DNA of 64,000 nt from an uncultured virus (IMG/VR IMGVR_UViG_3300027749_000091) (Duplodnaviria; Heunggongvirae; Uroviricota; Caudoviricetes): IMG/VR virus record IMGVR_UViG_3300027749_000091. One strand, written 5' to 3'. Position 1 is the first letter of the stretch; every line of letters starts with the position of its first letter. The position numbers and the translations under genes were made by a program. Shown piece after piece: positions 1 through 64,000 of this stretch. The notes beneath the pieces are model-generated. The model was not told where the DNA came from and did not search any database. It saw nothing but the letters and a program-made list of their open reading frames with translations.

Positions 1-44
1 TCTTTCAGTAGTTGTGCGCGTGAAATAGCCATTTAATTAGCTCC

Positions 45-668
45 TTAAACGTAATTCTGGGCCGCAGCCAACAGAATTTGGGGGTTAGTGAACTTCACGA
101 TAACTTCCGTGTAGGCGTTTGAGCCAGTGGCTGTCTCAGGAACTACTGCAATCACACGAACAGGTGCTACTGCTGCGTTACCGCTACCAACTACTGGAGC
201 AATAAGCGAAACGGCGGAATCACCAGTAGTGGTGGATCCTGTACCTTGACGTAGAGTTTGGTTCGTACCAACGATAGACGAGTTAGCTGTCGTAATAGTA
301 GTGTTACCAGAATAGGTAATAGCTACTTTAAACGCTGCCATAGGATCGTCAACAACATAGCCGAAAGCCGAGCTTACAGAATTACCGGGGTAATACTGAG
401 CTTGAACAGTTTGACTCTGACCGTTAATGTACTGAACACCAACAAAAACACCATAAGTTAAGTTAGCGGTGTTGTCTGTGGTTGAATCAATAGTAACGTT
501 CGATTTAATAATATTGCCACCTTTGATCATTACAACGTCACCGTCAAAAATCGCAGTATTATAAGTACTGGAAATTGGCAGTAGACGGGTCGCGCCAGCA
601 TATGGCAGGAAGTCTACTCGGTTGACGGGGATTAGACCGTAGGGAGCAGAAACGGTTGGATAAGCCAT
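45..668 (-). CDS. Virion structural protein, probable capsid decoration/cement protein (allele A)
   Basis: 207 aa, beta-rich, immediately upstream of the major capsid gene, GGAG RBS. Function inferred from position. Confidence 0.55.
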   Translation of the reverse strand: MAYPTVSAPYGLIPVNRVDFLPYAGATRLLPISSTYNTAIFDGDVVMIKGGNIIKSNVTIDSTTDNTANLTYGVFVGVQYINGQSQTVQAQYYPGNSVSSAFGYVVDDPMAAFKVAITYSGNTTITTANSSIVGTNQTLRQGTGSTTTGDSAVSLIAPVVGSGNAAVAPVRVIAVVPETATGSNAYTEVIVKFTNPQILLAAAQNYV

Positions 669-690
669 TTAAATCTCCTAGATAAAAAAA

Positions 691-1140
691 TTAAGAACCT
701 TTACCAAAGCTTGTCGAGGATTTACGCTCTGAAAAGAGAGGCATCCTTGGGTCACTTTGGCGCATAAGATTATTGTCTACAGCATCCGTTTGGGCTTGGC
801 TTTGCTTCGCATAGTGTGCGTTGCGCTGCTGTACAAACTCAGTCGGAGTCTTGCAAAGTAATAATCCACCGATCTCAATATTGTCCTTAAAGCGACTATT
901 GGGATCAATTAAGAGTTGAAATTTAGGTTGTTCTTCTACTCTAACGGGTTCCCAACCTTCTCTCAGTTTTGCTGAAAGATTGCGAGGATCTGCTACGTTT
1001 AGATTCGAGACACGAACCCACCGATACGAAAAACCAGCCTCTTTGTCAGGCTCAGGGAGCAGCTCAGGTTGCGACCACTCTGTAGGACGCTCATAAGTTG
1101 CACGGGTTTCTACATCACGTTTTATTCTTACTTCAGCCAT
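691..1140 (-). CDS. Phage head-module hypothetical protein
   Basis: 149 aa, near-identical copy at 63012-63461. Confidence 0.6.
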   Translation of the reverse strand: MAEVRIKRDVETRATYERPTEWSQPELLPEPDKEAGFSYRWVRVSNLNVADPRNLSAKLREGWEPVRVEEQPKFQLLIDPNSRFKDNIEIGGLLLCKTPTEFVQQRNAHYAKQSQAQTDAVDNNLMRQSDPRMPLFSERKSSTSFGKGS

Positions 1141-2104
1141 TTTGGGCCTCCAATTTAGTTAGTTCACGGGCATATTGCTCAGGGGTCAGTCCTAGTTTTT
1201 TAGACAAGAGAACTTGCGTTTTGCTCAGACGTACTTTTTTAGGGGACGTACTGCGCGTTGCTGGCGCTACTACCGTGCTAGCTTTTGGTCGACTCTCCTT
1301 TGCAGGTTCGTCTTCGTTAGTATCCTCGAAATTTTCGGGGAATCGTTTACGCATTGTGTTATCAATGCGGCTATAGTACTCATCAGATCCAGCCGATATA
1401 CCACTGCGAACTAACTTTTCATGTAATCCTAGAGCAAGACTGGTCATTTCTTCATCTTGACCAAACCAATCATTTCGTTTTTGCCAGCTTACTGCTTTAT
1501 GATCGGGCGCGTTGACTTGCTGATTATTGCTTTGTACATCGTTTTCTTCATCTTGTAAAGCTTTTTGGTAGACAGGCTGATAATTCTGCGCCTTGTCCAT
1601 CCGCAAACTAGCTGCGGTCATTTTTTCCTGCGCTTCTAGAAGCTTGTCTGCATCACCAGATTCGTACGCGGATTTAAATTCAGCTTTCGCCATATCCATT
1701 TCGCGCGCAGTTGCCTGTTTTACTGTGTCAACATAGGCTGTTTCACCATTAAAAAGGCGTTCTTTGAGGTTTTTATTCTCATCCATAACCCGTTTTGTGA
1801 TGCGAATAGCTTCTTGTTGCTCGCGTAAAGCGGCTTCTTTGGCTCTGCGTTCATCATGCCAGACCTTTTTTAGCTGTTTAAGCTTGTCTTTAGCGTCATC
1901 TTGGTACTTATCTAGCTCGGTTTCTTCCAATTCCTTAACAACTGAGGGATGTAAATTCTTACGATCACGGTCAGCGGGTGGGGTATCGTCTTCAATCTCG
2001 ATATCTAAGTCAGATTTAGCCTCAACTTCAGGTTCTGGTGCTTTTTTCTCTTCTATTTCGTCAGGAAATTCAAATTCTTCCATATCTTGCTGGTTTTCAG
2101 CCAT
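1133..2104 (-). CDS. Probable capsid scaffolding protein
   Basis: Acidic N-terminus, long coiled coil and basic C-terminal helix (LSKKLGLTPEQYAREL). Lies between portal and capsid genes. Confidence 0.6.
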   Translation of the reverse strand: MAENQQDMEEFEFPDEIEEKKAPEPEVEAKSDLDIEIEDDTPPADRDRKNLHPSVVKELEETELDKYQDDAKDKLKQLKKVWHDERRAKEAALREQQEAIRITKRVMDENKNLKERLFNGETAYVDTVKQATAREMDMAKAEFKSAYESGDADKLLEAQEKMTAASLRMDKAQNYQPVYQKALQDEENDVQSNNQQVNAPDHKAVSWQKRNDWFGQDEEMTSLALGLHEKLVRSGISAGSDEYYSRIDNTMRKRFPENFEDTNEDEPAKESRPKASTVVAPATRSTSPKKVRLSKTQVLLSKKLGLTPEQYARELTKLEAQNG

Positions 2105-2114
2105 GTTTTACTCC

Positions 2115-2525
2115 TTAAGCGCGTTTGATGCCACGAGGATCCTGAACTACGGATTCTACGGAGTCATCATTGATGAGTCGGAACTCACGACCATGTATTA
2201 AGAGGCGTGTTCCAGCGTTTGGTCTAACAATTACAAAGTCGCCCTGCTTACACCAAGGACCCGTAGGGAACCTTTTATCGTCTTTGTAACAATCAGGACC
2301 CAAATGAACCACGAATAGTACTGTTGCCAGCTTTTCTTCGTAATTAATGGTGTCGCTAGACTTTAATATGCCACTTTCGTACTCTTCTTCAGCCTCTGGG
2401 ATAGCGCATAGGATGCGGTAGCCTGATGGTATTGGAAGTTGTCGTGCTTTTTCATCTGCTTCTTTGTTGAGTAATGCTGATAAATCTACCGCTCGATCTA
2501 AATCTACTACCGTTTGGTCACTCAT
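2115..2525 (-). CDS. groES: GroES/Cpn10-like co-chaperonin
   Basis: PSGYRILC...SGIL...VHLGP...KQGDFVI...GTRLLIHGREFRLINDDSV matches the Cpn10 pattern. Start taken at MSDQ (2525). Confidence 0.85.
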   Translation of the reverse strand: MSDQTVVDLDRAVDLSALLNKEADEKARQLPIPSGYRILCAIPEAEEEYESGILKSSDTINYEEKLATVLFVVHLGPDCYKDDKRFPTGPWCKQGDFVIVRPNAGTRLLIHGREFRLINDDSVESVVQDPRGIKRA

Positions 2526-2715
2526 CCGAGTTCTCCACGTTTTTTGCAAGGTCTGCGATAAAAAGACGGGCGGTCAACAGACCTTGAACTTCACCACACA
2601 TCTTTTGGTAGTCGGAATAGTCTTTAGCTGCTCCTGTACCAAGGGATTCCTGCAATCGTTGAACTTTGTCATCTATCTTTTCAGTCAGATGATTAAGCGC
2701 TTTTTCTAACATCAT
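2518..2715 (-). CDS. Small helical hypothetical protein downstream of portal
   Basis: 65 aa, coupled to the portal stop codon. Confidence 0.6.
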   Translation of the reverse strand: MMLEKALNHLTEKIDDKVQRLQESLGTGAAKDYSDYQKMCGEVQGLLTARLFIADLAKNVENSDE

Positions 2716-5207
2716 TAACCTTTATTCGTTTGTTTGGACATCATTTGGTTGTGCTTGGCAATGTCCACTCCAAGTTTGTTTGCTTCCGATGTTGACTTAG
2801 ACATAAGTCTTGCAGATTCAATTTCGCGTTGAATTTGGAGGTCTGCATTGTCTTTTTGTACCTTAGCGTTTATTTGCATTCCCGCTATACGTTCTTGTGA
2901 TGCAATTCGTTCTTGCTCTATCTGCATTTGTTGTGCCTTAGCCTGCGCATCAGACTGTGCTTTCATTTGCTTAGTTTGAGCTTCTTGAGCCTTAATTTGT
3001 AACTCTTGTTGTTGAATTTGAATCAACGGATCTTGGGCAGCCTGTTGCGCTTGTTGCGCTGCAATAGCCGTTTTATCCATTTGCAATAACTTTTGTGCTG
3101 CGGGCGCGGCTAAACGAGCAATCTGAAGTTCAACCTCTTCAGACATTTCATAGTCATCTTCCTCACTATAAGGAATTGGAACGCCAATCATATCTTCCAT
3201 TTGTTGGCGATATGCGTAACCCAAATGCTCTTGAATATGCGCCATTAACGCGCCCATAATCATTTGAGCTTGTGGGTTTTGACCAATCGTTTGCATAATT
3301 TTTGGATCTTGCATCATTGCCGTATGGACAGCAATATGGGCATCGTGATCCTGATATATAAATGCTTTCAAGGGTTTACCCTTAAGATTATCCATATTCT
3401 CAGTAATTGGATCGCGCGGTTTTTGATCGTCTGGTAAAGGTACTAGCTTTGATGCATCCTTGATTCCCAGCACATCTAACATCTGACGATGCAGCAATGG
3501 CATATTGTAAAGTTGTGGGGCGCCTTGAGCTAATTGAAGAGCAGCTTGATACTGCATAATCTTTTGGCTCATTGTTGCGGCATTAGGATCAGATACTGGA
3601 ATAACTTCTACATTGTCGTAGTCTGACTTCTTAGCCCTACGATCACCTTCTGATGGATCATATGAATATTCTTCAGGCGTGTAATCTGCAATAATTGTTT
3701 TTAATAACTTAAACTCGCGTTTCATTGAATAATGAATGCGGGCTTGTACGGCAGACATGACCTTAAGGGTTCTTTCCAGAATAGCTAGGGTTGTCCCTAC
3801 TGGGGTATTCCCTGACATATCCGCAACCTTAAGATCGGCTGCTGAGGCAAAGCGTCTACCTTCGTCTACGATCTTATCAAGCAACCCAGCCAGAACCATT
3901 GATGGTTCTTTGTACGGCAAGGTCATAATGTTGTCTTTCATCGTACCACTTGGTACGTCAACATCACGGAATTCTCCCGGTGCTATCGGCGTGTCGTCTC
4001 CTTTAACACGCAATCCACGGGTCTTAAAGCCACCCGGCAAGTTTGAAAGTGACCCTGCATCAACGAGTTGGCGGAGGATACTAGTGCCTGACTTAGCAAA
4101 AGCCCCGATAAGATGAATAAGACCAAAACAATAGAAGCCAAAACCGGGAATATAACCGTAGTGAACAAAGTGCTGCCGTTTCTTATGAGTTTCATCATCT
4201 TGATTCCAATTTCTCCTGATTGCTAAAACTGAATTACTGCCCTTTTCAATCGTTACAACATAGGGCAATGCAATTCCCGTAGCTTCTCCGTCATCATCTT
4301 CATGCTCGTAACCCTCTAAGTCTAGGTCAACGTGCATCTCCAAAACTTTAAAACGATCGTCTGAGGTAGCTCTAAAGCCAAGCTTTTCAGCAATTTTCTT
4401 TTCTACTTCATCTAATACATTGTCTGGTTCTCCAAGATCTATATCTCTATAGAATCCTGCAACCTGAAGTTTGCGTAGTTCATTTTCGCTTTTGCGCATT
4501 ACATGGGTGACGCGCTCTGCGGACTCAAGGCTTGAAGCTCCGTAAGGAACAACAATATCTTCCGCAGGAACATACATAGCTACCTGACGCTGAAGGCTTG
4601 GGTCGTAATAAATTTTCTTAAATGCGTTACCTGCGATTCCTAAACCCCAGAGTAAACGCTCTTGCTCAGGACGATATTCTTGCATTACGTCCGTTAATTG
4701 ATAGTTCATATCCGCTTGAACACGTTCCGCGGCAGCTTTCTTTTCAGGCGTTTCTTTACCAATGATCTGGGTCTTTACTGGGCCTGATGCTGGAAACGTT
4801 TCCATAATTGTTTCAGACTGGAACTTAACAACGGCCTCTGAAAGCAATGGGTGGTAAACGCCACAGGCGCCGGGCCATGGTTCCATGCGGTCTTCGATCT
4901 TCATTCCTAAAAGTTCTAGTCCGTCTACATAGGCTTGAATCCAATCTTTGCGGGAAGCAATGTCCGCATCAAAGTCGCCCGCTAAATCTCCAGCAATCTG
5001 GGATAGCGTACCTTCGCTCATATACTCAGCTAGGTTTGCGCCAAAGTCTTCATCAGTCTCTTCTTCTGGTTCAAGGCTAATTTCTAAGCCATCCATACCA
5101 ATAGTTACTGATTCTGGGTCCTCAATCTCAATATCAAGATCAGGTTCTTCTGCCACCAAAGAATCAATTCCTTCGGGTAGTTGGTATAGTGCTTTTTCAA
5201 TTGCCAT
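2715..5207 (-). CDS. Portal protein
   Basis: 830 aa directly after TerL, with a Gln-rich coiled-coil C-terminal barrel typical of P22-like portals. Confidence 0.85.
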   Translation of the reverse strand: MAIEKALYQLPEGIDSLVAEEPDLDIEIEDPESVTIGMDGLEISLEPEEETDEDFGANLAEYMSEGTLSQIAGDLAGDFDADIASRKDWIQAYVDGLELLGMKIEDRMEPWPGACGVYHPLLSEAVVKFQSETIMETFPASGPVKTQIIGKETPEKKAAAERVQADMNYQLTDVMQEYRPEQERLLWGLGIAGNAFKKIYYDPSLQRQVAMYVPAEDIVVPYGASSLESAERVTHVMRKSENELRKLQVAGFYRDIDLGEPDNVLDEVEKKIAEKLGFRATSDDRFKVLEMHVDLDLEGYEHEDDDGEATGIALPYVVTIEKGSNSVLAIRRNWNQDDETHKKRQHFVHYGYIPGFGFYCFGLIHLIGAFAKSGTSILRQLVDAGSLSNLPGGFKTRGLRVKGDDTPIAPGEFRDVDVPSGTMKDNIMTLPYKEPSMVLAGLLDKIVDEGRRFASAADLKVADMSGNTPVGTTLAILERTLKVMSAVQARIHYSMKREFKLLKTIIADYTPEEYSYDPSEGDRRAKKSDYDNVEVIPVSDPNAATMSQKIMQYQAALQLAQGAPQLYNMPLLHRQMLDVLGIKDASKLVPLPDDQKPRDPITENMDNLKGKPLKAFIYQDHDAHIAVHTAMMQDPKIMQTIGQNPQAQMIMGALMAHIQEHLGYAYRQQMEDMIGVPIPYSEEDDYEMSEEVELQIARLAAPAAQKLLQMDKTAIAAQQAQQAAQDPLIQIQQQELQIKAQEAQTKQMKAQSDAQAKAQQMQIEQERIASQERIAGMQINAKVQKDNADLQIQREIESARLMSKSTSEANKLGVDIAKHNQMMSKQTNKG

Positions 5208-5215
5208 AGTTTTTC

Positions 5216-6700
5216 CTAGTAATACGCGGTTTTGCGTCTATAAATTGGTTCATCTACTTCGTCTGTTGGTAGTCGAATAAACCCGCCTTTCCTGAAACGG
5301 ATCAAAGCTTGAGTGGAAGAGTCCACTAAGTCATCGTGATCCGAGTTTGGGAAAGCAGCCATTTCTTCGATTACTTCATCAGCCCACCTTTTGCCGGGCG
5401 CCCACACCTTGCCAGACGCAAATAAATCTGTTACGGAATTCAGCCTTGCTATCTTATCATTACCGCGGGTGGGTGTAAACTCTGTTACTGGTATCCCCAT
5501 ACGTCTTAGTTCAAATATAAGTGGCGTTCCTGAGGCTTTTGCCTCCACGATGAAGGCGTCGGGTTCCCATTCTTTGTACATCTTAAAAGCGCGCTCTTTC
5601 AGTTCTGGGAACTCTAGTCTTTCTTTCATCGCATCTAAAAGAATAATATTAGGCTGCATCTCATCTTCATTAAGATAAAAAACTCCCCATGTTGTACAGG
5701 CAGAATAGTCTGATCTTTCATTCTTAGTAAACGCCGTATCCCAAGATTGGATAATAAATTCGCATTGAGGTGGGTTTTCCTTTTCCCACTTTTGCCACCA
5801 ATCTCTCTTGACTAGGGCGCCCTCTTCTGAGGTAGGACTTTGTTGATACTGCGCGTTCCACTTAGAAACAGGCAGTTCTTCTTTTAAGGCCAGTAGTTCA
5901 TTTAGGGGCCAGAACGCAGGCCATAATGGTTTTTCGCTAGGTAGAATTGCGGGAAAACTAATAACTTCCCACTCATCGCCGTCGCGCTCGAAGGCCGATT
6001 TTAAAATTCTTCCAGTTAAATCTTTTAGGCTCCAGCGGGTCATAACGACCACAATCGCTCCTCCCGGCTGAAGTCGTTGTCTTGGGCCAGAGGAATACCA
6101 TTCAAAAACCTTATCGTAAACCTCAGGGTTTGTTGCGGCAATCGCGGCCTCTTGTTCCGAATGGGGATCGTCAATAATCAAAAGGTCCGCACCTTTACCA
6201 GTAACGGTACCGCCGACACCAATAGCGAAGTAAGTACCGCCTTTATTTGTATCCCACCGCCCCGCAGCCTTAGAGTCTGACTTCAAATCTACCGCAGGAA
6301 AAACTTCATGGTACTGGGATGAACCTACCAAGTTCCGTACTTTTCGTCCAAAGCCAACAGCCAGCTCCGCAGTATTGGAACACTGGATAATCTTCTTATC
6401 AGGGAACTTTCCCAGAAACCACGCAGGAAGCATGAAACTAGCAAACTCAGACTTAGTATGGCGAGGAGGCATATTAATAATAAGACGACGAAGTTTTCCA
6501 TCTGCTATATCCTGAAATTTCTGCGCCATAATTTTATGGTGGGCGCCGTTGATAAATCCGGGCCACATTTGGTGGACAAAAGCCATAAAGTCATTCTGTG
6601 CTTTTTCCCGCCGTAATGAGTCCGCGTACTCCTGTGCCATAGCAAACAAAGTTTCTTGTTCGTCCGCAGGAAGGCTTTCGATTAGTTTTTCTAGCTTCAC
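5216..6700 (-). CDS. terL: Terminase large subunit
   Basis: Walker A variant NMPPRHTKS, Walker B LLIIDDP, coupling motif MTRW, nuclease motifs QSWDTA and HDDLVDS. Confidence 0.95.
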   Translation of the reverse strand: MKLEKLIESLPADEQETLFAMAQEYADSLRREKAQNDFMAFVHQMWPGFINGAHHKIMAQKFQDIADGKLRRLIINMPPRHTKSEFASFMLPAWFLGKFPDKKIIQCSNTAELAVGFGRKVRNLVGSSQYHEVFPAVDLKSDSKAAGRWDTNKGGTYFAIGVGGTVTGKGADLLIIDDPHSEQEAAIAATNPEVYDKVFEWYSSGPRQRLQPGGAIVVVMTRWSLKDLTGRILKSAFERDGDEWEVISFPAILPSEKPLWPAFWPLNELLALKEELPVSKWNAQYQQSPTSEEGALVKRDWWQKWEKENPPQCEFIIQSWDTAFTKNERSDYSACTTWGVFYLNEDEMQPNIILLDAMKERLEFPELKERAFKMYKEWEPDAFIVEAKASGTPLIFELRRMGIPVTEFTPTRGNDKIARLNSVTDLFASGKVWAPGKRWADEVIEEMAAFPNSDHDDLVDSSTQALIRFRKGGFIRLPTDEVDEPIYRRKTAYY

Positions 6701-6921
6701 TCTAGTTTATGCACCCTAATATACGAAGGCCGAATACTCCGCGCGTGTCTGGGCAGCATCTTGCAATACCCTAACTCTACTAATTTCTTCATAGTACGAT
6801 GTACATTACCTCTACCCTTATCGCCCGTCATTGACATAATGTAATCTATGGAAGGACCAAACCCATGCATCTTCCAATGCTCATTAATAATCCTATAGAT
6901 GTAGGCTTGCTTATCAGTCAT
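6697..6921 (-). CDS. LexA-like winged-HTH DNA-binding protein without a peptidase domain
   Basis: MTDKQ..IY.II...G.GPS...IM...G.K...VH..MK.L.E.GY.....ARSIR follows the LexA N-terminal domain pattern. Only 74 aa. Confidence 0.7.
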   Translation of the reverse strand: MTDKQAYIYRIINEHWKMHGFGPSIDYIMSMTGDKGRGNVHRTMKKLVELGYCKMLPRHARSIRPSYIRVHKLE

Positions 6922-6977
6922 GGGTGATCGGTTTAGCAGATATCTGACAAACCGCTTTTTTAAAAATATACATACCC

Positions 6978-7841
6978 CTACCCATTTTGTTTAGAAACAG
7001 AAGGGGGGGTGTTCCCTGTAGAAACTTCTTGCCAATCGGGGTGGTTTTTTGTGCCCCCACCCCCCTCTTCCGAGTCATTTCTATGTGGTAACGTTTCCAC
7101 ATGAGCGTAACTCGTTGATTCTATTGGGGCGTTTTTAGAGGAAATGGATTTGGATGAGGATTGGGTGTCTGGATTACTATGTATTAATGGAGTCCCGCTA
7201 GTTTTTAAAAAGGGTGGGTCGGGGTCGGGTGGGGTCGCGCCCGCGCCGTCCTCGAAAGGGGCTGGCCTCGCTTGCCCGCTGATTTCTGCTAGCAAGTCGA
7301 TAGCGTCCTGATCGTCCATATCTATAGTGTTAGCTTGCATGGCTTCCTTGATCTGTGCCATTAGATCGGCGCGTATCTTATCGCTGGACTTGTGGACTAT
7401 CTGCTCGCTTACGGTTTTATAAACCGATAGCTCTGCAACCTGTCCTAGCTTAGATAGCGCTTGTATGCGCTCGCCAGCCTTACTATTGGGATCTGTGGCT
7501 TCCTTAGTGAGTTGAGATACTACAAGGGAACGCAACCGCCTGATCATTTCAGCACTTGTCTGGTAATCAACATATGCTTTAGCCCGCTCTAGAGCCTCGA
7601 CCTCTGCCTGTATTCTGCTATCTTTTGCCAATCTGCTCGCATTGTCGCTCATGGTCTTGCGCTTGCCCTTGTGCTGGTAGGCTTTATCGAATGCTTCCGT
7701 CTGGTTGAGGCCATCTACTAACCCCCGCGCAAACTGTTTCTGCTTATGGGTTAGATTGCGCTGGTTACCTAATATGACCTCTGGGGGCAACTGTGCCAGA
7801 CTGTTCTTTATTTGTTCTTTGTTTAGCTTTGGTATCTTCAT
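6978..7841 (-). CDS. terS: Terminase small subunit
   Basis: LTHKQKQFARGLVDGLNQTEAFDKAY...ASRL N-terminal HTH of TerS. Upstream of TerL. Confidence 0.8.
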   Translation of the reverse strand: MKIPKLNKEQIKNSLAQLPPEVILGNQRNLTHKQKQFARGLVDGLNQTEAFDKAYQHKGKRKTMSDNASRLAKDSRIQAEVEALERAKAYVDYQTSAEMIRRLRSLVVSQLTKEATDPNSKAGERIQALSKLGQVAELSVYKTVSEQIVHKSSDKIRADLMAQIKEAMQANTIDMDDQDAIDLLAEISGQARPAPFEDGAGATPPDPDPPFLKTSGTPLIHSNPDTQSSSKSISSKNAPIESTSYAHVETLPHRNDSEEGGGGTKNHPDWQEVSTGNTPPSVSKQNG

Positions 7842-7885
7842 TTAATGGGTATATATTAGGAATTGAGCCTATATTACCACAAACA

Positions 7886-7901
7886 CTGTATAAGCATACA
7901 G
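7886..7901. promoter_or_regulatory. LexA (SOS) box upstream of terS
   Basis: CTGT-ATAAGCAT-ACAG, a perfect CTGT-N8-ACAG, next to a minus-strand TGG-TAATAT -10-like element. Confidence 0.75.
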
Positions 7902-8071
7902 TAGTTTAGTGGATTACAGGTATCTGCTTTATGTTCTCTCCCTACTAGATTACCGACTAAGCTATTCCAGAACGAAAGATTAGCGGGCTTTTAAACTTGA
8001 TCGCGCACTAGCTCACCGAATGAGCCATTGGTAAATAAGCAACATAATAACCCTACGCATTACTCAAGTAA

Positions 8072-8100
8072 TTGCACAAGTTAATTACTTATGATCTAAT
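8072..8100 (+). promoter_or_regulatory. Sigma70-type promoter of the early region
   Basis: TTGCAC-17 bp-TCTAAT with a TGn extension. Confidence 0.6.
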
Positions 8101-8155
8101 GGTGTTTCATGCAATACATGACAGAAGTTAAACACAATAGATAAAAGGGTTCGAG

Positions 8156-8323
8156 ATGAAAACAACAGTTAAAGAAGCAGATAAATTGGCAATTGCTTTT
8201 TACCATGCAGCAATAGCTCAGGGATTAACAGAAGAAAAAGCCCAAATGCTTTTAAACAATGTTTGGGACGTAATGGTTCACGGAAAGCCCCAAGAAGAAC
8301 AGTTACCTAGCCAATTTTATTAA
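8156..8323 (+). CDS. Small early hypothetical protein (55 aa; absent from ORF track)
   Basis: Open frame ATG8156 to TAA8323 (MKTTVKEADKLAIAF...), directly before hammerhead 1. Confidence 0.6.
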   Translation: MKTTVKEADKLAIAFYHAAIAQGLTEEKAQMLLNNVWDVMVHGKPQEEQLPSQFY

Positions 8324-8326
8324 CTA

Positions 8327-8378
8327 GATCGAAACGGGTTCGCGCCCGTCTTAGCGTATTGCGCTAACTGATGAGATC
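8327..8378 (+). ncRNA. Hammerhead ribozyme, type II (copy 1)
   Basis: GAUC-GAAA-CGGG(uucgcg)CCCG-UC^-UUAGCG(uauug)CGCUAA-CUGAUGA-GAUC. All core nucleotides and three stems present; predicted cut after C8350. Confidence 0.93.
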
Positions 8379-8397
8379 AATTAACTTAGAGGAAATT

Positions 8398-8751
8398 ATG
8401 AAATTAAACTACAAGGCTTTTTGCTTTTCCTGTAAGCAAGGGGAACATAACATTCCCGCCCAATGGTATTTAACAGGCCACAACGGAAATAAACCTTTTC
8501 GCGGGTATGTTTGTGGAGATCATTACGAGATGATGGCTAATGATGGCATAGTAACTAATGCGCGCTGGATTGACATTAATGCTATCACCAGCTATTACAC
8601 CGCTTACAGTAATTTTGACCATATGATTCGCGCCTATATCGGGACACCTTATACCCCAACATTAAGGCCTGATGTAGAGCCTGATCTAGCTATTTTAAAG
8701 CGCGCATTTAATGACCGCATGACCGAATTAGGACAAGAAAACCGCGCATAG
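8398..8751 (+). CDS. Early hypothetical protein with possible Zn-binding motif, flanked by hammerheads
   Basis: RBS AGAGGA then ATG8398. Contains CFSC...CGDH. Confidence 0.7.
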   Translation: MKLNYKAFCFSCKQGEHNIPAQWYLTGHNGNKPFRGYVCGDHYEMMANDGIVTNARWIDINAITSYYTAYSNFDHMIRAYIGTPYTPTLRPDVEPDLAILKRAFNDRMTELGQENRA

Positions 8752-8802
8752 ATCGAAACCCGCGCAAGCGGGTCTAAGGGTTTAGCCCTTACTGATGAGA
8801 TC
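8751..8802 (+). ncRNA. Hammerhead ribozyme, type II (copy 2)
   Basis: GAUC-GAAA-CCCGC(gcaa)GCGGG-UC^-UAAGGG(uuuag)CCCUUA-CUGAUGA-GAUC. Stems differ from copy 1 but pair fully; predicted cut after C8774. Confidence 0.93.
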
Positions 8803-8821
8803 AATTAACTTAGAGGAAATT

Positions 8822-9025
8822 ATGCAAACAATTCAAAAGATTACAGAAAAACAAGCATTAGAAATGTATGACGATATGCTGGACGATTGCTACGGCGAGG
8901 TTAATGTTTGCGGGTATACCTACACCGCTAGCTATGCTCTAGAAGAATTGGACCCTATTGCCTATCGTTGTGGATTTAATGACTATATGGCAAACCTTGA
9001 AGATGAATACGAAATCGAGGATTAA
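8822..9025 (+). CDS. Small acidic early hypothetical protein
   Basis: RBS AGAGGA then ATG8822. YDDMLDDCYG...DPIAYRCGFNDY. Confidence 0.7.
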   Translation: MQTIQKITEKQALEMYDDMLDDCYGEVNVCGYTYTASYALEELDPIAYRCGFNDYMANLEDEYEIED

Positions 9026-9027
9026 TT

Positions 9028-9083
9028 AGTGCTGCCTGATAGGCGCTTAGATTAGGCGCTTATCGGATTATCACTTGATAGTC
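9028..9083 (+). ncRNA. Candidate structured RNA (two hairpins plus pseudoknot)
   Basis: 14-bp hairpin 9036-9066 and 6-bp hairpin 9067-9082. Loop ACU is complementary to upstream AGU at 9028. Confidence 0.5.
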
Positions 9084-9106
9084 GATAACTTAGAGGATTT
9101 ATAAAA

Positions 9107-10248
9107 ATGCGTGAAATTTATACTTTTTACTACAAGCTAGCTAACGGGCTTACCGATCAGGTGCAATTTAGGGCAGTCAGCCTAGATGATGCGCTTAATA
9201 GCTGGTATTCATTTATTTTGGAAAACCGCTTAGACGTAGTGGATTTTGACCACGAAGCCGAAGCAATCGAGGAAGAACGGGAGTTTTAAAAATGAGAAAA
9301 CTATATATAGCCAAGGGTTACAACTCTTGGAATAACAAGGAATTACATAGAGCTTTTAAAACTGAAAAAGAGGCCAACCAATTTATGAACGGGCTTACAG
9401 ACCCTCATTTAGTAGTTATGAGCTACAACACCACCACGCAACTAGTCAACACCTTATTAGGCAATCAAGGGGTAACAGCATGAACCACTACCAGCGATTT
9501 AACTACACACTAGCCCGCGCTTATGCTCGCAAGGAAATCAGCGCGAAACAGTTAACCGCATTAATAGCCATATATAGGGGGTTTAAATGAATTATTTTTA
9601 TGATAATGACGCGCACCATTTACAAGTTTATGAGGGGGATTTGCTTTTAATAGAGATTCCCTACTGCGATCCCATGACCGAGCAAGAGGCAGAACAATTA
9701 GCCATTGAATTATTCAACCAATCAAAAGAGGGGGTTTAAATGAATACATTAAGAGATCGTTTGGCAGTATCTCAAAACCTATCAGATGACAATTTAGGGC
9801 TATTTGCATGGCTTAAGGGGTATAGGTTATGCACTGAGGACTGCCAAGAAATACGCGGAACCGCTTATTCTGGCGAAACAGTATCCCATGCAGTAGAGGA
9901 TTTTTTAAACGCTTACGAGGCTTAGGGGGAAAAATGGAAGATTTTACAGGGCAGGGCATTCTAGAGGACGCGTATTCATTTGATAGGCCAGCGCATATCG
10001 TGGGGAACGCGCTTTTAAACGGGTTTATCCGCGCCGGGTATACCAAAGAACAGGCCATAAACCTATTCTATTCTAAGGCCGTTAGGTGGGCATTAGATGG
10101 CGCACTAGGGGAACACCTAGAAGAGATCGGGTTCCAATACGGGCAGATTATGGCGCAGGAATACACGCCCGAGGAATTCAACTACCCATTACAACCCGAT
10201 CAAAAGATTGCGCTTATGCAGCATAACCGTATTGAGGAAAAAGCATAA
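9107..10248 (+). other. Cluster of short tandem early ORFs (9107-9289, 9292-9483, 9480-9590, 9587-9739, 9740-9925, 9934-10248)
   Basis: Abutting ORFs with purine-rich RBSs. No function recognised. Confidence 0.6.
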
Positions 10249-10832
10249 TGAAAATTTTAGTGGCTTGTGAGTTTTCTGGTGTTGTAAGGGACGCATTTTC
10301 ATCATTAGGTCATTACGCTATGAGTTGCGATATTTTGCCCACGGAAAAAAATGGTAATCATTATCAAGGCGACATACGAGATGTATTGGAATGGGATTGG
10401 GACTTAATGATAGCCCACCCACCATGCACATATTTATCTAATGCTGGTGCTAGGCATTTATACCCAAAAAAAGTATTAAATAAAAATAGGCTAGCAAAAG
10501 GATTGGAAGCTAAAGATTTTTTTATGACTTTGTATAATGCTCCAATATTAAAAATATGTATTGAGAATCCAATTCCCTCAAAAATATTTGAATTGCCTAA
10601 ATATAACCAAATAATTCAACCCTATGAATTTGGACACCCTTTTAAGAAAAAAACGTGCTTATGGCTTAGGGGGCTTGAGCCCCTTATTCCCACGCAAATT
10701 TTAGAGGAAAGGCAAAGCAGCAAAATAGCCGGAAATTGGTTCAACAAAGGCGGAAAAGATAGGCAAAAAAATCGTGCAAAAACGTTTGATGGTATTGCGG
10801 AAGCTATGGCAACCCAATGGGGAAACCTGTAA
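10248..10832 (+). CDS. Short phage-type DNA cytosine methyltransferase-like protein
   Basis: MKILVACEFSG (motif I-like), AHPPC catalytic motif, ENP, and KKTCLWL. Confidence 0.75.
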   Translation: MKILVACEFSGVVRDAFSSLGHYAMSCDILPTEKNGNHYQGDIRDVLEWDWDLMIAHPPCTYLSNAGARHLYPKKVLNKNRLAKGLEAKDFFMTLYNAPILKICIENPIPSKIFELPKYNQIIQPYEFGHPFKKKTCLWLRGLEPLIPTQILEERQSSKIAGNWFNKGGKDRQKNRAKTFDGIAEAMATQWGNL

Positions 10833-10889
10833 AAGTTACCCTGAAATGCCTCATTTAAGGGGGGTATTTTGGAGTAGGGTTTACCCTAT
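10831..10889 (+). ncRNA. Second instance of the 9028-9083 RNA architecture, or a terminator/operator region
   Basis: AAA-GUUAC, then a 12-bp hairpin 10841-10872, then hairpin GUAGGG(uuua)CCCUAU. Confidence 0.35.
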
Positions 10890-11026
10890 GTTTTCACTTG
10901 CTTTCGTGGCAAGTGAGAATATTTAGTAGTAGAAGGCTATTTTTTTAAAGTCGGCATTAAGTATTAATTGTTGTTGTATTTTTTGCAGTAAAAAGCTAAG
11001 AGCGGGTCAGGCTTAGTGAAATAATT

Positions 11027-11055
11027 TTGCATTACGCAATATATGGTAGTAAGAT
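11027..11055 (+). promoter_or_regulatory. Sigma70-type promoter
   Basis: TTGCAT-17 bp-TAAGAT, followed by the AACCTAGAGGAG RBS module. Confidence 0.55.
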
Positions 11056-11096
11056 TTGTATTGTATTGAAGAAGGCTAACCTAGAGGAGAAACAAA

Positions 11097-13072
11097 ATGA
11101 GCTATGACTCTGATTTTGAAAGTGTTTTTATGGTGGAATTTGAATCAGGTAAAACAATCAATGTTAGTTTTTACAATGTTGAAGATGTAAAACAATATTG
11201 TAAGTATGCGTATGAAGGACAAGCTATCAAATCAATTTATCAAGAAGTTTATATTGCGGAGGAAGCATGAAAAAAGTTTAAAGCCACATGGGGTGAAGGC
11301 TATGTTAATCCCGAAACATCAATTATCAGTTTTGACGAAATTGATAATGACAATGGCTGGGAGGAATGGGCGATTGAAAAAATTAATGCTCTTGCAATAG
11401 GACAAAGTGCTGATTGCTCTGATATTAGTGGAGTTGTAAATGTTCAACGAATTTCTTAGGGGAAACAAAAATGAAAATAACGCTTGAAGTAGAAGTGCCA
11501 AAAGGCACAACAGTTGCAGAGATTGAAGGTGCAGTCAAACAACATTTTGACCCTGATTGGATGTCAAGCTGGTGGCATATTGATGATGTAAAAGGCCAAG
11601 CAAATGGCTGGGATGAGGAAGATACAGAACATTCCATTACAGATGAAGAAGCGCGTGAAATATTGCGCCTAGCTGATAAGTATCACAATTGCGAAGTAGG
11701 AATCAATTGGGATGTATTAGATCATTGGATTGACCATCTAAAAGCACAACGAAAGGAAGTAGCATGAACTTAGACGAGATGAGAGATCACTTTGCGGGAT
11801 TGGCTTTACCCGCAGTTATGGCAAAGTATCCTAGTGCTAGTGAGATTGGGGTGGCAGAGCTAGCCTATTCTTATGCGGACGCTATGATTGTGGTCAGAGA
11901 TGTTGAACCCCAAGATTATGGAGTAAATAATGAAATATAAAGTATATCTAATTGACAAGATTATAGAGGCCGATACCCCCATTGAGTTGCACAACATGGT
12001 TTGGGATTGGCAGATCGACCACCAGATCGCGGAGGACGATTGGACTAGCCCTGCCGTATGGTTTGGTAGTGAAGTAATCGGGGCAATTAACTACAACGGG
12101 AGGATATGTGAACAAAAAAAGGAAGATTGAGGATTTAACAAAAAACATTATTTACATGGAAACAATGTATCTAGCAGTAGAGGGCTATAAAAAGGACATT
12201 GTTAAAAAGAACCTAGAGAGAACCGCGGAGGAATTATGCAACTTGATAAAAGCTATTTCATTAACCAAATAGAGCAGTATCTACATAAAATGGACAAAGA
12301 CGAAATGAAACCATACGCCGTTAAAGTGAATTATAGTGGGACTAAGTGGTATTTTTTAGACGCACCGGACGAGAGCGAGGCCGAGGAAGTAGCTTGCGAA
12401 ATGTTTGGAAACGAGTTTAAATTGAAAGACGTAGAAACAGAAGCATTTGCAGAAAGGGATAGTGATGACTAATGAAAAGGAATTCTTTGACGCGCTTTTA
12501 AAGCTGGAAAAGATAAAGCCGACGGAACCATTGACGGACGCAGAGATAGAGCAAATCTACTTTGATGTATCTAGATTAACCTCAATTAGCCCGCTACTTG
12601 ACTTTGTTAGACGGATTGAACACGCACATGGGATTGGAGTTAATGATGAATGATACCCTGCAAGTTGGTGATGTAATCTGTGCATTCCTGTTTGGCCTAT
12701 TCATTGTTGCGTGGTGCTTAATATGACGCGGGACAGGCTTATAGGCCTAGTAGGCCAAATGGATTCTATGGGAGGTTTTGCTGGTAAAATAGGTGAAGCT
12801 GCTTTATTGGCTGACAAAGACAATCTTCAAAGGCTGATGGACGCCTTTCCTGAGTATTTTATTGAGCAAAAGGCTACTGCGTGGACGCGACTATTATTTA
12901 CTTGAAAGACGGTAAAGACGGGAAGATTGAGGTATCTATGGAACTGATTGGCGATCCAAGCCAATCATTCCTAGTTGCTAATGCTATCGTCAATAACCTA
13001 TATATGCTGGAAAATACTGTATTCGTGAACAACGAGTTTACCCAACAACCACCTACGACAAGAGTGCAATAA
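11097..13072 (+). other. Second cluster of short early ORFs (including 11471-11767, 11764-11940, 11930-12130, 12236-12472, 12881-13072)
   Basis: Tightly packed small plus-strand ORFs of unknown function. Confidence 0.55.
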
Positions 13073-13835
13073 GGCTTTTACCAGCTATATCAGCACCAAC
13101 CCTTAACTCGAAATCATTGAAATCTTCGCCTGTATTTGGGGAAACCCAATACGGGCGATTTGTTTTCTTAGCGGTCTTAATTCCTACGGGGTCATGGTCT
13201 GCCACTATCAGGCCATCAGGAAACTGTTTGGATACTTCCAATAGGTTGCTAGCCGAAAAGCAAACAACGATCTTGTAGCGCGTTTTAATGGCCTTCAATG
13301 CCCGTCTTATGGACATAGCCGTAGCGTATCCCTCACACAAGAGTGGGACACCCTTGTTATCAAAGATTGCAACCGCGCCCTTATTCTTTTGCCCAGAAAG
13401 AAACTTCTTAGTTCCGTCAGTATCTATCAGTTGGAGGCCAGAAATGTTGCCATCTATCCGCATTGGGATAACTAGCTTTCCTTCCCAGATCAATGCTTCC
13501 TCTTCTGCAAAACCCTTGCGGCCTAGATAAGCATGAGTGGCTTTAATCGCTTGCTTAAGTATCCAGCCAGCTTTGGATGCCGCCTTCTGGTTACGTTCTT
13601 CAGTATTCTTTTGGGACTGTTGTATCTTAACTCTGTATAAGGGATCATTTGCACCTTTCCAAGATATAGCTTTTTCATGGACTGCCCAATTCTTAACCGC
13701 GCCCGAATTACCATCGTAAATATAAGAACCATTCCGCTTCTTTGGGTGATCTAAAGTAGGAACTCTAGTCCACCGATCATAAACAAGGTGATCTATGATT
13801 AACCCGTGTTGCTCTGCAAACGCCTGAAAGCTCAT
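13053..13835 (-). CDS. TOPRIM-domain DNA primase-like protein
   Basis: LVIPM...LQLI..DGTKKF; TOPRIM motifs LCEGYATA and IVADHD. Confidence 0.85.
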   Translation of the reverse strand: MSFQAFAEQHGLIIDHLVYDRWTRVPTLDHPKKRNGSYIYDGNSGAVKNWAVHEKAISWKGANDPLYRVKIQQSQKNTEERNQKAASKAGWILKQAIKATHAYLGRKGFAEEEALIWEGKLVIPMRIDGNISGLQLIDTDGTKKFLSGQKNKGAVAIFDNKGVPLLCEGYATAMSIRRALKAIKTRYKIVVCFSASNLLEVSKQFPDGLIVADHDPVGIKTAKKTNRPYWVSPNTGEDFNDFELRVGADIAGKSLIALLS

Positions 13836-14015
13836 GTAATGTCCTAATGTATATTGGAATTCATTTGTTGTAGTAAAGATTTCTCAAGCTCTTCTAAAAA
13901 ATCAATATAATCTTTGTTTGATGGTTTGCGCCTGCCTGTTTTTTCTCGTACTGATTTTTTTAAGTATTTATCAAAGGCTCTTAACTCATCTTCTATATTC
14001 TTCATTTGCATTCCT

Positions 14016-15494
14016 TTACGCGGCTAATTTTGATTTTGAATACGCAATAAACCTACTCTTAATCCACTTAATTGTTTGTATTGAAGTGGGACGAACTTCT
14101 TTAGGAATAGAGCGCGGGAATACGCCATACTTTTCCTTGTATTTATGGGATGCCCATCCCTCTTTGTAGCCCTTTTGTTGTCCGTAATACAGTAGCTCTG
14201 AATAGAACTGCTTGTTATCTGCAACGCCTTTACTATTGGACGCCATTAGCTCAAGTAATTCACCATTGACGGAGGTAACCCCAGTAGGAGGCTTCTTTTC
14301 AAAGCCACATGAGCCACAGATATAAGACTTAAATATCCACAAAGCCTTGCAAACGGGGCAAACTGCTTCTTTCTTTTCCTTTTCAGTTGGTTCTTTCTTG
14401 GCCTTTTCAACCGCACTATCTTTAAGCTCAGTTACGCCCTCGTAAAAAACCTTATCCCAATCTTTACGAAACCGCAAGAAGTTACCTGAATGATCAAGCC
14501 ACAGGCCAAACTCTTTGCCCTCATTGGGGCGCATGATCCTGCCCATCTGTTGCACATGAGAGGAAAATGATTTACTGAATGGACGGGCTGATACGCCGAT
14601 CATTACATCCGGCACGTCAAAACCACGAGTTAAAATATCAGTAGCTATTAGCCCATGAATATCTGTGTCGGGCTTACTAAATTCCTCAATCATGTCCTTC
14701 TTATATTGATCATCTTCTAAGTAAGATATGGAAATAAAGTTATATCCTGCCTCATTAAACTGCCTCACCAACTCGCGCCCGTGTTCTACGCCAGCACAAA
14801 AAACAATTGTTTTCATTGGTTTACCAAATATCTCATGGGTTTTCTTATGCCATTCGTGGACTACATCTCCAACAATCTTGATACCGCGCTCAGTTACATC
14901 TTCTGCTGCCCATTCTCCAGCCCGCTTCTTGGCACCAGTCATGTCAATCTCTTTAGCAACAAACACTTTCAAGGGAACTAACCAACCCCTTTCAATTAGA
15001 TCGCCTGTAGGTGTCGCGCCCACAACGTGAGTATAGATATCGCCTAGCCCCTTAGTAAACGGAGTAGCGGTTAACCCGATAACCTTGATCTGAGGATTAT
15101 CACGAATGAAATTAACTACGCCTCTACGGGTAATGTGGCATTCATCAACGATCAATAGATCAATATCGGGGAATGTTTGGCGTTTCTCTAGGGTTTGTGC
15201 AGAACACACTTGGATATGCTCATAAGGACGATGACGCCAATGTCCTGCTTGCATAACTCCATGTTCTATTCCATACTTTGTAAGGCGGCGGCTGGTTTGA
15301 TCTACTAAAACTATTCGATCCATCACCATCGCGCACTTCTTGTATTTCTCAGCAACGGCTTTCATAATCGCCATCGCTACTTCTGTTTTACCAAACCCCG
15401 TTGGGGCATATAACAGTTGGCATCTATGTCCGTTTGCAAAGCCCTCTCGTAGCTTTTGAACAACTTCCTCTTGATGAATCCTTAACTCAAGCAT
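14016..15494 (-). CDS. Superfamily 2 (DExH) helicase with C-terminal Zn ribbon
   Basis: APTGFGKT, DECH, TAT, QQMGRIMR; CPVC...CGSC. Confidence 0.92.
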   Translation of the reverse strand: MLELRIHQEEVVQKLREGFANGHRCQLLYAPTGFGKTEVAMAIMKAVAEKYKKCAMVMDRIVLVDQTSRRLTKYGIEHGVMQAGHWRHRPYEHIQVCSAQTLEKRQTFPDIDLLIVDECHITRRGVVNFIRDNPQIKVIGLTATPFTKGLGDIYTHVVGATPTGDLIERGWLVPLKVFVAKEIDMTGAKKRAGEWAAEDVTERGIKIVGDVVHEWHKKTHEIFGKPMKTIVFCAGVEHGRELVRQFNEAGYNFISISYLEDDQYKKDMIEEFSKPDTDIHGLIATDILTRGFDVPDVMIGVSARPFSKSFSSHVQQMGRIMRPNEGKEFGLWLDHSGNFLRFRKDWDKVFYEGVTELKDSAVEKAKKEPTEKEKKEAVCPVCKALWIFKSYICGSCGFEKKPPTGVTSVNGELLELMASNSKGVADNKQFYSELLYYGQQKGYKEGWASHKYKEKYGVFPRSIPKEVRPTSIQTIKWIKSRFIAYSKSKLAA

Positions 15495-15536
15495 CTTATC
15501 TCCAATTACTTAATAGGAAACCGCCTATTGTCGGGT

Positions 15537-15632
15537 GGGGTACTCACGGAAGGAGTGTTGTAAGAAAAAAACCATTTAAAACCTACAACTTATACACTGT
15601 CTTAGGTCGCCAAACCGACCACGCTTTCCCCC
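15537..15632 (-). ncRNA. Candidate structured leader RNA with a sarcin-ricin/loop-E module
   Basis: GGGG-GAA-AGCG ... CGUG-AGUA-CCCC closing stem. Internal hairpins GGUCG/CGACC and GUUGUAGG/CUUACAAC. Confidence 0.55.
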
Positions 15633-15637
15633 GTAAA

Positions 15638-16474
15638 CTATGCTACTTCTTTTTCCAACTTTTTGGCCTTACGCTCCCAATAAGAAACTTGTTTTTTTAA
15701 TTCCGCGCATTCTCGTTGGAATGAATCACGGGATGCTTTAAGGACTCGGTTGTCTGCTTCAAGAGTTTTAATTGTCTTTTCCATTTCGTCAAACTTAGCT
15801 TGGGCAAGAACTCGTTCTTCAGGCGTAGCTTCCATCGCAGCGACAGCCAAACGCGTTTGCAACTTTTCGTTTTCAGCAACAATGTCCTGCATTTCCGATG
15901 CAATCTCTTGGATTTTATCCTCTTCAGTAAGCTCGTATCGCGGAGCTGTTGGTGCAAATTCATTGTATTCTTTCTTGGGGCTTTTAATATCATATTCTGT
16001 GCCGCTTCTGTTTACATTAATAATCTCAGGTTGTTTTCCAGAAGCCCTGCGAATCTTTGCCACAAATGGGTGAGATACCCGCAATATCTTGGCTAATTGC
16101 CTATCACTTTGATTGGTATATCTTTCTTTTTCTAAAGCCAAGCTAAGTGCATGGCGCTTATCTTCTGGAGAATAACGCTCTCCGTTATCATGGTTAGCAT
16201 GAACTAGGGCATAGTCAAACGCATCTTCATACGTTCCCATACGAACATCTGCATCAATGATTTCCAAGCCCGATTTCTTGTGAGCATAGTAACGTTTCCA
16301 ACCATCCGCTAGGTGGTATTCATCTCCGTCATGGAAAAGAACAATCGGGGGAAACTTATCGCCATCGAGCATGGCTTGTGCATACTCATCAACGATCTCC
16401 TGATTAATACCCACCCGCATCATTAATTCTGATTCTATTTTAATTTCTGATAGTTTCATACATTCCTCATTCAT
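15638..16474 (-). CDS. ParB/Srx-like N-terminal domain protein with HTH and coiled coil
   Basis: VDEYAQAM..GDKFPPIVLF....LADGWKRYYA; SDRQLAKILRVSHPFV. Confidence 0.75.
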   Translation of the reverse strand: MNEECMKLSEIKIESELMMRVGINQEIVDEYAQAMLDGDKFPPIVLFHDGDEYHLADGWKRYYAHKKSGLEIIDADVRMGTYEDAFDYALVHANHDNGERYSPEDKRHALSLALEKERYTNQSDRQLAKILRVSHPFVAKIRRASGKQPEIINVNRSGTEYDIKSPKKEYNEFAPTAPRYELTEEDKIQEIASEMQDIVAENEKLQTRLAVAAMEATPEERVLAQAKFDEMEKTIKTLEADNRVLKASRDSFQRECAELKKQVSYWERKAKKLEKEVA

Positions 16475-16652
16475 ATCGTTTTAAATTGCTTAAAGCCATC
16501 TTAAGCTCATGTTCGCCCGATTTGGGATTATTGGCTACCCGCAAGGACTCTATGGCTTGTTCTTTCCATCTGATTGATTGTTGCACCGAACCCGTTTTAA
16601 CGGAATTAGGGATTACCTTAGCTTGATTTTTTATCTGTTCTCTGGTACTCAT
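16467..16652 (-). CDS. Small hypothetical protein
   Basis: 61-aa ORF within the operon. Confidence 0.5.
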   Translation of the reverse strand: MSTREQIKNQAKVIPNSVKTGSVQQSIRWKEQAIESLRVANNPKSGEHELKMALSNLKRYE

Positions 16653-17136
16653 ACGATCTTTGGCTTAATTGTTTTAAATCACTTGATTCTTTATCTGTTA
16701 ATGATGATACGTTCTTCATTGATTCCAATGGAAAGTAAGTAATCTCATGGTAATTTAGAGGGTAATTAATTTGCTTGCCGTTATGATTTATAACCTTAGG
16801 TTCCATCAAAACATCCAAATAATTGCCATAAATTCTTTTTTCAAACTCATCCACAAAAAACAAAAACACCCGCAAATTGTGTTGATTACTAATAAATAAA
16901 TAATCCTTTAAGTGGCGATTATCTATGCCGGTATCAGGGTAATACGTTCTACGGGCTTTAGTTTTTACATCAACAATAGCCAATGATTTTTTATCTGGCG
17001 TAGCAATTAACCGATCAAAAGGATGAGCGCCATCAAACACGGGGTGATAAGGAATGATGTTATTTTTAAGCAGATAAGTATCTACCAAACTCTCACCCAA
17101 ATCCCCCTTTTTAACTTCGGTTCTATCCTGCCACAT
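16618..17136 (-). CDS. PD-(D/E)XK restriction-endonuclease-fold protein
   Basis: KGDLGESLV...PFDRL...VDVKTK. Its start overlaps the stop of the methyltransferase gene. Confidence 0.65.
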   Translation of the reverse strand: MWQDRTEVKKGDLGESLVDTYLLKNNIIPYHPVFDGAHPFDRLIATPDKKSLAIVDVKTKARRTYYPDTGIDNRHLKDYLFISNQHNLRVFLFFVDEFEKRIYGNYLDVLMEPKVINHNGKQINYPLNYHEITYFPLESMKNVSSLTDKESSDLKQLSQRSYEYQRTDKKSS

Positions 17137-18239
17137 TAAAATTTCTCAGTATCATTTCCAAAGGTTTCCCAACCCTCTCGTTTCTCACGGCTAAAGTATT
17201 CTAACTTTCTACCAATCGTAACTTCATCTACCATCTGATAAAACGCATCTGGCTTACGGCTATGCTGACGGCGCGACTCTCTGATGATGTCCCGCCATGT
17301 AGTGTTATTCCATTTTGGTTTGCCTTTAACCGCAACCAAACAAAACTCGCACTGCATTCTTAACCAGCTTCCCATGCCAATCTTTTCCTTATCCCATACC
17401 ATTGTTGCCTTATATTCAAAGCCCCAATGATTTAGTAGCTCTTTAGCATCAAAGATAAATTGATGGGTAGTCCATAGGAATAACACGCTATCTTTGGCAA
17501 AAGGAATCTCCATCTTCAGTAGCTCATCTTGCTTCATCTCTGGATATGGATTGGCTACACGGCTGCCTTCTGGATCATACTTGCGCCCATAGTTCCAAGG
17601 AGGATCAAGCACAACTATCTCAAACACACCCGATGGAAGAACGGCCTTACCGGTAGCAATATCTTCTTTCTGTTGGGCTACATCTTCCTCGTGTTGTTGC
17701 TTTTTCTCTGCATTTTTAATTTGTTTGTGGGCTTCATTAATACTAATCTCGCCTTTAGCTAAAGCTTTCTTTACTTCTTCTGATCCTTTTTCCTCAATCT
17801 TATTAACTTTAGATATGGTGTCGTGAGAAACGCCAGCTAATTTTGCTAACTCTGCATTAACGTGTACCGGTTTAGCAGATTTCTGCTGAACCGCTCCACC
17901 GGAAGCTTTTTGATTTGCTTTGGCTCTTGCGGAAATTTCTGATCCTAAACGAATTGCCAGAGTGCCACGAACATAAGGGTTTAAGTTTCTACGCCCAAAT
18001 TGATTGGTAATAATCCATTCAATTACCTCACTGCGGTTTTCAAAAGCGCGATCTATTGTTTTAAATGGCAGATCATTGCGCTTACAAATGTCATAACGGT
18101 TATGCCCGTCTACTAACACCCCGTTCCAAAGAACTAATGGGTCTCTACAACCATCCCGCTTAATGTTTTCCTCAAGTTGTAAAAGCTCTGCTGGTGCTAA
18201 CTCCGGAATTAAATCTTTAAACTCGTTATCAATTTTCAT
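17136..18239 (-). CDS. ParB-like domain fused to an MT-A70 family adenine methyltransferase
   Basis: N-terminal RDPLVLW..VLVDGHNRY (ParB). C-terminal LDPPW, LFLWTT, WDK, W.R...EFCL, HSRKP, LEYFSR (MT-A70). Confidence 0.9.
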   Translation of the reverse strand: MKIDNEFKDLIPELAPAELLQLEENIKRDGCRDPLVLWNGVLVDGHNRYDICKRNDLPFKTIDRAFENRSEVIEWIITNQFGRRNLNPYVRGTLAIRLGSEISARAKANQKASGGAVQQKSAKPVHVNAELAKLAGVSHDTISKVNKIEEKGSEEVKKALAKGEISINEAHKQIKNAEKKQQHEEDVAQQKEDIATGKAVLPSGVFEIVVLDPPWNYGRKYDPEGSRVANPYPEMKQDELLKMEIPFAKDSVLFLWTTHQFIFDAKELLNHWGFEYKATMVWDKEKIGMGSWLRMQCEFCLVAVKGKPKWNNTTWRDIIRESRRQHSRKPDAFYQMVDEVTIGRKLEYFSREKREGWETFGNDTEKF

Positions 18240-18300
18240 TTCTTTTCCTCTTCGTTAAAATACTACCGCCTCTTTGTATCCACTTCATACACGTCGTTAA

Positions 18301-18475
18301 AACTGAACCCGTTTGGTGGGCGCACCTAGCCTACCTAGGTGAGCCTTCAACTGAACCCTCTTTGGAGCCACAGCACCCGCCAGCCGCTCGTAGAATCGGT
18401 GCTAGCTTCGCCGCCGATATATGCACTATTCCGTCTACTACCCCCAGTAGTGCTGATACCTAACCCGCTGGTGTA
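18301..18475 (-). ncRNA. Candidate GC-rich structured non-coding element
   Basis: Stems CACCUAG/CUAGGUG, AUCGG/CCGAU, GCACUA/UAGUGC and CCAGC/GCUGG. Direct repeat AACTGAACCC at 18301 and 18349. Confidence 0.4.
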
Positions 18476-18504
18476 TTTGAAGCCGCCCAGATTAGACAGC
18501 AGAA

Positions 18505-18655
18505 ATGAAAAAGCCCCATACAACTGGAGTCTGTTTGGAAGATTCTATTGTGCTTGTCAATCCACGAACCAAGCATAATAAAACTATGACAGACCCCATG
18601 TGTATAGGGCTTCGTGGTCGATAATAACATAAACAAACCTTCCAAGTTCGTCTCT
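18505..18655 (-). ncRNA. Candidate attenuator-like 5' leader RNA
   Basis: AGCCCUAUAC..UGGGGUCUG pairs with CAGACUCCA..GUAUGGGGCU, followed by a U tract. Further pairings UUGGAAG/CUUCCAA and CCACGAA/UUCGUGG. Confidence 0.5.
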
Positions 18656-18663
18656 GCATTAAA

Positions 18664-18692
18664 ACTATAACACGGGCTTTTAATCCGTGCAA
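18664..18692 (-). promoter_or_regulatory. Sigma70-type promoter of the methyltransferase/replication operon
   Basis: TTGCAC-17 bp-TATAGT with a TGn extension. Confidence 0.65.
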
Positions 18693-18781
18693 GAAAAAGA
18701 ATGGGGGGAAGGTATATTCACTTCACCCCCGAATGCCATGTGGAGAGGAGCCACAGGCAAAGGATACCCGAGGAAGGTATT
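18693..18781 (-). ncRNA. Putative small RNA with anti-SD (CUCCU/UUCCUC) loops and its own terminator
   Basis: Hairpins AUACC(uuccucg)GGUAU and UGCCUGUGG(cuccucu)CCACAUGGCA, then GGGGG..GAAG/CUUCCCCCC and a U-rich tail. Confidence 0.55.
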
Positions 18782-18800
18782 AGGAGGAATATACCACATA

Positions 18801-18816
18801 CTGTATGGATATACAT
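18801..18816. promoter_or_regulatory. LexA-type box (1 mismatch) in the putative sRNA promoter
   Basis: CTGT-ATGGATAT-ACAT, adjacent to a minus-strand TGG-TATATT -10-like element. Confidence 0.55.
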
Positions 18817-18869
18817 AAGGGTTTACCCTAATCTATCTGGTAACGTTACCACATAGCTAGGTGTTTACC

Positions 18870-19223
18870 CTAATATTCCTTAATAGTTACTTGACACCCA
18901 CCACCTTTAATCTTCTTGCCGCGCTCAATGGTTATCTTCCAGACCTGTTGGTCATCATCAAAAGCCCCGGCGTCCTGTAAGGAATCTCCTAGGCACTTCA
19001 GCATATTGTCAATATCCATGAGCCGGTTGTCGCGGGGAAACAATAGAACATTAAACTCAACCTTTGAGCTACCAAACCCTTGATGATTGCTGGCCTCCCA
19101 TATTTCCTTTACGCACCTTTTAAATTCAACACCGCGCTTAGAAATGTAACGGCGCTTACCAGAAGCTAGCCAATAAGCATTGACAGAAACTGGATATGGT
19201 AAGGTTAGGGTAATTACTGACAC
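18870..19223 (-). CDS. rusA: RusA-family Holliday junction resolvase
   Basis: LPYPVSVN.YW; PRDNRLMDIDNMLK..GDSL..AG..DDDQQV. Confidence 0.9.
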   Translation of the reverse strand: MSVITLTLPYPVSVNAYWLASGKRRYISKRGVEFKRCVKEIWEASNHQGFGSSKVEFNVLLFPRDNRLMDIDNMLKCLGDSLQDAGAFDDDQQVWKITIERGKKIKGGGCQVTIKEY

Positions 19224-19301
19224 AATAGTTGAAAGAAAGTGGGTATAACCTATTTACAATTATTCATTCATGGATTATATTCCCAATCAGAGGAGAGGCA
19301 A

Positions 19302-20156
19302 ATGAAAAAGGTGTGTGTAGTTAATTTCTGGGATGGCGCGTTCGATGGGGACTTTTTTGAGTTCTTTTTCCGCACTGCCTTTGACGGCATAGAATATGTA
19401 GATAGCCCGCATGAAGCTGACGTAGTTATTAGTTCCGTATTTGGACATACACAGACCGACCCTGCAAAAACAATTATGTATATTGGCGAGAATGTACGTC
19501 CTAATTACATGGGATACAACCACTCCCTTTCATTTGATCACGATACCTATGGTGGACGTAATTTTCGTTTACCTTTATGGTGGTCACGCCTTGCATGGGA
19601 TGGATTTACACAAAAGCCCCGCAAACAGAATTCCCACAATCATGGATACGAAGACCTTATATCCATTGATTCCCTAACAAACGGGCGCACTCTTGATTTG
19701 AGCCAGAAGACTAAGTTCTGCGCCATGATTGCTGGGAACCCTGAAGGTCTGCGGATCAACTTGTACAACTCACTGCACAAGTACAAACCAGTAGACGGGT
19801 ACGGGCTTATGTTTGGCAACTCATTACGCCAATCTAAGTTTGATATTTTGCCTGAGTATAAGTTTTGCTTATGCCCAGAGAATTCGGTTTATGACGGCTA
19901 TGTAACTGAGAAACTGATTGACGCATACGCGGGCGGCACTGTGCCTATTTATGGCGGCGATGTATCGGTGTCCGAAGACTTTAACCACAACGCATTTTTA
20001 AACTATCAAGAAATCAAAGATATGGAAAAGTTTGTAGAACACGTTTCTTTTTTTGACCGCAACACAGAAGCATACCGAGCTGTATATGAAAGGCCTTTAC
20101 TGGACGAAGCGCCAAGTCTTGACGGCGCAATTAAATTTATAAGGAGCATTGTATGA
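19302..20156 (+). CDS. Glycosyltransferase family 10 (alpha-1,3-fucosyltransferase-like)
   Basis: Signature YKFCLCPENS..DGYVTEKL.DAY..GTVPIY.G. RBS GAGGAG before ATG19302. Confidence 0.88.
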   Translation: MKKVCVVNFWDGAFDGDFFEFFFRTAFDGIEYVDSPHEADVVISSVFGHTQTDPAKTIMYIGENVRPNYMGYNHSLSFDHDTYGGRNFRLPLWWSRLAWDGFTQKPRKQNSHNHGYEDLISIDSLTNGRTLDLSQKTKFCAMIAGNPEGLRINLYNSLHKYKPVDGYGLMFGNSLRQSKFDILPEYKFCLCPENSVYDGYVTEKLIDAYAGGTVPIYGGDVSVSEDFNHNAFLNYQEIKDMEKFVEHVSFFDRNTEAYRAVYERPLLDEAPSLDGAIKFIRSIV

Positions 20157-20365
20157 AGATAAAAACAAAACTACTTAAAGAAAAAAAAGATGGCTCGGCT
20201 ATTTGCCAACTTGATTTAGATAGGGAAGCTAAAGACTGGTTAATAGGTGAGGGGTTTGTATCCGTGCTAAGTAAAGCATTGGGAGTGTCAGAGTCATTTG
20301 CAAAGAAACAGCCTAAACGAATAAGAGAACTAGTAAAAGATTTAGATATGGACGGGCGTTGTTGA
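20153..20365 (+). CDS. Small hypothetical protein
   Basis: 70 aa, ATGA overlap with the GT10 gene. Confidence 0.55.
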   Translation: MKIKTKLLKEKKDGSAICQLDLDREAKDWLIGEGFVSVLSKALGVSESFAKKQPKRIRELVKDLDMDGRC

Positions 20366-21234
20366 TGAAATCTAAGTACGGCATACAGCACCCACACTCG
20401 CCTGTAATGGAGTTAACTACTATGGTTGGCTGCCCGCTGATGTGTTCATTTTGCCCGCAAGAGAACCTACGGGACAACTACGGCGATAAGGCCAAGTACA
20501 TGAAGCCAATGGATTTGGTAACGGTGTTATGTAAGTTACCAAAGAACACCCGTATAGATTTTTCAGGCATGAGCGAGCCTTGGGCTAACCCAGATTGCAC
20601 GACTATGCTAGAAGAAGTTATATACATGGGCTTTAATGTGGCGATTTATACAACCCTGTACGGCATGACAAACGAAGATGCCCGCAAGGTTAAGAAGTTA
20701 TTAGAAGATCATCCTAAGCAAGTAGAAGTAATTATGTTTCATTTGCCTGATTCCAACGGCAACATGAAAGGCTGGAAGTATTCAGAAGAATGGGTAGAGT
20801 CGCTAAAGATAATGACAGAGCTTGAGCTGCCTTGTGGGTTTAACGCCATGACTATGGACGGATCAGGTAAGGTTCATGCTGATCTTCAGGAAATGATTGG
20901 CGATTTACCCGGCTGGAAAGGCCATACACGGGCAGATAGCCTAAAGATAGAGCAAGTAGGCGAACAGGCACTAAGCCTTACACCACGCCATGACTTTGCC
21001 TTAACTTGCGCATCTACACCGTTTTACGACCGCAACGTCTTGCTACCTAATGGCGATGTGGTGTTGTGCTGTATGGACTACAACTTAAAGCACGTTATAG
21101 GGAACTTACTAACCCAAACTTATGACGAGATATTTGCGGGTAAACCACTACTTGATTTGATTGCTATGAACGAGAAGCCTGAGTTTAACAAGTGCAGTAT
21201 ATGTAAGTCGTGTGATAACGTGAGGAAAATATGA
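20359..21234 (+). CDS. Radical SAM protein with SPASM/Twitch C-terminal domain
   Basis: CxxxCxxC (CPLMCSFC), F.GMSEP; C-terminal C...NGDVVLCCMD...IGN...CKSC. Confidence 0.88.
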   Translation: MLMKSKYGIQHPHSPVMELTTMVGCPLMCSFCPQENLRDNYGDKAKYMKPMDLVTVLCKLPKNTRIDFSGMSEPWANPDCTTMLEEVIYMGFNVAIYTTLYGMTNEDARKVKKLLEDHPKQVEVIMFHLPDSNGNMKGWKYSEEWVESLKIMTELELPCGFNAMTMDGSGKVHADLQEMIGDLPGWKGHTRADSLKIEQVGEQALSLTPRHDFALTCASTPFYDRNVLLPNGDVVLCCMDYNLKHVIGNLLTQTYDEIFAGKPLLDLIAMNEKPEFNKCSICKSCDNVRKI

Positions 21235-21482
21235 GAGAAGAATTTTTAGCATGGGCAAAGAAAAAGAGATTATTAGAAGAGGGGAATTTAGAATCAACAG
21301 ATCATATGGTTGGTTGGCTATGGATTACTTGGCAAACAGCATGGAGAGTGGGCGCCGCAAGCCATAAACCCACAATGGATAAGTTGCGCATGGAACGCGA
21401 TGCTTATGAACAAGAAATACAAAAAACACTTACACAGAAATATTATTTTGAGGCTTTGGCAGAACAAAACGAAAAATTATGA
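21231..21482 (+). CDS. Small hypothetical protein
   Basis: 83 aa, coupled to both neighbours. Confidence 0.5.
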   Translation: MREEFLAWAKKKRLLEEGNLESTDHMVGWLWITWQTAWRVGAASHKPTMDKLRMERDAYEQEIQKTLTQKYYFEALAEQNEKL

Positions 21483-22210
21483 TTGATCAACTAAAAGAAC
21501 TAGTAAAAGCGCTGCGCCCTGTAAAGACTAAGTTTGATCTTATACGGATAGGTGGGGTTAATGACGGCGGGTACTTAATACCTAATGATTTAGAAGGTAT
21601 AGCTGCCTGTTTCTCACCCGGCGTTGCTGATACAGCTAGTTTTGAGGTAGACCTATGTAAGCGTGGTATTGGATCACACCTTGCAGACGGGTCGGTTGAC
21701 GGCGCACCTAAAGGTATTACGCCATTATCATTTACCAAGAAGTATCTAGACGGATACAACGATGAGAACAACATAACTTTATTTTCTTGGGTATTGGGGA
21801 CAGATGCGTATCAGTTTGGTGAGGACTTGATTCTTCAGATGGATATTGAAGGCGCCGAATATGCAACTATCATAGCTACCCCGCTATGTGTATTAAAAAA
21901 GTTTAGGATTATTTGTGTAGAAATTCACGACACCGATGCGTGGTTTAATCCAATTGCTTGGAACACCGTAGCAACATTCTTTGCCAAACTAACAGAAGAC
22001 TTTTACGTAGTGCATAACCACCCAAACAATAACTGTGGGACTGTAGATGCTAATGGATTCTTTTTACCCCGAGTATTTGAATTAACCCTATTACGTAAAG
22101 ACAGAAGTGAGGCGCTTGGTTTTGTAGAAGACTTGCCTCACCCATTAGATGCCCGCAACGTACTTGATAAAGACGTATTAAAACTACCAAAGGAATGGTA
22201 TGGAGCTTAG
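21479..22210 (+). CDS. FkbM-like SAM-dependent methyltransferase
   Basis: RIGG.NDGGY, SPGV...SFE, LQMDIEGAEY, VEIH, H.HPNN. Confidence 0.8.
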   Translation: MIDQLKELVKALRPVKTKFDLIRIGGVNDGGYLIPNDLEGIAACFSPGVADTASFEVDLCKRGIGSHLADGSVDGAPKGITPLSFTKKYLDGYNDENNITLFSWVLGTDAYQFGEDLILQMDIEGAEYATIIATPLCVLKKFRIICVEIHDTDAWFNPIAWNTVATFFAKLTEDFYVVHNHPNNNCGTVDANGFFLPRVFELTLLRKDRSEALGFVEDLPHPLDARNVLDKDVLKLPKEWYGA

Positions 22211-22361
22211 AGACGAATTTGCTAAATCAATTATGGCTGGCATTATTGCGGCTGATTGGAAATTTGATTTGACTGAAAAGAAGTGGGACGAGATTGCCGC
22301 TAAACGTGCCTATGAATTAGCCGATGCCATGATTAAAGAGAGGGAGATTGGGAATGTCTGA
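22200..22361 (+). CDS. Small phage protein of the RD.FA...AY..ADAM type (absent from ORF track)
   Basis: MELRDEFAKSIMAG...AYELADAMIKER, similar to 11764-11940. Confidence 0.6.
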   Translation: MELRDEFAKSIMAGIIAADWKFDLTEKKWDEIAAKRAYELADAMIKEREIGNV

Positions 22362-23028
22362 GCGCATTATGGTTATTACCCCGACTACTGCGAAAAATAC
22401 AGTAAAGAAAGCTATTGAAAGTGTTAAGGCGCAAACAATAGCAACAGATCATTTAATTGTGGCTGATGGGATAGATACGGATTTTTCGATTATGCCTTAT
22501 TTTATGAGGCTACCTGAAAACGTAGGGGGCAATGGTTGGTATGGACACAGAGTTTATGCGGCTATGCCACTAATGGTAAACGCTGATTACATTTTATTTT
22601 TAGATGAAGATAATTGGTTTGAGCCAAACCATGTAGAGACGATGCTTAACAAGATTAAAAGTAAAGATTTAATGTGGGCTTATAGTTTAAGGAGAATTTG
22701 TGATGAATCAGGACAATATGTTTGTGACGATGATTGCGAGTCACTCGGTCGCTACCCGGCGTTTTATGACCATTCTCTCAATTTTGTTGATACTAATTGT
22801 TATTGCTTTCGGCGTGAATTCTTGGTTACTGTGGCACACAGTTTTTATGGTCAGTGGGGTGCAGATCGGCCCTTCTATAAAGCTGCCAGCACAGGCTTGC
22901 CTGCCTTCGGATGCACAGGAGAGGCTACGGTTAATTACCGAGCGCCCGAAAGATTACTTAAGATGTTTGCAGAAGGAAACAAACTAATGAAAGATGCATA
23001 TAAACCCTTACCTTGGAGGTTGAAATGA
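22354..23028 (+). CDS. Glycosyltransferase family 2-like protein
   Basis: VITPT...AIESVKAQT, LIVADG, YILFLDEDNW (DxD motif). Confidence 0.8.
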   Translation: MSERIMVITPTTAKNTVKKAIESVKAQTIATDHLIVADGIDTDFSIMPYFMRLPENVGGNGWYGHRVYAAMPLMVNADYILFLDEDNWFEPNHVETMLNKIKSKDLMWAYSLRRICDESGQYVCDDDCESLGRYPAFYDHSLNFVDTNCYCFRREFLVTVAHSFYGQWGADRPFYKAASTGLPAFGCTGEATVNYRAPERLLKMFAEGNKLMKDAYKPLPWRLK

Positions 23029-23236
23029 TCTGGGAAATAGCCTGCAAGATTGATGAATTAAACAACAAAATATCTAACGCCGCCGATGTACTTGAACTTG
23101 TTGCTGATGACATAGTTAGTCAGCCACACAGCGGAGCATTATGGTTGGTGCGGGATATGCTGAACGAAACAAACAAGGCCATTGAGCTATTGGTAAGTGA
23201 TTTAATGCATGAAGATAAACCTAAAGGAAAAAAGAA

Positions 23237-24028
23237 ATGAGTTTTAAAAAGAAACCACAGATGATTCAAGTCCAAAAGCCAGCACAACAAACCAAGTTGT
23301 TTGTAGCTACCCCAATGTATGGCGGTATGTGTACTGGTATGTACTCTTCTGCCGTAATGCAGATGGTTGGCGTTTGTGGGCAGAACAACATTCAGATGTA
23401 CTACTCTTTTATGATGAACGAGTCGTTGATTACCCGCGCTAGGAACTCGATGGCCTATGATTTTATGGAGTCCGATGCTACCCACCTAATGTTTATTGAT
23501 GCGGACATAGCCTTTAACCCTGCTGATATTCCCCGTATGGTTGCGGCAGATAAGGACATTATCTGTGGCCTGTATCCTAAGAAAGAAATCAATTGGGTGC
23601 AAGTAACCGAGGCTGTAAAAGCGGGCGTACCACCAGATCAATTACATTTTCATACTGGCGCATTTGTGCTTAACCTAGCCCACGGAGAGAGCCAGACTAC
23701 AGGCAACGTTAATGAGCCTATTGAGATTTCTAACGGCGGAACTGGCTTTATGCTGATTAAGCGCAAGGTTTTTGAACACTTATCCGATAAGGTTCCAAGT
23801 TATACCAACGATATGTACCACGCAGTCGATGTTGTGCGTAAGGTTAAGATCATTAAAGAATTCTTTGCTACCAGCATTGATGAAGAATCTAACCGTCTGT
23901 TGTCAGAGGACTATCACTTCTGCAAGATTTCAAGGATGGCTGGATTTAAGGTTTTCTGCGCGCCTTGGGCTAGTTTTAGTCATACAGGTTCTTACAACTT
24001 TAGCGGCACATTGCCGAGGTCTGCATGA
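23237..24028 (+). CDS. GT-A fold glycosyltransferase
   Basis: VATPMYGG, ESLITRARN, HLMFIDADI, GTGFMLIKR, SEDYHFC. Confidence 0.8.
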   Translation: MSFKKKPQMIQVQKPAQQTKLFVATPMYGGMCTGMYSSAVMQMVGVCGQNNIQMYYSFMMNESLITRARNSMAYDFMESDATHLMFIDADIAFNPADIPRMVAADKDIICGLYPKKEINWVQVTEAVKAGVPPDQLHFHTGAFVLNLAHGESQTTGNVNEPIEISNGGTGFMLIKRKVFEHLSDKVPSYTNDMYHAVDVVRKVKIIKEFFATSIDEESNRLLSEDYHFCKISRMAGFKVFCAPWASFSHTGSYNFSGTLPRSA

Positions 24029-24178
24029 GTGGCTGGTTAATAATCGTAACTGGTCTTATATACGCCTATATAGCGGTTGAACAGGGTCTTAAAGGGAACA
24101 TACCCATGCTGATCTGTTACATATGCTATGCGGGCGCTAACGTAGGTTTATGGATGATGGCAACTAAGTGAGGAAATT

Positions 24179-24469
24179 GTGAAGAAAATATTAATAGCTG
24201 TATGTTTATACAGTGGTGTTGTATCAGCGCAGATAACAAGCTGGGAGAATAGTCCTATGAACTTTAAAAACTCAGATATGAATTTTAATAATAGTTCTAG
24301 CAATTTTAAAAATTCTCCATATAATTGGGAAACCAGCGAATACAACTACAACACAAAAGCTGGGGTTTACGATAATAGCGGCAACCGTCTTGGTTATGAA
24401 ACAATGAACAAAGATGGTGTATTAAATTATTACGATAACAGCGGTAACCGTACAGCATACGGAAGATAG
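24179..24469 (+). CDS. Putative secreted Asn-rich repeat protein
   Basis: Signal-peptide-like MKKILIAVCLYSGVVSA. Heptad repeats (W/F)xNSxxN and two YDNSGNR repeats. Confidence 0.65.
   Translation: MKKILIAVCLYSGVVSAQITSWENSPMNFKNSDMNFNNSSSNFKNSPYNWETSEYNYNTKAGVYDNSGNRLGYETMNKDGVLNYYDNSGNRTAYGR
24198..24213. promoter_or_regulatory. Perfect LexA-type box inside the 5' end of an ORF
   Basis: CTGT-ATGTTTAT-ACAG, about 420 bp upstream of the exonuclease/SSAP genes. Confidence 0.45.
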
Positions 24470-24631
24470 AGGAAAAGATGATTGATTACGCAGAAAGCTT
24501 GCTTACACTTGCAAAAGGTACAAAGGAACTTGACCACCTATTGCTTAGTAATGACCGCACAAAAGCAGTAGATAAGGTTGATGATTTGATTGTTACGTTG
24601 ATTGGTTTGAAACTTTGGCTAAAGAAAAAAA

Positions 24632-25513
24632 ATGAAAATAACAAATAAGTTTGGCCTGCCACAGACATTTGTTAATGTACTGAGCCGTGATGCCTACACC
24701 AAAGGTAAGGCACATTTATCTGCTACTGAGATTATCAATAGCCCGCAGATTGTGCAGCTCAAATCATTACACGCAGATGAGATTGAGGTTGATGTAACCG
24801 ATATGATCTGGTCTATATTTGGTACGGCGGTTCATGCAGTATTGGAACAGGGCAAGGACGATAACCATATCGTAGAAGAAAGATTACACGCTGAGATTGA
24901 TGGCTGGAATATATCTGGCGCAATTGATCTACAGATTGTTAATCCAGAAGGCATAGAGGTTAACGATTATAAAACTGTAGGCGCATGGGGAGTAATGAAT
25001 GAGAAAAAGGAATGGGAAGAGCAACTTAACATTTATGCTTGGTTGGTCGAAAAGGTTAAGAAAACGCCCGTCAATCGGCTCAAGATTATTGCAATTGTTA
25101 GGGATTGGAATCGCAGGGACGCTATCTCTCGTGCTGGCTATCCCGAAACTCCTGTTGCAATCGTTGATATTTCTGTCTGGCCTATGCAAAGACGTGAAGA
25201 ATTTATTCGTAGTCGCATTCACGCCCATTCAGAAGCCTTATTCGCAACGGAAACCGGCGGGGAATTGCCGCCCTGTAGTCCGGAAGATATGTGGGAAAAA
25301 TCCACGGTCTTCGCCGTCAAAAAAGATGGAGCAGTAAGAGCAAAGATCTTATGTAGCACTTTAGAGGAAGCAGAAGAAGAGCTACAGAGGCTGGGAAAAG
25401 GGTTTTTTATAGAAACCCGACCCGGAGAGAGAACACGATGCGCTAACTTTTGTCAGGTTAGTGGGTGGTGTAAGCAGTATCAAACTTACTTAAAGGAGAA
25501 GCAAAATGATTAA
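24632..25513 (+). CDS. PD-(D/E)XK exonuclease (RecB/Cas4-like)
   Basis: FGTAVH, EERL, ISGAIDL, DYKT, QLNIY; C-terminal RC..FC.V..WC. Confidence 0.8.
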   Translation: MKITNKFGLPQTFVNVLSRDAYTKGKAHLSATEIINSPQIVQLKSLHADEIEVDVTDMIWSIFGTAVHAVLEQGKDDNHIVEERLHAEIDGWNISGAIDLQIVNPEGIEVNDYKTVGAWGVMNEKKEWEEQLNIYAWLVEKVKKTPVNRLKIIAIVRDWNRRDAISRAGYPETPVAIVDISVWPMQRREEFIRSRIHAHSEALFATETGGELPPCSPEDMWEKSTVFAVKKDGAVRAKILCSTLEEAEEELQRLGKGFFIETRPGERTRCANFCQVSGWCKQYQTYLKEKQND

Positions 25514-25931
25514 ACGTATTGAAATTAAACACACCCCAATCCCAACCGGTCAATTGGCTAAAGAACTTGGTATTAATTTAAAGAAGGATTTTATTGTTAG
25601 GAATCTGCGGGTAAAGCCATTTCTTGATACCAAAATAACCGCTTATTGGGATGATGTTCCCTTGATTAGAGCAAGGCTTGGCGCTTACTTTACTAGAACT
25701 TCAAAGTTATAAGGAGATAGGTTATGTTTAACAGAGTATATAAGTATCTTAAAAAGGAACTTTGGGGTGGCGAGAAAGATTGGCAACCAGCAAAGGAAAC
25801 CATTTACTACGGCCTTATGACAGATGAAGAGATAGCAGATATGCGCAAGCGTAATGAGGCTGCTATGGCTAAATCTAAAAAAAGCCTAGGTAAGAAGTGG
25901 TTACTGCATCCATCTAACAAGGTTATTCGTA

Positions 25932-26180
25932 ATGACGGCTAATAACTTTCAGGTTGGCGGAGATCATTATTCCAAGAATGCAATCCAGCCGTGGGATTAC
26001 ATTGTTGCCAATGAACTTGGCTACCTTGAGGGGAACATTGTTAAGTACATAACAAGGTGGCGCGATAAGGGCGGCATACAGGATATTGATAAAGTAATCC
26101 ACTATGCACAGAAGTTAAAAGAGGTAGAGGCATTGAAAAATTTAAAAGAGGACTATGATGGAATACAAAGAACTACGTAG
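25932..26180 (+). CDS. DUF3310-like protein (T7 gp1.7/SaV-like)
   Basis: QVGGDHY...IQPWDYI...EGNIVKYITR...KGG.QD..K. Confidence 0.8.
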   Translation: MTANNFQVGGDHYSKNAIQPWDYIVANELGYLEGNIVKYITRWRDKGGIQDIDKVIHYAQKLKEVEALKNLKEDYDGIQRTT

Positions 26181-26871
26181 CATTGACGTATCCAAGTACA
26201 CAGAGAAGAAGAACGGCCTAACGTACCTTTCTTGGGCGTGGGCCGTGGATCAATTGTTGTTAGCTGATCCTAAGGCGCATTGGTTTTATCCAGAATTCCA
26301 GCGGTGGGGTAATGGAACCGTAATGGTCTTCTGTACTGTTGTAGCGAATGATATCGCCCGCACAGCGCAGTTGCCCGTTATGGATTACCGCAATAAGCCT
26401 ATTGCTGAGCCTGATTCATTTGCTGTTAACACGGCAATGCAAAGGGCACTGGCTAAGGCGATTGCGCTCCACGGAATTGGCCTGTACATATACAACGGTG
26501 AGGATATTCCGCCTGAATTGGGGAATGATGTAACTATGGTAGAGCCGGTTTCATTAACCGTAACAGCTAAACCAGCAGAAGCAACAATTACTCTTTCTAA
26601 ACCAGAGGGCAAAGCGTTATTTGCCAGCGAGAAGGTATCCTCAAAGTTACCCGGACAATGGACTCTTAAGCCAATCGGAGATGATTTTATTGGATCATTG
26701 AATGTTGGGCTAGATGCAATGCTGCAATTAGCTGCCTCAGAAGATGATGTAGCTAATATTTTTAAGGTTAATCGCTCTACTTTTGATAAAGCAAAAGCCC
26801 AGAATCTAGATGCATACAACCAGATGATGGCTAAATTTACCGCAACCAAGAAGTCTTTAATTAAGGAATAA
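26155..26871 (+). CDS. Sak/Rad52-like single-strand annealing protein (DUF1071-like)
   Basis: EKKNGLTYLSWAWA, LPVMDYRNK, VNTAMQRALAKAIALHGIGLYIY.GED. Confidence 0.88.
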   Translation: MMEYKELRSIDVSKYTEKKNGLTYLSWAWAVDQLLLADPKAHWFYPEFQRWGNGTVMVFCTVVANDIARTAQLPVMDYRNKPIAEPDSFAVNTAMQRALAKAIALHGIGLYIYNGEDIPPELGNDVTMVEPVSLTVTAKPAEATITLSKPEGKALFASEKVSSKLPGQWTLKPIGDDFIGSLNVGLDAMLQLAASEDDVANIFKVNRSTFDKAKAQNLDAYNQMMAKFTATKKSLIKE

Positions 26872-26873
26872 AA

Positions 26874-27143
26874 ATGGAATACCCAAACAAAGGATCGCTT
26901 TTCCCATCAACTGTTCGCAAATCTGAGAAATCACCCGATTTCTTTGGCAGCATTAAAGTAGATCGTTCTTATCTACGCGATCTTATGGATAAACATGACG
27001 AAGATCTTGTTGAGATCAAGCTTTCTGGTTGGAAGCGCGAATCTAAAACCGGTAATCGGTTCCTATCTTTAGCTGTAGATACCTACGTAAAGCCTGAAGG
27101 TCCTCCAGTTACAAAATCTCAGGAGAAAGATCCGTGGGAATGA
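26874..27143 (+). CDS. Probable small ssDNA-binding protein (DUF736-like)
   Basis: NKGSLF...KSPDF.G.I...LSGW...SKTG..FLSL; acidic-aromatic tail DPWE. Follows the SSAP gene. Confidence 0.65.
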   Translation: MEYPNKGSLFPSTVRKSEKSPDFFGSIKVDRSYLRDLMDKHDEDLVEIKLSGWKRESKTGNRFLSLAVDTYVKPEGPPVTKSQEKDPWE

Positions 27144-27806
27144 AAAAATATTTAACTAAAGAAAGTAAAAAGTTTTTTACTTTTGATGAGATTAATGAGG
27201 AGCTTGCTAAACCAATACCAGTAGATTGGGAAAAGTTATGCAAGCAACTTCAGGAAGCTTTGGCTAAAGAAATGTGCGAAACCCAAGATCTAGAAGCCGA
27301 AAGAGATAAGCTACTCATGGAAATGATGGAGCTGAAGGGTGTTATTAAGTATCTTGAGAATCAATTAATTATCACGTTTGAAAGGACGTATGGAAACCAG
27401 CCAATTTGAGGCCAAGAAGGTTGCTTTAAAGCAAACTAAGGACGGTCATGTGCTTACCCTAGCAATACACCCTGATGACTCTCCAGAAGAGATTCTGAGG
27501 GATTTTGTAGGTGCTAGGTATATGGTTGTTATGGTTCGCTTGGCGGATACAGAAGTACCATTCAATCGGGATGAATTTGCGGGCGCGCAAATGGTGAAGC
27601 TAGCCGGTATGTTGTGTCGGGATTCCAAGTTCTGGGATTACTTATATGAAGACGGGCAGCTATTTGAAACCAGCGAGGCCGCCTGTATTGATTGGTTGCA
27701 GTCCTATTTAAGAGTAGCGTCTAGGGCTGAGATTAAAACTAACCTAGAAGCACAGGGTGCATTAAAGATTTTATATGCACAATATAAGGAATGGAAAAAT
27801 GAGTAA
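27134..27806 (+). other. Two hypothetical ORFs (27134-27409 coiled coil; 27390-27806)
   Basis: ORF track; co-directional and overlapping. Confidence 0.5.
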
Positions 27807-28086
27807 TGATAATTTAATACCGTATAGCCTTTATTTGCCGCAAAAGCAGATAAACCAGCTTAAAGTTATGGCAAAGAACCGTAAGGCGTCCTCTTTTATT
27901 AGGGATGCTTTGATCATGGCATTGGAAAAGAATGATGCATTTACAAGCGGCTACAACAAAGGATTAAGAGATGCGTGTAAAGCGGTTAACAACATCAAAG
28001 AATCCAACATGATTGTTATTAAGGGTAAACCCTTAAGCGAAGTTCTTATTGAGCAAATTCATATGTTAGAAGAAAATGGAAAATAA
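27799..28086 (+). CDS. Ribbon-helix-helix-like DNA-binding protein
   Basis: YSLYLP...QLK.MAK...ASSFIRDAL pattern. Confidence 0.5.
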   Translation: MSNDNLIPYSLYLPQKQINQLKVMAKNRKASSFIRDALIMALEKNDAFTSGYNKGLRDACKAVNNIKESNMIVIKGKPLSEVLIEQIHMLEENGK

Positions 28087-28366
28087 AGATCGTGAACACA
28101 TGAGATTTTTAGCGGCCTGCTTTGCGCTAATGAATTGCGGGAATCCAAAAACCGCCGTTAATCTTGCGGATGAGTTAATAGAAGAATTATCTAGCCAAAA
28201 AACAGGCGGCGGCATTGTTGATATTGTTCCTAAGCGTAGACGTAAACCTAGGAGTAACACATGAGCGAAGAAGAAATAGAAGAGGTTATACTAGCGTTGA
28301 AAGCAGCAGGTATGCAAATGCCTGAATACGAAATTTTACAAGACGGCTCATATCACTTTTTTCAAA

Positions 28367-28624
28367 ATGGACAAGCGAGACTTAATACTACAGTTTATAG
28401 CGAAGAACCCCGGAGTCCTATCAATTGATATTGGTGTAGGTTTAAGCCGGGCTTCTGTTGGTGCCCATGCTAAAGCCTTGATGGATGAGGGTAAGTTAAT
28501 AAGAGATAAGAACTACGGCTGGCATATATCCAAAGATTACATTGTGGATTTTAATAAGAAAAGCATTACGCCAATGGATATAGCTGGCGAACACATTAGA
28601 AAAATGATTGATGTACAGAAATAA
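28367..28624 (+). CDS. Winged-HTH-like protein
   Basis: ILQFIAKNPG....I.VGLSRASV..H.KAL..EGKL. Confidence 0.5.
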   Translation: MDKRDLILQFIAKNPGVLSIDIGVGLSRASVGAHAKALMDEGKLIRDKNYGWHISKDYIVDFNKKSITPMDIAGEHIRKMIDVQK

Positions 28625-28898
28625 GAAACTATTAGAAATTGTACGAAAATCTCCTTGCCAGAATTGTGGAATACAAGACGAAACGATTGTTGCGGCGCAC
28701 AGTAATCAGCTTCGCGATGGTAAGGGTAGAGGACTTAAGTGTTCGGACTATAGAATTGCCGCCCTCTGCTTTAGATGCCATTCGGAACTCGACCAAGGAA
28801 AAACGTTATCTAAAGACCATAGGGTTGAGATGTTCGAGAGTGCGCACCGTGCCACCATTGGTTGGCTTTTCGAAAACGAACATATTGAAATAAAATGA
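28608..28898 (+). CDS. DUF1364/DUF968-like His-Me finger nuclease
   Basis: YRNKKLL..PCQNC..VAAHSN..GKGRGLK.SD...AALC..CH. Confidence 0.75.
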   Translation: MMYRNKKLLEIVRKSPCQNCGIQDETIVAAHSNQLRDGKGRGLKCSDYRIAALCFRCHSELDQGKTLSKDHRVEMFESAHRATIGWLFENEHIEIK

Positions 28899-28979
28899 GA
28901 GGCGCTGTGGACTAATGCAGCGTACTTATTGATAGAAGGAGTTCTGATTGTTTCCAGTTCACCTCTCCAGATTAGTTTA

Positions 28980-29333
28980 CTACAACTCGAGTGGGTCAAA
29001 TCCTAATTCAGTAGCAATAGAATGCGCCCGCCTACGGAACGTTGCGTCATGTTTTGTCCATGCATCAGATACTGTTCCCGACCTAGACATATGAATCATT
29101 TCGTGCGCCATAGTCCTAATTACAGTATCTAAATGCCCGCAACGCGCGTCCGAGATAGTAATAATATGCTCGTGCTTTTCCCCGTCATCGTAAAGGTAGG
29201 AACCCATAGTTTCTGGATCTGTTTCCACGACAAACTTAATCTGCTCCGGCAATGGTAACGACCATTTCATAAATGGTTCGCAGCAGTACAGGGTAGAGTA
29301 GATATTTTTAAGGATTTGAGTAGTAAGTTTCAT
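28980..29333 (-). CDS. SprT-like zinc metalloprotease
   Basis: TMAHEMIH (HExxH) followed by H...F. Confidence 0.75.
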   Translation of the reverse strand: MKLTTQILKNIYSTLYCCEPFMKWSLPLPEQIKFVVETDPETMGSYLYDDGEKHEHIITISDARCGHLDTVIRTMAHEMIHMSRSGTVSDAWTKHDATFRRRAHSIATELGFDPLEL

Positions 29334-30292
29334 GTTTGGTTAATGCAACCACGGAATTCAAAACGGTCCTCCCCGCATACTTGAATTAGCTCAGGAAGCA
29401 TAAGCCTTCCCTCTTCAAACGATAACAGGGCAAAACCGGAACGCCAATCTTTAGGGCCATCCTCAGTATAGCCCATGTACTGCTCTCCATTTGGATCCGA
29501 TAAGGTGCCTGTTTGAACGCCATAGCGGGTTCCGTTGTAATCCGTAAGGGGTTGGACAGCCAAGTTGTGGGTATGGCCTGTAATCATGTTTACGCCCGCA
29601 TTGAGGGCATTTGCCCTACCAGCGCCAAATCCACCCTTCCAGCGGTGCTTAATACAGGTATCTTCATTTACCCAATATGACCAGCAAGGTAGCCAATGGG
29701 GGAAGTGATCTTTAAGGGTAAACCCTGATACTCCCTCGTATTGGGGTGCCTGAGCCGCTAGGAACGTTTCAAAGCGGGCATCGTGGTTACCCATTGTCCA
29801 TATCAATTCAGCGCCTACAGAGGCTTTTTGGATGCCTTCCATGAATGTTTGGCAAGCTTCAAGCTCTTCCTTAACGGTTGGGCTTTTGGACCAGCCAATT
29901 CTAGGGTGCCGTGAGTTTTGGGAACCGTCAAACATATCTCCATTGGCTACAACTACTTTAGGCTGAAATTCCTTAATAATAATTAGGAGCGCCTGATAAG
30001 CCGTGGTGTAATCGTCAGGCCAGAAATGAGCATCTGAAAACACTACTACTCTACCCTTTTCCATTTCTATGCCACGGCGGGCATGACCAACGGTTTGTTC
30101 TAGTTTTTTAGGCTCAGTATATCTACTGTCCTTCAAGGTAGGGAGGCTTATTTGATGCCTTGCTTCGATTGATCTGCGCCTGTTGTGGACAGATCGAACG
30201 TCCATGCCATGCTTTGCAGCAAACTTAATGGGACTACTAATAATTCTCCATTCGTTAATAAACTCTAAGTCCGTCAAGTAATATCCAGCCAT
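29330..30292 (-). CDS. Calcineurin-like metallophosphoesterase
   Basis: SDAH, NGD.FD, GNHD, GHTH. Confidence 0.88.
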   Translation of the reverse strand: MAGYYLTDLEFINEWRIISSPIKFAAKHGMDVRSVHNRRRSIEARHQISLPTLKDSRYTEPKKLEQTVGHARRGIEMEKGRVVVFSDAHFWPDDYTTAYQALLIIIKEFQPKVVVANGDMFDGSQNSRHPRIGWSKSPTVKEELEACQTFMEGIQKASVGAELIWTMGNHDARFETFLAAQAPQYEGVSGFTLKDHFPHWLPCWSYWVNEDTCIKHRWKGGFGAGRANALNAGVNMITGHTHNLAVQPLTDYNGTRYGVQTGTLSDPNGEQYMGYTEDGPKDWRSGFALLSFEEGRLMLPELIQVCGEDRFEFRGCINQT

Positions 30293-30383
30293 CAGTCCTC
30301 TCCTCTATCATGTGGTTAAGAAGCGTTTTACCACAAGTAAATTAAATAATCATTACATTTATATGATTTATAAGGGTATTCAC

Positions 30384-33300
30384 TTATTTTTCTAAACGTT
30401 CAACCTGATTATTAAATTGAGTCATAACACGGGTTTTACGGTCTTCTAATTGCTTAATCCTTGCTGCTGGTGCATTTTTTTCCAGCAAGTTTTTTTTCTC
30501 TCTATTAATTTTAGAGACTTCATTTTCTAACCTGTTTGCCTGTTGCCATAGGCGCGCCTCAGGATGATCCCTTAAAAAGTCTGTTGTTCTAGCGCGGTCT
30601 TTTTGGCGGCCTTTAATTTCATTTTCATAGTTAGCCATACGGGTAATGTTGTCGTAGAACCGGTTGGCTTGTGCTGCTTGAGAATTAACGTCACCATAAA
30701 ACTTACCAACTAATGGAACCTTGTAAGTAGGTAATTCTTCTCCGGTAACAGCAGCAGTAACAGCCTGTTCTGTTTTGGATATTTCTCTTCCAATGCCGCC
30801 AGTTGCCTGACCAAACAAGAAATCAATTTGATCTGGCGTAGGGCTTACTAATCCTTTTTGGTATTTAGTTCCGCCTGAAGCAAGGTTAAGAAAATATGAT
30901 AATTCTTTACCTAGGTAGCTTGCGGTCTCACGAGCGCGGGTATATCCGGGAGTTGGATTAGTAGCGCGATCTTCTCTAGCAATTGGGCGACCAAATGTAT
31001 CTTTGTTTTCAATGATTGCTGCAATTGGATCAAGCATCGTTGGAGATAATGATTGCATAGATAAACCAGCATTACCAATTGGATTAAACGCATCCATTAA
31101 AACACTAGTTAAATTCACCGCTTTCCTGCCAACGTTCTTACCACCGTTCATTACCATTTCAGTAGTAATGCGTCCCATGTTAGGAATGATATGCAATCCT
31201 AGTGGCATTGGAATAGCAAAGTAATGTCCGTCTGGAAATGGGATAACTAGATTACGCGCTTTAATAAACTCTGGTGGTTCATCGTCTTTGAATCCCATCA
31301 TAGCCAATGCTAAGGCTTGAACTGATCCTAAAAGCAAACCACCCGCAACAATCTTTTTACCTGCTGGCCCCCTAAGGGTTTCTGCTAAACGTGCCGTACC
31401 TTGAACTGATGCATTATAGAAAGCATATAAAGCACCCATCTGTTGAGCGCGCTCGCCTTTGCGGTTAAAGTTAACTGTAAGATTCTTAGCAATACTGGCT
31501 GCTTGCTCTTTAGATATGCCTTGATCTATAGCTACCTTATAGGCAGATAGGCGCACCGCATTTTCCATTGCGTCGTTGTAGTCTGACAACCAATTAAATA
31601 CCGCAGCAACACCTTTTTTAATATTACCTTTTTCAAGATTACGCATCTCTTTTTCAATAATATTTTGATCGGATCTGTTCTTACTGAATTGATCGCGGTA
31701 TCCAGTAGCGCCACCTTCTTGTTGATACTCTTCCCACAACTTGGCCCATTCACCTTTAGCTACGCCTTTTCCAGCGCGGGCAGTTCTAAGGTCCGAATAA
31801 ATTCCCGCTAATGCTGGTAAAACTCCAGCAGTAACCTGCGCCTGCTTTCCTGCAATAGCAGTAGTGGATAAGTTAAATTGAGCGCCCAATGTATCCCGTA
31901 TGAAGTTATACGCACCGAACACTGGGTTATATTGAGTGTTAACAGAAGCTATCCAACGGGTAACTTTAGCGGCATTACCTAACGCCCATCCCATTTCTTC
32001 AGCATCTAGGTTCTTAATAGCCTGAACCATACGCATAGCTCTAGGATCGCTTGCGTTAAAGAATATAAAACGCTCTTGACCATTGATACGGATAGCAAAT
32101 ACGTTAGGACTGTTGCGTAAGATAGGGTTTACCTTATAGGTAACAGTACCAGTATCTGGATCTAATACTGCTGTCTGTGGCTCTTGAATGATGTTGGCTG
32201 CATCTGCCTCATTTATTCCAAGTGTCCTTAACTCAGCAAGCAAAGCTTTTTCATTCTTAATGGCATCAGGATTTACTGGCAACCAAAAGTTTGGGTTAGG
32301 ATTCATAATTGCTAAACCATATAGCGCCGTTCCAACCCGAGCCTTTTCAGCGCGGACAATAGCCCGCTCACGCTGGTTAGCAATGTTAGCAAAGATGTCT
32401 GCTACTTCTTTAAATGAGCCAAACGCGCGCTTACTTGCTCCGCCTCGAGTTTGGAAGCCCTGACCAAGACCGGTATAGTCTTGAGCAAAATCTAAATCTT
32501 TACGCATTAAAGGAACATACTTTTTGTAAGTTTTATTCCAAACATCAATAGTAGCTTGGCTTTCTAATCCCGCATCAATTAATACTTTTTGAGTTCCTTT
32601 AACAATGGCATCAATTTTTTCGGCAAGTCCTTCTAATACTTTGGCTTTTTCTGGCGGCAAATTATTCAAGTAGTCTTGAGCTTCTTTGGTAAACATACCA
32701 GAGCCGCCGTCTAGCATTGCATTCGGATTAAGCGTTCCATCCTCTAAAAACTCAGGATTAATCTTAGCAATCTGTTTGTTACGCTCTTCTGCATGGCGGG
32801 CCTGTAGATAAGTATCAAGCTCTACAATACTGACATCTTTATCACGCATAGTGCGAACAACTGGCAACAATTCATTATTTAAGAAGTCTTTGGTGCGCTT
32901 TGCAGTACGCCCGTGATATAGCTCTTCTTTAAGATAGGCATTCCATTTGTCTGTAATTTCTTTGCCTTGGGAAATAATAGCTTGAATGACTCGCTTAGTA
33001 TCAATGTACTTATCTTGTATCTTATATATAAACCGTTCCATTTTAGAATCATCTGGAATAGAAAAAACGGTAGTAGGAGAAACAACTTTACCGCGATAGT
33101 TACGGCGGATTCTATTTAACTTCTCTATTCCTTTTGGACCTTCGGTTTCCATCTCAGAACGGCTAAACAATACCATTTGATCTTGTGGAACTTTTTCCAT
33201 AGCCAAAGACTCAAACTGAGCGCGTGATGCAATCTCATCCAAGTACTGCTTAAACGTCTCATTAGGTAAATACTTCTGTCCTTTAAGAGTTTCGTAGAAC

Positions 33301-36300
33301 TTGCGTAGCGCAGCACCTAACTTAGCAAAGAACTTGTCTACTACAGTCAATGGTTTTTCAGAAGATACAGACCAACGAGCAACTTGGTCTGCATACCACT
33401 CACTAAAGCTTGTCCAATATGGTGGCAAATTACGTCCCATCATTTTTGGATCTCTAATTATTGTGGTTTGTGCTGTAGTTTTAGCCCGTAATGTTTGCAG
33501 CAATTCTTTTGCCGTAGCATTTTTTTGTGATGATAGCCATTCCAAATGTGCATTTTGCAGCTTATTTTGCATTTCAGGGGTAGCATTAACAAAAACTTCT
33601 TTTTGATGAACGTGTCCCAATTCATGCGCTATAGTTTCTAGCATTTTGGTTGGGCTAGTTGATTCCTTAAAAACAACGTAATAACTACCGTCACTCATAA
33701 GCTTCATTGAGCCATTCATTTTTGGGCCAAGTGATGCTTGAATATCACGATGCGGACCAGTAAAGTTATCCTTGTTTTTTTCTACAAAGTCTTTAGTAGA
33801 GATATAAACATTTGCTTTAATATCAAGTAAATTTTTCCATCCGCGAACAACGTTTGCTACATTTTTAGATACACCGCCGGAAATAGCTATTCCATTTTGA
33901 AATTTAATAAATGGCGTTTTAAAGTGTTTGATAGCATCTGCTGCTTCAATAGCATCTACTTTTTGCTGAAGCATAACCTTTTCTTCTGGATTAATTGGAG
34001 CTATATCAATTCCATTTTTTCCATTGGTTAAATAACTTTGGCTTCTCCAATAACGTCTTCCTACTGCAACGCCATAATGTGGGCCACCGTAGTCATCAAA
34101 ATAACTAAATAAACCAAGATTACCTTTTCTAAATAAAACTTTTCCACTTAACTCAGACTTGGCTGCTGCCTCAACATCAGCCTCTGCTGTATCTTTAGAA
34201 AATAATTGTCCTTCTTCTGTTGGCTTTAATCCTTGCGCAACCAATTCTTCTCTAGTCATCTTGGGGGTTACACCAAAGATATCTTCCGCTGGCTTCTGTG
34301 TTTGTTCAAATGCAAGATTAGATAGGTTTTGTAAACTGCTGGCAATTTTTTTAAACGAACGCGCGTTATCAGCAAATAATTGCAAAATATTATTAGACAA
34401 TGGATCTACCGTCATGTCTTGCTGGTTTACTAAGTCTGATAACTTAACGCCATTTCTACGTGCATTAACTGCTAATTGAGCGGCTTCAATTAACTGTGGT
34501 CTTATATCAAATTCACCGGCACCTTCAAGCCTAGACATTTGTGGCGCGGCTGAACTTAATGCTCGAATAATATTGCGGGCTTCACTATCATCCGCTTGAT
34601 GAGCAAGTCTGGTTAAGTCATCGTTGTTATATGCCTTTTGAAAGATGGCGGCATTTAGGCGTTCAGTAGCTTGTTTAGTTGGCAGCCCGTTATTGTCTAT
34701 TAAGTTGGCTTGCTCTGTAGTGGGCATAGAATTAATAAACCCACGCAATGCATTATTGTCAAGATTACCTTCTTCGTCATGTTTAATACCAGCCAAGTCA
34801 ATCCTATTAGAATCGTTCTTAGCCTGTTCTACAGCAGATAAATTTAAGTTAGACGCCACATTAGATATATCGCCAATATCATTAGTAATCTGGTCTTTTG
34901 GCATTAACCGCACCAATACGGGCTGCGGAATATTATTAATAACTTCTGAGCTTACGCCATGTAAATCATCGTTAGCTAAGTTTTCTCTATAGTTTCCTGC
35001 GGTGTTACGCTCATATGCAGCTTGTAAACCAGCAGAACGAGCATTGCCGGCAATAGCTTTTAGGCCGGGATAGTCTGACTGAAAAAACTCTGGGTTAACA
35101 GAACCATCTGCATTATTAGATGGCAACACCGCTCTAGCATCTATCACGGCATATTGAATTGGAATCTTACGCCCATCAGAAGCCGTTACAGTAGACTTTC
35201 TGCCAAGTTGAGCCTCTGGTATAGGAAGGTCTCCAGAAACGACTGGTGCGCCTGTTCCAAAGTCTTTAGAGAAGCCTACAAGATCATAGTCGGGATTAGC
35301 TGCGATCTGATTCATTTGAGATACAGAAGCGGGCGTAGCGCGGTTACGGTTTTGAATAACCACATTTTTAGCTTGATCTACTTGGGCCGCTGTATTTAAT
35401 ACTTCTGGTGTAGGAATACTTGCAACAGGAGCCACTTGAGGAAGTTTAACTAAGGGTTTACCCTCAGTTTCTCCTAACATTCCAGCATAATCTTGAGAGG
35501 CACTAATTGGAGGAACTGTTTGAGCTTGTTCTACGGGTGGAGCTGTAACTACCGCTTCATCTTTAATTGTTTCTGGAATAATTCGTGGTTCTCTATACGC
35601 TTGAATGCCTCTTGATGTGCCGCCTATTCCACCACCAGCCGCAGCAGCTCCAAAGAATGCTTCTTTGTATTCTTTGTTAGCCTCTTCTCCAGTAACTGGT
35701 AATCCAGCTTGATATCTTTCCATTGCCTGCTCTAATACCTCAACTGGAGCTTCTGCAATGATGCCTTCTGTTGCCCCAACTGCAACTCTTTTACCCACCT
35801 TTGCAGCCAATTGGCGGGCGGTTAATTCTTTTGCAACTTCTGTTCCAGCTTTTTTACCGAGGCTGCCTAAGCCAAGCATAAAACGGTCCGCAAAATAACC
35901 CAATGGAGCAGTACCAGCAGCAGTAAGTGCAGCTTTAGCAACTTCTAATTCTTTTGGATCATTCTTTTCTTGAGCTTGACGTACTAAAAAATTACCAAAC
36001 TGCTGTACTCCATACACTCCAATACCAACCAACGCACCTCCTACCGGAGTAATAAACGGTGATGCCGCCATACCAGCCGCTAAAGGTATTGCTGTTTGTG
36101 GTCCTGATTGTGCAATTTGTTCGGTAATAAATTTAGGAACTTGAGCTGCCGCAGCGCCGAGGCCTTTTTGTTCATAAATGCGTTCTATATCAGCAGCAGA
36201 CGTTCCGGGTGTTACTTGCGGTACTTGTTGCGCTGCTTTTATTTGCTGCATCTTTTTAAGGGTATCGGCATCAGTGCCAAGCGTAGATGTGGCAGCTAAA

Positions 36301-36524
36301 CCTAAACCAGAAGCAACATCACCAAGAGATTCAATACCCCTTTTACCGGCAGCTAATGTGCCTTTTAAAATTCCAACATCTTCTGGTTTTCTTTGGGCTA
36401 ATACTGGTGCCTGTACTTGGCGTTCAGCCGTCATCCGTTTAGCGGTTGACTGAATAATGGATGGGTCTGTGCCGTCAGGAAACTCTAAAACAGTACCATC
36501 AAATAATTCGGCTTCTATAGCCAT
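30384..36524 (-). CDS. Large polyvalent virion/ejection protein (DdrB-like ParB domain, zincin HExxH, LPD38-like C-terminus)
   Basis: QNRNRA..ASV.QM..IA.NPD...S..FGTGAPV...AIAGNAR; AHELGH..EWYAD; NLTVNFNRKG...LYAFYNASVQG. Domain names are recalled by eye. Confidence 0.65.
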   Translation of the reverse strand: MAIEAELFDGTVLEFPDGTDPSIIQSTAKRMTAERQVQAPVLAQRKPEDVGILKGTLAAGKRGIESLGDVASGLGLAATSTLGTDADTLKKMQQIKAAQQVPQVTPGTSAADIERIYEQKGLGAAAAQVPKFITEQIAQSGPQTAIPLAAGMAASPFITPVGGALVGIGVYGVQQFGNFLVRQAQEKNDPKELEVAKAALTAAGTAPLGYFADRFMLGLGSLGKKAGTEVAKELTARQLAAKVGKRVAVGATEGIIAEAPVEVLEQAMERYQAGLPVTGEEANKEYKEAFFGAAAAGGGIGGTSRGIQAYREPRIIPETIKDEAVVTAPPVEQAQTVPPISASQDYAGMLGETEGKPLVKLPQVAPVASIPTPEVLNTAAQVDQAKNVVIQNRNRATPASVSQMNQIAANPDYDLVGFSKDFGTGAPVVSGDLPIPEAQLGRKSTVTASDGRKIPIQYAVIDARAVLPSNNADGSVNPEFFQSDYPGLKAIAGNARSAGLQAAYERNTAGNYRENLANDDLHGVSSEVINNIPQPVLVRLMPKDQITNDIGDISNVASNLNLSAVEQAKNDSNRIDLAGIKHDEEGNLDNNALRGFINSMPTTEQANLIDNNGLPTKQATERLNAAIFQKAYNNDDLTRLAHQADDSEARNIIRALSSAAPQMSRLEGAGEFDIRPQLIEAAQLAVNARRNGVKLSDLVNQQDMTVDPLSNNILQLFADNARSFKKIASSLQNLSNLAFEQTQKPAEDIFGVTPKMTREELVAQGLKPTEEGQLFSKDTAEADVEAAAKSELSGKVLFRKGNLGLFSYFDDYGGPHYGVAVGRRYWRSQSYLTNGKNGIDIAPINPEEKVMLQQKVDAIEAADAIKHFKTPFIKFQNGIAISGGVSKNVANVVRGWKNLLDIKANVYISTKDFVEKNKDNFTGPHRDIQASLGPKMNGSMKLMSDGSYYVVFKESTSPTKMLETIAHELGHVHQKEVFVNATPEMQNKLQNAHLEWLSSQKNATAKELLQTLRAKTTAQTTIIRDPKMMGRNLPPYWTSFSEWYADQVARWSVSSEKPLTVVDKFFAKLGAALRKFYETLKGQKYLPNETFKQYLDEIASRAQFESLAMEKVPQDQMVLFSRSEMETEGPKGIEKLNRIRRNYRGKVVSPTTVFSIPDDSKMERFIYKIQDKYIDTKRVIQAIISQGKEITDKWNAYLKEELYHGRTAKRTKDFLNNELLPVVRTMRDKDVSIVELDTYLQARHAEERNKQIAKINPEFLEDGTLNPNAMLDGGSGMFTKEAQDYLNNLPPEKAKVLEGLAEKIDAIVKGTQKVLIDAGLESQATIDVWNKTYKKYVPLMRKDLDFAQDYTGLGQGFQTRGGASKRAFGSFKEVADIFANIANQRERAIVRAEKARVGTALYGLAIMNPNPNFWLPVNPDAIKNEKALLAELRTLGINEADAANIIQEPQTAVLDPDTGTVTYKVNPILRNSPNVFAIRINGQERFIFFNASDPRAMRMVQAIKNLDAEEMGWALGNAAKVTRWIASVNTQYNPVFGAYNFIRDTLGAQFNLSTTAIAGKQAQVTAGVLPALAGIYSDLRTARAGKGVAKGEWAKLWEEYQQEGGATGYRDQFSKNRSDQNIIEKEMRNLEKGNIKKGVAAVFNWLSDYNDAMENAVRLSAYKVAIDQGISKEQAASIAKNLTVNFNRKGERAQQMGALYAFYNASVQGTARLAETLRGPAGKKIVAGGLLLGSVQALALAMMGFKDDEPPEFIKARNLVIPFPDGHYFAIPMPLGLHIIPNMGRITTEMVMNGGKNVGRKAVNLTSVLMDAFNPIGNAGLSMQSLSPTMLDPIAAIIENKDTFGRPIAREDRATNPTPGYTRARETASYLGKELSYFLNLASGGTKYQKGLVSPTPDQIDFLFGQATGGIGREISKTEQAVTAAVTGEELPTYKVPLVGKFYGDVNSQAAQANRFYDNITRMANYENEIKGRQKDRARTTDFLRDHPEARLWQQANRLENEVSKINREKKNLLEKNAPAARIKQLEDRKTRVMTQFNNQVERLEK

Positions 36525-36532
36525 TCGTTACC

Positions 36533-38305
36533 TTATTGAATTGGGTTACCTTGAGCATCAAATCGCATTCTACCAGCAGGTGCTGCTGATGGTTGATTTG
36601 TACCAAATAAATTACGTGCGCCTTGAGTAATAGTATCTAAAAATCCGGGTTTTTCTGGAGGAGGAGGAGGAAGCGGAGGCAACGATACCTTAACTCTTGG
36701 TTGCTTAATTCCAGTGCTACTAAAATAAGCATCTTTAATGGCTTCCATAGAATCTAAGTAATATTGATACATAGGATCATCAGGCGGAGTATCTTTTAAA
36801 AGATCAGCAAATTTTTTGTATTGAGGATCTGCTGCTGCACGACTTAAAGCAGCAGTAATATTTGCTTCTTTTTTGGCTTCTGCTGTCTGTTCTGCCGCTG
36901 TTCTACCAGCCTGTATACGTTCTTTTGTTGCCGCTAATCTTTCTCTACTAATATCTGACTTTTCTTCACGAGCCGCAGTTAATTCATCTAGTTTTGCTTG
37001 GCTAATCTTAGAAAGTTCTTTTGCCCGTAAGCCGCCCAGTTCTGACTTATCAAAACTAGCAAGTTCAGCAGCGCGTTGTTTTTGTAATGCGCCATAAGTG
37101 CTAATTCCTTGTAGCGCACCCTGACCAATATTAGTCATAGCATATGGAGAAGTACCGCCCATTATTCCAAAGCCAGCCTGCATTAAAGCAAGATACTTAT
37201 CTTGTTCTGCATTTTTCTTTAATTCTTCACGTTCTTGAGCTTGACGCGCTATATACGATTGAAATGGATCAATTGCTTGTGTTTCTTGCGGAATGTTAAC
37301 AATGCTTTCTCCGGGAGATAAGGAATATTCAGGCTCAACTACATCGCCTTGAGCAAAATGTGCAATACCACCTTCTGCCATTTTGACATATCCTTGCGTT
37401 TCTCTTGGCAAGGATTCAATTCCACTGCCACGCTTAAGCATTTCAGATACGCGACCCGGACCAGCGTTATAAGCAGCCAATCCTAATACTGGATCTTTAA
37501 ACCTATCTACTTGTTGTTTTAAGTATGTTGCTCCACCAAGAAGATTTTCATATGTATTTTTACGGTTAATGCCAAGTTCTCTTGCGGTAGCTTCCATTAT
37601 TTGCATTGGGCCATAGGCGCCTGCTTTTGACATTGCAGTTTCTGGATTTTTAAGCCCGCCAGTCTCTTTGTAAAGAGCATGAAGCATAAGATTTGGGTCT
37701 AGTCCTACTTGCTTTGCCGCTGCAATAGCTTGCTCTTCAAGCGGATGAGTGCCGCGTTTGGCTACATCTAAATTAGCAATTCCAGAAGAATTTGCTGCGG
37801 CCTTAGTTGCTTCATATGATTTAGGAAGCGCGTCAATTACTCCTCTTGCTCTGGATTTAAGTCCAGACAACAAACTCATAATTTGACTTTCTTCTTCGGT
37901 TAAACCTTCTTCGTCTTCATCTTCTGCATCTCCGCCGCTAGCAAAGGCTACAATGCCACCGCCAGCCATACCTTGTGGCATACCTGTAGGTAAGCTTGCT
38001 ACACCGGGCTGGTTCTCTGGTAACTGTTGTGCCATTGGCGCAGCCATCGGAACTTGTGGTTGAGGAGGAACTTGAGCTTGCATTTGTGGTTGCATTTGTG
38101 GCTGAGGATTAGCTTGATCTAATACGTCCTCTGCTACTGTACGGGCTGGTGGCTGTCCTGCACCAGCGCTCTGCAATTGCTGACGGCGCTGAATCTCAGC
38201 TAAGGCTAAAAACTGTGGCACTACGCTATTAGGACTCTTAGCGTAACCAACTAAGGTGTTCTGTGGAACGTCCTTTAAATGTTCTGATAATTGTGTAATG
38301 TTCAT
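36533..38305 (-). CDS. Internal virion protein with an SLT lytic transglycosylase domain
   Basis: KETGG, GAYGPMQIM..TA, LAAYNAGPG, ETQGYV. Confidence 0.85.
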   Translation of the reverse strand: MNITQLSEHLKDVPQNTLVGYAKSPNSVVPQFLALAEIQRRQQLQSAGAGQPPARTVAEDVLDQANPQPQMQPQMQAQVPPQPQVPMAAPMAQQLPENQPGVASLPTGMPQGMAGGGIVAFASGGDAEDEDEEGLTEEESQIMSLLSGLKSRARGVIDALPKSYEATKAAANSSGIANLDVAKRGTHPLEEQAIAAAKQVGLDPNLMLHALYKETGGLKNPETAMSKAGAYGPMQIMEATARELGINRKNTYENLLGGATYLKQQVDRFKDPVLGLAAYNAGPGRVSEMLKRGSGIESLPRETQGYVKMAEGGIAHFAQGDVVEPEYSLSPGESIVNIPQETQAIDPFQSYIARQAQEREELKKNAEQDKYLALMQAGFGIMGGTSPYAMTNIGQGALQGISTYGALQKQRAAELASFDKSELGGLRAKELSKISQAKLDELTAAREEKSDISRERLAATKERIQAGRTAAEQTAEAKKEANITAALSRAAADPQYKKFADLLKDTPPDDPMYQYYLDSMEAIKDAYFSSTGIKQPRVKVSLPPLPPPPPEKPGFLDTITQGARNLFGTNQPSAAPAGRMRFDAQGNPIQ

Positions 38306-38307
38306 AG

Positions 38308-39561
38308 TTAACCTACCAATTGTTTGAGTCTAATATCGGCTAAGTCACTGCCAGATTTAACAAGTCCGCCTTTAGCGTAGCTTCTGATGTAACCACCCTT
38401 AGCAATACCAAGATAGTCCGCTGAACTTGGATCTGACATTGCATCTGTAATATTAAGATTGCTAAGATTTTCTCCAGTAGGAAGACCGCCACTTGGAGTA
38501 AAGATATTTTTAATTCCGCCATAAGCGTCTTTAATTGCGCCTGTAATATTACTCATTCCATCTTTACCTAATAGCCCAAGCGCAGCTATTCCAGCGGTAC
38601 CTAAACCGCCAATTTGAGAAGCTTTATTAGGAGCAGCTTGATAACCTTGCTGAGTTCCTTGTTGTGATGCTGTAGTTGTTTGGCTGCCTACTGGAAGTCC
38701 TTGCAACATACTTTGTTGGGCTTGTAACAGTTGCTGTGGCATTAAGTATTGTTGTGTACCTAATTGATTCTGTAATTGGGCGGCAGATTGCTGTTGGTTA
38801 AATTGGTTCTGACCAAGTTGCCCTAAAGTGCTAGCGCCTTGTAAACCTAAACCATAAGCATTCTGTGCGCCAGAAACACCTTGTAAGCCAGCTTGTTGAC
38901 CCTGTATACCAACACCAAGACCTTGAAGTCCTAAGTTAGCGCCAAACTGTTGAGCTTGTTGCGCTTGATTAAATGCCGCGTTATATCCTTGTCCAATAGC
39001 TTGTTGGCGAGCTAAGTCATAATTCTGGGCATTTAATCCTTGTGCTAAAGTTGCACGGTTTCCGCCAAATGCGCCCTGACCAACAGCCTTAGCGCTAATA
39101 CCTTGATTTGCTAAAGCTTGCTGTTGTGTAAGCATTGCTAGCTGGGGAGCAAGCGCCTGTTGAATATAAGGGTTCATGTAGGCTGCCATCTGATTAGGAT
39201 CAGTAGCCATGTTCTGGTAGTTTTGCCCAGCCTGTGTAGCTTGTTGACCATATCCAGAAGCGGTCTGTCCATACCCTAATGCGGTTCCAGCCGTACCCAT
39301 AGCGCCTTGGGCCGCTTGGTTAGCCATACCTGTAGCTTGACCAATTTGTGGGGCGACACCTAAGTTTGCTGCATTAGTATAAGACTGTTGTTGCAGTGCA
39401 GTAGGAGTTGCAGTCAATGCTTGAGCATTGGTTAACAAGTTATTTACATAAGGTTGAGCAAATGCACTAATGCCACCAGTAGTAGTCGAAACATTGTTCG
39501 CTAAATTGGTTTGCTGGCTTTGTGGGGTAGAAGATATACCCTGAGCGTCGAATAATCCCAT
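38308..39561 (-). CDS. Gln/Gly/Ala-rich DNA ejection (pilot) protein
   Basis: YMNPY.QQ...GAFGG.R pattern, composition, and position among internal virion genes. Confidence 0.6.
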   Translation of the reverse strand: MGLFDAQGISSTPQSQQTNLANNVSTTTGGISAFAQPYVNNLLTNAQALTATPTALQQQSYTNAANLGVAPQIGQATGMANQAAQGAMGTAGTALGYGQTASGYGQQATQAGQNYQNMATDPNQMAAYMNPYIQQALAPQLAMLTQQQALANQGISAKAVGQGAFGGNRATLAQGLNAQNYDLARQQAIGQGYNAAFNQAQQAQQFGANLGLQGLGVGIQGQQAGLQGVSGAQNAYGLGLQGASTLGQLGQNQFNQQQSAAQLQNQLGTQQYLMPQQLLQAQQSMLQGLPVGSQTTTASQQGTQQGYQAAPNKASQIGGLGTAGIAALGLLGKDGMSNITGAIKDAYGGIKNIFTPSGGLPTGENLSNLNITDAMSDPSSADYLGIAKGGYIRSYAKGGLVKSGSDLADIRLKQLVG

Positions 39562-39564
39562 AAT

Positions 39565-40923
39565 TTAATTCCTTGGTAAAAACTTACTTGCGTTAATCTG
39601 TTTACCCTGTTTAGGGTTGCCTGTTCTAGCTCTACGAATCTTGTCCATCATTTTGTATAAATGCTTTGCTCCAGCGTCTGTAGAGCCGTTACCTAAATGC
39701 GATACTACATCTGCGGGTATGACAAATTCACCGTCCGCAAGTCTGGCAGGTTGTTTATCACCTATTGTAGCTGGAATATGGTCACTCATGCCATCTCCGG
39801 GACCTTTTAAAAGCCTGCCACCGTCTGAATATCCGCCTAAATCTCCAATACCAGAATGCATAACGCCGCCTTGAGCGGCCATCATAGTACTACCTAAACT
39901 ATATAACCCCTTAGCGGCACCAATATCAGAACCGATATCTTTCCCGCCGCTTGAGGCTGCTCCGTATAAGTTTTTACCTAAACCATATGCTTTGTATGCA
40001 GTTTGAAGATCAGCAAGTCCTAAGCCAGCGTCAGCAACTGTTGGAAGAGCGGCTTCAGCGCCAACGGCGGCGGGAGCTAATGCAGCACCTGCGCCAGCGG
40101 TTAAAGCAGCTATGCCTACATTTTGTAGAATGGGTTGAAGATCTTTTTGAAAGCTAAATCCAGATCCACCAGTTTCAGCCAAACTAGCTATGCGCTGTAC
40201 ATTCCGATTGCGGGCTTGTCCAAAGTTTTGACTAACAATAGAATTAATTTCTTCTGGAGCAAGACCAGCCGCTTGCGCTTCTGGAACCATACTTGCAATT
40301 TCTTGTTCCGTTGGGGCGTTTCTTTCACCACGATTTTGACCTACTTGCCAGCCCATTGAGTGTGCTTTAAAACCAAGTTGGTTTTTATAATAATCTTTTG
40401 GTACTATATCTTTAAGGCCTTGAAGCTGATTATATTCGGTGTCGTAATTCTCGTTACCTTGATAAGCATTAATAATTTGCTTGCCTAATTTATCAGCAAC
40501 TTGGCTATAAAATTGTTTTGGATCTTTACTTTTTAACTCATAAAAAGCTTGTGCTTCTGCTGGATCATTTGCAACCGCGCTTTTTGGGTTAAAGAAAGTA
40601 GACTGTATATATGGGTCATTGCGGGCTTCTGCGGTAGCTACAATCTTTCCGTTTGAGTCAACTAAATTTCCATTATCGTCATTAGAATAAGTAGGTTGCA
40701 CGTCACCACCTTCATCATACCGCAGTGCAGCAATTCCACCATTAGCTAGTTTCATTTCACCAGTATATGGATCTGTTTTTGCTTCATAGCTAGCGTTAAG
40801 GGCGCTTGAGCTTATTGGTGCTTGAGAAGGCGTAGCGTACTGAGACGGCACTTGTTGGCTGCCCGGATACATTTGATTCTGTTCTATAGGCGTATTTAAG
40901 CCTGCTATTCCGCTAGAATACAT
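39565..40923 (-). CDS. Internal virion protein
   Basis: C-terminal GPGDGMSD.IPA...ARLADGEFVIPADVVS.LGNGS module. Confidence 0.6.
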   Translation of the reverse strand: MYSSGIAGLNTPIEQNQMYPGSQQVPSQYATPSQAPISSSALNASYEAKTDPYTGEMKLANGGIAALRYDEGGDVQPTYSNDDNGNLVDSNGKIVATAEARNDPYIQSTFFNPKSAVANDPAEAQAFYELKSKDPKQFYSQVADKLGKQIINAYQGNENYDTEYNQLQGLKDIVPKDYYKNQLGFKAHSMGWQVGQNRGERNAPTEQEIASMVPEAQAAGLAPEEINSIVSQNFGQARNRNVQRIASLAETGGSGFSFQKDLQPILQNVGIAALTAGAGAALAPAAVGAEAALPTVADAGLGLADLQTAYKAYGLGKNLYGAASSGGKDIGSDIGAAKGLYSLGSTMMAAQGGVMHSGIGDLGGYSDGGRLLKGPGDGMSDHIPATIGDKQPARLADGEFVIPADVVSHLGNGSTDAGAKHLYKMMDKIRRARTGNPKQGKQINASKFLPRN

Positions 40924-40957
40924 AGTAGTCCTTCTTAATATTTGCTGATTTTACCAT

Positions 40958-41263
40958 TTAAATCTTGACTTTCAAAACATTAGCGTTAGCTGTATCAACA
41001 TAAACCGAACCTACTGTAATATTGGCGTAATCGGCTTGGGTTGGAAGACTAACTACTCTGGCATTGGTAGCATTAGCTTCGCTAAAATTAAGGGCAGAAA
41101 TGACCGCCGTTCCGTTACGTTGTGTAGACATTACCGAGGGTCCCGGATTATCTAGCTGGTTAAAGTAAAGCCGCAAGACGTTATTAAATTGGTCTTGGAA
41201 TTGTTGGTTATACTCAACCGGCGCAATTGGTAAGTTAGGTGCTTTAGTAGTGCCTGTACTCAT
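40958..41263 (-). CDS. Small tail-associated structural protein
   Basis: APNLP.AP.EY...F.NVLRLYFNQLD. Coupled to the nozzle-like gene. Confidence 0.5.
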   Translation of the reverse strand: MSTGTTKAPNLPIAPVEYNQQFQDQFNNVLRLYFNQLDNPGPSVMSTQRNGTAVISALNFSEANATNARVVSLPTQADYANITVGSVYVDTANANVLKVKI

Positions 41264-43422
41264 GAGCGTCTTCCGTCTGGTCTAATATCAATCCTTGGTG
41301 CGCCTAGCTGCCAAGCCACACCCAATCCATCTGAGCTAATCTTCATTGCCATTTGGCGACCACGTAAGCGGGTATAAACCTGTCCTGTAAACTGTTGTAC
41401 CGTATATTGGGGGTATGTTACATAGTTCTGTGAACTTGTTGTAGTGGCGTTAGCTGCATCCCCATAGGCTGAACCTGAGTTTTGACGGGGTTGAAGTTCC
41501 ATAACAACAGAAGGCTGGTCTACATTTGAGCCATTAAAGTTAACATCGGGCAACATTCTCCAGACATAAGCAAAGTTATTTCCATCCCCAATATCAAAAT
41601 CGGAAGACTGTACATAGGCATTAATTGGTAAGCTAGATAAACCACCCGCATCATCCGTGCCAACCTCATGGTAAACAACTCGCCCTGTTGGGTTTAATAA
41701 AGCATCTGCGCCAACAATATACACACCCATTGGGTTTGGACGAATACCAGAATCTAGCCACGAAGTACGGTTTAAATTACCATAAGACCAAACACGATCT
41801 AAGTAGTTATAGATTACATACTTATCAATTACCGTACTGTTTTGTGAACAATAGAACCACCAAATTTCATTAAATCCTTCATTAGATCCTACGGTAACTT
41901 GCCATGCTTGATCTTTATTAATATCAGCAAAAACATATTGCCGCAGCGCACAAGGCAAAGTTTCCACCCTACCAGAATACATATAGAACTTGTCCGTACC
42001 CATCCAGTAAGTAATGTTGTTAATTGTAATAATTGCATTTGGCCCCATAATTGAAGTGTTATCCATAATTACTTGGAAGCCCCAAACATAGGGTGGCCCT
42101 AAATACTGCATTGAATACACGGTTGAATCCGTTAACACTAAAACTTCCTGACGGGTGTTAATCGTAGCTACAATATATGAACCGTGCGAAAGTCTAAATT
42201 CACCAGCTTGATTAGTTATGGCTGGAACCCATTCGTAAGGGTTTTCTTGGTCTGACCAGCGTACCAACATAGGGTCAAAAGGAGTGTTAGAATTTGTAGA
42301 ATCATAACTATTAGCGCCAAAAGCCATTACAAATCGTTGAATATCTGAAGCTACAACTTCATTAGTTGTATGTGGCACCCATACACCAGACCCGCTAGAT
42401 ACAACGTTTGCTAAATCTGCTAAATATTCTGCTCTATTACCTGTGCCATTTGCCGCCGTCCAGTAAAAAATTGGACCCCCACGAGGAGCTAAAACTAAGT
42501 CCTGACCATAGTTATCATTAGTCCAAAGCCGCAATTGTTGTCCTACGCCAGCGCCAGTATTATAAGCAGAACCCCAAGTACCTCGACTCCAAGGCCCAGC
42601 ACCCCAGCCATTACCAATAGAGTAAATAGCTAAACCAACCGGGTATTCGTTTTGAACCGTTATATTAGCTAAGTTTGTGGCAGAAGAAGTACTAAAAGTA
42701 ATATTGGATAAGTTATTGTCAGATCCGGGAGCAGATAAAATGTAGCTGTAGTTAGCTGCATATTTGAAAGTCTGATGTTCGCCGTTAATAGTTGTGTTAG
42801 CTATGCCACCTACGTTAGATACCGAACAGTTAGAAATAATAATAAAGTCACCATTATTAGCATCATTATTAGTGTCATACCATTGAAAGAACCCGCTAGA
42901 TACATTAGCGCCAGCCGTATGAGAAGCTGCCGTAGTATTGTTAAACCCTCTTACGCATGAAGAGGCAGTATTGGCTGTTAGGGTGCTATAAAAAATCTGT
43001 TCCGTATCAATCTTAATAATGCCGTTTTGAGCGGGCATATACCTAGCATTAGTCATTACTACAGTTGTAGTAGAGTTTGAAATAGTGTTAACTAGGGTTG
43101 TAAAGCCAACCGATATAGCATTAACTTCATTAGCCGAGGCAACGATTGGTGTAATGTCGTAGTAAATACCGCCGTTTTCAATATAGTATTTAAGGTTAGT
43201 TCCAATACCAAGTAAGTTGGCACCAGCTAATGTAGCCCAGTTCCATAAAGATCTAGCAACACCAAGGAAGTAGTTAATGCTTAACCGTGTCCAACCACCA
43301 ATTTTTTCAGGGTAGCCAGAACGGAAACGAATCTTATCACCATCATAATATCCACCCTCATTCGAGTAGTTAGTGCCTTCACGATTTAAACCGGGGCGCA
43401 ATTGAATTTTTTGTAATGGCAT
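41260..43422 (-). CDS. Tail nozzle / DNA-stabilisation protein (P22 gp10- or T7 gp12-like)
   Basis: 720 aa, beta-rich; RFRSG.PEKIGGW, LVRWSDQE, WMG...FY.Y.G. Position in the tail module. Confidence 0.7.
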   Translation of the reverse strand: MPLQKIQLRPGLNREGTNYSNEGGYYDGDKIRFRSGYPEKIGGWTRLSINYFLGVARSLWNWATLAGANLLGIGTNLKYYIENGGIYYDITPIVASANEVNAISVGFTTLVNTISNSTTTVVMTNARYMPAQNGIIKIDTEQIFYSTLTANTASSCVRGFNNTTAASHTAGANVSSGFFQWYDTNNDANNGDFIIISNCSVSNVGGIANTTINGEHQTFKYAANYSYILSAPGSDNNLSNITFSTSSATNLANITVQNEYPVGLAIYSIGNGWGAGPWSRGTWGSAYNTGAGVGQQLRLWTNDNYGQDLVLAPRGGPIFYWTAANGTGNRAEYLADLANVVSSGSGVWVPHTTNEVVASDIQRFVMAFGANSYDSTNSNTPFDPMLVRWSDQENPYEWVPAITNQAGEFRLSHGSYIVATINTRQEVLVLTDSTVYSMQYLGPPYVWGFQVIMDNTSIMGPNAIITINNITYWMGTDKFYMYSGRVETLPCALRQYVFADINKDQAWQVTVGSNEGFNEIWWFYCSQNSTVIDKYVIYNYLDRVWSYGNLNRTSWLDSGIRPNPMGVYIVGADALLNPTGRVVYHEVGTDDAGGLSSLPINAYVQSSDFDIGDGNNFAYVWRMLPDVNFNGSNVDQPSVVMELQPRQNSGSAYGDAANATTTSSQNYVTYPQYTVQQFTGQVYTRLRGRQMAMKISSDGLGVAWQLGAPRIDIRPDGRRS

Positions 43423-43424
43423 AG

Positions 43425-44012
43425 TTACCCTAGTACCTGTAGTGCTTTGGTTATTTTAGCAATTCTTTCGTCTAAACCCGTAAGACCGCCGTTAATTCTT
43501 CTGGTCATTACGCCGTATTCTTGTGTGTCTGCCAACAGATTTAGCTGCTTACGATTCCAGTACCAGCCCGCACTTAAAGCGGCATATTTGGGAGTGAGTA
43601 ATAAATCAGGGTTATCAATAAAATCGACACCAACACCACTTCCGCAATTCGCATAATTCTCTCTACCTGTTAATTGTATTAAACCTCTACCGTGAAACTT
43701 CCAGCCATCGCCGTCTTGAAGATTACCCATCCGTCCAGCGTATACAAAATTAGCCAGCTTTTCTGGGTTGTTAGCGTAAGGTTCTGCCATACTAATATTA
43801 GGAAAACGGCTAGGCCAGACTTGCGTTAGTCTTTGGGCGGAGTAATTAAGGTTTTCTTGTAAACGAGTAAAGTTAGCGCTCTCAACAGCACACTGACCAA
43901 TAAACGCTGCTTGACGCTTTGGTGTGTCGAGGTCATATTTAACAAAGACTTGATTTAACGGGATTTCCCATTTGGTGTCTATGCCAAGTTTTTTTAATTG
44001 CAAGCTGTTCAT
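43425..44012 (-). CDS. Glycoside hydrolase family 19 endolysin
   Basis: QAAFIGQ..VES, ENLNYS, GRGLIQLTGRENY, TRRINGG..GL..R. Confidence 0.92.
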   Translation of the reverse strand: MNSLQLKKLGIDTKWEIPLNQVFVKYDLDTPKRQAAFIGQCAVESANFTRLQENLNYSAQRLTQVWPSRFPNISMAEPYANNPEKLANFVYAGRMGNLQDGDGWKFHGRGLIQLTGRENYANCGSGVGVDFIDNPDLLLTPKYAALSAGWYWNRKQLNLLADTQEYGVMTRRINGGLTGLDERIAKITKALQVLG

Positions 44013-44428
44013 TTGGCGTTAAAGATTCCAATTTGTTCGCTCAACCAACCTTGAAGGCTAACGAGCTGTTGCGTAGTCATTGCGCATTTTTCAATAAATT
44101 TAGGGTCAGTGGAGGTGCCATCAGTTGGGCTGGTGGTGTTGGAAATTGTGCCTGTTTGACCGGTACTGGAGAGGCGCATCCCACCATAAGTACGCTTAAT
44201 AAGAGCAATGCGATTTTCATAATCATTTTTAACCTTTTCATTAACTTGTGCGGCTTCTTTAGCCTTTGATTTATTAGCTAGTTCCTGCTCTTTAGCAGCC
44301 AGTTCAGCCTTAGATACATAGGCATCATACTTAGCAGACTCGTATTTGCCGTAGCCTAAACCACCCAATGCAAGAACAGCACAGGCAGCGTAGATATAAA
44401 ACTGAACAGGAATCATTAGCCCAAACAT
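44009..44428 (-). CDS. Spanin-like membrane-anchored coiled-coil protein
   Basis: N-terminal transmembrane segment, coiled coil, adjacent to the endolysin. Confidence 0.55.
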   Translation of the reverse strand: MFGLMIPVQFYIYAACAVLALGGLGYGKYESAKYDAYVSKAELAAKEQELANKSKAKEAAQVNEKVKNDYENRIALIKRTYGGMRLSSTGQTGTISNTTSPTDGTSTDPKFIEKCAMTTQQLVSLQGWLSEQIGIFNAK

Positions 44429-44982
44429 TAGACAATCCTCGGTGAGAATGCAAAGGTAGCTGGGTAGTCGTGTATTAGGGCTGTGTTGTCATGCCATTGA
44501 TCTGGTGTAATGAAGCCGGGTTCTACGAGAGCCTTGATGTTCCAACCAAAGTTTAAGTATAAGCACTTTGATCCTAAGCTTTTGTAATATATCCACTGAA
44601 ACAAACCATGACCAGTAACAAGAATATGACCCGGATTAGTTGGGCTACAGTTTAAATCGCCAGAGTACGACATACCAGACGAGCCATCAAAAGTTACTAC
44701 GGCAAATCCATAAAACGGGTTACGCCAAAGCCATTGGACTCGTGACCACCAAGAATGGCTGTGTTTCTCTTCCCAACCAGCATCACCGTCTAAGCTGTTA
44801 TCAGGAGTCTGGAACCAAGTAAAGAGACTAATCAAGCGTGGGCCTACGGCTTTAGCAGTAGCATTATTAACCCAGCCCATTTCGTCCTTTTTGAATAGTA
44901 CGATGAATAGTGCTAAAGGAAAGGTTAAGACTGTACCAATTAGATTAATAACTACTAGAAACGGATAAAGTAAAAAGCTCAT
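44428..44982 (-). CDS. Membrane-anchored hypothetical protein
   Basis: N-terminal hydrophobic stretch; WFQTPDNSLDGD, WLWRNP.YGF. Confidence 0.55.
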   Translation of the reverse strand: MSFLLYPFLVVINLIGTVLTFPLALFIVLFKKDEMGWVNNATAKAVGPRLISLFTWFQTPDNSLDGDAGWEEKHSHSWWSRVQWLWRNPFYGFAVVTFDGSSGMSYSGDLNCSPTNPGHILVTGHGLFQWIYYKSLGSKCLYLNFGWNIKALVEPGFITPDQWHDNTALIHDYPATFAFSPRIV

Positions 44983-45185
44983 TTGTCGTCCAATGGTTTA
45001 GTTGTATAAAAGCGCAAAATAGCGCAAATAATACCTATGCTCACAAAAATGGTTCCGTAGTACTTAGGACTAATAACATCCTGAAGATACGAAAAGTTAT
45101 CATATAGCGCACCAATAATAACCAAAGCCAACGAGAACCACATCGTCCGTGACCTAACCATTTGTTTCATTGTTACGTGCATCAT
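44979..45185 (-). CDS. Putative holin
   Basis: 68 aa with two hydrophobic segments, in the lysis module. Confidence 0.55.
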   Translation of the reverse strand: MMHVTMKQMVRSRTMWFSLALVIIGALYDNFSYLQDVISPKYYGTIFVSIGIICAILRFYTTKPLDDK

Positions 45186-45325
45186 TTTTTACGGGTTGTT
45201 ACTTTTTTAACAACGGTTTTGCGGGCAGCCTTTTTAACGGGCTTTTCTGCTGGGAAAGGCCAAGGTGCGGGCACGGGTTTACGAACATAGCCTAAACGGT
45301 CAAAGATATAGTCAATAATAAACAT
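45182..45325 (-). CDS. Small Lys/Pro-rich basic protein (47 aa; absent from ORF track)
   Basis: MFIIDYIFDRLGY...PWPFP..KPVKKAARKTVVKKVTTRKK. Confidence 0.5.
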   Translation of the reverse strand: MFIIDYIFDRLGYVRKPVPAPWPFPAEKPVKKAARKTVVKKVTTRKK

Positions 45326-45537
45326 TAGAAAGTTATCCCAAATAGAGGTACGGAAGTTACTGCAACAGCAACGTGCTGAACAGGGTCAGATAAATTAGCG
45401 CCACAATCACTACACTTTTGCGCAGCCAATTCAAATTCGTCCACATCCCGACTACACTGCGGGCATAAGATTTCAACCTTAGTAGCGCAGTCGGTATTGT
45501 TTTCATCAAGAGTAACGGCTTGAGTTTCGATAATCAT
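45325..45537 (-). CDS. Small Zn-ribbon protein
   Basis: CPQC...CSDC. Confidence 0.6.
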   Translation of the reverse strand: MIIETQAVTLDENNTDCATKVEILCPQCSRDVDEFELAAQKCSDCGANLSDPVQHVAVAVTSVPLFGITF

Positions 45538-45926
45538 TAACTACTCCATTGGGCTGTTGGTACAGGGGGGAATACTGGGTTTGCTACTGGATAAACGATA
45601 TATTGCCGTACTGCATTACGATACGTATTAAATGCGGCTGAGTTCACCAGATATGGGTTTGACTTGGTTGAATCAGCAACGTCAGGAATAGTAGTCCAGT
45701 CGGTTTGATACAGTAGTTTACTGGCTTGGCTTTTACAATCTGCTAATGGTTGATTAGCATTTAATGAACTAATTTCAGCGTCACAGGCTGCTTGCGTTGG
45801 CTGGGCAATATTTACCGAATACCAAGATAACGTGTTGTAGTCATTGTTGTCTGTCATCGACCATTCTGCACCGGGAGCCAAAGCTACAATTGCTTGTGGA
45901 TAGCTATTAGGAAGTTCGTATGACAT
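45537..45926 (-). CDS. Tail fibre assembly chaperone-like protein
   Basis: ALAPGAEW N-terminus; LL.QTDWT.IPD...YR..VR...P.FP..P. Confidence 0.65.
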   Translation of the reverse strand: MSYELPNSYPQAIVALAPGAEWSMTDNNDYNTLSWYSVNIAQPTQAACDAEISSLNANQPLADCKSQASKLLYQTDWTTIPDVADSTKSNPYLVNSAAFNTYRNAVRQYIVYPVANPVFPPVPTAQWSS

Positions 45927-46849
45927 TATAAAATCTCCAGTAAAGTAATTCTTGCACTACTATATGCGCCCCAGTCTGCCGTTCCCCCACTATCTGCGGA
46001 AATGTAAGGTCGGTAAGTTAAAAGACTTGTTGATGATGGGGAGTCTAAAAGACTGATTCCAGTAGATCCGTAAAAGCTGTTTTGGCCTGTTGGTACTGCA
46101 GCCATAGCCATAGGAGAAGAACTATTTAAGTTTGTTGAATTACGGTATACAGTTAAAAAAGCATTACCACCATAGCCGTTGGTTTGCCAAAACATTCCGC
46201 TTACTAAAACAAGAATTTTGCTAGATACGGACGTTGGTGTAATATTTGCCAAACTACTTGTGGCTGTAAATGAACCTGAAGTTGTTGATCCAGTTCCGCC
46301 AGATGAAAATACAGTTTGAATAATACGTCCTGTAATTCCTGTATAGGTTGTAGCACTAATGGTATTAGCAGTAATCGTGCCATTTGCCGTAACGTTTGCG
46401 CCAGCCGTAATGCTTCCAGAAACAGCTAAATCGCCAGTAACACTATTGCCTGATGGGGTAGCATTATAAAAGTCGGTGCCGTCACAGTAAACTTGGGCAT
46501 ATGTGCCATTAGAAAGGGCTGCTCCAGTACCGCTTGAAGTCTTAATGGTAATTGTGTTACCCGACTGGTTCTTAATTAAATAGACTTTTTCTACTGCTGG
46601 GGCAATAAGATTTTGCGGGCTAGTAACCGGGCCACTTAATATCAATACCGCATTTCTAGCTTGGTCTACAGCACCGTTGTAGTTAGATAGGGTATAAGTC
46701 GCATTGGTCATTGTAATGGTTTCAACGCCCGTAATAGCTTGCTCAATAATAGAGCCTAAGTTAGTATTAGTCGTTGTACCCCAAGTGCCGGACTGTTCGC
46801 CGTTACCAATGAGTTCAATTCTGAGGGAGGTACTATAAGTTGAGGCCAC
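45926..46849 (-). CDS. Tail fibre/appendage protein
   Basis: MASTYS..LRIELI..GEQSGTWG..TN.NL; C-terminal GRIIQTV...NITPTS.SSKILV...ITLLEI module. Confidence 0.65.
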   Translation of the reverse strand: MASTYSTSLRIELIGNGEQSGTWGTTTNTNLGSIIEQAITGVETITMTNATYTLSNYNGAVDQARNAVLILSGPVTSPQNLIAPAVEKVYLIKNQSGNTITIKTSSGTGAALSNGTYAQVYCDGTDFYNATPSGNSVTGDLAVSGSITAGANVTANGTITANTISATTYTGITGRIIQTVFSSGGTGSTTSGSFTATSSLANITPTSVSSKILVLVSGMFWQTNGYGGNAFLTVYRNSTNLNSSSPMAMAAVPTGQNSFYGSTGISLLDSPSSTSLLTYRPYISADSGGTADWGAYSSARITLLEIL

Positions 46850-46851
46850 GG

Positions 46852-47424
46852 TTAAGCTCCTAACAATGAAAGACCACGTTTTTTGGTCTTAAGATTACTA
46901 ATATAAGACTGCGTTAGTCCTGTAGCTGCGACAATCTCTCTTTGTTTACTTCCTTGTTTTAATAGTTCCATAGCTTTTAATACCATTTCTTTAGGATGTT
47001 TTCTTGCCATATCATTTAAAAGTGCTTTTCCAGTTCTGCCAATTGATATAGCAAGTTTTTGTGCAGCGGTACGTTTTTGCCCAATGCGAGCTAATCTTGC
47101 CCTTTCAACGGCTTCTCTGGGCATTTTGCCAGCACCTTCTCCGCCATACGTAAGGTTGTATCCACCGCCATTGCGAATATATGTATTATGCTTTGCAATT
47201 AGTTGTATTTCCATCTGTTGGATGTCTTCAAGATCTTTTCCCTCATAAACGGTTTCTACAGTAAATGCATCTGAACCGTATTCTTTAATGGCGTTATAAA
47301 ATGGGTAATTCAACCCGTTATTTGCACAAGCCTTATGTTGTAACCAACGTTTGTGAACCGTACGGCTAGTAATGCCAATATATAGCATTCCATTTACCGT
47401 ATTCGTTATTTTATATACAAACAT
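46852..47424 (-). CDS. Free-standing GIY-YIG homing endonuclease
   Basis: VYKITN..NG..YIG.T...KRW.QH, E...I, GYNLT.GGEG; C-terminal HTH. Confidence 0.88.
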   Translation of the reverse strand: MFVYKITNTVNGMLYIGITSRTVHKRWLQHKACANNGLNYPFYNAIKEYGSDAFTVETVYEGKDLEDIQQMEIQLIAKHNTYIRNGGGYNLTYGGEGAGKMPREAVERARLARIGQKRTAAQKLAISIGRTGKALLNDMARKHPKEMVLKAMELLKQGSKQREIVAATGLTQSYISNLKTKKRGLSLLGA

Positions 47425-47434
47425 TCTTTATCCT

Positions 47435-48337
47435 TTATGCTGCTATTAAATCCCATTCGGTTACTGCATTATCTGTAACTTGTGTCCATGTAGCGCTATT
47501 GCTATCGTTTATTTGTGTCCAAGTTGTTGTGTAATTGTCGGGTATTTGACCCCAGACTAACACTTGCCCAATTATACCTGTAGCTTGAACGCCTGTTAAG
47601 TAGATAACGGCACTTCCTGTAATGCTTACATTGCCTACCTGACCTACCGCTTGTACCCCTGTTACCCTGATATTTTGGGTTAAGGTTACTGTTACATTGC
47701 CTAGCTGAGTAGGAGCTTGAACTCCTGTTACAGCCATATTTACACTAGTTGCCGTACTAACCGTACCTACATATCCTACTGCCTGAAGTCCTGTGGCGTT
47801 AACTCCTGCGCCCGTTTTGGTTGTTACCGTACCAAGTTTACCTACGCCTTGAACCCCAGTTACCGAAACACTTCCAGCAGCAGTTGCCGTAACCGTGCCT
47901 ACTTGTCCTACACCTTGAACCCCTGTTACATTGACTACGGCAGTACCCGTAACCCTTGCAGTACCTATGTATCCTACTGATTGAACGCCCGTTACATTAA
48001 CAACGGTTGTTGGTGTTGCTATTACGGTACCAAGCTGGCCTATGCCCTCTACGCCAGATAAAAATACATTTGCATTGGCGGCTATTGTTACTGAGCCTAC
48101 CTGCCCTACACCCTGAACGCCCGTTAAAAGAACGCCTACGCCCTGTGCGACTGTTACAGTACCTACTTGACCAACGGCTTGAACGCCCGTTACCGATACA
48201 TTAGCAGCTCCCGTTACACTAGCAGTACCTAAATAGCCAACCGCCTGTACGCCCGTAACAAGTACTGAAACACTAATGGATCCAGTACCCCCAGTGTCTG
48301 CAAAGGGAGCCGATGCGAATGGGCTAAATCCGAACAT
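47435..48337 (-). CDS. Structural protein with VTGVQAVGQVGTV tandem repeats
   Basis: About ten imperfect repeats of roughly 21-22 aa. Confidence 0.7.
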   Translation of the reverse strand: MFGFSPFASAPFADTGGTGSISVSVLVTGVQAVGYLGTASVTGAANVSVTGVQAVGQVGTVTVAQGVGVLLTGVQGVGQVGSVTIAANANVFLSGVEGIGQLGTVIATPTTVVNVTGVQSVGYIGTARVTGTAVVNVTGVQGVGQVGTVTATAAGSVSVTGVQGVGKLGTVTTKTGAGVNATGLQAVGYVGTVSTATSVNMAVTGVQAPTQLGNVTVTLTQNIRVTGVQAVGQVGNVSITGSAVIYLTGVQATGIIGQVLVWGQIPDNYTTTWTQINDSNSATWTQVTDNAVTEWDLIAA

Positions 48338-48347
48338 GGTCTATCCC

Positions 48348-48500
48348 TTAAGCCGTGTAAGTACCAGAAGCTGTGTAAGTTAAGATTGTTTTTGTACCAC
48401 TAGTAGTTACTGTTGGTGAACCTGTAGTTGTGCCTGTGTAAATTCCTGTTGGAATAGCCAAAATAACCACTCCGTTTTCTACTTTTGCGAAATGTGAAAT
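48348..48500 (-). pseudogene. Deletion-fusion relic of an SHFAKVENG-type gene and a Gly-rich fibre C-terminus
   Basis: RBS GGAG, ATT in place of ATG, then SHFAKVENG fused to VVILAIPT..YTGTTTGSPTVTTSG..TYTASGTYTA*. Confidence 0.75.
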
Positions 48501-48511
48501 TTTAACTCTCC

Positions 48512-51283
48512 TTAGTTTAAAAAGAATGGGCTAACTATAGCCGTTGTTACTGTTCCAGTATTGGTAATTGTAAAAGCATTGGTACTGTTATCAATAATGG
48601 TTGCATTTTGTAATGTTAATAATGAAGTATTGGTAATAGCTGTTAAATTAGCTATTGGTGGAGTAAAGTTAGCTGTATATACAGCAGTTCCATTTACTAA
48701 GCGCATATTAGACACATACCCAGTAAATATTTGCCCTCCACCATCGCCATTTCTATTAAGATTTGCTGTAAAAGTTGAATCAACAATAGACCTATTATCA
48801 CTAGAAGTTCCAATAGAAACACCATTTAAATAAACTGTTGTTGTTCCAGAATTTCTAACCCATGCAAGGTGATACCAAACACCTGTTGATAATGTTGAAC
48901 AGGTATAAGCATTGTTGTAATAAGTTGCGCCAGAATAGTATTCAAGTTTAATAGTGGTTGAATTGTTTATGCTAAAAGCATAGCCATAACTAGAAGAATT
49001 CCATTGATTTAATAAAAATTGAGGGGAACTAAAGCTATTTGAATTAAACCAACATTCATAAGTAAAGTTGTTATTAGCTAAATTAAAAGCCGCATTATCA
49101 GCAATAGTTAAATAATTTGAGCCACTAAAGTTTCCAGCATAAGTTACATTGCCTTTTAAACTTCCACTACTAGTAAATGAATGTATAGTATTTCCACCGC
49201 TTGTAGTTACTGTACCGCCTGAGAATTGTTGGCTACCAGCATAGCTAATGATTACAACACCGCTACCGCCAGCTTTTCCATTAGCACCATTAGCTCCACC
49301 ACCGCCACCACCAGTATTAGCAGTACCAGCAGTTGCTTGACCAACAGCAACAGAACCAGCATTACCACCGCCACCAACACCACCAGAACCTTGTGTTTTG
49401 GTTATAGGGTCATCTGTACTACCGCCACCGCCACCTGCATAAGTAACCGATGAACCTGTTATAGAAGATGCAGAACCAGCGCCTCCATTACCACCGCCAC
49501 CAACAGTTGCATTTACTCCTACTGCCCCAGCGCCACCACCACCACCAGAATTGGTATAAGTTATATTATCGCTTTGACCATTACCGCCAGCATTTCCTTG
49601 TGAAGCAGTACCTGCGCCTCCAGTACCGTTTGCAGCACCACCACCGCCTCCAGAACCACCAGAAGCACCAGATGTTGTGCTACTTCCACCACCTGAACCA
49701 CCGCCAACTGCGGCTGTAGCATAAGCACTAAATGAAGAATTTGATCCATTTGTTCCTCTTGAACCACTTGATGTACTAGCCGCACCGCCAGCACCTACAG
49801 TAACTACATAGGTTGAATTTGTGTCAATGACTACACCCGAACCAGACAATAATCCACCTGCACCACCGCCACCGCCATAACCACCTGCACCACCTCCACC
49901 AGCTACTATTAAATAGCTTGCAGATAAAGAACTAATAGGACTTAGTACACCACTTGTAGTGAATGTGTGGATAGTATTGCCAGCAGCAGTTGTAATAACA
50001 CCACCACCAAATTGTTGTGCGCCTGTGTAGCTGATAATTACAATGCCTGAGCCGCCTGTGCCTGAAGTTCCTTGTAAATTACCTGCGGATGTATATCCAT
50101 TGCCACCGCCACCAGATCCTGTGTTAACAGTTCCAGATATAGCACTTGTTCCGTTTTTTCCACCAGCACCGCCGCCGCCTGTACCACCAATACCATTAGT
50201 ACCAGTACTAGTATATAAATATGCCCCACCACCACCTCCGCCAGCATACGTTACAGCAACGCCAGATATAGAAGAAACTGATCCATTACCACCATAGCCA
50301 CCAGTTGAGGTTCCTGGGGCTGATTGACCTACTTGACCAGCTCCACCGCCTCCGCCACCGCCAAACTGTGAGCCACCACCATTTGAGCTACCAGTACCAC
50401 CAGCATTACCTTGCCCTGAAGTTGCAGCGCCACCAGCGCCACCTGATCCATTATCTCCACCACCGCCACCGCCTGAACCGCCAACATATCCAATATATGG
50501 ACTAGTTCCACCAGCACCAGCACCGCCACCAACTGAAGCAGTTAATCCAGTAACAGATGAAGATGTTCCGTTACTACCATATTGACTAGTAACTCCAGCG
50601 CCACCAGCACCAACTGTGACTGTGTAAGAATTAGCTAAAGATAAAGTAGTTGTATTGGCTTGATAACCGCCCGCACCGCCACCGCCAGTGGAGCCACCAG
50701 AAGCACCACCAGCGACAATAAGATAACTAGCAGTAACACCAGCAACGACTGGGCCAAGCGTATTAGATGTAGCAGGAGTCGAGTTTCCAGCGGCATTTAC
50801 TGCCGTTACATTACAAGTAATATTAGCGCCCGTCTGGGTTGACGTTAGTGTAAAGACATTAGCCGTAGCGTTTGATATGGCGGTTGAATTAGCTAACCAT
50901 TGGTATGCGTAGGACGTTGGGGTATTTGTCCATGTACCCGTAGTAGAAGTTAAGTTAGACCCTACAAAGACATTAGAGCCAGAAATTACAGGGGCGACCG
51001 AATTAACAGGGGCAAAAGTAACAGTAAATACACCCCATGCGTTATTAATATAAGACTCAAAATTAGATATAGAAGTGTTATATCTGAGCATCCCATTGGC
51101 TGCTGTCGGTCTTTGTGCTGTAGTACCCAGTGGAACAACAATAGCGCCCGTTGAAGCGCAGTTAATATTCTGGCTAGTATCTATGGTTATTGCAGTCGTG
51201 TTTGCTGTCTGAAGTTCTAAAATTCCAGAAGTATCAACAGTTTCAACTAAACCTGCTGTAGAGGCGTTAAGTTTAGTAGTCAA
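48512..51283 (-). CDS. Large glycine-rich tail fibre (anchor, Ig-like domain, two Gly-rich modules, LamG-like C-terminus)
   Basis: GTTAQRP..GMLRYNT; APVN.VAPVISG..YAYQW; two ASYLIVAGG...GSG.VIISY modules; NNFTYECWF..WYHLAWVR..YVSNMRL. Likely TTG start at 51283. Confidence 0.8.
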   Translation of the reverse strand: MTTKLNASTAGLVETVDTSGILELQTANTTAITIDTSQNINCASTGAIVVPLGTTAQRPTAANGMLRYNTSISNFESYINNAWGVFTVTFAPVNSVAPVISGSNVFVGSNLTSTTGTWTNTPTSYAYQWLANSTAISNATANVFTLTSTQTGANITCNVTAVNAAGNSTPATSNTLGPVVAGVTASYLIVAGGASGGSTGGGGAGGYQANTTTLSLANSYTVTVGAGGAGVTSQYGSNGTSSSVTGLTASVGGGAGAGGTSPYIGYVGGSGGGGGGDNGSGGAGGAATSGQGNAGGTGSSNGGGSQFGGGGGGGAGQVGQSAPGTSTGGYGGNGSVSSISGVAVTYAGGGGGGAYLYTSTGTNGIGGTGGGGAGGKNGTSAISGTVNTGSGGGGNGYTSAGNLQGTSGTGGSGIVIISYTGAQQFGGGVITTAAGNTIHTFTTSGVLSPISSLSASYLIVAGGGGAGGYGGGGGAGGLLSGSGVVIDTNSTYVVTVGAGGAASTSSGSRGTNGSNSSFSAYATAAVGGGSGGGSSTTSGASGGSGGGGGAANGTGGAGTASQGNAGGNGQSDNITYTNSGGGGGAGAVGVNATVGGGGNGGAGSASSITGSSVTYAGGGGGSTDDPITKTQGSGGVGGGGNAGSVAVGQATAGTANTGGGGGGANGANGKAGGSGVVIISYAGSQQFSGGTVTTSGGNTIHSFTSSGSLKGNVTYAGNFSGSNYLTIADNAAFNLANNNFTYECWFNSNSFSSPQFLLNQWNSSSYGYAFSINNSTTIKLEYYSGATYYNNAYTCSTLSTGVWYHLAWVRNSGTTTVYLNGVSIGTSSDNRSIVDSTFTANLNRNGDGGGQIFTGYVSNMRLVNGTAVYTANFTPPIANLTAITNTSLLTLQNATIIDNSTNAFTITNTGTVTTAIVSPFFLN

Positions 51284-51561
51284 AATACCGCCCAAGAATT
51301 GTTTGCATAGCCTTCTAGCTTTGCGTTTGTTGTGTTATATCTAACCATACCGTTTACTGCTGGGCTGGGTCTTTGTGCAGTTGTACCTGCTGGGATTTTT
51401 ATGGCGCCCGTTGAAGTACAGTTAGCATTTTGATTCTGATCTATAAGTAAGGCAGTTGAGCCATTAGTTTGTAAAGATAGATTTGCCGTACCGTTCGCTG
51501 TTTTAATTAGCGCAGTCCATTGTGTGGCGTTGCCAGCTTGGGCATTTATTGTGCTTGGCAT
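51280..51561 (-). CDS. Stand-alone tail-fibre anchor module (possibly a truncated fibre)
   Basis: IPAGTTAQRP...GMVRYNTT..LEGY..W followed by a stop. Confidence 0.6.
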   Translation of the reverse strand: MPSTINAQAGNATQWTALIKTANGTANLSLQTNGSTALLIDQNQNANCTSTGAIKIPAGTTAQRPSPAVNGMVRYNTTNAKLEGYANNSWAVF

Positions 51562-51564
51562 GGT

Positions 51565-52518
51565 TTACGCCGTATAGCTACCAGAACTAGTGAATTTCAT
51601 AATTGTGTTGCTTCCGCTAGTTGTTACTGTTGGGGATCCTGTAGTAGTTCCTGAATAGTTTGCGGTTGGAACTGAAATAATTACAACGCCTGAACCTCCG
51701 TTTGCACCTGTGTTATATGGACTTCCAGAAGCACCGCCACCTCCGCCACCAGTATTAGCTGTTCCTGCTACAGCGTAACTTGTTCCGTCTAATGCTCCAG
51801 CGCCACCACCGCCATTACCACCAGAAGATGTGCCATATCCTGTATTATTTCCGCCACCGCCACCTCCTGCATAATAAACTGATGAACCTGTAATAGATGA
51901 AGCTAAACCAACACCACCGTTACCAATTACACCAGCAGCGCCAGATGTTCCTACTGCACCAGCACCACCTCCACCACCACCTGGATACGGACCACCAACA
52001 CCGTATCCGTTACCGCCCGCATAACCTTGTCCTGAAGTTCCCGAACCTCCTGTACCGCCCGCATAAGATGCGCCTCCACCAGAACCTCCAGATGCTCCGC
52101 TATTTCCAGCATTTCCGCATCCTCCACCGCCACCACCTATAGCAGTTAACGAATTAAATACTGAATTACTTCCAGAAGCCCCTACTCCACCAGCACTACT
52201 TCCAGTTGCTCCCGCTCCTACGGTAATTGTATAAGTTGTTCCAGCAATTAAAGTTGTAGTGCTAGTTAATAATCCACCAGCACCTCCGCCACCTGAGTTG
52301 TTATAACCGCCACCTGCACCACCACCAGCAACAATTAAATATGAAGCCGTATATTGACCTTGATTAACTGGAATAACCCAAGCAGTACCGTTATAAGTTT
52401 CTAATGCGCCTAATGATGTATTCCAGCCAGTTTGACCAGTTGCGGGTGAGCTAGGTCTACCTGCTGTAGTCCAAGTCGGAAAGGTGACTCCTGCTGTTCC
52501 TGCAATAATGGCGGTCAT
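51565..52518 (-). CDS. Glycine-rich tail fibre protein
   Basis: WTTAGRPSSPATGQ.G.NT; ASYLIVAGG...GSGVVIISVPT..FTSSGSYTA. Confidence 0.8.
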   Translation of the reverse strand: MTAIIAGTAGVTFPTWTTAGRPSSPATGQTGWNTSLGALETYNGTAWVIPVNQGQYTASYLIVAGGGAGGGYNNSGGGGAGGLLTSTTTLIAGTTYTITVGAGATGSSAGGVGASGSNSVFNSLTAIGGGGGGCGNAGNSGASGGSGGGASYAGGTGGSGTSGQGYAGGNGYGVGGPYPGGGGGGAGAVGTSGAAGVIGNGGVGLASSITGSSVYYAGGGGGGNNTGYGTSSGGNGGGGAGALDGTSYAVAGTANTGGGGGGASGSPYNTGANGGSGVVIISVPTANYSGTTTGSPTVTTSGSNTIMKFTSSGSYTA

Positions 52519-52519
52519 A

Positions 52520-52885
52520 TTAAGCCTCTACTACTTCAACCCAAGCCGTTGTTGGCTCATTCCATTGATACTGTCCGTCTGGCTTTGGTGTTGGTGCTTC
52601 CCATGACCATGTAGTATCGTTTAGTTTCCAGCTTGAGAAAGGTTTTGGTGCAATGAAAACGTCATTGATATAGTCGTAAGAATAACCAATACCAGCGTAA
52701 TTTCCTCTTAGAGCAACGCCACCGTCTTCTTGACCGTCTTGACCATAGTGCTTATTACCTCTTGTATTGTAAGAAGTTTGCAGCCACTGACCTGGACTAG
52801 AATCCACGAAGTTGTTAAAAAAATCGGCTTCAGCCACAATAACTTGTGTAACTTTACCGTCTACTACTTTTGCATAATGGCTCAT
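52520..52885 (-). CDS. Small partner protein of Gly-rich fibres
   Basis: MSHYAKVVDG.VTQVIV...WLQTSYN..RGNYAGIGY.YD..DVFIAPKPF.SW. Confidence 0.65.
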   Translation of the reverse strand: MSHYAKVVDGKVTQVIVAEADFFNNFVDSSPGQWLQTSYNTRGNKHYGQDGQEDGGVALRGNYAGIGYSYDYINDVFIAPKPFSSWKLNDTTWSWEAPTPKPDGQYQWNEPTTAWVEVVEA

Positions 52886-52899
52886 TAGAATCTCCTTTG

Positions 52900-54084
52900 T
52901 TAAGCCGTGTAAGAACCACTTGATGTAAATTTTATAATGGTATTGCTACCTGAAGTTGTAATGGTAGGTGAACCTGTTGTAGTTCCTGAATAGTTAGTTG
53001 TTGGAACTGATAAGATTACAACACCACTTCCGCCAGCGCCAGCAGCCGTAGTTCCTGTGCCATTTTGCCCTCCACCTCCACCACCTCCAAGATTTGTTGT
53101 TCCAGAAGTTCCGCCATAAGTGCTATAAAGTGAGCCATTACCGCCACCTCCCGAACCACCAGTTCCAGCAGTACCATATCCAGAACCGCCACCACCGCCA
53201 GCATAGGTTATGGATGAACCTGTAATAGATGAAGCGTTTCCTGCTCCACCATTACCTCCAACAGAACCAGGATTTCCTCCAGAAGCGTTACCGCCTACAG
53301 CAGAAGCACCACCACCGCCAGCAGCTCCAGCAACAGAGCCTGAACCGCCATTATTACCTTGACCAGCAGTTCCAGAACCAAAAGTTGTAGCTCCAGCACT
53401 ACTTGGAGCACCACCTCCAGAACCTCCACTTAAACCGCTAGCAGGACTTGTACTGCCACCACCACCTCCGCCACCACCTACCGCAATAGTTAGTCCAGTG
53501 ATAGATGAATTTGAACCAGAAGAACCCGTAGCTCCAGCAGAAGCTGCCGCCGCACCGCCGCCGCCGACTGTAACTGAGTAATTAGTTCCAGTAGTTAAAG
53601 TAGTTGTGCTTGTTAAAAAACCACCTGCACCTCCGCCTCCGCCTGTGCCACTATAATAATCTTCTCTACCACCGCCTCCGCCACCCGCCACAACAAGATA
53701 AGAAGCTGAATATCCTTGAGAAGTTAATGTTACCCAAGCAACCCCAGAATAAACTTCAGTTGCATTATTGCTTGTGTTATATCTAAATGTGCCTGCTGCT
53801 GGACTGGCTGGTCGTTGAGCATCTGTCCCCCTTGGAACAATTAATCCGCCTGTAGTGGCGTTCATATTAATGGTGCCGTTTGAAGCGGTAGAAGTAATAA
53901 TTACATTGCTAGATGAGGTAATGTTTGAAAGAGAAACAGAACCAGCAAAAGTAGCCGTCTGGGCATTATCTAAAGTAAGCGCAGTTGTATTTGCTCCGCT
54001 AGTCGTGAAGATAAGATTACCAGTTGTATCGCCAGAGATTTTAATAGAAGTAGTAACAGTGTTACCAGAAGCAATATAGCTCAT
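52900..54084 (-). CDS. Glycine-rich tail fibre protein
   Basis: GTDAQRP..GTFRYNT; ASYLVVAGG...FTSSGSYTA. Start taken at MSYIASG. Confidence 0.78.
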   Translation of the reverse strand: MSYIASGNTVTTSIKISGDTTGNLIFTTSGANTTALTLDNAQTATFAGSVSLSNITSSSNVIITSTASNGTINMNATTGGLIVPRGTDAQRPASPAAGTFRYNTSNNATEVYSGVAWVTLTSQGYSASYLVVAGGGGGGREDYYSGTGGGGGAGGFLTSTTTLTTGTNYSVTVGGGGAAAASAGATGSSGSNSSITGLTIAVGGGGGGGGSTSPASGLSGGSGGGAPSSAGATTFGSGTAGQGNNGGSGSVAGAAGGGGASAVGGNASGGNPGSVGGNGGAGNASSITGSSITYAGGGGGSGYGTAGTGGSGGGGNGSLYSTYGGTSGTTNLGGGGGGGQNGTGTTAAGAGGSGVVILSVPTTNYSGTTTGSPTITTSGSNTIIKFTSSGSYTA

Positions 54085-54545
54085 ATCACCGTCCAACTTT
54101 GTCCGCTAGCAATCGTAACTGATACGTTGTTTGCCGTTGTTATTGGGCCTACAGAGAAGCCATTTGTGCCTGTAGCAATCGTATAGTTTGCCGTTGCCGT
54201 AGTCTGATTTACTAGAATTGCCTGTCCTGCTCCACCCAAAGCGGAGGTCTCTGCGGGCATTGTAATAAATACATCATGTATAGCGTTAGTAAAATTAACT
54301 ACTGCGTTTGCATTGCTTGAAGAAATAATGGTCGTGCGGGCGAGAGAAACGTTACCCGTATAGTAAGTCCCGATTCCAACTTCCCAGTTTGTTCCAATTT
54401 GGTCTGCAATCGTGTAATAAGTCGTGTTTGCATTTCCCAAGACGGCAAAAGATTGGTAGCCTGTAGCAGCTCCCAAAAGGACAATAGTCCCCGTACCAGC
54501 AGTAGTGCTGGTTTCCTTCACCCGATCGTATAACCCAAGAGCCAT
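54081..54545 (-). CDS. Structural (appendage) protein
   Basis: DRVKETSTT.GTGT..L.GA..GYQSF, WEVGIGTY. Confidence 0.6.
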   Translation of the reverse strand: MALGLYDRVKETSTTAGTGTIVLLGAATGYQSFAVLGNANTTYYTIADQIGTNWEVGIGTYYTGNVSLARTTIISSSNANAVVNFTNAIHDVFITMPAETSALGGAGQAILVNQTTATANYTIATGTNGFSVGPITTANNVSVTIASGQSWTVI

Positions 54546-54554
54546 TTAAAGCTC

Positions 54555-54989
54555 CTATGCTATACGGATAATTGCGTTCGTAGAATCAGCGGTTGGGAAG
54601 ATAATCGAAAATGTGCCGTTAGTAGCAGTTTTATCGCCACCAAAAGCCAAGACCGCAACAGCAGTATTCGCAGTAGAGTTATAAATCAACGCACCGTTAG
54701 CTGTGATATTCGCATTAGTCCAAGAGCTATTCGCAAACGACATAAACGCTACGTTACCAGTAGAGGTAGGGCTTGTACTAATCGTTAGTGTATTACCACC
54801 AGCGGTGTAGTTTGAGCTAGAGCTAGTCTGCTCATTTAAAGTCGTATACGCAGTTGTTGCGTTTGATAGGGTTGCTGAACTAGTATACAAAGCAATCTTA
54901 TATACGGGTGTTGCACCTGATGTTAAATTTTGTTGACCGGCAAGGATTTGTACCTTGAACGAATCACACATTGCTTGTGTAATAGCCAT
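54555..54989 (-). CDS. Structural (appendage) protein
   Basis: MAITQAMCDSFK..KIALYTS..GALIYN..VL.FG.DKT. Confidence 0.6.
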   Translation of the reverse strand: MAITQAMCDSFKVQILAGQQNLTSGATPVYKIALYTSSATLSNATTAYTTLNEQTSSSSNYTAGGNTLTISTSPTSTGNVAFMSFANSSWTNANITANGALIYNSTANTAVAVLAFGGDKTATNGTFSIIFPTADSTNAIIRIA

Positions 54990-55025
54990 ACTATGCTCCT
55001 AAAAAAGTTGATTTTACTACGGTTT

Positions 55026-55715
55026 TCATGGGTTGACCTTGATTTTAGCTTGTCCATCTCTATAGGCATCGCCTCTTTCAAGCCCTGTACCCAAGCGGTT
55101 CAGTTGCTGCATTGCTTCTTGGTACTTGGTGTTGTACATTGCTAGCAAATCTGGCTCACCCTTCATGTAAGTATAAGCCTCTACCAAACTACCATACAAC
55201 AATGCGGGCGAGTAATTATCACCTAACCAAGACGTACCAGCATCCACAATTGAGGTTGGATAATAGAAGTAATGAAGTTCAACGCCGTAGTTAGCGTCTG
55301 GCTTTGGGCCAAGCATAAAGGCTAATTCATTAGGATCATTCAATCTAGAGCCAAAAAGAGCGTAGTAACGGGGTAGTCCTGTTGCTGTTGGTTCCGGATA
55401 TGATTCACGAATGAAGTTCACATCTTTGTTTAAAAGGTAGGTATAAGAGCCATCAGATCCAATTACCGCCATTGAATAGGTAGATAAGTAGTCGTTAGGA
55501 CATCCTAGATAGACCGTGGTAGAAGAACAATTACCCGTAACGTTTTTCCGCAAAGAAGGTATCTGCACCGTATTATAGATGCGAGCTTCTGCCTGCTGAA
55601 TGAAGGTATTAATCTGCGTTGTATAGCTGACTGTACTTCCATTGGCAAGATACGTAGCCGGAAATTGGTTCTCCGTATACGATTGGATCTGCGAAAAAAG
55701 ATCGTTATAGTTCAT
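55026..55715 (-). CDS. Head-tail adaptor-like protein
   Basis: FIQQAEARI, G.PRYY, GPKPD..Y, LLYGSLVEA..YMK. Confidence 0.65.
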   Translation of the reverse strand: MNYNDLFSQIQSYTENQFPATYLANGSTVSYTTQINTFIQQAEARIYNTVQIPSLRKNVTGNCSSTTVYLGCPNDYLSTYSMAVIGSDGSYTYLLNKDVNFIRESYPEPTATGLPRYYALFGSRLNDPNELAFMLGPKPDANYGVELHYFYYPTSIVDAGTSWLGDNYSPALLYGSLVEAYTYMKGEPDLLAMYNTKYQEAMQQLNRLGTGLERGDAYRDGQAKIKVNP

Positions 55716-56154
55716 TAGCCCATTGGTCCTCTGGACATTACGCCTTTAGTAGCCGCACCAGTACCACGGATCTTAATGCCAGAAGTTTTTACTTCATCGT
55801 TCTGTGCCTTAAATACTCCGCCTACAGACATTTTAATTTCGTCTACGCCGTTGCCAGCCTTAACTACGGCAGCCTTTTCGCTTACTGGTCCACCACTCAT
55901 GGTGTGTGGTTTAGCATATACAGCAGCCGCACCAACTTCTTTGCCCATTTTTTTTTCGCTAAATTTAGCCATTATCGACCTCTTTGATTTGCGGCACGAG
56001 CCATATTACGACCCATAGCTTTCATGTTTTTGTTTAAGCTACTTTTGCTGGCTTTTGGGCCGCTCAAAATAACATTCTTACCATCGTTTGGAAATACCTG
56101 AGCATCAGTTTTACCTGTCTTAGTTACTCCGTCTGCTGCTTTTTTATATCCCAT
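55715..56154 (-). other. Two small basic proteins (55715-55972, 55972-56154)
   Basis: Lys/Gly-rich and coupled. Confidence 0.55.
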
Positions 56155-56163
56155 GTCCTACTC

Positions 56164-56592
56164 CTAAGTTATGCTAATTGTTACACTACCTACCTGCCCA
56201 TAGCCTTTTAAATCGTCTGGCGTTAGGGGATTATCAAATAATTTTGATCCACCAACTGGATTCCAATTCCACTGAAACACCCTACTACCCATATCTGGTT
56301 CACCAAACCCATAAACCCCGGTGCCACCGTTAATATTAATCTGCAACCCGTTAGTACCTGACTGCTGATAACTTACATCTGGTCTTGGATCCCGTACTGC
56401 TTGTGGATCATCGACCGGGTACATACCTAATTGCAACTGCGGCTGGTCTGGGTCCCAACAGCTTGGACATACCTTGATATTATATAGTTTAGTTTTGAGT
56501 ACTTGCTTTTTTAATTCCTTTAGCTTGAACTGTTGTCCACAACGATCACAGATTGAAATTGCCCATTTCCCGCTTGCGTATTTAGAGGGCAT
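56164..56592 (-). CDS. Zn-finger hypothetical protein
   Basis: CDRC...CPSCWDPDQPQL. Confidence 0.65.
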   Translation of the reverse strand: MPSKYASGKWAISICDRCGQQFKLKELKKQVLKTKLYNIKVCPSCWDPDQPQLQLGMYPVDDPQAVRDPRPDVSYQQSGTNGLQININGGTGVYGFGEPDMGSRVFQWNWNPVGGSKLFDNPLTPDDLKGYGQVGSVTISIT

Positions 56593-57250
56593 TTAGATCA
56601 CCTATACATTCTGGGTATCGCCTCGCATATTCTGTTGTCCAGCTAGTTCCATAGTTACGTTTCATGTTTGATATTCTACCTGCTTTGCGCCGATTTTCTA
56701 CTTGTTCTGGGGTACATTTATGCCCTTTGTTGAAAGCTTTTCCTTTTCTTGCGGCAACTGCATTTGCCCTATATTCTGGTGTAGCCCACAGTTTTTTAGT
56801 TCTTTCTGAGCGTTTTATTTTTTCTCCATCAGTCATTGATTCTTGAATGGCTTTGGTTACTTTTGCTCTATATTCCTGCTCAGACCACAGCCTAACGGAT
56901 GCTTTTCCTACTTTAATTTTATGCTCATTGGAAATTGTAGAGCCAAGCGGAATTCCTGCATAGGCGCTTTTTGACTGGTTATATTTAGGATTTAATTTTT
57001 TCATAGCTAGCTGTTCATAATCGCGCATTTTTTCAGGAGAACAAACTAATAAAACCTTAAATTCAAACGCACTTTTTCCATATTTAGTCCAAGCATTTTG
57101 TAAATAACTATTTTGATGACTTTGGTTATTTAGTGCTGACATATGCTGTTTATATCTTTTATTAATTTTTTTAGATGAGCCAATATACTCATTACCAGAC
57201 TCAATATGTCTAATAACGTAAACGCCAGAGTTTTCTAGTCCAGTAAACAT
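56582..57250 (-). CDS. Free-standing GIY-YIG homing endonuclease
   Basis: SGVYVI......YIGSS....RY.QH, H.N.YLQNAW.KYG..F.F, YN. Start taken at MFTG. Confidence 0.88.
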   Translation of the reverse strand: MFTGLENSGVYVIRHIESGNEYIGSSKKINKRYKQHMSALNNQSHQNSYLQNAWTKYGKSAFEFKVLLVCSPEKMRDYEQLAMKKLNPKYNQSKSAYAGIPLGSTISNEHKIKVGKASVRLWSEQEYRAKVTKAIQESMTDGEKIKRSERTKKLWATPEYRANAVAARKGKAFNKGHKCTPEQVENRRKAGRISNMKRNYGTSWTTEYARRYPECIGDLNAL

Positions 57251-57251
57251 A

Positions 57252-58172
57252 TCAATAAAACATCTGTCTTGGTACAAATCTAATCGCAGCCTTTTCACGG
57301 TCTTCATCAGCCGCTAATTGAAACTGCTGCTCATAATCCGCCTTTAATGCCATTACTCTATTTGGGTCTACTTCTGGCTTTTTCATAGCAATATAGTATG
57401 CTAATCCTGCAACCATGCAAGGTAAAAAACGAAAAGGAATGTCTTGTTCTGTAACACCATTACCGGCATCTTGAAGTCGTCTTAATCTCCAGTACACAAA
57501 CATATACTGACTTCCCGGTGAATTCGGTGTAGGCCAGACATTAATGCTAGGTAGGTTAGACGTATAAACTGTTGTAGTTACTAAATGACTAGTTGCTGTA
57601 GTACCGTTTTGGCCCCTAGCGCAGTTAATTAGTTGGTTTCCGCTAACGTTGGCGTAGTAAATTGTTTCTGTGTTTAAATTAATAAACCCATTAGAAGCTA
57701 CTTGTGTTGCATCACTTACATCAATAGTAGTTGCTGAGGAGGTTATATTAGCCGTTAAAACAGCCGTGGTAGGGTTTGTTTGGCCTGTCTGACGGTTGAT
57801 CCACACTTGTATCGGACGGCCCTGTGTAAGCTTATTTGGCAGTGTTGAATAGGTAGACTCAGAAATACGGGTAATGTTAATGTCAATCTGATTAGATGTG
57901 CCGTTGTTTGTACGGATTACTTGGTCTAATAGGTCAATGGTATCAACAGGAAACGGATAAGCGGCTTGCCCAGTAACCATAGGGATTTGGCCTTGCTCAA
58001 TAGTCCAGAGATTAATGCCCCGGTTTGCCCATTCAATTGTTAATAAATTTAAAGACCTACGGGCGGTACGCATGTCATAACCCGTGCGCAGCTCTAAGCC
58101 AGCCCGCTCAAATGCCTCTTCAACTAAGTCGTTGAGGTCTAGGTTAAATGCATTAGTACCTGTTGTTGTCAT
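57252..58172 (-). CDS. Head-tail connector / tail tubular protein A-like
   Basis: EEAFER.G..R.GYD.RTARRSLNLL..EWANRG.NLW, WPTP, P.RFLPC.VAGLAYY. Confidence 0.65.
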   Translation of the reverse strand: MTTTGTNAFNLDLNDLVEEAFERAGLELRTGYDMRTARRSLNLLTIEWANRGINLWTIEQGQIPMVTGQAAYPFPVDTIDLLDQVIRTNNGTSNQIDINITRISESTYSTLPNKLTQGRPIQVWINRQTGQTNPTTAVLTANITSSATTIDVSDATQVASNGFINLNTETIYYANVSGNQLINCARGQNGTTATSHLVTTTVYTSNLPSINVWPTPNSPGSQYMFVYWRLRRLQDAGNGVTEQDIPFRFLPCMVAGLAYYIAMKKPEVDPNRVMALKADYEQQFQLAADEDREKAAIRFVPRQMFY

Positions 58173-58378
58173 AGTGCTGAGGCTGCTTTCATTGCGTTAA
58201 GTTCCGCAGTTAGTCTTGCTATTTCTTCATCTCTCTCGTCTAATTTTCTCATTAGCCCGGAGTTCATATCTGCCCAAAGTACCATATCCTTCATGCGCTC
58301 TTTGTGGTCATCAAACATAACTTTAAATAACTTATCAGAAGCTTCCATCTGACGGTCAATAAAATCTTCAGGTTTCAT
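58169..58378 (-). CDS. Small coiled-coil hypothetical protein
   Basis: 69-aa ORF coupled to both neighbours. Confidence 0.5.
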   Translation of the reverse strand: MKPEDFIDRQMEASDKLFKVMFDDHKERMKDMVLWADMNSGLMRKLDERDEEIARLTAELNAMKAASAL

Positions 58379-58551
58379 TTTAAGCCTTTTAATGTCTCCG
58401 CTAATCTAGCACGTTTGCCTAATTTACCGGGTTTCTTTGCCGCAGCAGCCAGTTTGCTTTCCGGAATTGGTTTACCAGCTTTAGCGCCAAGCGCCTTACG
58501 CAGTGATCCGGGTTTCTTAATTGCGTCTTGAATCCAGTTTTTAGTAGCCAT
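58375..58551 (-). CDS. Small basic protein (58 aa; absent from ORF track)
   Basis: MATKNWIQDAIKKPGSLRKALG...KRARLAETLKGLK. Confidence 0.65.
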   Translation of the reverse strand: MATKNWIQDAIKKPGSLRKALGAKAGKPIPESKLAAAAKKPGKLGKRARLAETLKGLK

Positions 58552-59930
58552 TATTTTTTCGCTGTTTTTAAAGAGTTAATAAAGTCTTGCTTAGATGGCG
58601 CACCTTTAGTTCCGGGTTTTCTCATCTTCTCACCAGAACCAGCGGCAATCCGTTTTCTCTTGGCGTTAATATTATCGTAAAGTCCGCCAGAAGCCATTTT
58701 TTTAGGTTTAATGCCTTTTTCTTTCATTGATATAGCAGTGGCAGCTTGTTGGGCCAATCCACCTTCTTTAAATTGAGTAAAGTCAGTATTATCCCTACGC
58801 GGCTTCTTTACGCCACTAGGCATTTTAGATGGGGCAATATCGCCCATACCGCGGCTAGGTCTCATACCATTTTTCCTTTGGTTTTACCCTTAACGCAACA
58901 TCCGTCTGCACGAGCAGAGGCTGTACCGCCTTTTTTCATGCCAGTTACATTGCCCATAGTATCAACGGCAGGAATGTTTTGTTCGGTTGTGCCAAACATT
59001 TCATAATCGCGCTGCTTTTCCTGACGGATTCCACGCTCTTTATTGGCTTTGTAATAAGCCTCGCGCTTCTCTTTTTCTTTGCCGGTTTCTGTATATGGCA
59101 TGATTAACAGGCTCCGCCCATTTTCATTTTAATCATAGTACCTTTGGTTTTGCCTTTAGTAGCACAACCATCAGCGCGAGCAGATGCAGATCCGCCTTTG
59201 GCTAATTTTAAAGTTGTACCTTTACCGCCTTTATGCTCTTGCATATCGTGCTGTTTAAAAGCTTTTTTAATCATAGCCGTGTCTTGGGCTTTGTCCATTT
59301 TTGTATCTTCTTTCATGTCACTTTTCATAATTCCACCACCTTTAAATGTTTTGCCTTTATCGGCTTTGTTGAAATCCATTCCCACTGATTGCGGAATACC
59401 AACTTTCTTTGCAAATGCTGGGTTATGCGCAACTGCCGCCATAAGATTATGCTGTTTTTTAGATACGCTAGGCATTATACAAACCGCCCTTTAGTTTTAC
59501 CCTTAATAGCACAACCATCGCCCCGCTTGGAGGCTGAAGATACAGTACCACCTTTAGCTTTTTTCTTAACAGCGCCACCTTTTTTCATGCCAGCCATACC
59601 AGCACTCATAGGTCTACTAACATCTTGACCACGAAGCATAGGACCCATTTCTAAACCACCGGCAGTTTGTTCATCTTGACCATAATCTTTAGTTGCACGA
59701 CCAAGTCTAGGAGGAAGACTAGGAGGAAGAACAGCCATTTGAGGGGGCATAGCTCCACCAAGTCCGCCAGCCATAGGTCTTCCACCACGTAAACCAATAG
59801 CAGCAGGGATAGCGGCAGCAACAGGAACGTCAGCTACAGGAGCGTCATCTACATATGTACCTGAATCGCCGTTCATAACATAACGTCCGCCAGCAGCAAA
59901 TTTTTTCATCTTTTTCATTTTTGTCCCCAA
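58551..59930 (-). other. Tandem small basic proteins (58551-58865, 58862-59101, 59104-59475, ~59475-59918) sharing GG motifs
   Basis: Three end in the paralogous module KGG..S.R(A/G)DGC..KGKTKG. Confidence 0.7.
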
Positions 59931-60160
59931 TATCCAGCAATAAACCCAGCCACACCAGTTAAAAAACTAATAAAACCACCAATAGCCATTAATGTTTTCC
60001 ATCCACCCTTAGCTTCAGATAGGGTTTTTTCAATGTTTTGGAGCGTGGTTTTAATTTCAGCCATCTCCTTTATCATCTTATCCATATCTTCCTGCAAGTG
60101 TTCAATGTTACTAGCGTGGGTGGCTAATTCTCTTGCTGTTTCAATTGCGTCAATACTCAT
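59915..60160 (-). CDS. Coiled-coil protein with a C-terminal transmembrane helix
   Basis: Heptad pattern followed by WKTLMAIGGFISFLTGVAGFIAGYW. Confidence 0.55.
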   Translation of the reverse strand: MSIDAIETARELATHASNIEHLQEDMDKMIKEMAEIKTTLQNIEKTLSEAKGGWKTLMAIGGFISFLTGVAGFIAGYWGQK

Positions 60161-60161
60161 T

Positions 60162-60419
60162 TTAACATTTCCATCGAGCTAGACTAGCCGCTTTACGAGT
60201 AGGTCTACCCTTCTCGTCTTTCATTGGACCGGGCATACCAGACATACGTGCGCAGAATGATTTCTTCCTAGCACCACCTTCGGGCTGTGGAGCCTTTAGG
60301 TTAGATCCAGTAGCGGCGTTATACTTTGCACGGCCTTTGGCAGTTAGCCCAGCCCCCTTAGATACAGGAAGCTTTTCACCACGACCTATTGCTAGAGAGG
60401 GGCCTTTTTTCTTAGCCAT
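60162..60419 (-). CDS. Basic phage protein (DUF6321-like)
   Basis: GLTAKGR..YN..TGSNLKAP...RKKSFCARM.GM...SL.RWKC. Confidence 0.65.
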   Translation of the reverse strand: MAKKKGPSLAIGRGEKLPVSKGAGLTAKGRAKYNAATGSNLKAPQPEGGARKKSFCARMSGMPGPMKDEKGRPTRKAASLARWKC

Positions 60420-60702
60420 AAAACACCGTAATAGCTGCGTTAGCTGGTAATGTTATATAAACGCCATTATCAAAACGAATACCTTCACCCGGTATTAATG
60501 TAGAAATAATAGCAGTATTAACAGTAGTATCAAGCTGTAAACGTTGTGTGCCAGTAGTAGTATTAGCGGCAGTATCGTAAAAATTAATTTGCCCCGCAGT
60601 GCCGCCGGGAGCTACTTGATAGCCTTTTACTCGTACTGTACCTGTAATAGCTTGTGCATTTGCATTTAAATGCGCCATTTTTACGTCATATTGCATCGTC
60701 AT
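60412..60702 (-). CDS. Small beta-rich structural protein
   Basis: IPGEGIRF.NGVY...TVFYG. Confidence 0.55.
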   Translation of the reverse strand: MTMQYDVKMAHLNANAQAITGTVRVKGYQVAPGGTAGQINFYDTAANTTTGTQRLQLDTTVNTAIISTLIPGEGIRFDNGVYITLPANAAITVFYG

Positions 60703-60750
60703 AATTAATCTCCTAAAGATTTAAGTGGGGGACAAATCCCCCTAGATTAA

Positions 60751-61260
60751 TTAAACGTTTTGCTGACCATTGTCCGCAACGTAGTAACGAATAGATCCAG
60801 TAACTGGACCACCAACAGCACCAGCAGTACCAATAGCAGAAGTAACAATAAATAAGTTGGTTGCATTAGCAACGTTACCTAAAGAAGCGCCTGCGCCTGT
60901 ACTGCCTAGAGTAATTGCTTGGCGGGTTGTTACGTTACCATTTAATACAAATGCGCCGGGAACGTTAGTACCTAGAACAATTGGTTGTCCGGGGCCGCCA
61001 CCACTAATTGGGGTAAACCCTATGTTACAGGTAGAATTAGCGCCTGTAGATGGGGTAGCAATATTAACAGCCAATACAACAGTGTTAGCTGGCAGAATAA
61101 TTGGGGCCGTATTGGTAGCTGAAACCACTACGTTTGCGGTAGTAGAAGATGTGTTAGCGATATAAAACTGGGCAACCATGTCCATCGAACCAGCATAAGC
61201 TGTACGAGTTTGGTCACCACCTGTTGAACGCCATAAAGCTGAGGTAGTTGCTAAAGTCAT
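60751..61260 (-). CDS. Structural protein downstream of the major capsid gene
   Basis: RBS AAGGA before ATG61260 (MTLATTS...). Beta-rich. Confidence 0.6.
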   Translation of the reverse strand: MTLATTSALWRSTGGDQTRTAYAGSMDMVAQFYIANTSSTTANVVVSATNTAPIILPANTVVLAVNIATPSTGANSTCNIGFTPISGGGPGQPIVLGTNVPGAFVLNGNVTTRQAITLGSTGAGASLGNVANATNLFIVTSAIGTAGAVGGPVTGSIRYYVADNGQQNV

Positions 61261-61269
61261 GATAAATTG

Positions 61270-61343
61270 TCCTTGCATATAAGATCAGCTTATCAATCAA
61301 TATGCTGTCTGCCGGGACAGTTTGATAAGCCGGTTTTCCCGGT
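61270..61343 (-). ncRNA. Candidate double-pseudoknot leader RNA
   Basis: GCUUAUCAA/UUGAUAAGC stem. The CUG(UCCCGG)CAG loop is complementary to 5' CCGGGA, and GCAUAU/AUAUGC lies next to the RBS. Confidence 0.55.
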
Positions 61344-61350
61344 TTATACG

Positions 61351-61378
61351 ATCATACTACATTTTAAATTTTGTGCAA
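61351..61378 (-). promoter_or_regulatory. Sigma70-type promoter
   Basis: TTGCAC-16 bp-TATGAT. Confidence 0.55.
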
Positions 61379-61386
61379 GTATTTAC

Positions 61387-61420
61387 AAAAGAAAAACCCC
61401 GCCTTTTGAGCGGGGTCTTC
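61387..61420 (-). terminator. Intrinsic terminator after the major capsid gene
   Basis: GACCCCGC-tcaaaag-GCGGGGTT followed by TTTCTTTT. Confidence 0.85.
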
Positions 61421-61441
61421 GTAAGTCTTATATAAGACTAA

Positions 61442-62350
61442 TTAAGCACCAGCAGATCCAAACATACCAAGAGGATCAGACCAGCCAAAGCTATAACGCT
61501 CACGTGACTTGTAGCGGACATTGCCCGTGTCGAAGTCGCCGTCCATTGACTGAGCCAAAGGCGAGCGCACAAAGTGCTTCATACCGTTTGGAACGTCCGT
61601 GGTCAAGAACCAACCATTGGTGTCGGTCAAGAAATGGTTAATGGTGTAACCTTCCGAAACAGAACCGTTGTTCTTAATTGCGTTGATATCATTGTCGTTT
61701 GTACCAACACGCAATTCAGTTTCGAGCAAGCGAGTTGCAACGAATTGGAGTGCAGGAGGAACAATCAACTTCTTAGGTTTGGAAGCAATTAACAAACCAC
61801 GCTCATCCGTCCACAAGCTAATTTGAATAACGGCGGCTTCTAAAGAAGTCTCGTTTAAGTCAGCAGGGGTTGAAGGAATGTTGCTGTTAACACCGCCGTT
61901 TACCAATGGGTGTGATGCGCTGAATAAAGGAACGCCGTCGCCACCGTTATAGCCAGTAGTGAAACCGTTGTTTAATACAGCAGCAGCTTTAACCTGTTTG
62001 GTATAAGCCATAGCACGAGCTAAGGACTTGGTGTAGCGAGCTGATAAAGAATCATAGAGGTTATCTTCGATTGCTTCTTCAGTTAAGCTAAAGCCAAGGG
62101 CAATAGTTTCGTGGTTGTAGCGAGCTGTCCATGCTTCTTGAGCATTGTCATAAGCGATGGCAGAACCTTCGTTTTTAACAGGTGCAGCAGAAAAGCCAGA
62201 AAGCTTTGTTTCTTCTTCGAAAGAACGCTCTGAGGTCTCAGTTTCGTAGATCTCTTTGTGTTCTTCACCGTAGCGAGCATACTCTAAACCGAACAATGCA
62301 TTCAGTCCGGGGAGCAACTCTTTCAGTAGTTGTGCGCGTGAAATAGCCAT
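61442..62350 (-). CDS. Major capsid protein
   Basis: 302 aa; MAISRAQLLKELLPGL, K.EG..I.YD, ITEE-like LTEEAIEDNLY, LIVP..L, RERYSFGWSDP. Followed by a strong terminator. Confidence 0.9.
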   Translation of the reverse strand: MAISRAQLLKELLPGLNALFGLEYARYGEEHKEIYETETSERSFEEETKLSGFSAAPVKNEGSAIAYDNAQEAWTARYNHETIALGFSLTEEAIEDNLYDSLSARYTKSLARAMAYTKQVKAAAVLNNGFTTGYNGGDGVPLFSASHPLVNGGVNSNIPSTPADLNETSLEAAVIQISLWTDERGLLIASKPKKLIVPPALQFVATRLLETELRVGTNDNDINAIKNNGSVSEGYTINHFLTDTNGWFLTTDVPNGMKHFVRSPLAQSMDGDFDTGNVRYKSRERYSFGWSDPLGMFGSAGA

Positions 62351-62362
62351 TTAATTAGCTCC

Positions 62363-62989
62363 TTAAACGTAATTCTGGGCCGCAGCCAACAGAATTTGGG
62401 GGTTAGTGAACTTCACGATAACTTCCGTGTAGGCGTTTGAGCCAGAGGCTGTTTCAGGAACTACTGCAATCACACGAACAGGTGCTGTCGCTGCGTTACC
62501 GCTACCAACTACGGGAGCAATAAGCGAAACGGCGGAATCACCAGTAGTGGATGATCCTGTACCTTGACGTAGAGTTTGATTAGTACCAACAACAGACGAG
62601 TTAGCTGTAGTAATAGTAGTGTTACCAGAATAGGTAATAGCTACTTTAAAAGCTGCCATAGGATCGTCAACAACATAAGCAACAGCAGAAGTAGCAGCAG
62701 CATTACCGGGGTAATATTGAGCTTGAACTAGCTGACTTTGACTATTAACGTACTGAACACCCATAAACACACCATAAGTTAAGTTAGCGGTATTGTCTGT
62801 GGTTGAATCTACAGTAACGTTAGATTTAATAACATTGCCACCTTTGATCATAACTACGTCACCGTTGTAAATCGCAGTGTTATAAGTACTGGCGATTGGT
62901 AGTTGACGTGTAGCCCCAGCATAGGGCATAAAGTCAGCACGGTTAACGGGGACTAGACCATAGGGAGCAGAAACGGTTGGATAAGCCAT
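62363..62989 (-). CDS. Probable capsid decoration protein (allele B)
   Basis: 208-aa variant of 45-668. Confidence 0.55.
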   Translation of the reverse strand: MAYPTVSAPYGLVPVNRADFMPYAGATRQLPIASTYNTAIYNGDVVMIKGGNVIKSNVTVDSTTDNTANLTYGVFMGVQYVNSQSQLVQAQYYPGNAAATSAVAYVVDDPMAAFKVAITYSGNTTITTANSSVVGTNQTLRQGTGSSTTGDSAVSLIAPVVGSGNAATAPVRVIAVVPETASGSNAYTEVIVKFTNPQILLAAAQNYV

Positions 62990-63011
62990 TTAAATCTCCT
63001 AGATATAAAAA

Positions 63012-63461
63012 TTAAGAACCTTTACCAAAGCTCGTCGAGGATTTTCGCTCTGAAAAGAGAGGCATCCTTGGGTCACTTTGGCGCATAAGATTATTATCTA
63101 CAGCTTCCGTTTGGGCTTGGCTTTGCTTCGCATAATGCGCGTTGCGTTGCTGGACAAACTCAGTCGGAGTCTTGCAAAGTAATAATCCACCAATCTCAAT
63201 ATTGTCCTTAAAGCGACTATTGGGATCGATTAAGAGTTGAAATTTAGGTTGTTCTTCGACTCTAACGGGTTCCCAACCTTCTCTCAGTTTTGCTGAAAGA
63301 TTGCGAGGATCTGCTACGTTTAGGTTCGAGACACGAATCCATCGATACGAAAAACCAGCCTCTTTGTCAGGCTCAGGGAGCAATTCAGGTTGCGACCACT
63401 CTGTAGGTCGCTCATAAGTTGCACGGGTTTCTACATCACGTTTTGTTCTTACTTCAGCCAT
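63012..63461 (-). CDS. Head-module hypothetical protein (allele B)
   Basis: Variant of 691-1140 with 3 amino-acid differences. Confidence 0.6.
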   Translation of the reverse strand: MAEVRTKRDVETRATYERPTEWSQPELLPEPDKEAGFSYRWIRVSNLNVADPRNLSAKLREGWEPVRVEEQPKFQLLIDPNSRFKDNIEIGGLLLCKTPTEFVQQRNAHYAKQSQAQTEAVDNNLMRQSDPRMPLFSERKSSTSFGKGS

Positions 63462-64000
63462 TTTGGGCCTCCAATTTAGTTAGTTCACGGGCATATTGCT
63501 CAGGGGTCAGTCCTAGTTTTTTAGACAAGAGAACTTGCGTTTTGCTCAGACGTACTTTTTTAGGAGACGTACTGCGCGTTGCTGGCGCTACTACCGTGCT
63601 AGCTTTTGGTCGATTTTCCTTTACAGGTTCATCTTCCGCGTCGTTAGTATCCTCGAAATTTTCGGGGAATCGTTTACGCATTGTGTTATCAATGCGGTTG
63701 TAGTACTCATCAGATCCAGCCGATACACCACTGCGAACTAACTTTTCATGCAATCCTAGAGCAAGACTGGTCATTTCTTCATCTTGACCAAACCAATCAT
63801 TTCGTTTTTGCCAGCTTACTGCTTTATGATCGGGCGTTGTTACTTGCTGATTATTGCTTTGTACCTCGTTTTTCTCTTCTTGTAAAGCTTTTTGATAAAC
63901 GTGCTGATAATTCTGCGCTTTATCCATCCGCAAACTAGCTGCGGTCATTTTTTCCTGAGCTTCTAAAAGCTTGTCTGCATCGCCAGATTCATACGCAGAC
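63454..64000 (-). CDS. Scaffolding protein, 5'-truncated by the window end (allele B)
   Basis: Variant of the C-terminal half of 1133-2104. Confidence 0.6.
   Translation of the reverse strand, partial: SAYESGDADKLLEAQEKMTAASLRMDKAQNYQHVYQKALQEEKNEVQSNNQQVTTPDHKAVSWQKRNDWFGQDEEMTSLALGLHEKLVRSGVSAGSDEYYNRIDNTMRKRFPENFEDTNDAEDEPVKENRPKASTVVAPATRSTSPKKVRLSKTQVLLSKKLGLTPEQYARELTKLEAQNG

Follow-up and report, generated by a model that had tools for sequence, protein, structure and literature searches.

Two short motifs that resemble hammerhead ribozymes lie one on each side of a single small gene in the genome of an uncultured freshwater phage, and the question that this locus raises is whether they are genuine ribozymes and, if so, what they do for the gene between them. 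The window, by which we mean the whole 64,000-nucleotide stretch of DNA that was analysed, is recognisable as a phage genome by its terminase, portal, head and tail genes. Both motifs, designated HH1 and HH2, are intergenic and lie on the coding strand around one ORF. The features of the locus are collected in Table 1.

Table 1. Coordinates of the two hammerhead motifs and of the features around them (positions in the window)
Feature	Position	Strand	Description
Upstream small ORF	8156-8323	+	55 aa, no family; stop codon TAA ends 3 nt before HH1
HH1	8327-8378	+	type II hammerhead; stem II, 8327-8330 with 8375-8378; GAAA, 8331-8334; stem III hairpin, 8334-8349; GUC, 8348-8350; stem-loop I, 8351-8367; CUGAUGA, 8368-8374
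Linker	8379-8397	+	19 nt, from HH1 to ATG (8398); Shine-Dalgarno AGAGGA at 8388-8393
Bracketed ORF	8398-8751	+	117 aa; Cys/His-rich N-terminus; no Pfam or PHROG family
HH2	8751-8802	+	type II hammerhead; GUC, 8772-8774; stem-loop I, 8775-8791; CUGAUGA, 8792-8798
Downstream ORF	8822-9025	+	67 aa; phrog_9294, unknown function
34-nt exact direct repeat	8367-8400 and 8791-8824	+	3' part of ribozyme, RBS and ATG
Predicted double-cleavage product	8351-8774	+	424 nt; 5'-OH stem I hairpin, RBS, ORF, stem III hairpin, 2',3'-cyclic phosphate

Both copies read, from 5' to 3', GAUC-GAAA-(stem III hairpin)-GUC^-(stem I hairpin)-CUGAUGA-GAUC, with predicted cut sites after C8350 in HH1 and after C8774 in HH2, a spacing of 424 nt. 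The invariant core (C3-U-G-A-U-G-A9, G12-A-A14 and the N-U-H triplet) is complete and correctly ordered in each copy and aligns to the core columns of the Rfam model RF02276, and the three helices round the core are present together with the G10.1-C11.1 and A15.1-U16.1 closing pairs. Stems I and III each have 6 bp, with an additional U.G in stem I, and stem II has 4 bp; loops sit on stems I and III (the latter capped by a GCAA loop in HH2) and stem II is open, which is the topology of a type II hammerhead. When the isolated 54-mers were folded, the minimum free energy (MFE) structure of each was the exact three-way junction (-17.5 and -21.4 kcal/mol). When 111 nt of context were included, stems I and III were kept and the 4-bp stem II was absent from the MFE structure; the predicted weakness of this stem counts against activity of the ribozymes. 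The two copies differ on both sides of two pairs in stem I, and in stem III on both sides of two pairs plus one change of U.G to C-G, and no pair is broken in either stem. A relaxed motif scanner found two sites in the 64-kb window, whereas none of 300 dinucleotide-preserving shuffles gave any.

A covariance-model search was the check suggested by the first-pass annotation, and its outcome was divided. An Rfam scan of the whole window at the gathering threshold returned no hammerhead match, and neither did a scan of 631 nt at E<=10 return any match. On 91-nt slices, the Hammerhead_II model RF02276 aligned to both copies over model positions 1-66, with 19.5 bits (E 0.039) for HH1 and 24.0 bits (E 0.0025) for HH2. 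Both scores are below the gathering score of 37 bits, and the default scans were blank for this reason. The suggestion that the lack of a covariance-model hit would speak against the motifs therefore fails, as at the Rfam default threshold it would wrongly dismiss them. Relatives behave likewise: when 20 related loci were scanned with Rfam at E<=1, eight Hammerhead_II matches were found in seven loci with 25.3-33.4 bits, so that even the best (33.4) remained under the 37-bit threshold. The copies share topology and invariant core with RF02276, but their 4-bp stem II is partly treated as an insertion by the model and loop I has 5 nt here as against about 10 in the model. Our own covariance model R1, which was built from 87 viral relatives and favours the GAUC form, gave 67.2 bits for HH1 and 67.1 bits for HH2, with the third-best match in the 64 kb at only 11.0 bits.

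Because the pattern used to collect the relatives came from the core of the two motifs in the window, the invariance of the core and of GAUC among them is by construction; independent evidence comes only from stems I and III, from the flanks and from the gene context. At least 123 viral loci or contigs have the same compact form, and the matches listed contain 101 unique ribozymes. Among these listed matches the core positions are intact in 101/101, and the nucleotide at the cleavage site is C in 99, U in one and A in one, all of which are allowed. Pairs 1-6 of stem I were paired in 100% of cells (97 sequences among the matches listed) as compared with 49.7% after shuffling, with four to six pair types at each position, and pairs 2-5 of stem III in 96.3% of cells as compared with 60.2% (again among the matches listed). 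Alignment A1, with 87 sequences from the matches listed, had 98.6% of cells paired versus 68.5% when shuffled and 28-46% in slid controls; both sides change in 11 of its 16 pairs, and its covariation score of 0.713, versus 0.132, was reached in 0 of 500 shuffles. Nearby copies carry GAGC/GCUC, GACC/GGUC, GGAC/GUCC or AGUC/GACU in place of GAUC/GAUC, which shows that stem II covaries too. Outside the helices, a U at position 7 of loop I is invariant (97/97 among the matches listed), and stem II is flanked by A at -1 in 100/101 and by A at +1 in 92/101 of the ribozymes listed. In HH1 and HH2 the loop I U is at 8357 and 8781 and the flanking As are at 8326/8379 and 8750/8803, and these bases may take part in a tertiary contact. 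One relative, G002 (locus L057), contains the HH2 52-mer unchanged; another, an 18.5-kb sequence, is a fragment of the same phage and adds no independent evidence. No match to positions 7800-9100 was obtained by blastn against GenBank phages; an 81-nt HH2 region gave 10 short matches (E 2-8), and two of the phages matched, Morganella phage vB_Mm5 and Acinetobacter phage phi5013-M1, had no R1 match. These blastn searches and the R1 scan of the two phages identified no cultured phage with the compact subfamily.

The first-pass annotation had described two complete hammerheads with an invariant core and a GAUC/GAUC stem II in each, and had taken the compensatory differences between them as a sign of selection on the fold. 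All of this is borne out: the core and the stem II sequence are seen in both copies, the helices, shuffles and relatives agree, and selection on the fold follows from the copy differences together with the pairing statistics of the relatives. We conclude that HH1 and HH2 are confirmed, by these sequence comparisons, as genuine type II hammerheads under selection for their fold, and that they are most likely self-cleaving elements, as predicted from their structure. It could be argued that they are inactive relics, or mere hairpin pairs akin to terminators or RNase III sites that look like hammerheads by descent or by chance, given that they score under the Rfam threshold and that plain tandem hairpins occupy other gaps of the operon and also the homologous gap in relatives. 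This is hardly credible when the core is intact in both copies and in all of the listed relatives, the covariation is strong and no shuffle reproduces the motif.

How fast the ribozymes might cleave is another matter. For fast type II cleavage, a pseudoknot that pairs loop I with the 3' tail is described as critical, and in the consensus loop I forms at least 4 bp with the nucleotides directly 3' of stem II in the majority, not all, of the ribozymes (Perreault et al., 2011; PMC3088659). For the compact subfamily, the mean longest helix available to such a pseudoknot was 2.20 bp as compared with 2.34 bp in shuffles, and pairing of loop I with either the 3' or the 5' flank was no better than in shuffles. 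By eye, 3 bp can be drawn for HH1 and 4 bp including a G.U for HH2, both within the range of chance. The pseudoknot, a further point of difference from RF02276, is thus without support here, and the cleavage rate at physiological Mg2+ is uncertain.

The position of the ribozymes relative to genes is conserved. Among the matches listed, 89 of 101 relatives lie in the sense orientation between the end of one ORF and the start of the next (9/101 for the antisense control); the distance from stop codon to ribozyme is usually -1 to +3 nt, and the start codon usually follows after 20-27 nt. The window follows the same pattern, as the first-pass annotation had recognised: each ribozyme lies at or just after the upstream stop codon, with stops ending at 8323 and at 8749-8751 (the G of this TAG being the first base of HH2), and is followed by an identical RBS and start, since the 34-nt repeat contains both AGAGGA and the ATG at 8398 and 8822. 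It was equally right that the twin hammerheads bracket one gene, and a double cut would free the RBS and ORF together as the RNA listed in Table 1, a product predicted from the cut sites and established hammerhead chemistry. The description of the locus as an early polycistron stands less firmly; the gene order points to it, but a promoter and terminator scan of 7700-13100 gave counts that were not above those of shuffles.

Taking these observations together, we consider it likely that both are active type II hammerheads of a compact phage subfamily and that they split a polycistron into separate hairpin-ended messages. Members of this subfamily combine an open stem II of 4 bp, a stem-loop I of 17 nt and a short hairpin as stem III, and their place is precisely the gap that separates a stop codon from the RBS of the following gene. 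As the plus-strand operon of small genes (8156 to approximately 12900) is transcribed, each ribozyme would fold and cut after GUC. The new 3' end of the upstream cistron would consist of the stem III hairpin and one nucleotide bearing a 2',3'-cyclic phosphate, and the downstream cistron would begin with the first paired base of the stem I hairpin, which would carry a 5'-OH, the start codon coming 47 nt further on. The polycistron would in this way be converted to separate messages without a host nuclease, the stability and translation of each would then be independent of its neighbours, and the 117-aa gene would be expressed from a 424-nt monocistronic mRNA. The motif, selection on it and its constant position are established by the sequence comparisons; cleavage in vivo, and ends that stabilise or insulate the messages, are inferred.

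We also considered whether the hammerheads might be tied to specific genes and rejected this. Homologs of the 117-aa gene, 84-86% identical, occur on eight other viral contigs and none of them is flanked by a hammerhead; the protein has no Pfam or PHROG family, and its Atlas neighbours are all hypothetical. A homolog of the 67-aa gene lies directly after an HH2-type ribozyme in G002, whereas among more distant homolog loci only 2/77 have a type II hammerhead nearby, located downstream of the gene. A metagenome scan for a near-identical 67-aa gene found none, the best being 66%.

A different use for the cuts would be decay or dosage control, in which cleavage uncouples one flank and shortens its life, for example to tune down early genes. 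However, both predicted products end in flush hairpins, one with a 5'-OH and the other with a 2',3'-cyclic phosphate on a 1-nt overhang. RNase E senses 5' ends, and 3' exonucleases need single-stranded tails, so that hairpins with such non-canonical termini would make poor decay substrates; we infer that cleavage would stabilise the messages rather than destabilise them. On the other hand, Perreault et al. (2011; PMC3088659) leave the purpose of such ribozymes open, stating that 'other possibilities exist', and in their treatment of the halovirus HF1/HF2 hammerhead discuss ribozyme-tuned transcript stability. The genes flanked are not constant, either in their account or in the homolog loci above (2/77), which fits generic regulatory punctuation. 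On balance we regard a role in decay as unlikely.

A more far-reaching proposal is that the freed 8351-8774 RNA becomes a circular mRNA, its ends being joined by a chimeric hammerhead assembled from the 5' half of HH2 and the 3' half of HH1 and sealed either by a host RtcB-type ligase or by the reverse reaction of the ribozyme, to give an exonuclease-proof translatable circle. If true, this would be a DNA phage making a translatable, exonuclease-resistant circular mRNA. The first-pass annotation had pointed out that ligated ends would rebuild a hammerhead, and geometrically this is so: the GAUC/GAUC stem II is identical in both copies, so the chimeric junction equals either parent. The 5'-OH and 2',3'-cyclic phosphate ends are described as RtcB substrates (Olzog 2021; PMC8782182), and circularisation by tandem hammerheads is reported for retrozymes and viroid-like RNAs (de la Pena 2020; PMC7761336). 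Elsewhere the geometry is less favourable. Among the matches listed, the chimeric stem II would be fully paired in 7/14 neighbouring pairs of related loci and mismatched in the other 7/14, in three of which a single pair adjoins the core, and rebuilding of the ribozyme is therefore not conserved. Single copies also prevail (100/113 related loci among the matches listed, with only 300-600 nt of flank examined; a second copy lies 221-536 nt away in the remaining 13/113), and a lone copy excises nothing. Neither RtcB nor any other RNA ligase turned up among 70 ORFs (PHROGs) or 33 (Pfam), a scan in which small ORFs and ORFs without family matches could still encode one, and the titles and abstracts retrieved by a literature search on phage hammerheads, RtcB and circular RNA mention no phage hammerhead circles. 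We consider a circular mRNA very improbable.

The exact repeat raises a further question, as it may act at the level of DNA. Ribozyme and RBS would here form a portable homology patch at which short-homology recombination between related phages could add, remove or exchange 'ribozyme-RBS-ORF' units, and the cassette of 424 bp would be one of them; this is compatible with RNA processing. Of the 34-nt exact repeat, 22 nt lie beyond the ribozyme, and the intervening stems have diverged, a pattern more easily explained by recombination or conversion than by duplication and subsequent drift. HH1 and HH2 also lie at boundaries where the gene content of relatives differs. The 61-kb relative G002 has only an HH2-type copy, before its 67-aa homolog, and a different upstream gene; in a contig of run X5 (approximately 95% similar) the 67-aa gene follows immediately on an HH1-like copy, and further joints of this contig end at 8325/8326; and run X8 carries the exact HH1 and HH2 52-mers in different flanks. 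In a 100%-identical contig from run X4, 8366 is followed directly by 8791, so that exactly 424 bp are missing. The occurrence of the 117-aa gene on the eight contigs without hammerheads is in keeping with a mobile cassette, and among the proteins encoded by the phage are a Sak-like annealing protein and a PD-(D/E)XK exonuclease.

The X4 joint may nevertheless be an artefact of assembly, as the 34-nt repeat is longer than the 31-letter word length of the Logan index, at which the Logan contigs were presumably also assembled. Depth in X4 is 0 at both edges of the cassette and an internal piece of it stands at 2.3 as compared with 4.43; the X4, X5 and X8 comparison involves DNA contigs only, and the uncovered parts of the cassette in X4 prove nothing. 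Joints also occur at operon boundaries that have no hammerheads (9096/9113 and 9294/9480), which indicates that mosaicism is not specific to the ribozymes, and any direct repeat can recombine without a selected function. A recombination patch is thus possible, but we would advance it only tentatively.

Returning to the likely function in splitting the operon transcript, three aspects seem to us to matter. The subfamily, present in at least 123 viral contigs, is large and very uniform (4-bp stem II, 17-nt stem-loop I with an invariant U, no supported pseudoknot) and falls systematically below the Hammerhead_II threshold, so that routine annotation misses it. Its fixed placement, in which ribozyme and stop codon adjoin and the start lies approximately 20-27 nt downstream, makes the idea of a natural 'insulator' testable by reporters. 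Finally, the presence of ribozymes where gene content differs raises the question of whether the same sequence could be an RNA processing site and a DNA recombination patch.

In several known systems, intergenic cuts divide a polycistron into messages that end in hairpins and whose 5' end is defined and independent of the upstream context. Coliphage T7 has RNase III sites between its early genes, where the cuts need a host protein enzyme, and RiboJ is a synthetic ribozyme insulator engineered from a satellite-RNA hammerhead. The present locus resembles both, but its cut would be natural and, as predicted, self-catalysed. Retrozymes and viroid-like RNAs likewise use two hammerheads of the same polarity to free a unit-length RNA with a rebuildable ribozyme and ligatable termini, features that are predicted here; as described by de la Pena (2020; PMC7761336), however, those hammerheads are of type III or I, occur in eukaryotes and have demonstrated circles, whereas here they are of type II, belong to a DNA phage and enclose a protein-coding insert, and the circle is conjectural. 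A closer parallel is provided by the type II hammerheads loc 2 and loc 3 of Desulfovibrio vulgaris, which are paired approximately 313 nt apart near phage-like genes and for which cleavage in vivo is reported by cyPhyRNA-seq (Olzog 2021; PMC8782182); sequences and host differ, and the ends that were measured there are predicted here. The halovirus HF1/HF2 hammerhead is similarly placed a short way before a start codon, 13 nt ahead of the first ORF of an early polycistron, with a transcript 5' end that maps no more than 3 nucleotides from the cleavage site, but it is a single copy with a variant core in an archaeal virus (Perreault et al., 2011; PMC3088659).

The nearest known arrangement is that of the clustered prophage hammerheads, among them the triple arrangement around ardA in A. 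tumefaciens and the cases in A. caulinodans and C. scindens (Perreault et al., 2011; PMC3088659). The layout seen here is not new, having been in print for phages since that publication in 2011, and hammerhead punctuation of a phage operon is in itself an ordinary finding. As in those clusters, several coding-strand hammerheads lie between the genes of a phage operon; the present pair differs in coming from a freshwater phage that is uncultured and in having two copies of compact type II form, each with a 4-bp GAUC stem II. Prophage hammerheads flanking single genes are reported by Perreault et al. (2011) to cleave both in vitro and in E. coli, whereas cleavage of the two copies described here is predicted from their sequence. 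The role that those authors proposed for the prophage ribozymes, the conversion of long transcripts to single-gene mRNAs around flanked genes that are not constant, is the same as the one that we favour for HH1 and HH2.

HH1 and HH2 were both read directly from the sequence as GAUC-GAAA-(hairpin)-GUC-(hairpin)-CUGAUGA-GAUC. Numbered as a hammerhead, each copy runs from the 3' strand of stem II through G12-A14, stem III (A15.1 to U16.1), C17 with the scissile bond, stem-loop I and C3-A9 to the 5' strand of stem II; this order of segments is the type II permutation. A relaxed scanner (core, stem II of at least 2 bp with a C-G closing pair, stem III of at least 3 bp and stem I of at least 4 bp) picked out HH1, HH2 and nothing else in the window, and 300 dinucleotide-preserving shuffles gave no site at all; we conclude that the motifs are real. 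Two stem I pairs and two stem III pairs are altered on both sides between the copies, one further pair is altered on one side, and no pair is broken. The TAA of the 55-aa ORF lies 3 nt before HH1, and the first G of HH2 is part of the TAG of the 117-aa ORF. An exact 34-nt repeat (8367-8400 and 8791-8824) takes in the 3'-terminal 12 nt of each ribozyme together with the following 22 nt, which contain AGAGGA and ATG. The first-pass annotation had described two complete type II hammerheads whose stems I and III differ yet stay paired, each beside an upstream stop and followed by an identical RBS and start, and all of this was borne out; its cuts, after C8350 and C8774, are likewise sound as geometry and would release a 424-nt unit (8351-8774). 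The minimum free energy (MFE) structure of each isolated 54-mer is a three-way junction; in 111 nt of context the 4-bp stem II is lost from the MFE structure while stems I and III are kept, and by these predictions stem II is marginal.

No hammerhead was returned by Rfam at gathering thresholds over the whole window, or at E<=10 over 631 nt. When the Rfam Hammerhead_II model (RF02276, gathering 37) was applied to 91-nt slices, HH1 scored 19.5 bits (E 0.039) and HH2 24.0 bits (E 0.0025), each over the whole model length, and at E<=1 it gave 8 matches in 7 of 20 related loci, all sub-threshold (25.3-33.4 bits). These low scores are explained by what RF02276 is built for: stem II of 2 bp, loop I of roughly double the length, and conservation of the 3' tail. 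The Hammerhead_II check that the first-pass annotation had proposed thus gave full-length but sub-threshold alignments on slices and nothing at gathering, and the covariance-model half of its refutation rule would, on the blank default scans, have wrongly counted against the motif.

We searched IMG/VR with a pattern in which the core and a GAUC stem II were fixed while stems I and III were left free, and at least 123 stretches carry it. The 129 matches listed represent 101 unique ribozymes, among which stem-loop I is exactly 17 nt in 97; the cut would follow a C in 99, a U in one and an A in one. Among the same listed matches, stem I pairs 1-6 are intact in all 97 sequences and each position shows 4-6 pair types (49.7% paired, at most 55.5%, with shuffled partners); for stem III pairs 2-5, taken across 101 sequences, the paired share of cells is 96.3%, compared with 60.2% when shuffled. 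For an alignment we required a 17-nt stem-loop I, at least 6 contiguous stem I pairs, at least 4 in stem III and at most 61 nt; 88 of the 101 passed, and one related locus (L057) with a core identical to that of HH2 was dropped. The resulting 87 sequences have 98.6% of cells paired (68.5% shuffled; 28-46% with partners slid), although, as the filter favours pairing, the unfiltered figures are the fairer. Both-sided change occurs in 11 of 16 pairs, and the covariation score, 0.713 against 0.132, was reached in none of 500 shuffles. Neighbouring second copies have other 4-bp stem II sequences (GAGC/GCUC, GACC/GGUC, GGAC/GUCC and AGUC/GACU), so that stem II covaries too, and the motif is under selection. 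Our covariance model built from this alignment (R1), with filters off, gave HH1 and HH2 67.2 and 67.1 bits, the next best site in the window scoring 11.0 bits; since the search pattern was taken from the core of the window copies, the core contribution to these scores is circular, whereas that of the stems is not. The same architecture is seen with other allowed cleavage triplets at related loci L028:196-251 (GUU) and L193:585-638 and L197:714-767 (GUA, with a GCCC/GGGC stem II).

In most type II hammerheads loop I and the 3' tail form a pseudoknot that is critical for speed, according to the available text of Perreault et al. (2011, PMC3088659). The present family gives no support for such pairing (mean longest helix 2.20 bp, compared with 2.34 +/- 0.07 for shuffled tails), and nothing was found for loop I with the 5' flank. 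Among the matches listed, the first position of loop I is U in 97/97 and the third is A in 76/97 (U in both window copies), and A precedes stem II in 100/101 and follows it in 92/101. Loop-loop stabilised hammerheads offer a structural precedent, and by analogy the flanking adenines may replace loop II by contacting the loop I uridine.

Placement was counted for ORFs of at least 40 codons that end no more than 30 nt upstream or start no more than 60 nt downstream of a ribozyme. Among the matches listed, 90 of 101 unique members have such an ORF end (the stop overlaps the first G in 30 and ends 0-3 nt before it in 47), 100 have such a start, mostly 20-27 nt away and ATG in 93, and 89 have both, compared with 9/101 for the antisense control. 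The window copies, with upstream gaps of 3 and -1 nt and downstream gaps of 19 nt, fit this placement. Most members sampled are single copies; a second same-strand hammerhead lies 221-536 nt away, the span of one small gene, at 13 of 113 loci with a scanner match and flanks of only 300-600 nt, so the twin layout with 424-nt spacing is typical of the family. Tandem plain hairpins rather than a ribozyme occupy a later gap of the operon, before the next RBS, and also the gap after the 117-aa gene homolog in eight relatives (L131-L138; for example L133:1850-1945). The first has 10-13 bp and the second 7 bp, of the form GAUUNNC-loop4-GNNANUC, with compensatory changes between the window and L133; neither had an Rfam match at E<=0.5. 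This is compatible with, and at most hints at, hairpin pairs and ribozymes being interchangeable intergenic processing or stabilising elements.

A single tailed-phage genome, about 62.3 kb long, makes up essentially the whole window. Genes for head, tail and lysis share the minus strand with the packaging genes in the table, as do a primase, a helicase, a ParB-like protein and a Sak-like annealing protein with an exonuclease (PHROGs, Pfam). Diverging from the terminase genes, some 25 small ORFs, nearly all without a PHROGs or Pfam family, run from 8156 to about 12900 (+), and by position only this would be an early operon; promoter and terminator counts in it were not above shuffles. The first and last ~1.7 kb are 87-96% identical at an offset of about 62.32 kb, so the window extends past a full genome and enters a further copy that is not identical; mixed strains in the assembly, a tandem arrangement or terminal repeats that have diverged could explain this. 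The DNA is present in freshwater metagenome runs, and an 18.5-kb fragment of the same phage (G001) is known. The Betaproteobacteria-1 RNA, which adjoins the methyltransferase gene on its upstream side, may hint at a betaproteobacterial host. The glycosyltransferase cluster is a sugar-modification block, unusual for a phage, and the phrog_2295 paralogues share glycine-rich imperfect repeats (DNA repeat family D1, 31 copies) and common 126-nt gene 3' ends encoding their C-termini.

Features of the window discussed in the text
Feature	Coordinates	Strand	Source or remark
Diverged end copies	1-1700; 62319-64000
Portal	2715-5207	-	PHROGs/Pfam ORF scan
Large terminase	5216-6700	-	PHROGs/Pfam ORF scan
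Small terminase	6978-7841	-	PHROGs/Pfam ORF scan
55-aa ORF	8156-8323	+
HH1	8327-8378	+	type II hammerhead
117-aa ORF	8398-8751	+
HH2	8751-8802	+	type II hammerhead
67-aa gene	8822-9025	+
Tandem plain hairpins	9026-9110	+
ParB/MT-A70 methyltransferase gene	17136-18239	-
Betaproteobacteria-1 RNA	18375-18497	-	RF02932, full length, 89.3 bits (gathering 49.4)
Family 10 fucosyltransferase-like, radical SAM/SPASM, family 2 glycosyltransferase and Anp1-like proteins	19239-24028	+	clustered
2046-aa polyvalent protein	30384-36524	-	ddrB-like ParB domain, LPD38
Two GIY-YIG homing-endonuclease-like ORFs	46852-47424; 56582-57307	-	phrog_314, within structural module
Three paralogous ORFs (927, 317 and 398 aa)	48512-54096	-	phrog_2295

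Gene content at the ribozymes is mosaic. In a 61-kb relative, 95% complete (G002), the sole ribozyme is of the HH2 type (its 52-mer is identical), preceded by a different gene of ~285 codons and followed by a homolog of the 67-aa gene. In DNA contigs of metagenome run X5, a ~95%-similar relative has an HH1-like ribozyme fused, with a single additional C, to the 67-aa gene homolog, and further joints end at 8325/8326; in contigs of run X8 both the HH1 and the HH2 52-mer recur exactly, in different surroundings. An 851-nt contig from run X4, 100% identical, joins 8366 to 8791 and omits exactly the 424-bp unit. This contig may be an assembly artefact: the 34-nt repeat exceeds the 31-letter word length of the Logan contig index, at which the contigs were presumably assembled. 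Depth in X4 is 0 at both cassette edges and 2.3 against 4.43 for an internal cassette piece, and a metagenome scan gave no near-identical copy able to decide the joint. An association with particular genes was ruled out, since homologs of the 117-aa gene (84-86% identical) occur in eight other contigs without hammerheads and only 2 of 77 loci with 67-aa gene homologs have a type II hammerhead nearby; the same is stated in the accessible part of Perreault et al. (2011, PMC3088659). A specific role for the hammerheads at the DNA level could account for the mosaic, in that the 22 non-ribozyme nt are identical while the stems have diverged, a pattern better explained by recombination or conversion than by duplication and drift, and an annealing protein and an exonuclease are encoded by the phage itself; however, joints in the DNA contigs also occur at gaps without ribozymes, and we therefore regard such a role as unlikely.

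Beyond excision, the idea was raised that the 8351-8774 RNA closes into a circle. As both copies are GAUC/GAUC its ends could rebuild a hammerhead, and the predicted termini suit RtcB; however, nothing beyond this geometry speaks for a circle: an RNA ligase was not found among the phage ORFs scanned (PHROGs, Pfam), 7 of 14 neighbouring pairs at related loci would form a chimeric stem II with mismatches (a biased sample, each pair containing a GAUC copy by construction), and single copies predominate in the family. A literature search, so far as the sources were available in text, gave no report of circles from phage hammerheads.

From the motif and its placement we infer that the ribozymes split the message. 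After cleavage the 3' end of the upstream message would be the stem III hairpin and a single further nucleotide bearing a 2',3'-cyclic phosphate, and the downstream message would begin with a 5'-OH precisely where the stem I pairing starts, about 38 nt before the RBS. RNase E senses 5'-monophosphate ends, 3' exonucleases require a single-stranded tail and poly(A) polymerase requires a 3'-OH, so these ends should protect both products, and each cistron would become independent of its neighbours. The same role was proposed for prophage hammerheads, and cleavage of an A. tumefaciens hammerhead trio was shown in vitro and in E. coli, in the portions available of Perreault et al. (2011, PMC3088659); in vivo cleavage at two D. 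vulgaris type II hammerheads ~313 nt apart is described in the available text of Olzog et al. (2021, PMC8782182). Excision of a monocistronic RNA is probable as biology. The arrangement is of a kind already described in 2011, to which the present data add, modestly, a uniform pseudoknot-less subfamily below the Rfam threshold, a rigid stop-ribozyme-RBS placement and a hint, met repeatedly, of DNA-level variation in hammerhead-bounded units. Comparable devices are the RNase III sites of the T7 early operon, which the window hammerheads would resemble in their working but without a host enzyme, and synthetic ribozyme insulators, which would work alike.

Follow-up and report, generated by a model that had tools for sequence, protein, structure and literature searches.

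On the plus strand of the window, by which the whole analysed stretch of 64,000 nucleotides is meant, positions 9024-9086 contain an uncatalogued, conserved and structured phage RNA motif, and pattern scans of viral and metagenome contigs find about 90 loci with the same architecture. The motif consists of a long hairpin (H1) and an abutting short hairpin (H2), and the segment around the stop codon of the upstream gene has a conserved pairing with the first half of H2. Equivalent slots in front of homologous genes are held by type II hammerheads in related phages, and the motif is a plausible functional analogue of these. A two-state site for processing by a host nuclease, which would be either RNase III acting at a bulge or RNase E acting at GG|AUU, is the preferred reading, held tentatively and at somewhat less than even chances.

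Layout of the element in the window

The element fills the gap between a 67-aa gene and a 60-aa gene with its ATG at 9107 (Table 1). The first-pass annotation had described here a stop codon, a structure and a ribosome binding site within TAACTTAGAGGA, laid out as in the preceding slot and lacking a hammerhead core, and this is how the sequence reads. Likewise, both hairpins read and fold as it had described them, with H2 directly abutting H1 without any spacer, and the presence of an RNA element at this site is confirmed. The exact 12-mer TAACTTAGAGGA occurs in the window at 8382, 8806, and 9086 only, and the first two copies follow the cores of HH1 and HH2.

Table 1. Features of the element and of the early operon around it
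Feature	Position	Strand	Basis
Stop codon TAA of the upstream 67-aa gene (8822-9025)	9023..9025	+	direct reading
Region 1 (UAGUG, 9027-9031) and linker CUGC	9027..9035	+	MFE fold, covariation
H1, 14-bp hairpin with GAU loop and four G-U pairs	9036..9066	+	fold, covariation
H2, 6-bp hairpin AUUAUC(ACUU)GAUAGU (regions 2 and 3)	9067..9082	+	fold, covariation
Spacer CGA, TAACTTAGAGGA (9086-9097) with Shine-Dalgarno AGAGGA (9092-9097)	9083..9109	+	direct reading
HH1, type II hammerhead-like motif, first slot of the same operon	8326..8378	+	core read directly
HH2, type II hammerhead-like motif, second slot	8752..8805	+	direct reading
Terminator-like hairpin GUAGGGUUUACCCUAU with U-rich tail, end of the early operon	10874-10889	+	predicted; also in L025, L026, L209

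The fold of 9020-9110 reaches -26.3 kcal/mol compared to a shuffle mean of -16.9 (z = -3.52), and none of 200 shuffles equals it. This MFE fold joins AGUG 9028-9031 to CACU 9072-9075. Region 1 and the linker form the 5' strand of the lower stem of a rod, in which they pair with 9072-9075 and weakly with 9069-9070, and A9067, with which H2 begins, bulges out of this rod. H1 contains TAGGCGCTTA as a perfect direct repeat at 9040 and 9053 with a period of 13. Because this 10-mer is self-complementary via G-U pairs, the direct repeat and H1 are the same thing; in some relatives, the 5' arm of H1 carries AAGCGC, which breaks the direct repeat and retains the pairing.

At the element itself, neither a promoter-like nor a terminator-like site is predicted. 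H1 is followed by AUUAUC and H2 by CGAUAAC, neither forming a U tail, and an intrinsic terminator, which had been dismissed from the beginning, is ruled out by the missing U tract and the missing terminator-like call. The terminator-like hairpin at the end of the operon is conserved in sequence across related phage loci.

The genome of the window phage encodes a large and a small terminase, SU10-type adaptor domains, and a capsid protein. Among the 100 ORFs of the window that encode at least 55 aa, there is no Pfam match to RNase III, dsRBD, or RNA polymerase; as neither RNase III nor dsRBD is matched in these ORFs, any nuclease acting on the element would be that of the host. At 19239-23025 (+), genes of the fucosyltransferase-like, radical SAM/SPASM, and family-2 glycosyltransferase types are clustered.

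Comparison with known RNA families

At the gathering score, the 4227 models of Rfam 15 yield a single match in the window and none at the element. This match is a Betaproteobacteria-1 RNA (RF02932, 89.3 bits) at 18375-18497 (-), flanked by the genes of an MT-A70 methyltransferase and a RusA-like protein. Twister, twister-sister, pistol, hatchet, HDV-like, and other Rfam ribozymes give no match at E<=10 in scans of 451 and 89 nt, and ten relatives of the element have no Rfam match at E<=5. The hammerhead core CUGAUGA...GAAA is absent from 9024-9086, and no hammerhead model matches at E<=10 in the 89-nt scan. A scan of this kind did detect HH1. The sensitivity of cmscan for such short motifs is limited, as even this clear hammerhead is matched by Hammerhead_II (RF02276) with just 19.5 bits (E 0.035; gathering score 37) and in the narrow scan only. 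HH2 has no cmscan match at E<=10 in the 451-nt search.

RAGATH-34 (RF03103) matches in the 451-nt search with 18.3 bits compared to a gathering score of 60.7 (E 3.5). The alignment is weak and lies mostly over ACUUAGAG and the A-rich stretch downstream, neither the 89-nt search nor ten relatives give a match to this family, and the match is regarded as chance. The first-pass annotation had been unable to assign the RNA to any class and had named RAGATH, twister sister, pistol, and hatchet for comparison; none of them matches at the gathering score. In the literature covered, the motif is undescribed, and its core 10-mers are found in unrelated primers only; the supplements of Weinberg 2017 could contain a similar candidate without a name.

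Relatives of the element

A blastn search with 8100-10300 against phage GenBank records gives no match, and the nearest record, G001, is 100% identical across the region and hence uninformative. The element is kept neither at the 17 non-self loci related through the upstream gene nor at the 7 loci related through the downstream gene, at which the genes overlap. A CM built from the single sequence (R1) finds nothing in 99 sources (414 kb) and nothing in five related records, and a scan for TAACTTAGAGGA..ATG returns at least 120 loci, all of them chance matches of 12-16 nt.

Relatives are found with a pattern for the arms of H1, consisting of AGGCGCTTA, 1-6 nt, and TAGGCGCT, which has 51 loci on viral contigs. 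After reading, 21 of these share the complete architecture and, with the window's own contig among them, comprise 17 distinct sequences; the other 30 were dropped as chance matches or ordinary terminators. A more specific pattern yields 68 metagenome loci and three MAG contigs assigned by record title to Burkholderiaceae, Terrimicrobiaceae, and Gemmatimonas. The resulting alignment, A2, contains 72 sequences, 69 of which are distinct; its columns 35-40, 47-55, 59-63, and 75-78 are fixed by the search patterns, and invariance in these columns is due to ascertainment.

A family CM (R2) finds copies outside this ascertainment. Four viral records contain one match to it each and G009 contains two, the second of which has a 16-bp H1 of unrelated sequence, and the CM copies number just one to two per genome of about 38 kb. 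The matches are strand-specific, with 55-84 bits for the sense strand and antisense echoes of the same sites at 34 bits at most. The copies outside the pattern ascertainment all keep the bulge at the base of H1, a UAGU or UAAGU flank, and the refolding segment. At about 777-1136 of L405, paired R2 matches were disregarded, as this region is a perfect fold-back palindrome centred near 956 with mirrored copies of the motif, which is probably an assembly artefact, and the miRNA-like Rfam matches in it are spurious.

Two conserved pairings of the same segment

Covariation in A2 supports three pairings, namely H1, H2, and a pairing of the 5' flank with the 5' arm and the loop of H2. In the combination of H1 and H2, 98.5% of the cells are paired and covariation amounts to 0.324 compared to 0.147 after shuffling; in the combination of H1 and the lower stem, 93.9% are paired and the values are 0.305 and 0.146. 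In either case 0 of 500 shuffles are as high, with the reservation that these statistics overstate independence because many of the aligned sequences are close relatives. Slid controls for H1 and H2 have 28-45% of their cells paired. This conservation on the plus strand bears out the view that the element is a genuine structured RNA.

In H1, 99.4% of the cells are paired, and the basal pairs 30-58, 31-57, and 32-56 occur as six, five, and three pair types, respectively, and all covary. Pair 34-54 is G-U in 42 and A-U in 27 of 69 sequences, so that the RNA pair is kept and the DNA repeat broken. H1 is thus conserved as a structure and not as a sequence, and it is freely replaceable: completely different H1 sequences are present in the second copy of L401 and in L463, L456 also carries another one, and copy B of L382 has a compensated core. 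The apical loops are mainly GNRA or other tetraloops. In H2, 96.4% of the cells are paired and the pairs 64-74 (AU/GC), 65-73 (GC/CG/UA/UG), and 66-72 (four types) covary.

Columns 19-23 of region 1 covary with columns 66-70, and columns 25-26 covary with 63-64. The best-supported part of this flank pairing is pair 23-66, which is GC in 30, AU in 20, GU in 11, and UA in 8 sequences and unpaired in none. Pair 19-70 is found as UA (33), AU (19), and UG (5), and pair 25-64 as UA (42), CG (8), UG (7), and AU (2). The pairs 24-65 and 27-62 are poor, and the linker columns 24 and 27 are variable. If the lower stem is continued in a fixed register into the final sense codon of the upstream gene, the support is weak, with pair 16-73 present in 20/69, 17-72 in 45/69, and 18-71 in 5/20 sequences, and no such continuation is claimed.

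Columns 25/64/74 and 23/66/72 show three-way covariation. The contact of the 5' AGU(G) with the loop of H2 that had been suggested from the window sequence is upheld by pair 23-66. It extends into the 5' arm of H2, which makes a static form of the pseudoknot suggested along with it doubtful. The stems 19-23/66-70 and 61-65/73-77 share no columns, and the flank also covaries with the H2 columns 63-64. Since region 2 covaries with region 1 as well as with region 3, and these two pairings overlap, the flank pairing and H2 are read here as two alternative folds. A static pseudoknot appears doubtful, as a loop of 1-2 nt would have to cross a 5-bp stem, which conflicts with standard H-type pseudoknot geometry.

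One of these folds is a bulged rod of 22-26 bp, and the other consists of H1 plus H2. Folding predicts the rod as the ground state: of 59 distinct sequences, 48 have an MFE helix of at least 20 bp and 47 have one of at least 22 bp, and the rod exceeds H1 plus H2 in stability in 43/58. It consists of the sequence-arbitrary upper stem of 12-16 bp, which is H1, extended by a lower stem of about 9 bp, and its 3' strand is broken by a single A or a 1x2 loop exactly at the base of H1. In divergent copies, 25-26 bp are formed, and a single nucleotide is bulged where H1 meets H2. The window copy forms a weaker rod than most, with mismatches in the linker CUGC. In a short context, its MFE fold is H1 plus H2 (-22.7, compared to -21.5 for the rod), and the rod appears only in a looser form in the longer context (-26.3), with 23 bp in three segments and two larger internal loops.

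Genomic placement and equivalence with hammerhead slots

The stop codon of the upstream gene is built into the motif. An upstream frame stays open for at least 30 codons in 67 members; the stop codon starts at columns 14-19 in 66 of these, and in 47/67 it lies inside region 1 (columns 18-19). The next ATG always follows 8-37 nt downstream of the element. The upstream genes vary and include ArdC-like, sliding-clamp-like, and other genes. The last sense codon of these unrelated genes (columns 16-18) is GCN (Ala) in 44/67 and GTT in 12/67. Between H2 and the Shine-Dalgarno sequence, most relatives (for example L340, L370, and L375) carry CCUAAC/CUAAC repeats such as ACCUAACUAACCUAA, the counterpart of which in the window is AUAACUUAG; this stretch may be a translational enhancer or a single-stranded landing pad.

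HH1 and HH2 have an open stem II (GAUC/GAUC), stand right after stop codons and ahead of the conserved ribosome binding site, and likewise overlap the stop codon. An identical copy of HH2 is present in the related phage locus L209. Their design, GATCGAAAC...CTGATGAGATC, is present in more than 123 viral contigs and seems to be under-represented in the Rfam hammerhead model. In L025, the slot of a related early operon holds a type I hammerhead with open stem I at about 487-545, and the sister locus L026 has type II hammerheads, so that different permutations occupy equivalent slots.

The motif and hammerheads occur in equivalent slots. Two copies of the motif in L335 flank a gene with 60% identity (53/89) to the one standing behind a type II hammerhead in both L209 and L167, which supports the equivalence proposed in the first-pass annotation. 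Among 63 distinct upstream regions of this gene family (74 loci in total), L428 and L430 have a type II hammerhead in the slot, and L463 (43.8 bits) and L456 (26 bits) have the motif. Elsewhere, the slot contains assorted other hairpins, hairpin pairs, or plain GC-rich hairpins, none of which matches Rfam at E<=1. Two copies of the motif that are 240 nt apart also flank a 59-aa ORF in L382.

A different recurring element is located in the same slot in L409, L411, L413, and L418, about 60-110 nt upstream of the HAYGGVC-family gene. It consists of UAGUGGAUCGCG, a GC-rich hairpin with CGCG in the loop, and CACUAA, with possible pairings in an outer stem and between loop and flank. It has no Rfam match at E<=1 and is a candidate for a further motif.

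A hammerhead core within 400 nt is found at 0 of 91 motif loci, and the motif is not found in 80 hammerhead loci. The association with hammerheads that the window had suggested is therefore not general. Motif and hammerhead are alternatives rather than companions, and the window is unusual in having both.

A putative processing site and its alternatives

In the preferred reading, the element would be one of a conserved set of mRNA structures that act in cis and occupy the gap from the stop codon of one phage gene to the ribosome binding site of the next. In its ground state, the stop-codon segment (region 1) would pair with region 2 to give the bulged rod, which a host endonuclease would cut at the discontinuity beside the base of H1. 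The upstream product would end in H1 as a barrier to 3' exonucleases. The downstream product would start at region 2 and refold with region 3 into H2, which would lie flush with the 5' end and be protective; as the first nucleotide of H2 is the bulge of the rod, a cut at the bulge would put H2 at the very 5' end. As read from the sequence, cleavage in the hammerhead slots would leave an upstream product capped at its 3' end by the hairpin of stem III and a downstream product capped at its 5' end by that of stem I. Because self-cleavage of the neighbouring type II hammerheads gives this same product architecture, hammerhead and motif could be interchangeable punctuation of a polycistronic early transcript. 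A processing site would explain both conserved pairings, the arbitrary sequence of H1, and the abutment of H1 and H2. It leaves the embedded stop codon unexplained, as a pure nuclease site does not require one. Moreover, one to two copies per genome are fewer than general punctuation would predict; other slots may hold unrelated hairpins.

Cleavage of the motif, the position of the cut, and the enzyme are all putative. RNase III is a candidate as it acts on a helix of about two turns, and the bulge would limit the cut to the 3' strand. According to a review by Nicholson (PMC3867540), an idealised Escherichia coli RNase III substrate has 22 bp, and a bulge or loop at the target leads to a single-strand cut that leaves stabilising 3' hairpins. 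The same review describes five RNase III signals in the early polycistronic RNA of T7. A mostly regular helix of about 20-22 bp is reached in 48/59 sequences, with the window copy being weaker, and the bulged A or 1x2 loop on the 3' strand at the base of H1 is a conserved distortion that may be the target. For RNase E, the second candidate, Chao 2017 (PMC5222698) gives the core RN|WUU in a single-stranded segment. The proposed cut at the conserved GG|AUU fits this core at 9065-9069 and in most relatives, but GGATT is part of the search pattern, so that its conservation is in part due to ascertainment, and copies outside the pattern have GGAUU, AGAUU, GGAUC, GGGUU, or UGAUU at the junction. In addition, both folds place GG|AUU in a helix, and RNase E has a preference for single-stranded RNA.

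The main rival to the processing site is an RNA switch that senses translation without being cleaved, which has a modest chance of being correct. A terminating ribosome would melt the lower stem, regions 2 and 3 would form H2, and this flip would couple or insulate downstream expression, for example by bringing stop codon and ribosome binding site together or by providing a standby site. Selection on two mutually exclusive pairings with three-way covariation is in line with such a switch, and the stop codon at columns 14-19, mostly inside region 1, together with the fixed proximity to the next ATG also fit it. However, with heuristic placement of the Shine-Dalgarno sequence, its mean P(unpaired) is 0.41 in rod and H2 alike (difference -0.001), its accessibility differs by more than 0.2 between the folds in only 5/67 members, and no complementarity to the anti-Shine-Dalgarno is seen in region 3. 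Furthermore, equivalent slots hold hammerheads, the sole known activity of which is cleavage, and as these also overlap the stop codon, the overlap may reflect compact modules.

It is rather unlikely that the element is a passive stabiliser or insulator, in which an uncleaved H1 or rod blocks 3' exonucleases in the manner of REP elements, Rho loading, or ribosome scanning, and H2 is a second small barrier. A very stable tetraloop hairpin of arbitrary sequence right after the stop codon would suit this function, as would the plain GC-rich hairpins in the same slot of other members of the gene family. Such a barrier does not explain why regions 1 and 3 both covary with region 2 nor why the bulge coincides with the start of H2.

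New ribozyme classes have been found earlier near hammerhead-associated genes, and the first-pass annotation had accordingly considered a functional analogue that is either a ribozyme or an element for processing or stabilisation. As a new self-cleaving class, H1, H2, and a pseudoknot of 5' flank and loop would replace the hammerhead in its slot; in a ribosome-triggered form, termination would flip the rod into the active fold of H1, H2, and flank. The shared slot, the compact size of about 60 nt, the covarying contact of loop and 5' flank, and the missing match to known families are in line with this. Nevertheless, a small ribozyme of either form is very unlikely, as there is no conserved unpaired core, with variable linker columns 24 and 27, the sequence and loops of H1 are freely replaceable, the flank pairing invades the stem of H2, which makes the full pseudoknot sterically doubtful, the predicted ground state is a plain rod, and none of the 91 loci is near a hammerhead. 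Thus, the two-state nuclease site is more likely than a pseudoknotted ribozyme. The earlier interpretation is partly supported, in that an analogue for processing or stabilisation is plausible and a catalytic one is disfavoured by the absence of a conserved unpaired core and the replaceable H1.

The put RNA of phage HK022 consists of two adjacent stem-loops that act on RNA polymerase. A put-like RNA for processive antitermination in cis would share with the motif the two abutting hairpins, the position inside the early operon upstream of its terminator-like site, and the one to two copies per genome, but it is highly improbable given the fixed placement between stop codon and ribosome binding site and the pairing of stop segment and region 2, which are not known as features of put RNAs, and given two copies 240 nt apart around one small ORF. 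Finally, a DNA-level element on the TAGGCGCTTA repeat (operator, iteron, or recombination site) or a chance hairpin can practically be dismissed: the 10-nt repeat is perfect, and about one such repeat or 14-bp G-U-tolerant hairpin is estimated to be expected per 64 kb, but the repeat is broken in 27/69 relatives by G34 to A with the pairing kept, the G-U pairs make the structure strand-specific, compensatory changes occur throughout, and the same architecture recurs at about 90 loci.

Significance

The motif adds an RNA supported by covariation to the catalogue of phage RNAs, with the unusual property of two conserved and exclusive pairings, one of which has the upstream stop codon built into it. 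Homologous genes that stand behind either the motif or a type II hammerhead provide a natural experiment on the purpose of phage hammerheads. If the motif is a nuclease site with hammerhead-like products, this would support the long-standing hypothesis that hammerheads in phages serve to divide polycistronic RNA into messages for single genes with hairpins at their ends. If it senses termination or cleaves itself instead, it would be a new kind of cis-regulatory RNA. Operon design makes use of synthetic insulator parts, and compact modules reaching from stop codon to ribosome binding site are the natural counterparts of these.

Comparison with known systems

The closest parallel to the proposed processing site is drawn with the RNase III signals of T7 early mRNA (R1.1 type). 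Both T7 signals and motif are located between a stop codon and the next ribosome binding site of a polycistronic early phage transcript. In addition, each forms an irregular hairpin about two helical turns in length, in which the helix is distorted at the presumed target, and a single-strand cut, which is proposed for the motif, would leave a stabilising 3' hairpin (PMC3867540). There is no sequence relation between them; the upper stem of the motif is longer (12-16 bp), and its helix is interrupted by a 1-nt bulge or 1x2 loop in place of a larger internal loop. Unlike the T7 signals, the motif has the stop codon inside the lower stem and a conserved third segment that would refold the 3' product into a 5'-terminal hairpin, and its cleavage is only proposed. 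In contrast to T7, no T7-like RNA polymerase was found in the phages carrying the motif.

Hammerheads flank single genes in prophages, as stated in Perreault 2011 (PMC3088659). The motif can do so as well, and the predicted products of both have the same hairpin-capped ends. Type II hammerheads (RF02276) and the motif share slot and layout in the window and stand ahead of homologous genes in relatives; the motif differs in having neither the CUGAUGA...GAAA core nor an Rfam match, and self-cleavage is unsupported for it.

The logic of the trp leader, in which regions 1:2 and 2:3 form alternative pairings and a stop codon lies in region 1, resembles that of the motif. Both have three segments, two exclusive pairings, and the stop codon in the first segment, and the position of the ribosome could choose between the folds. 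In contrast to attenuators, the motif has no terminator, no 3:4 hairpin, and no U tract, it follows full-length genes instead of a leader peptide, and it has no predicted effect on Shine-Dalgarno accessibility.

REP elements are repeats of host chromosomes that are present in many copies. REP-type stabilisers and the motif have in common a stable hairpin just past the stop codon within an operon, and the motif is distinguished from them by its one to two copies per phage and by its additional, conserved alternative pairings.
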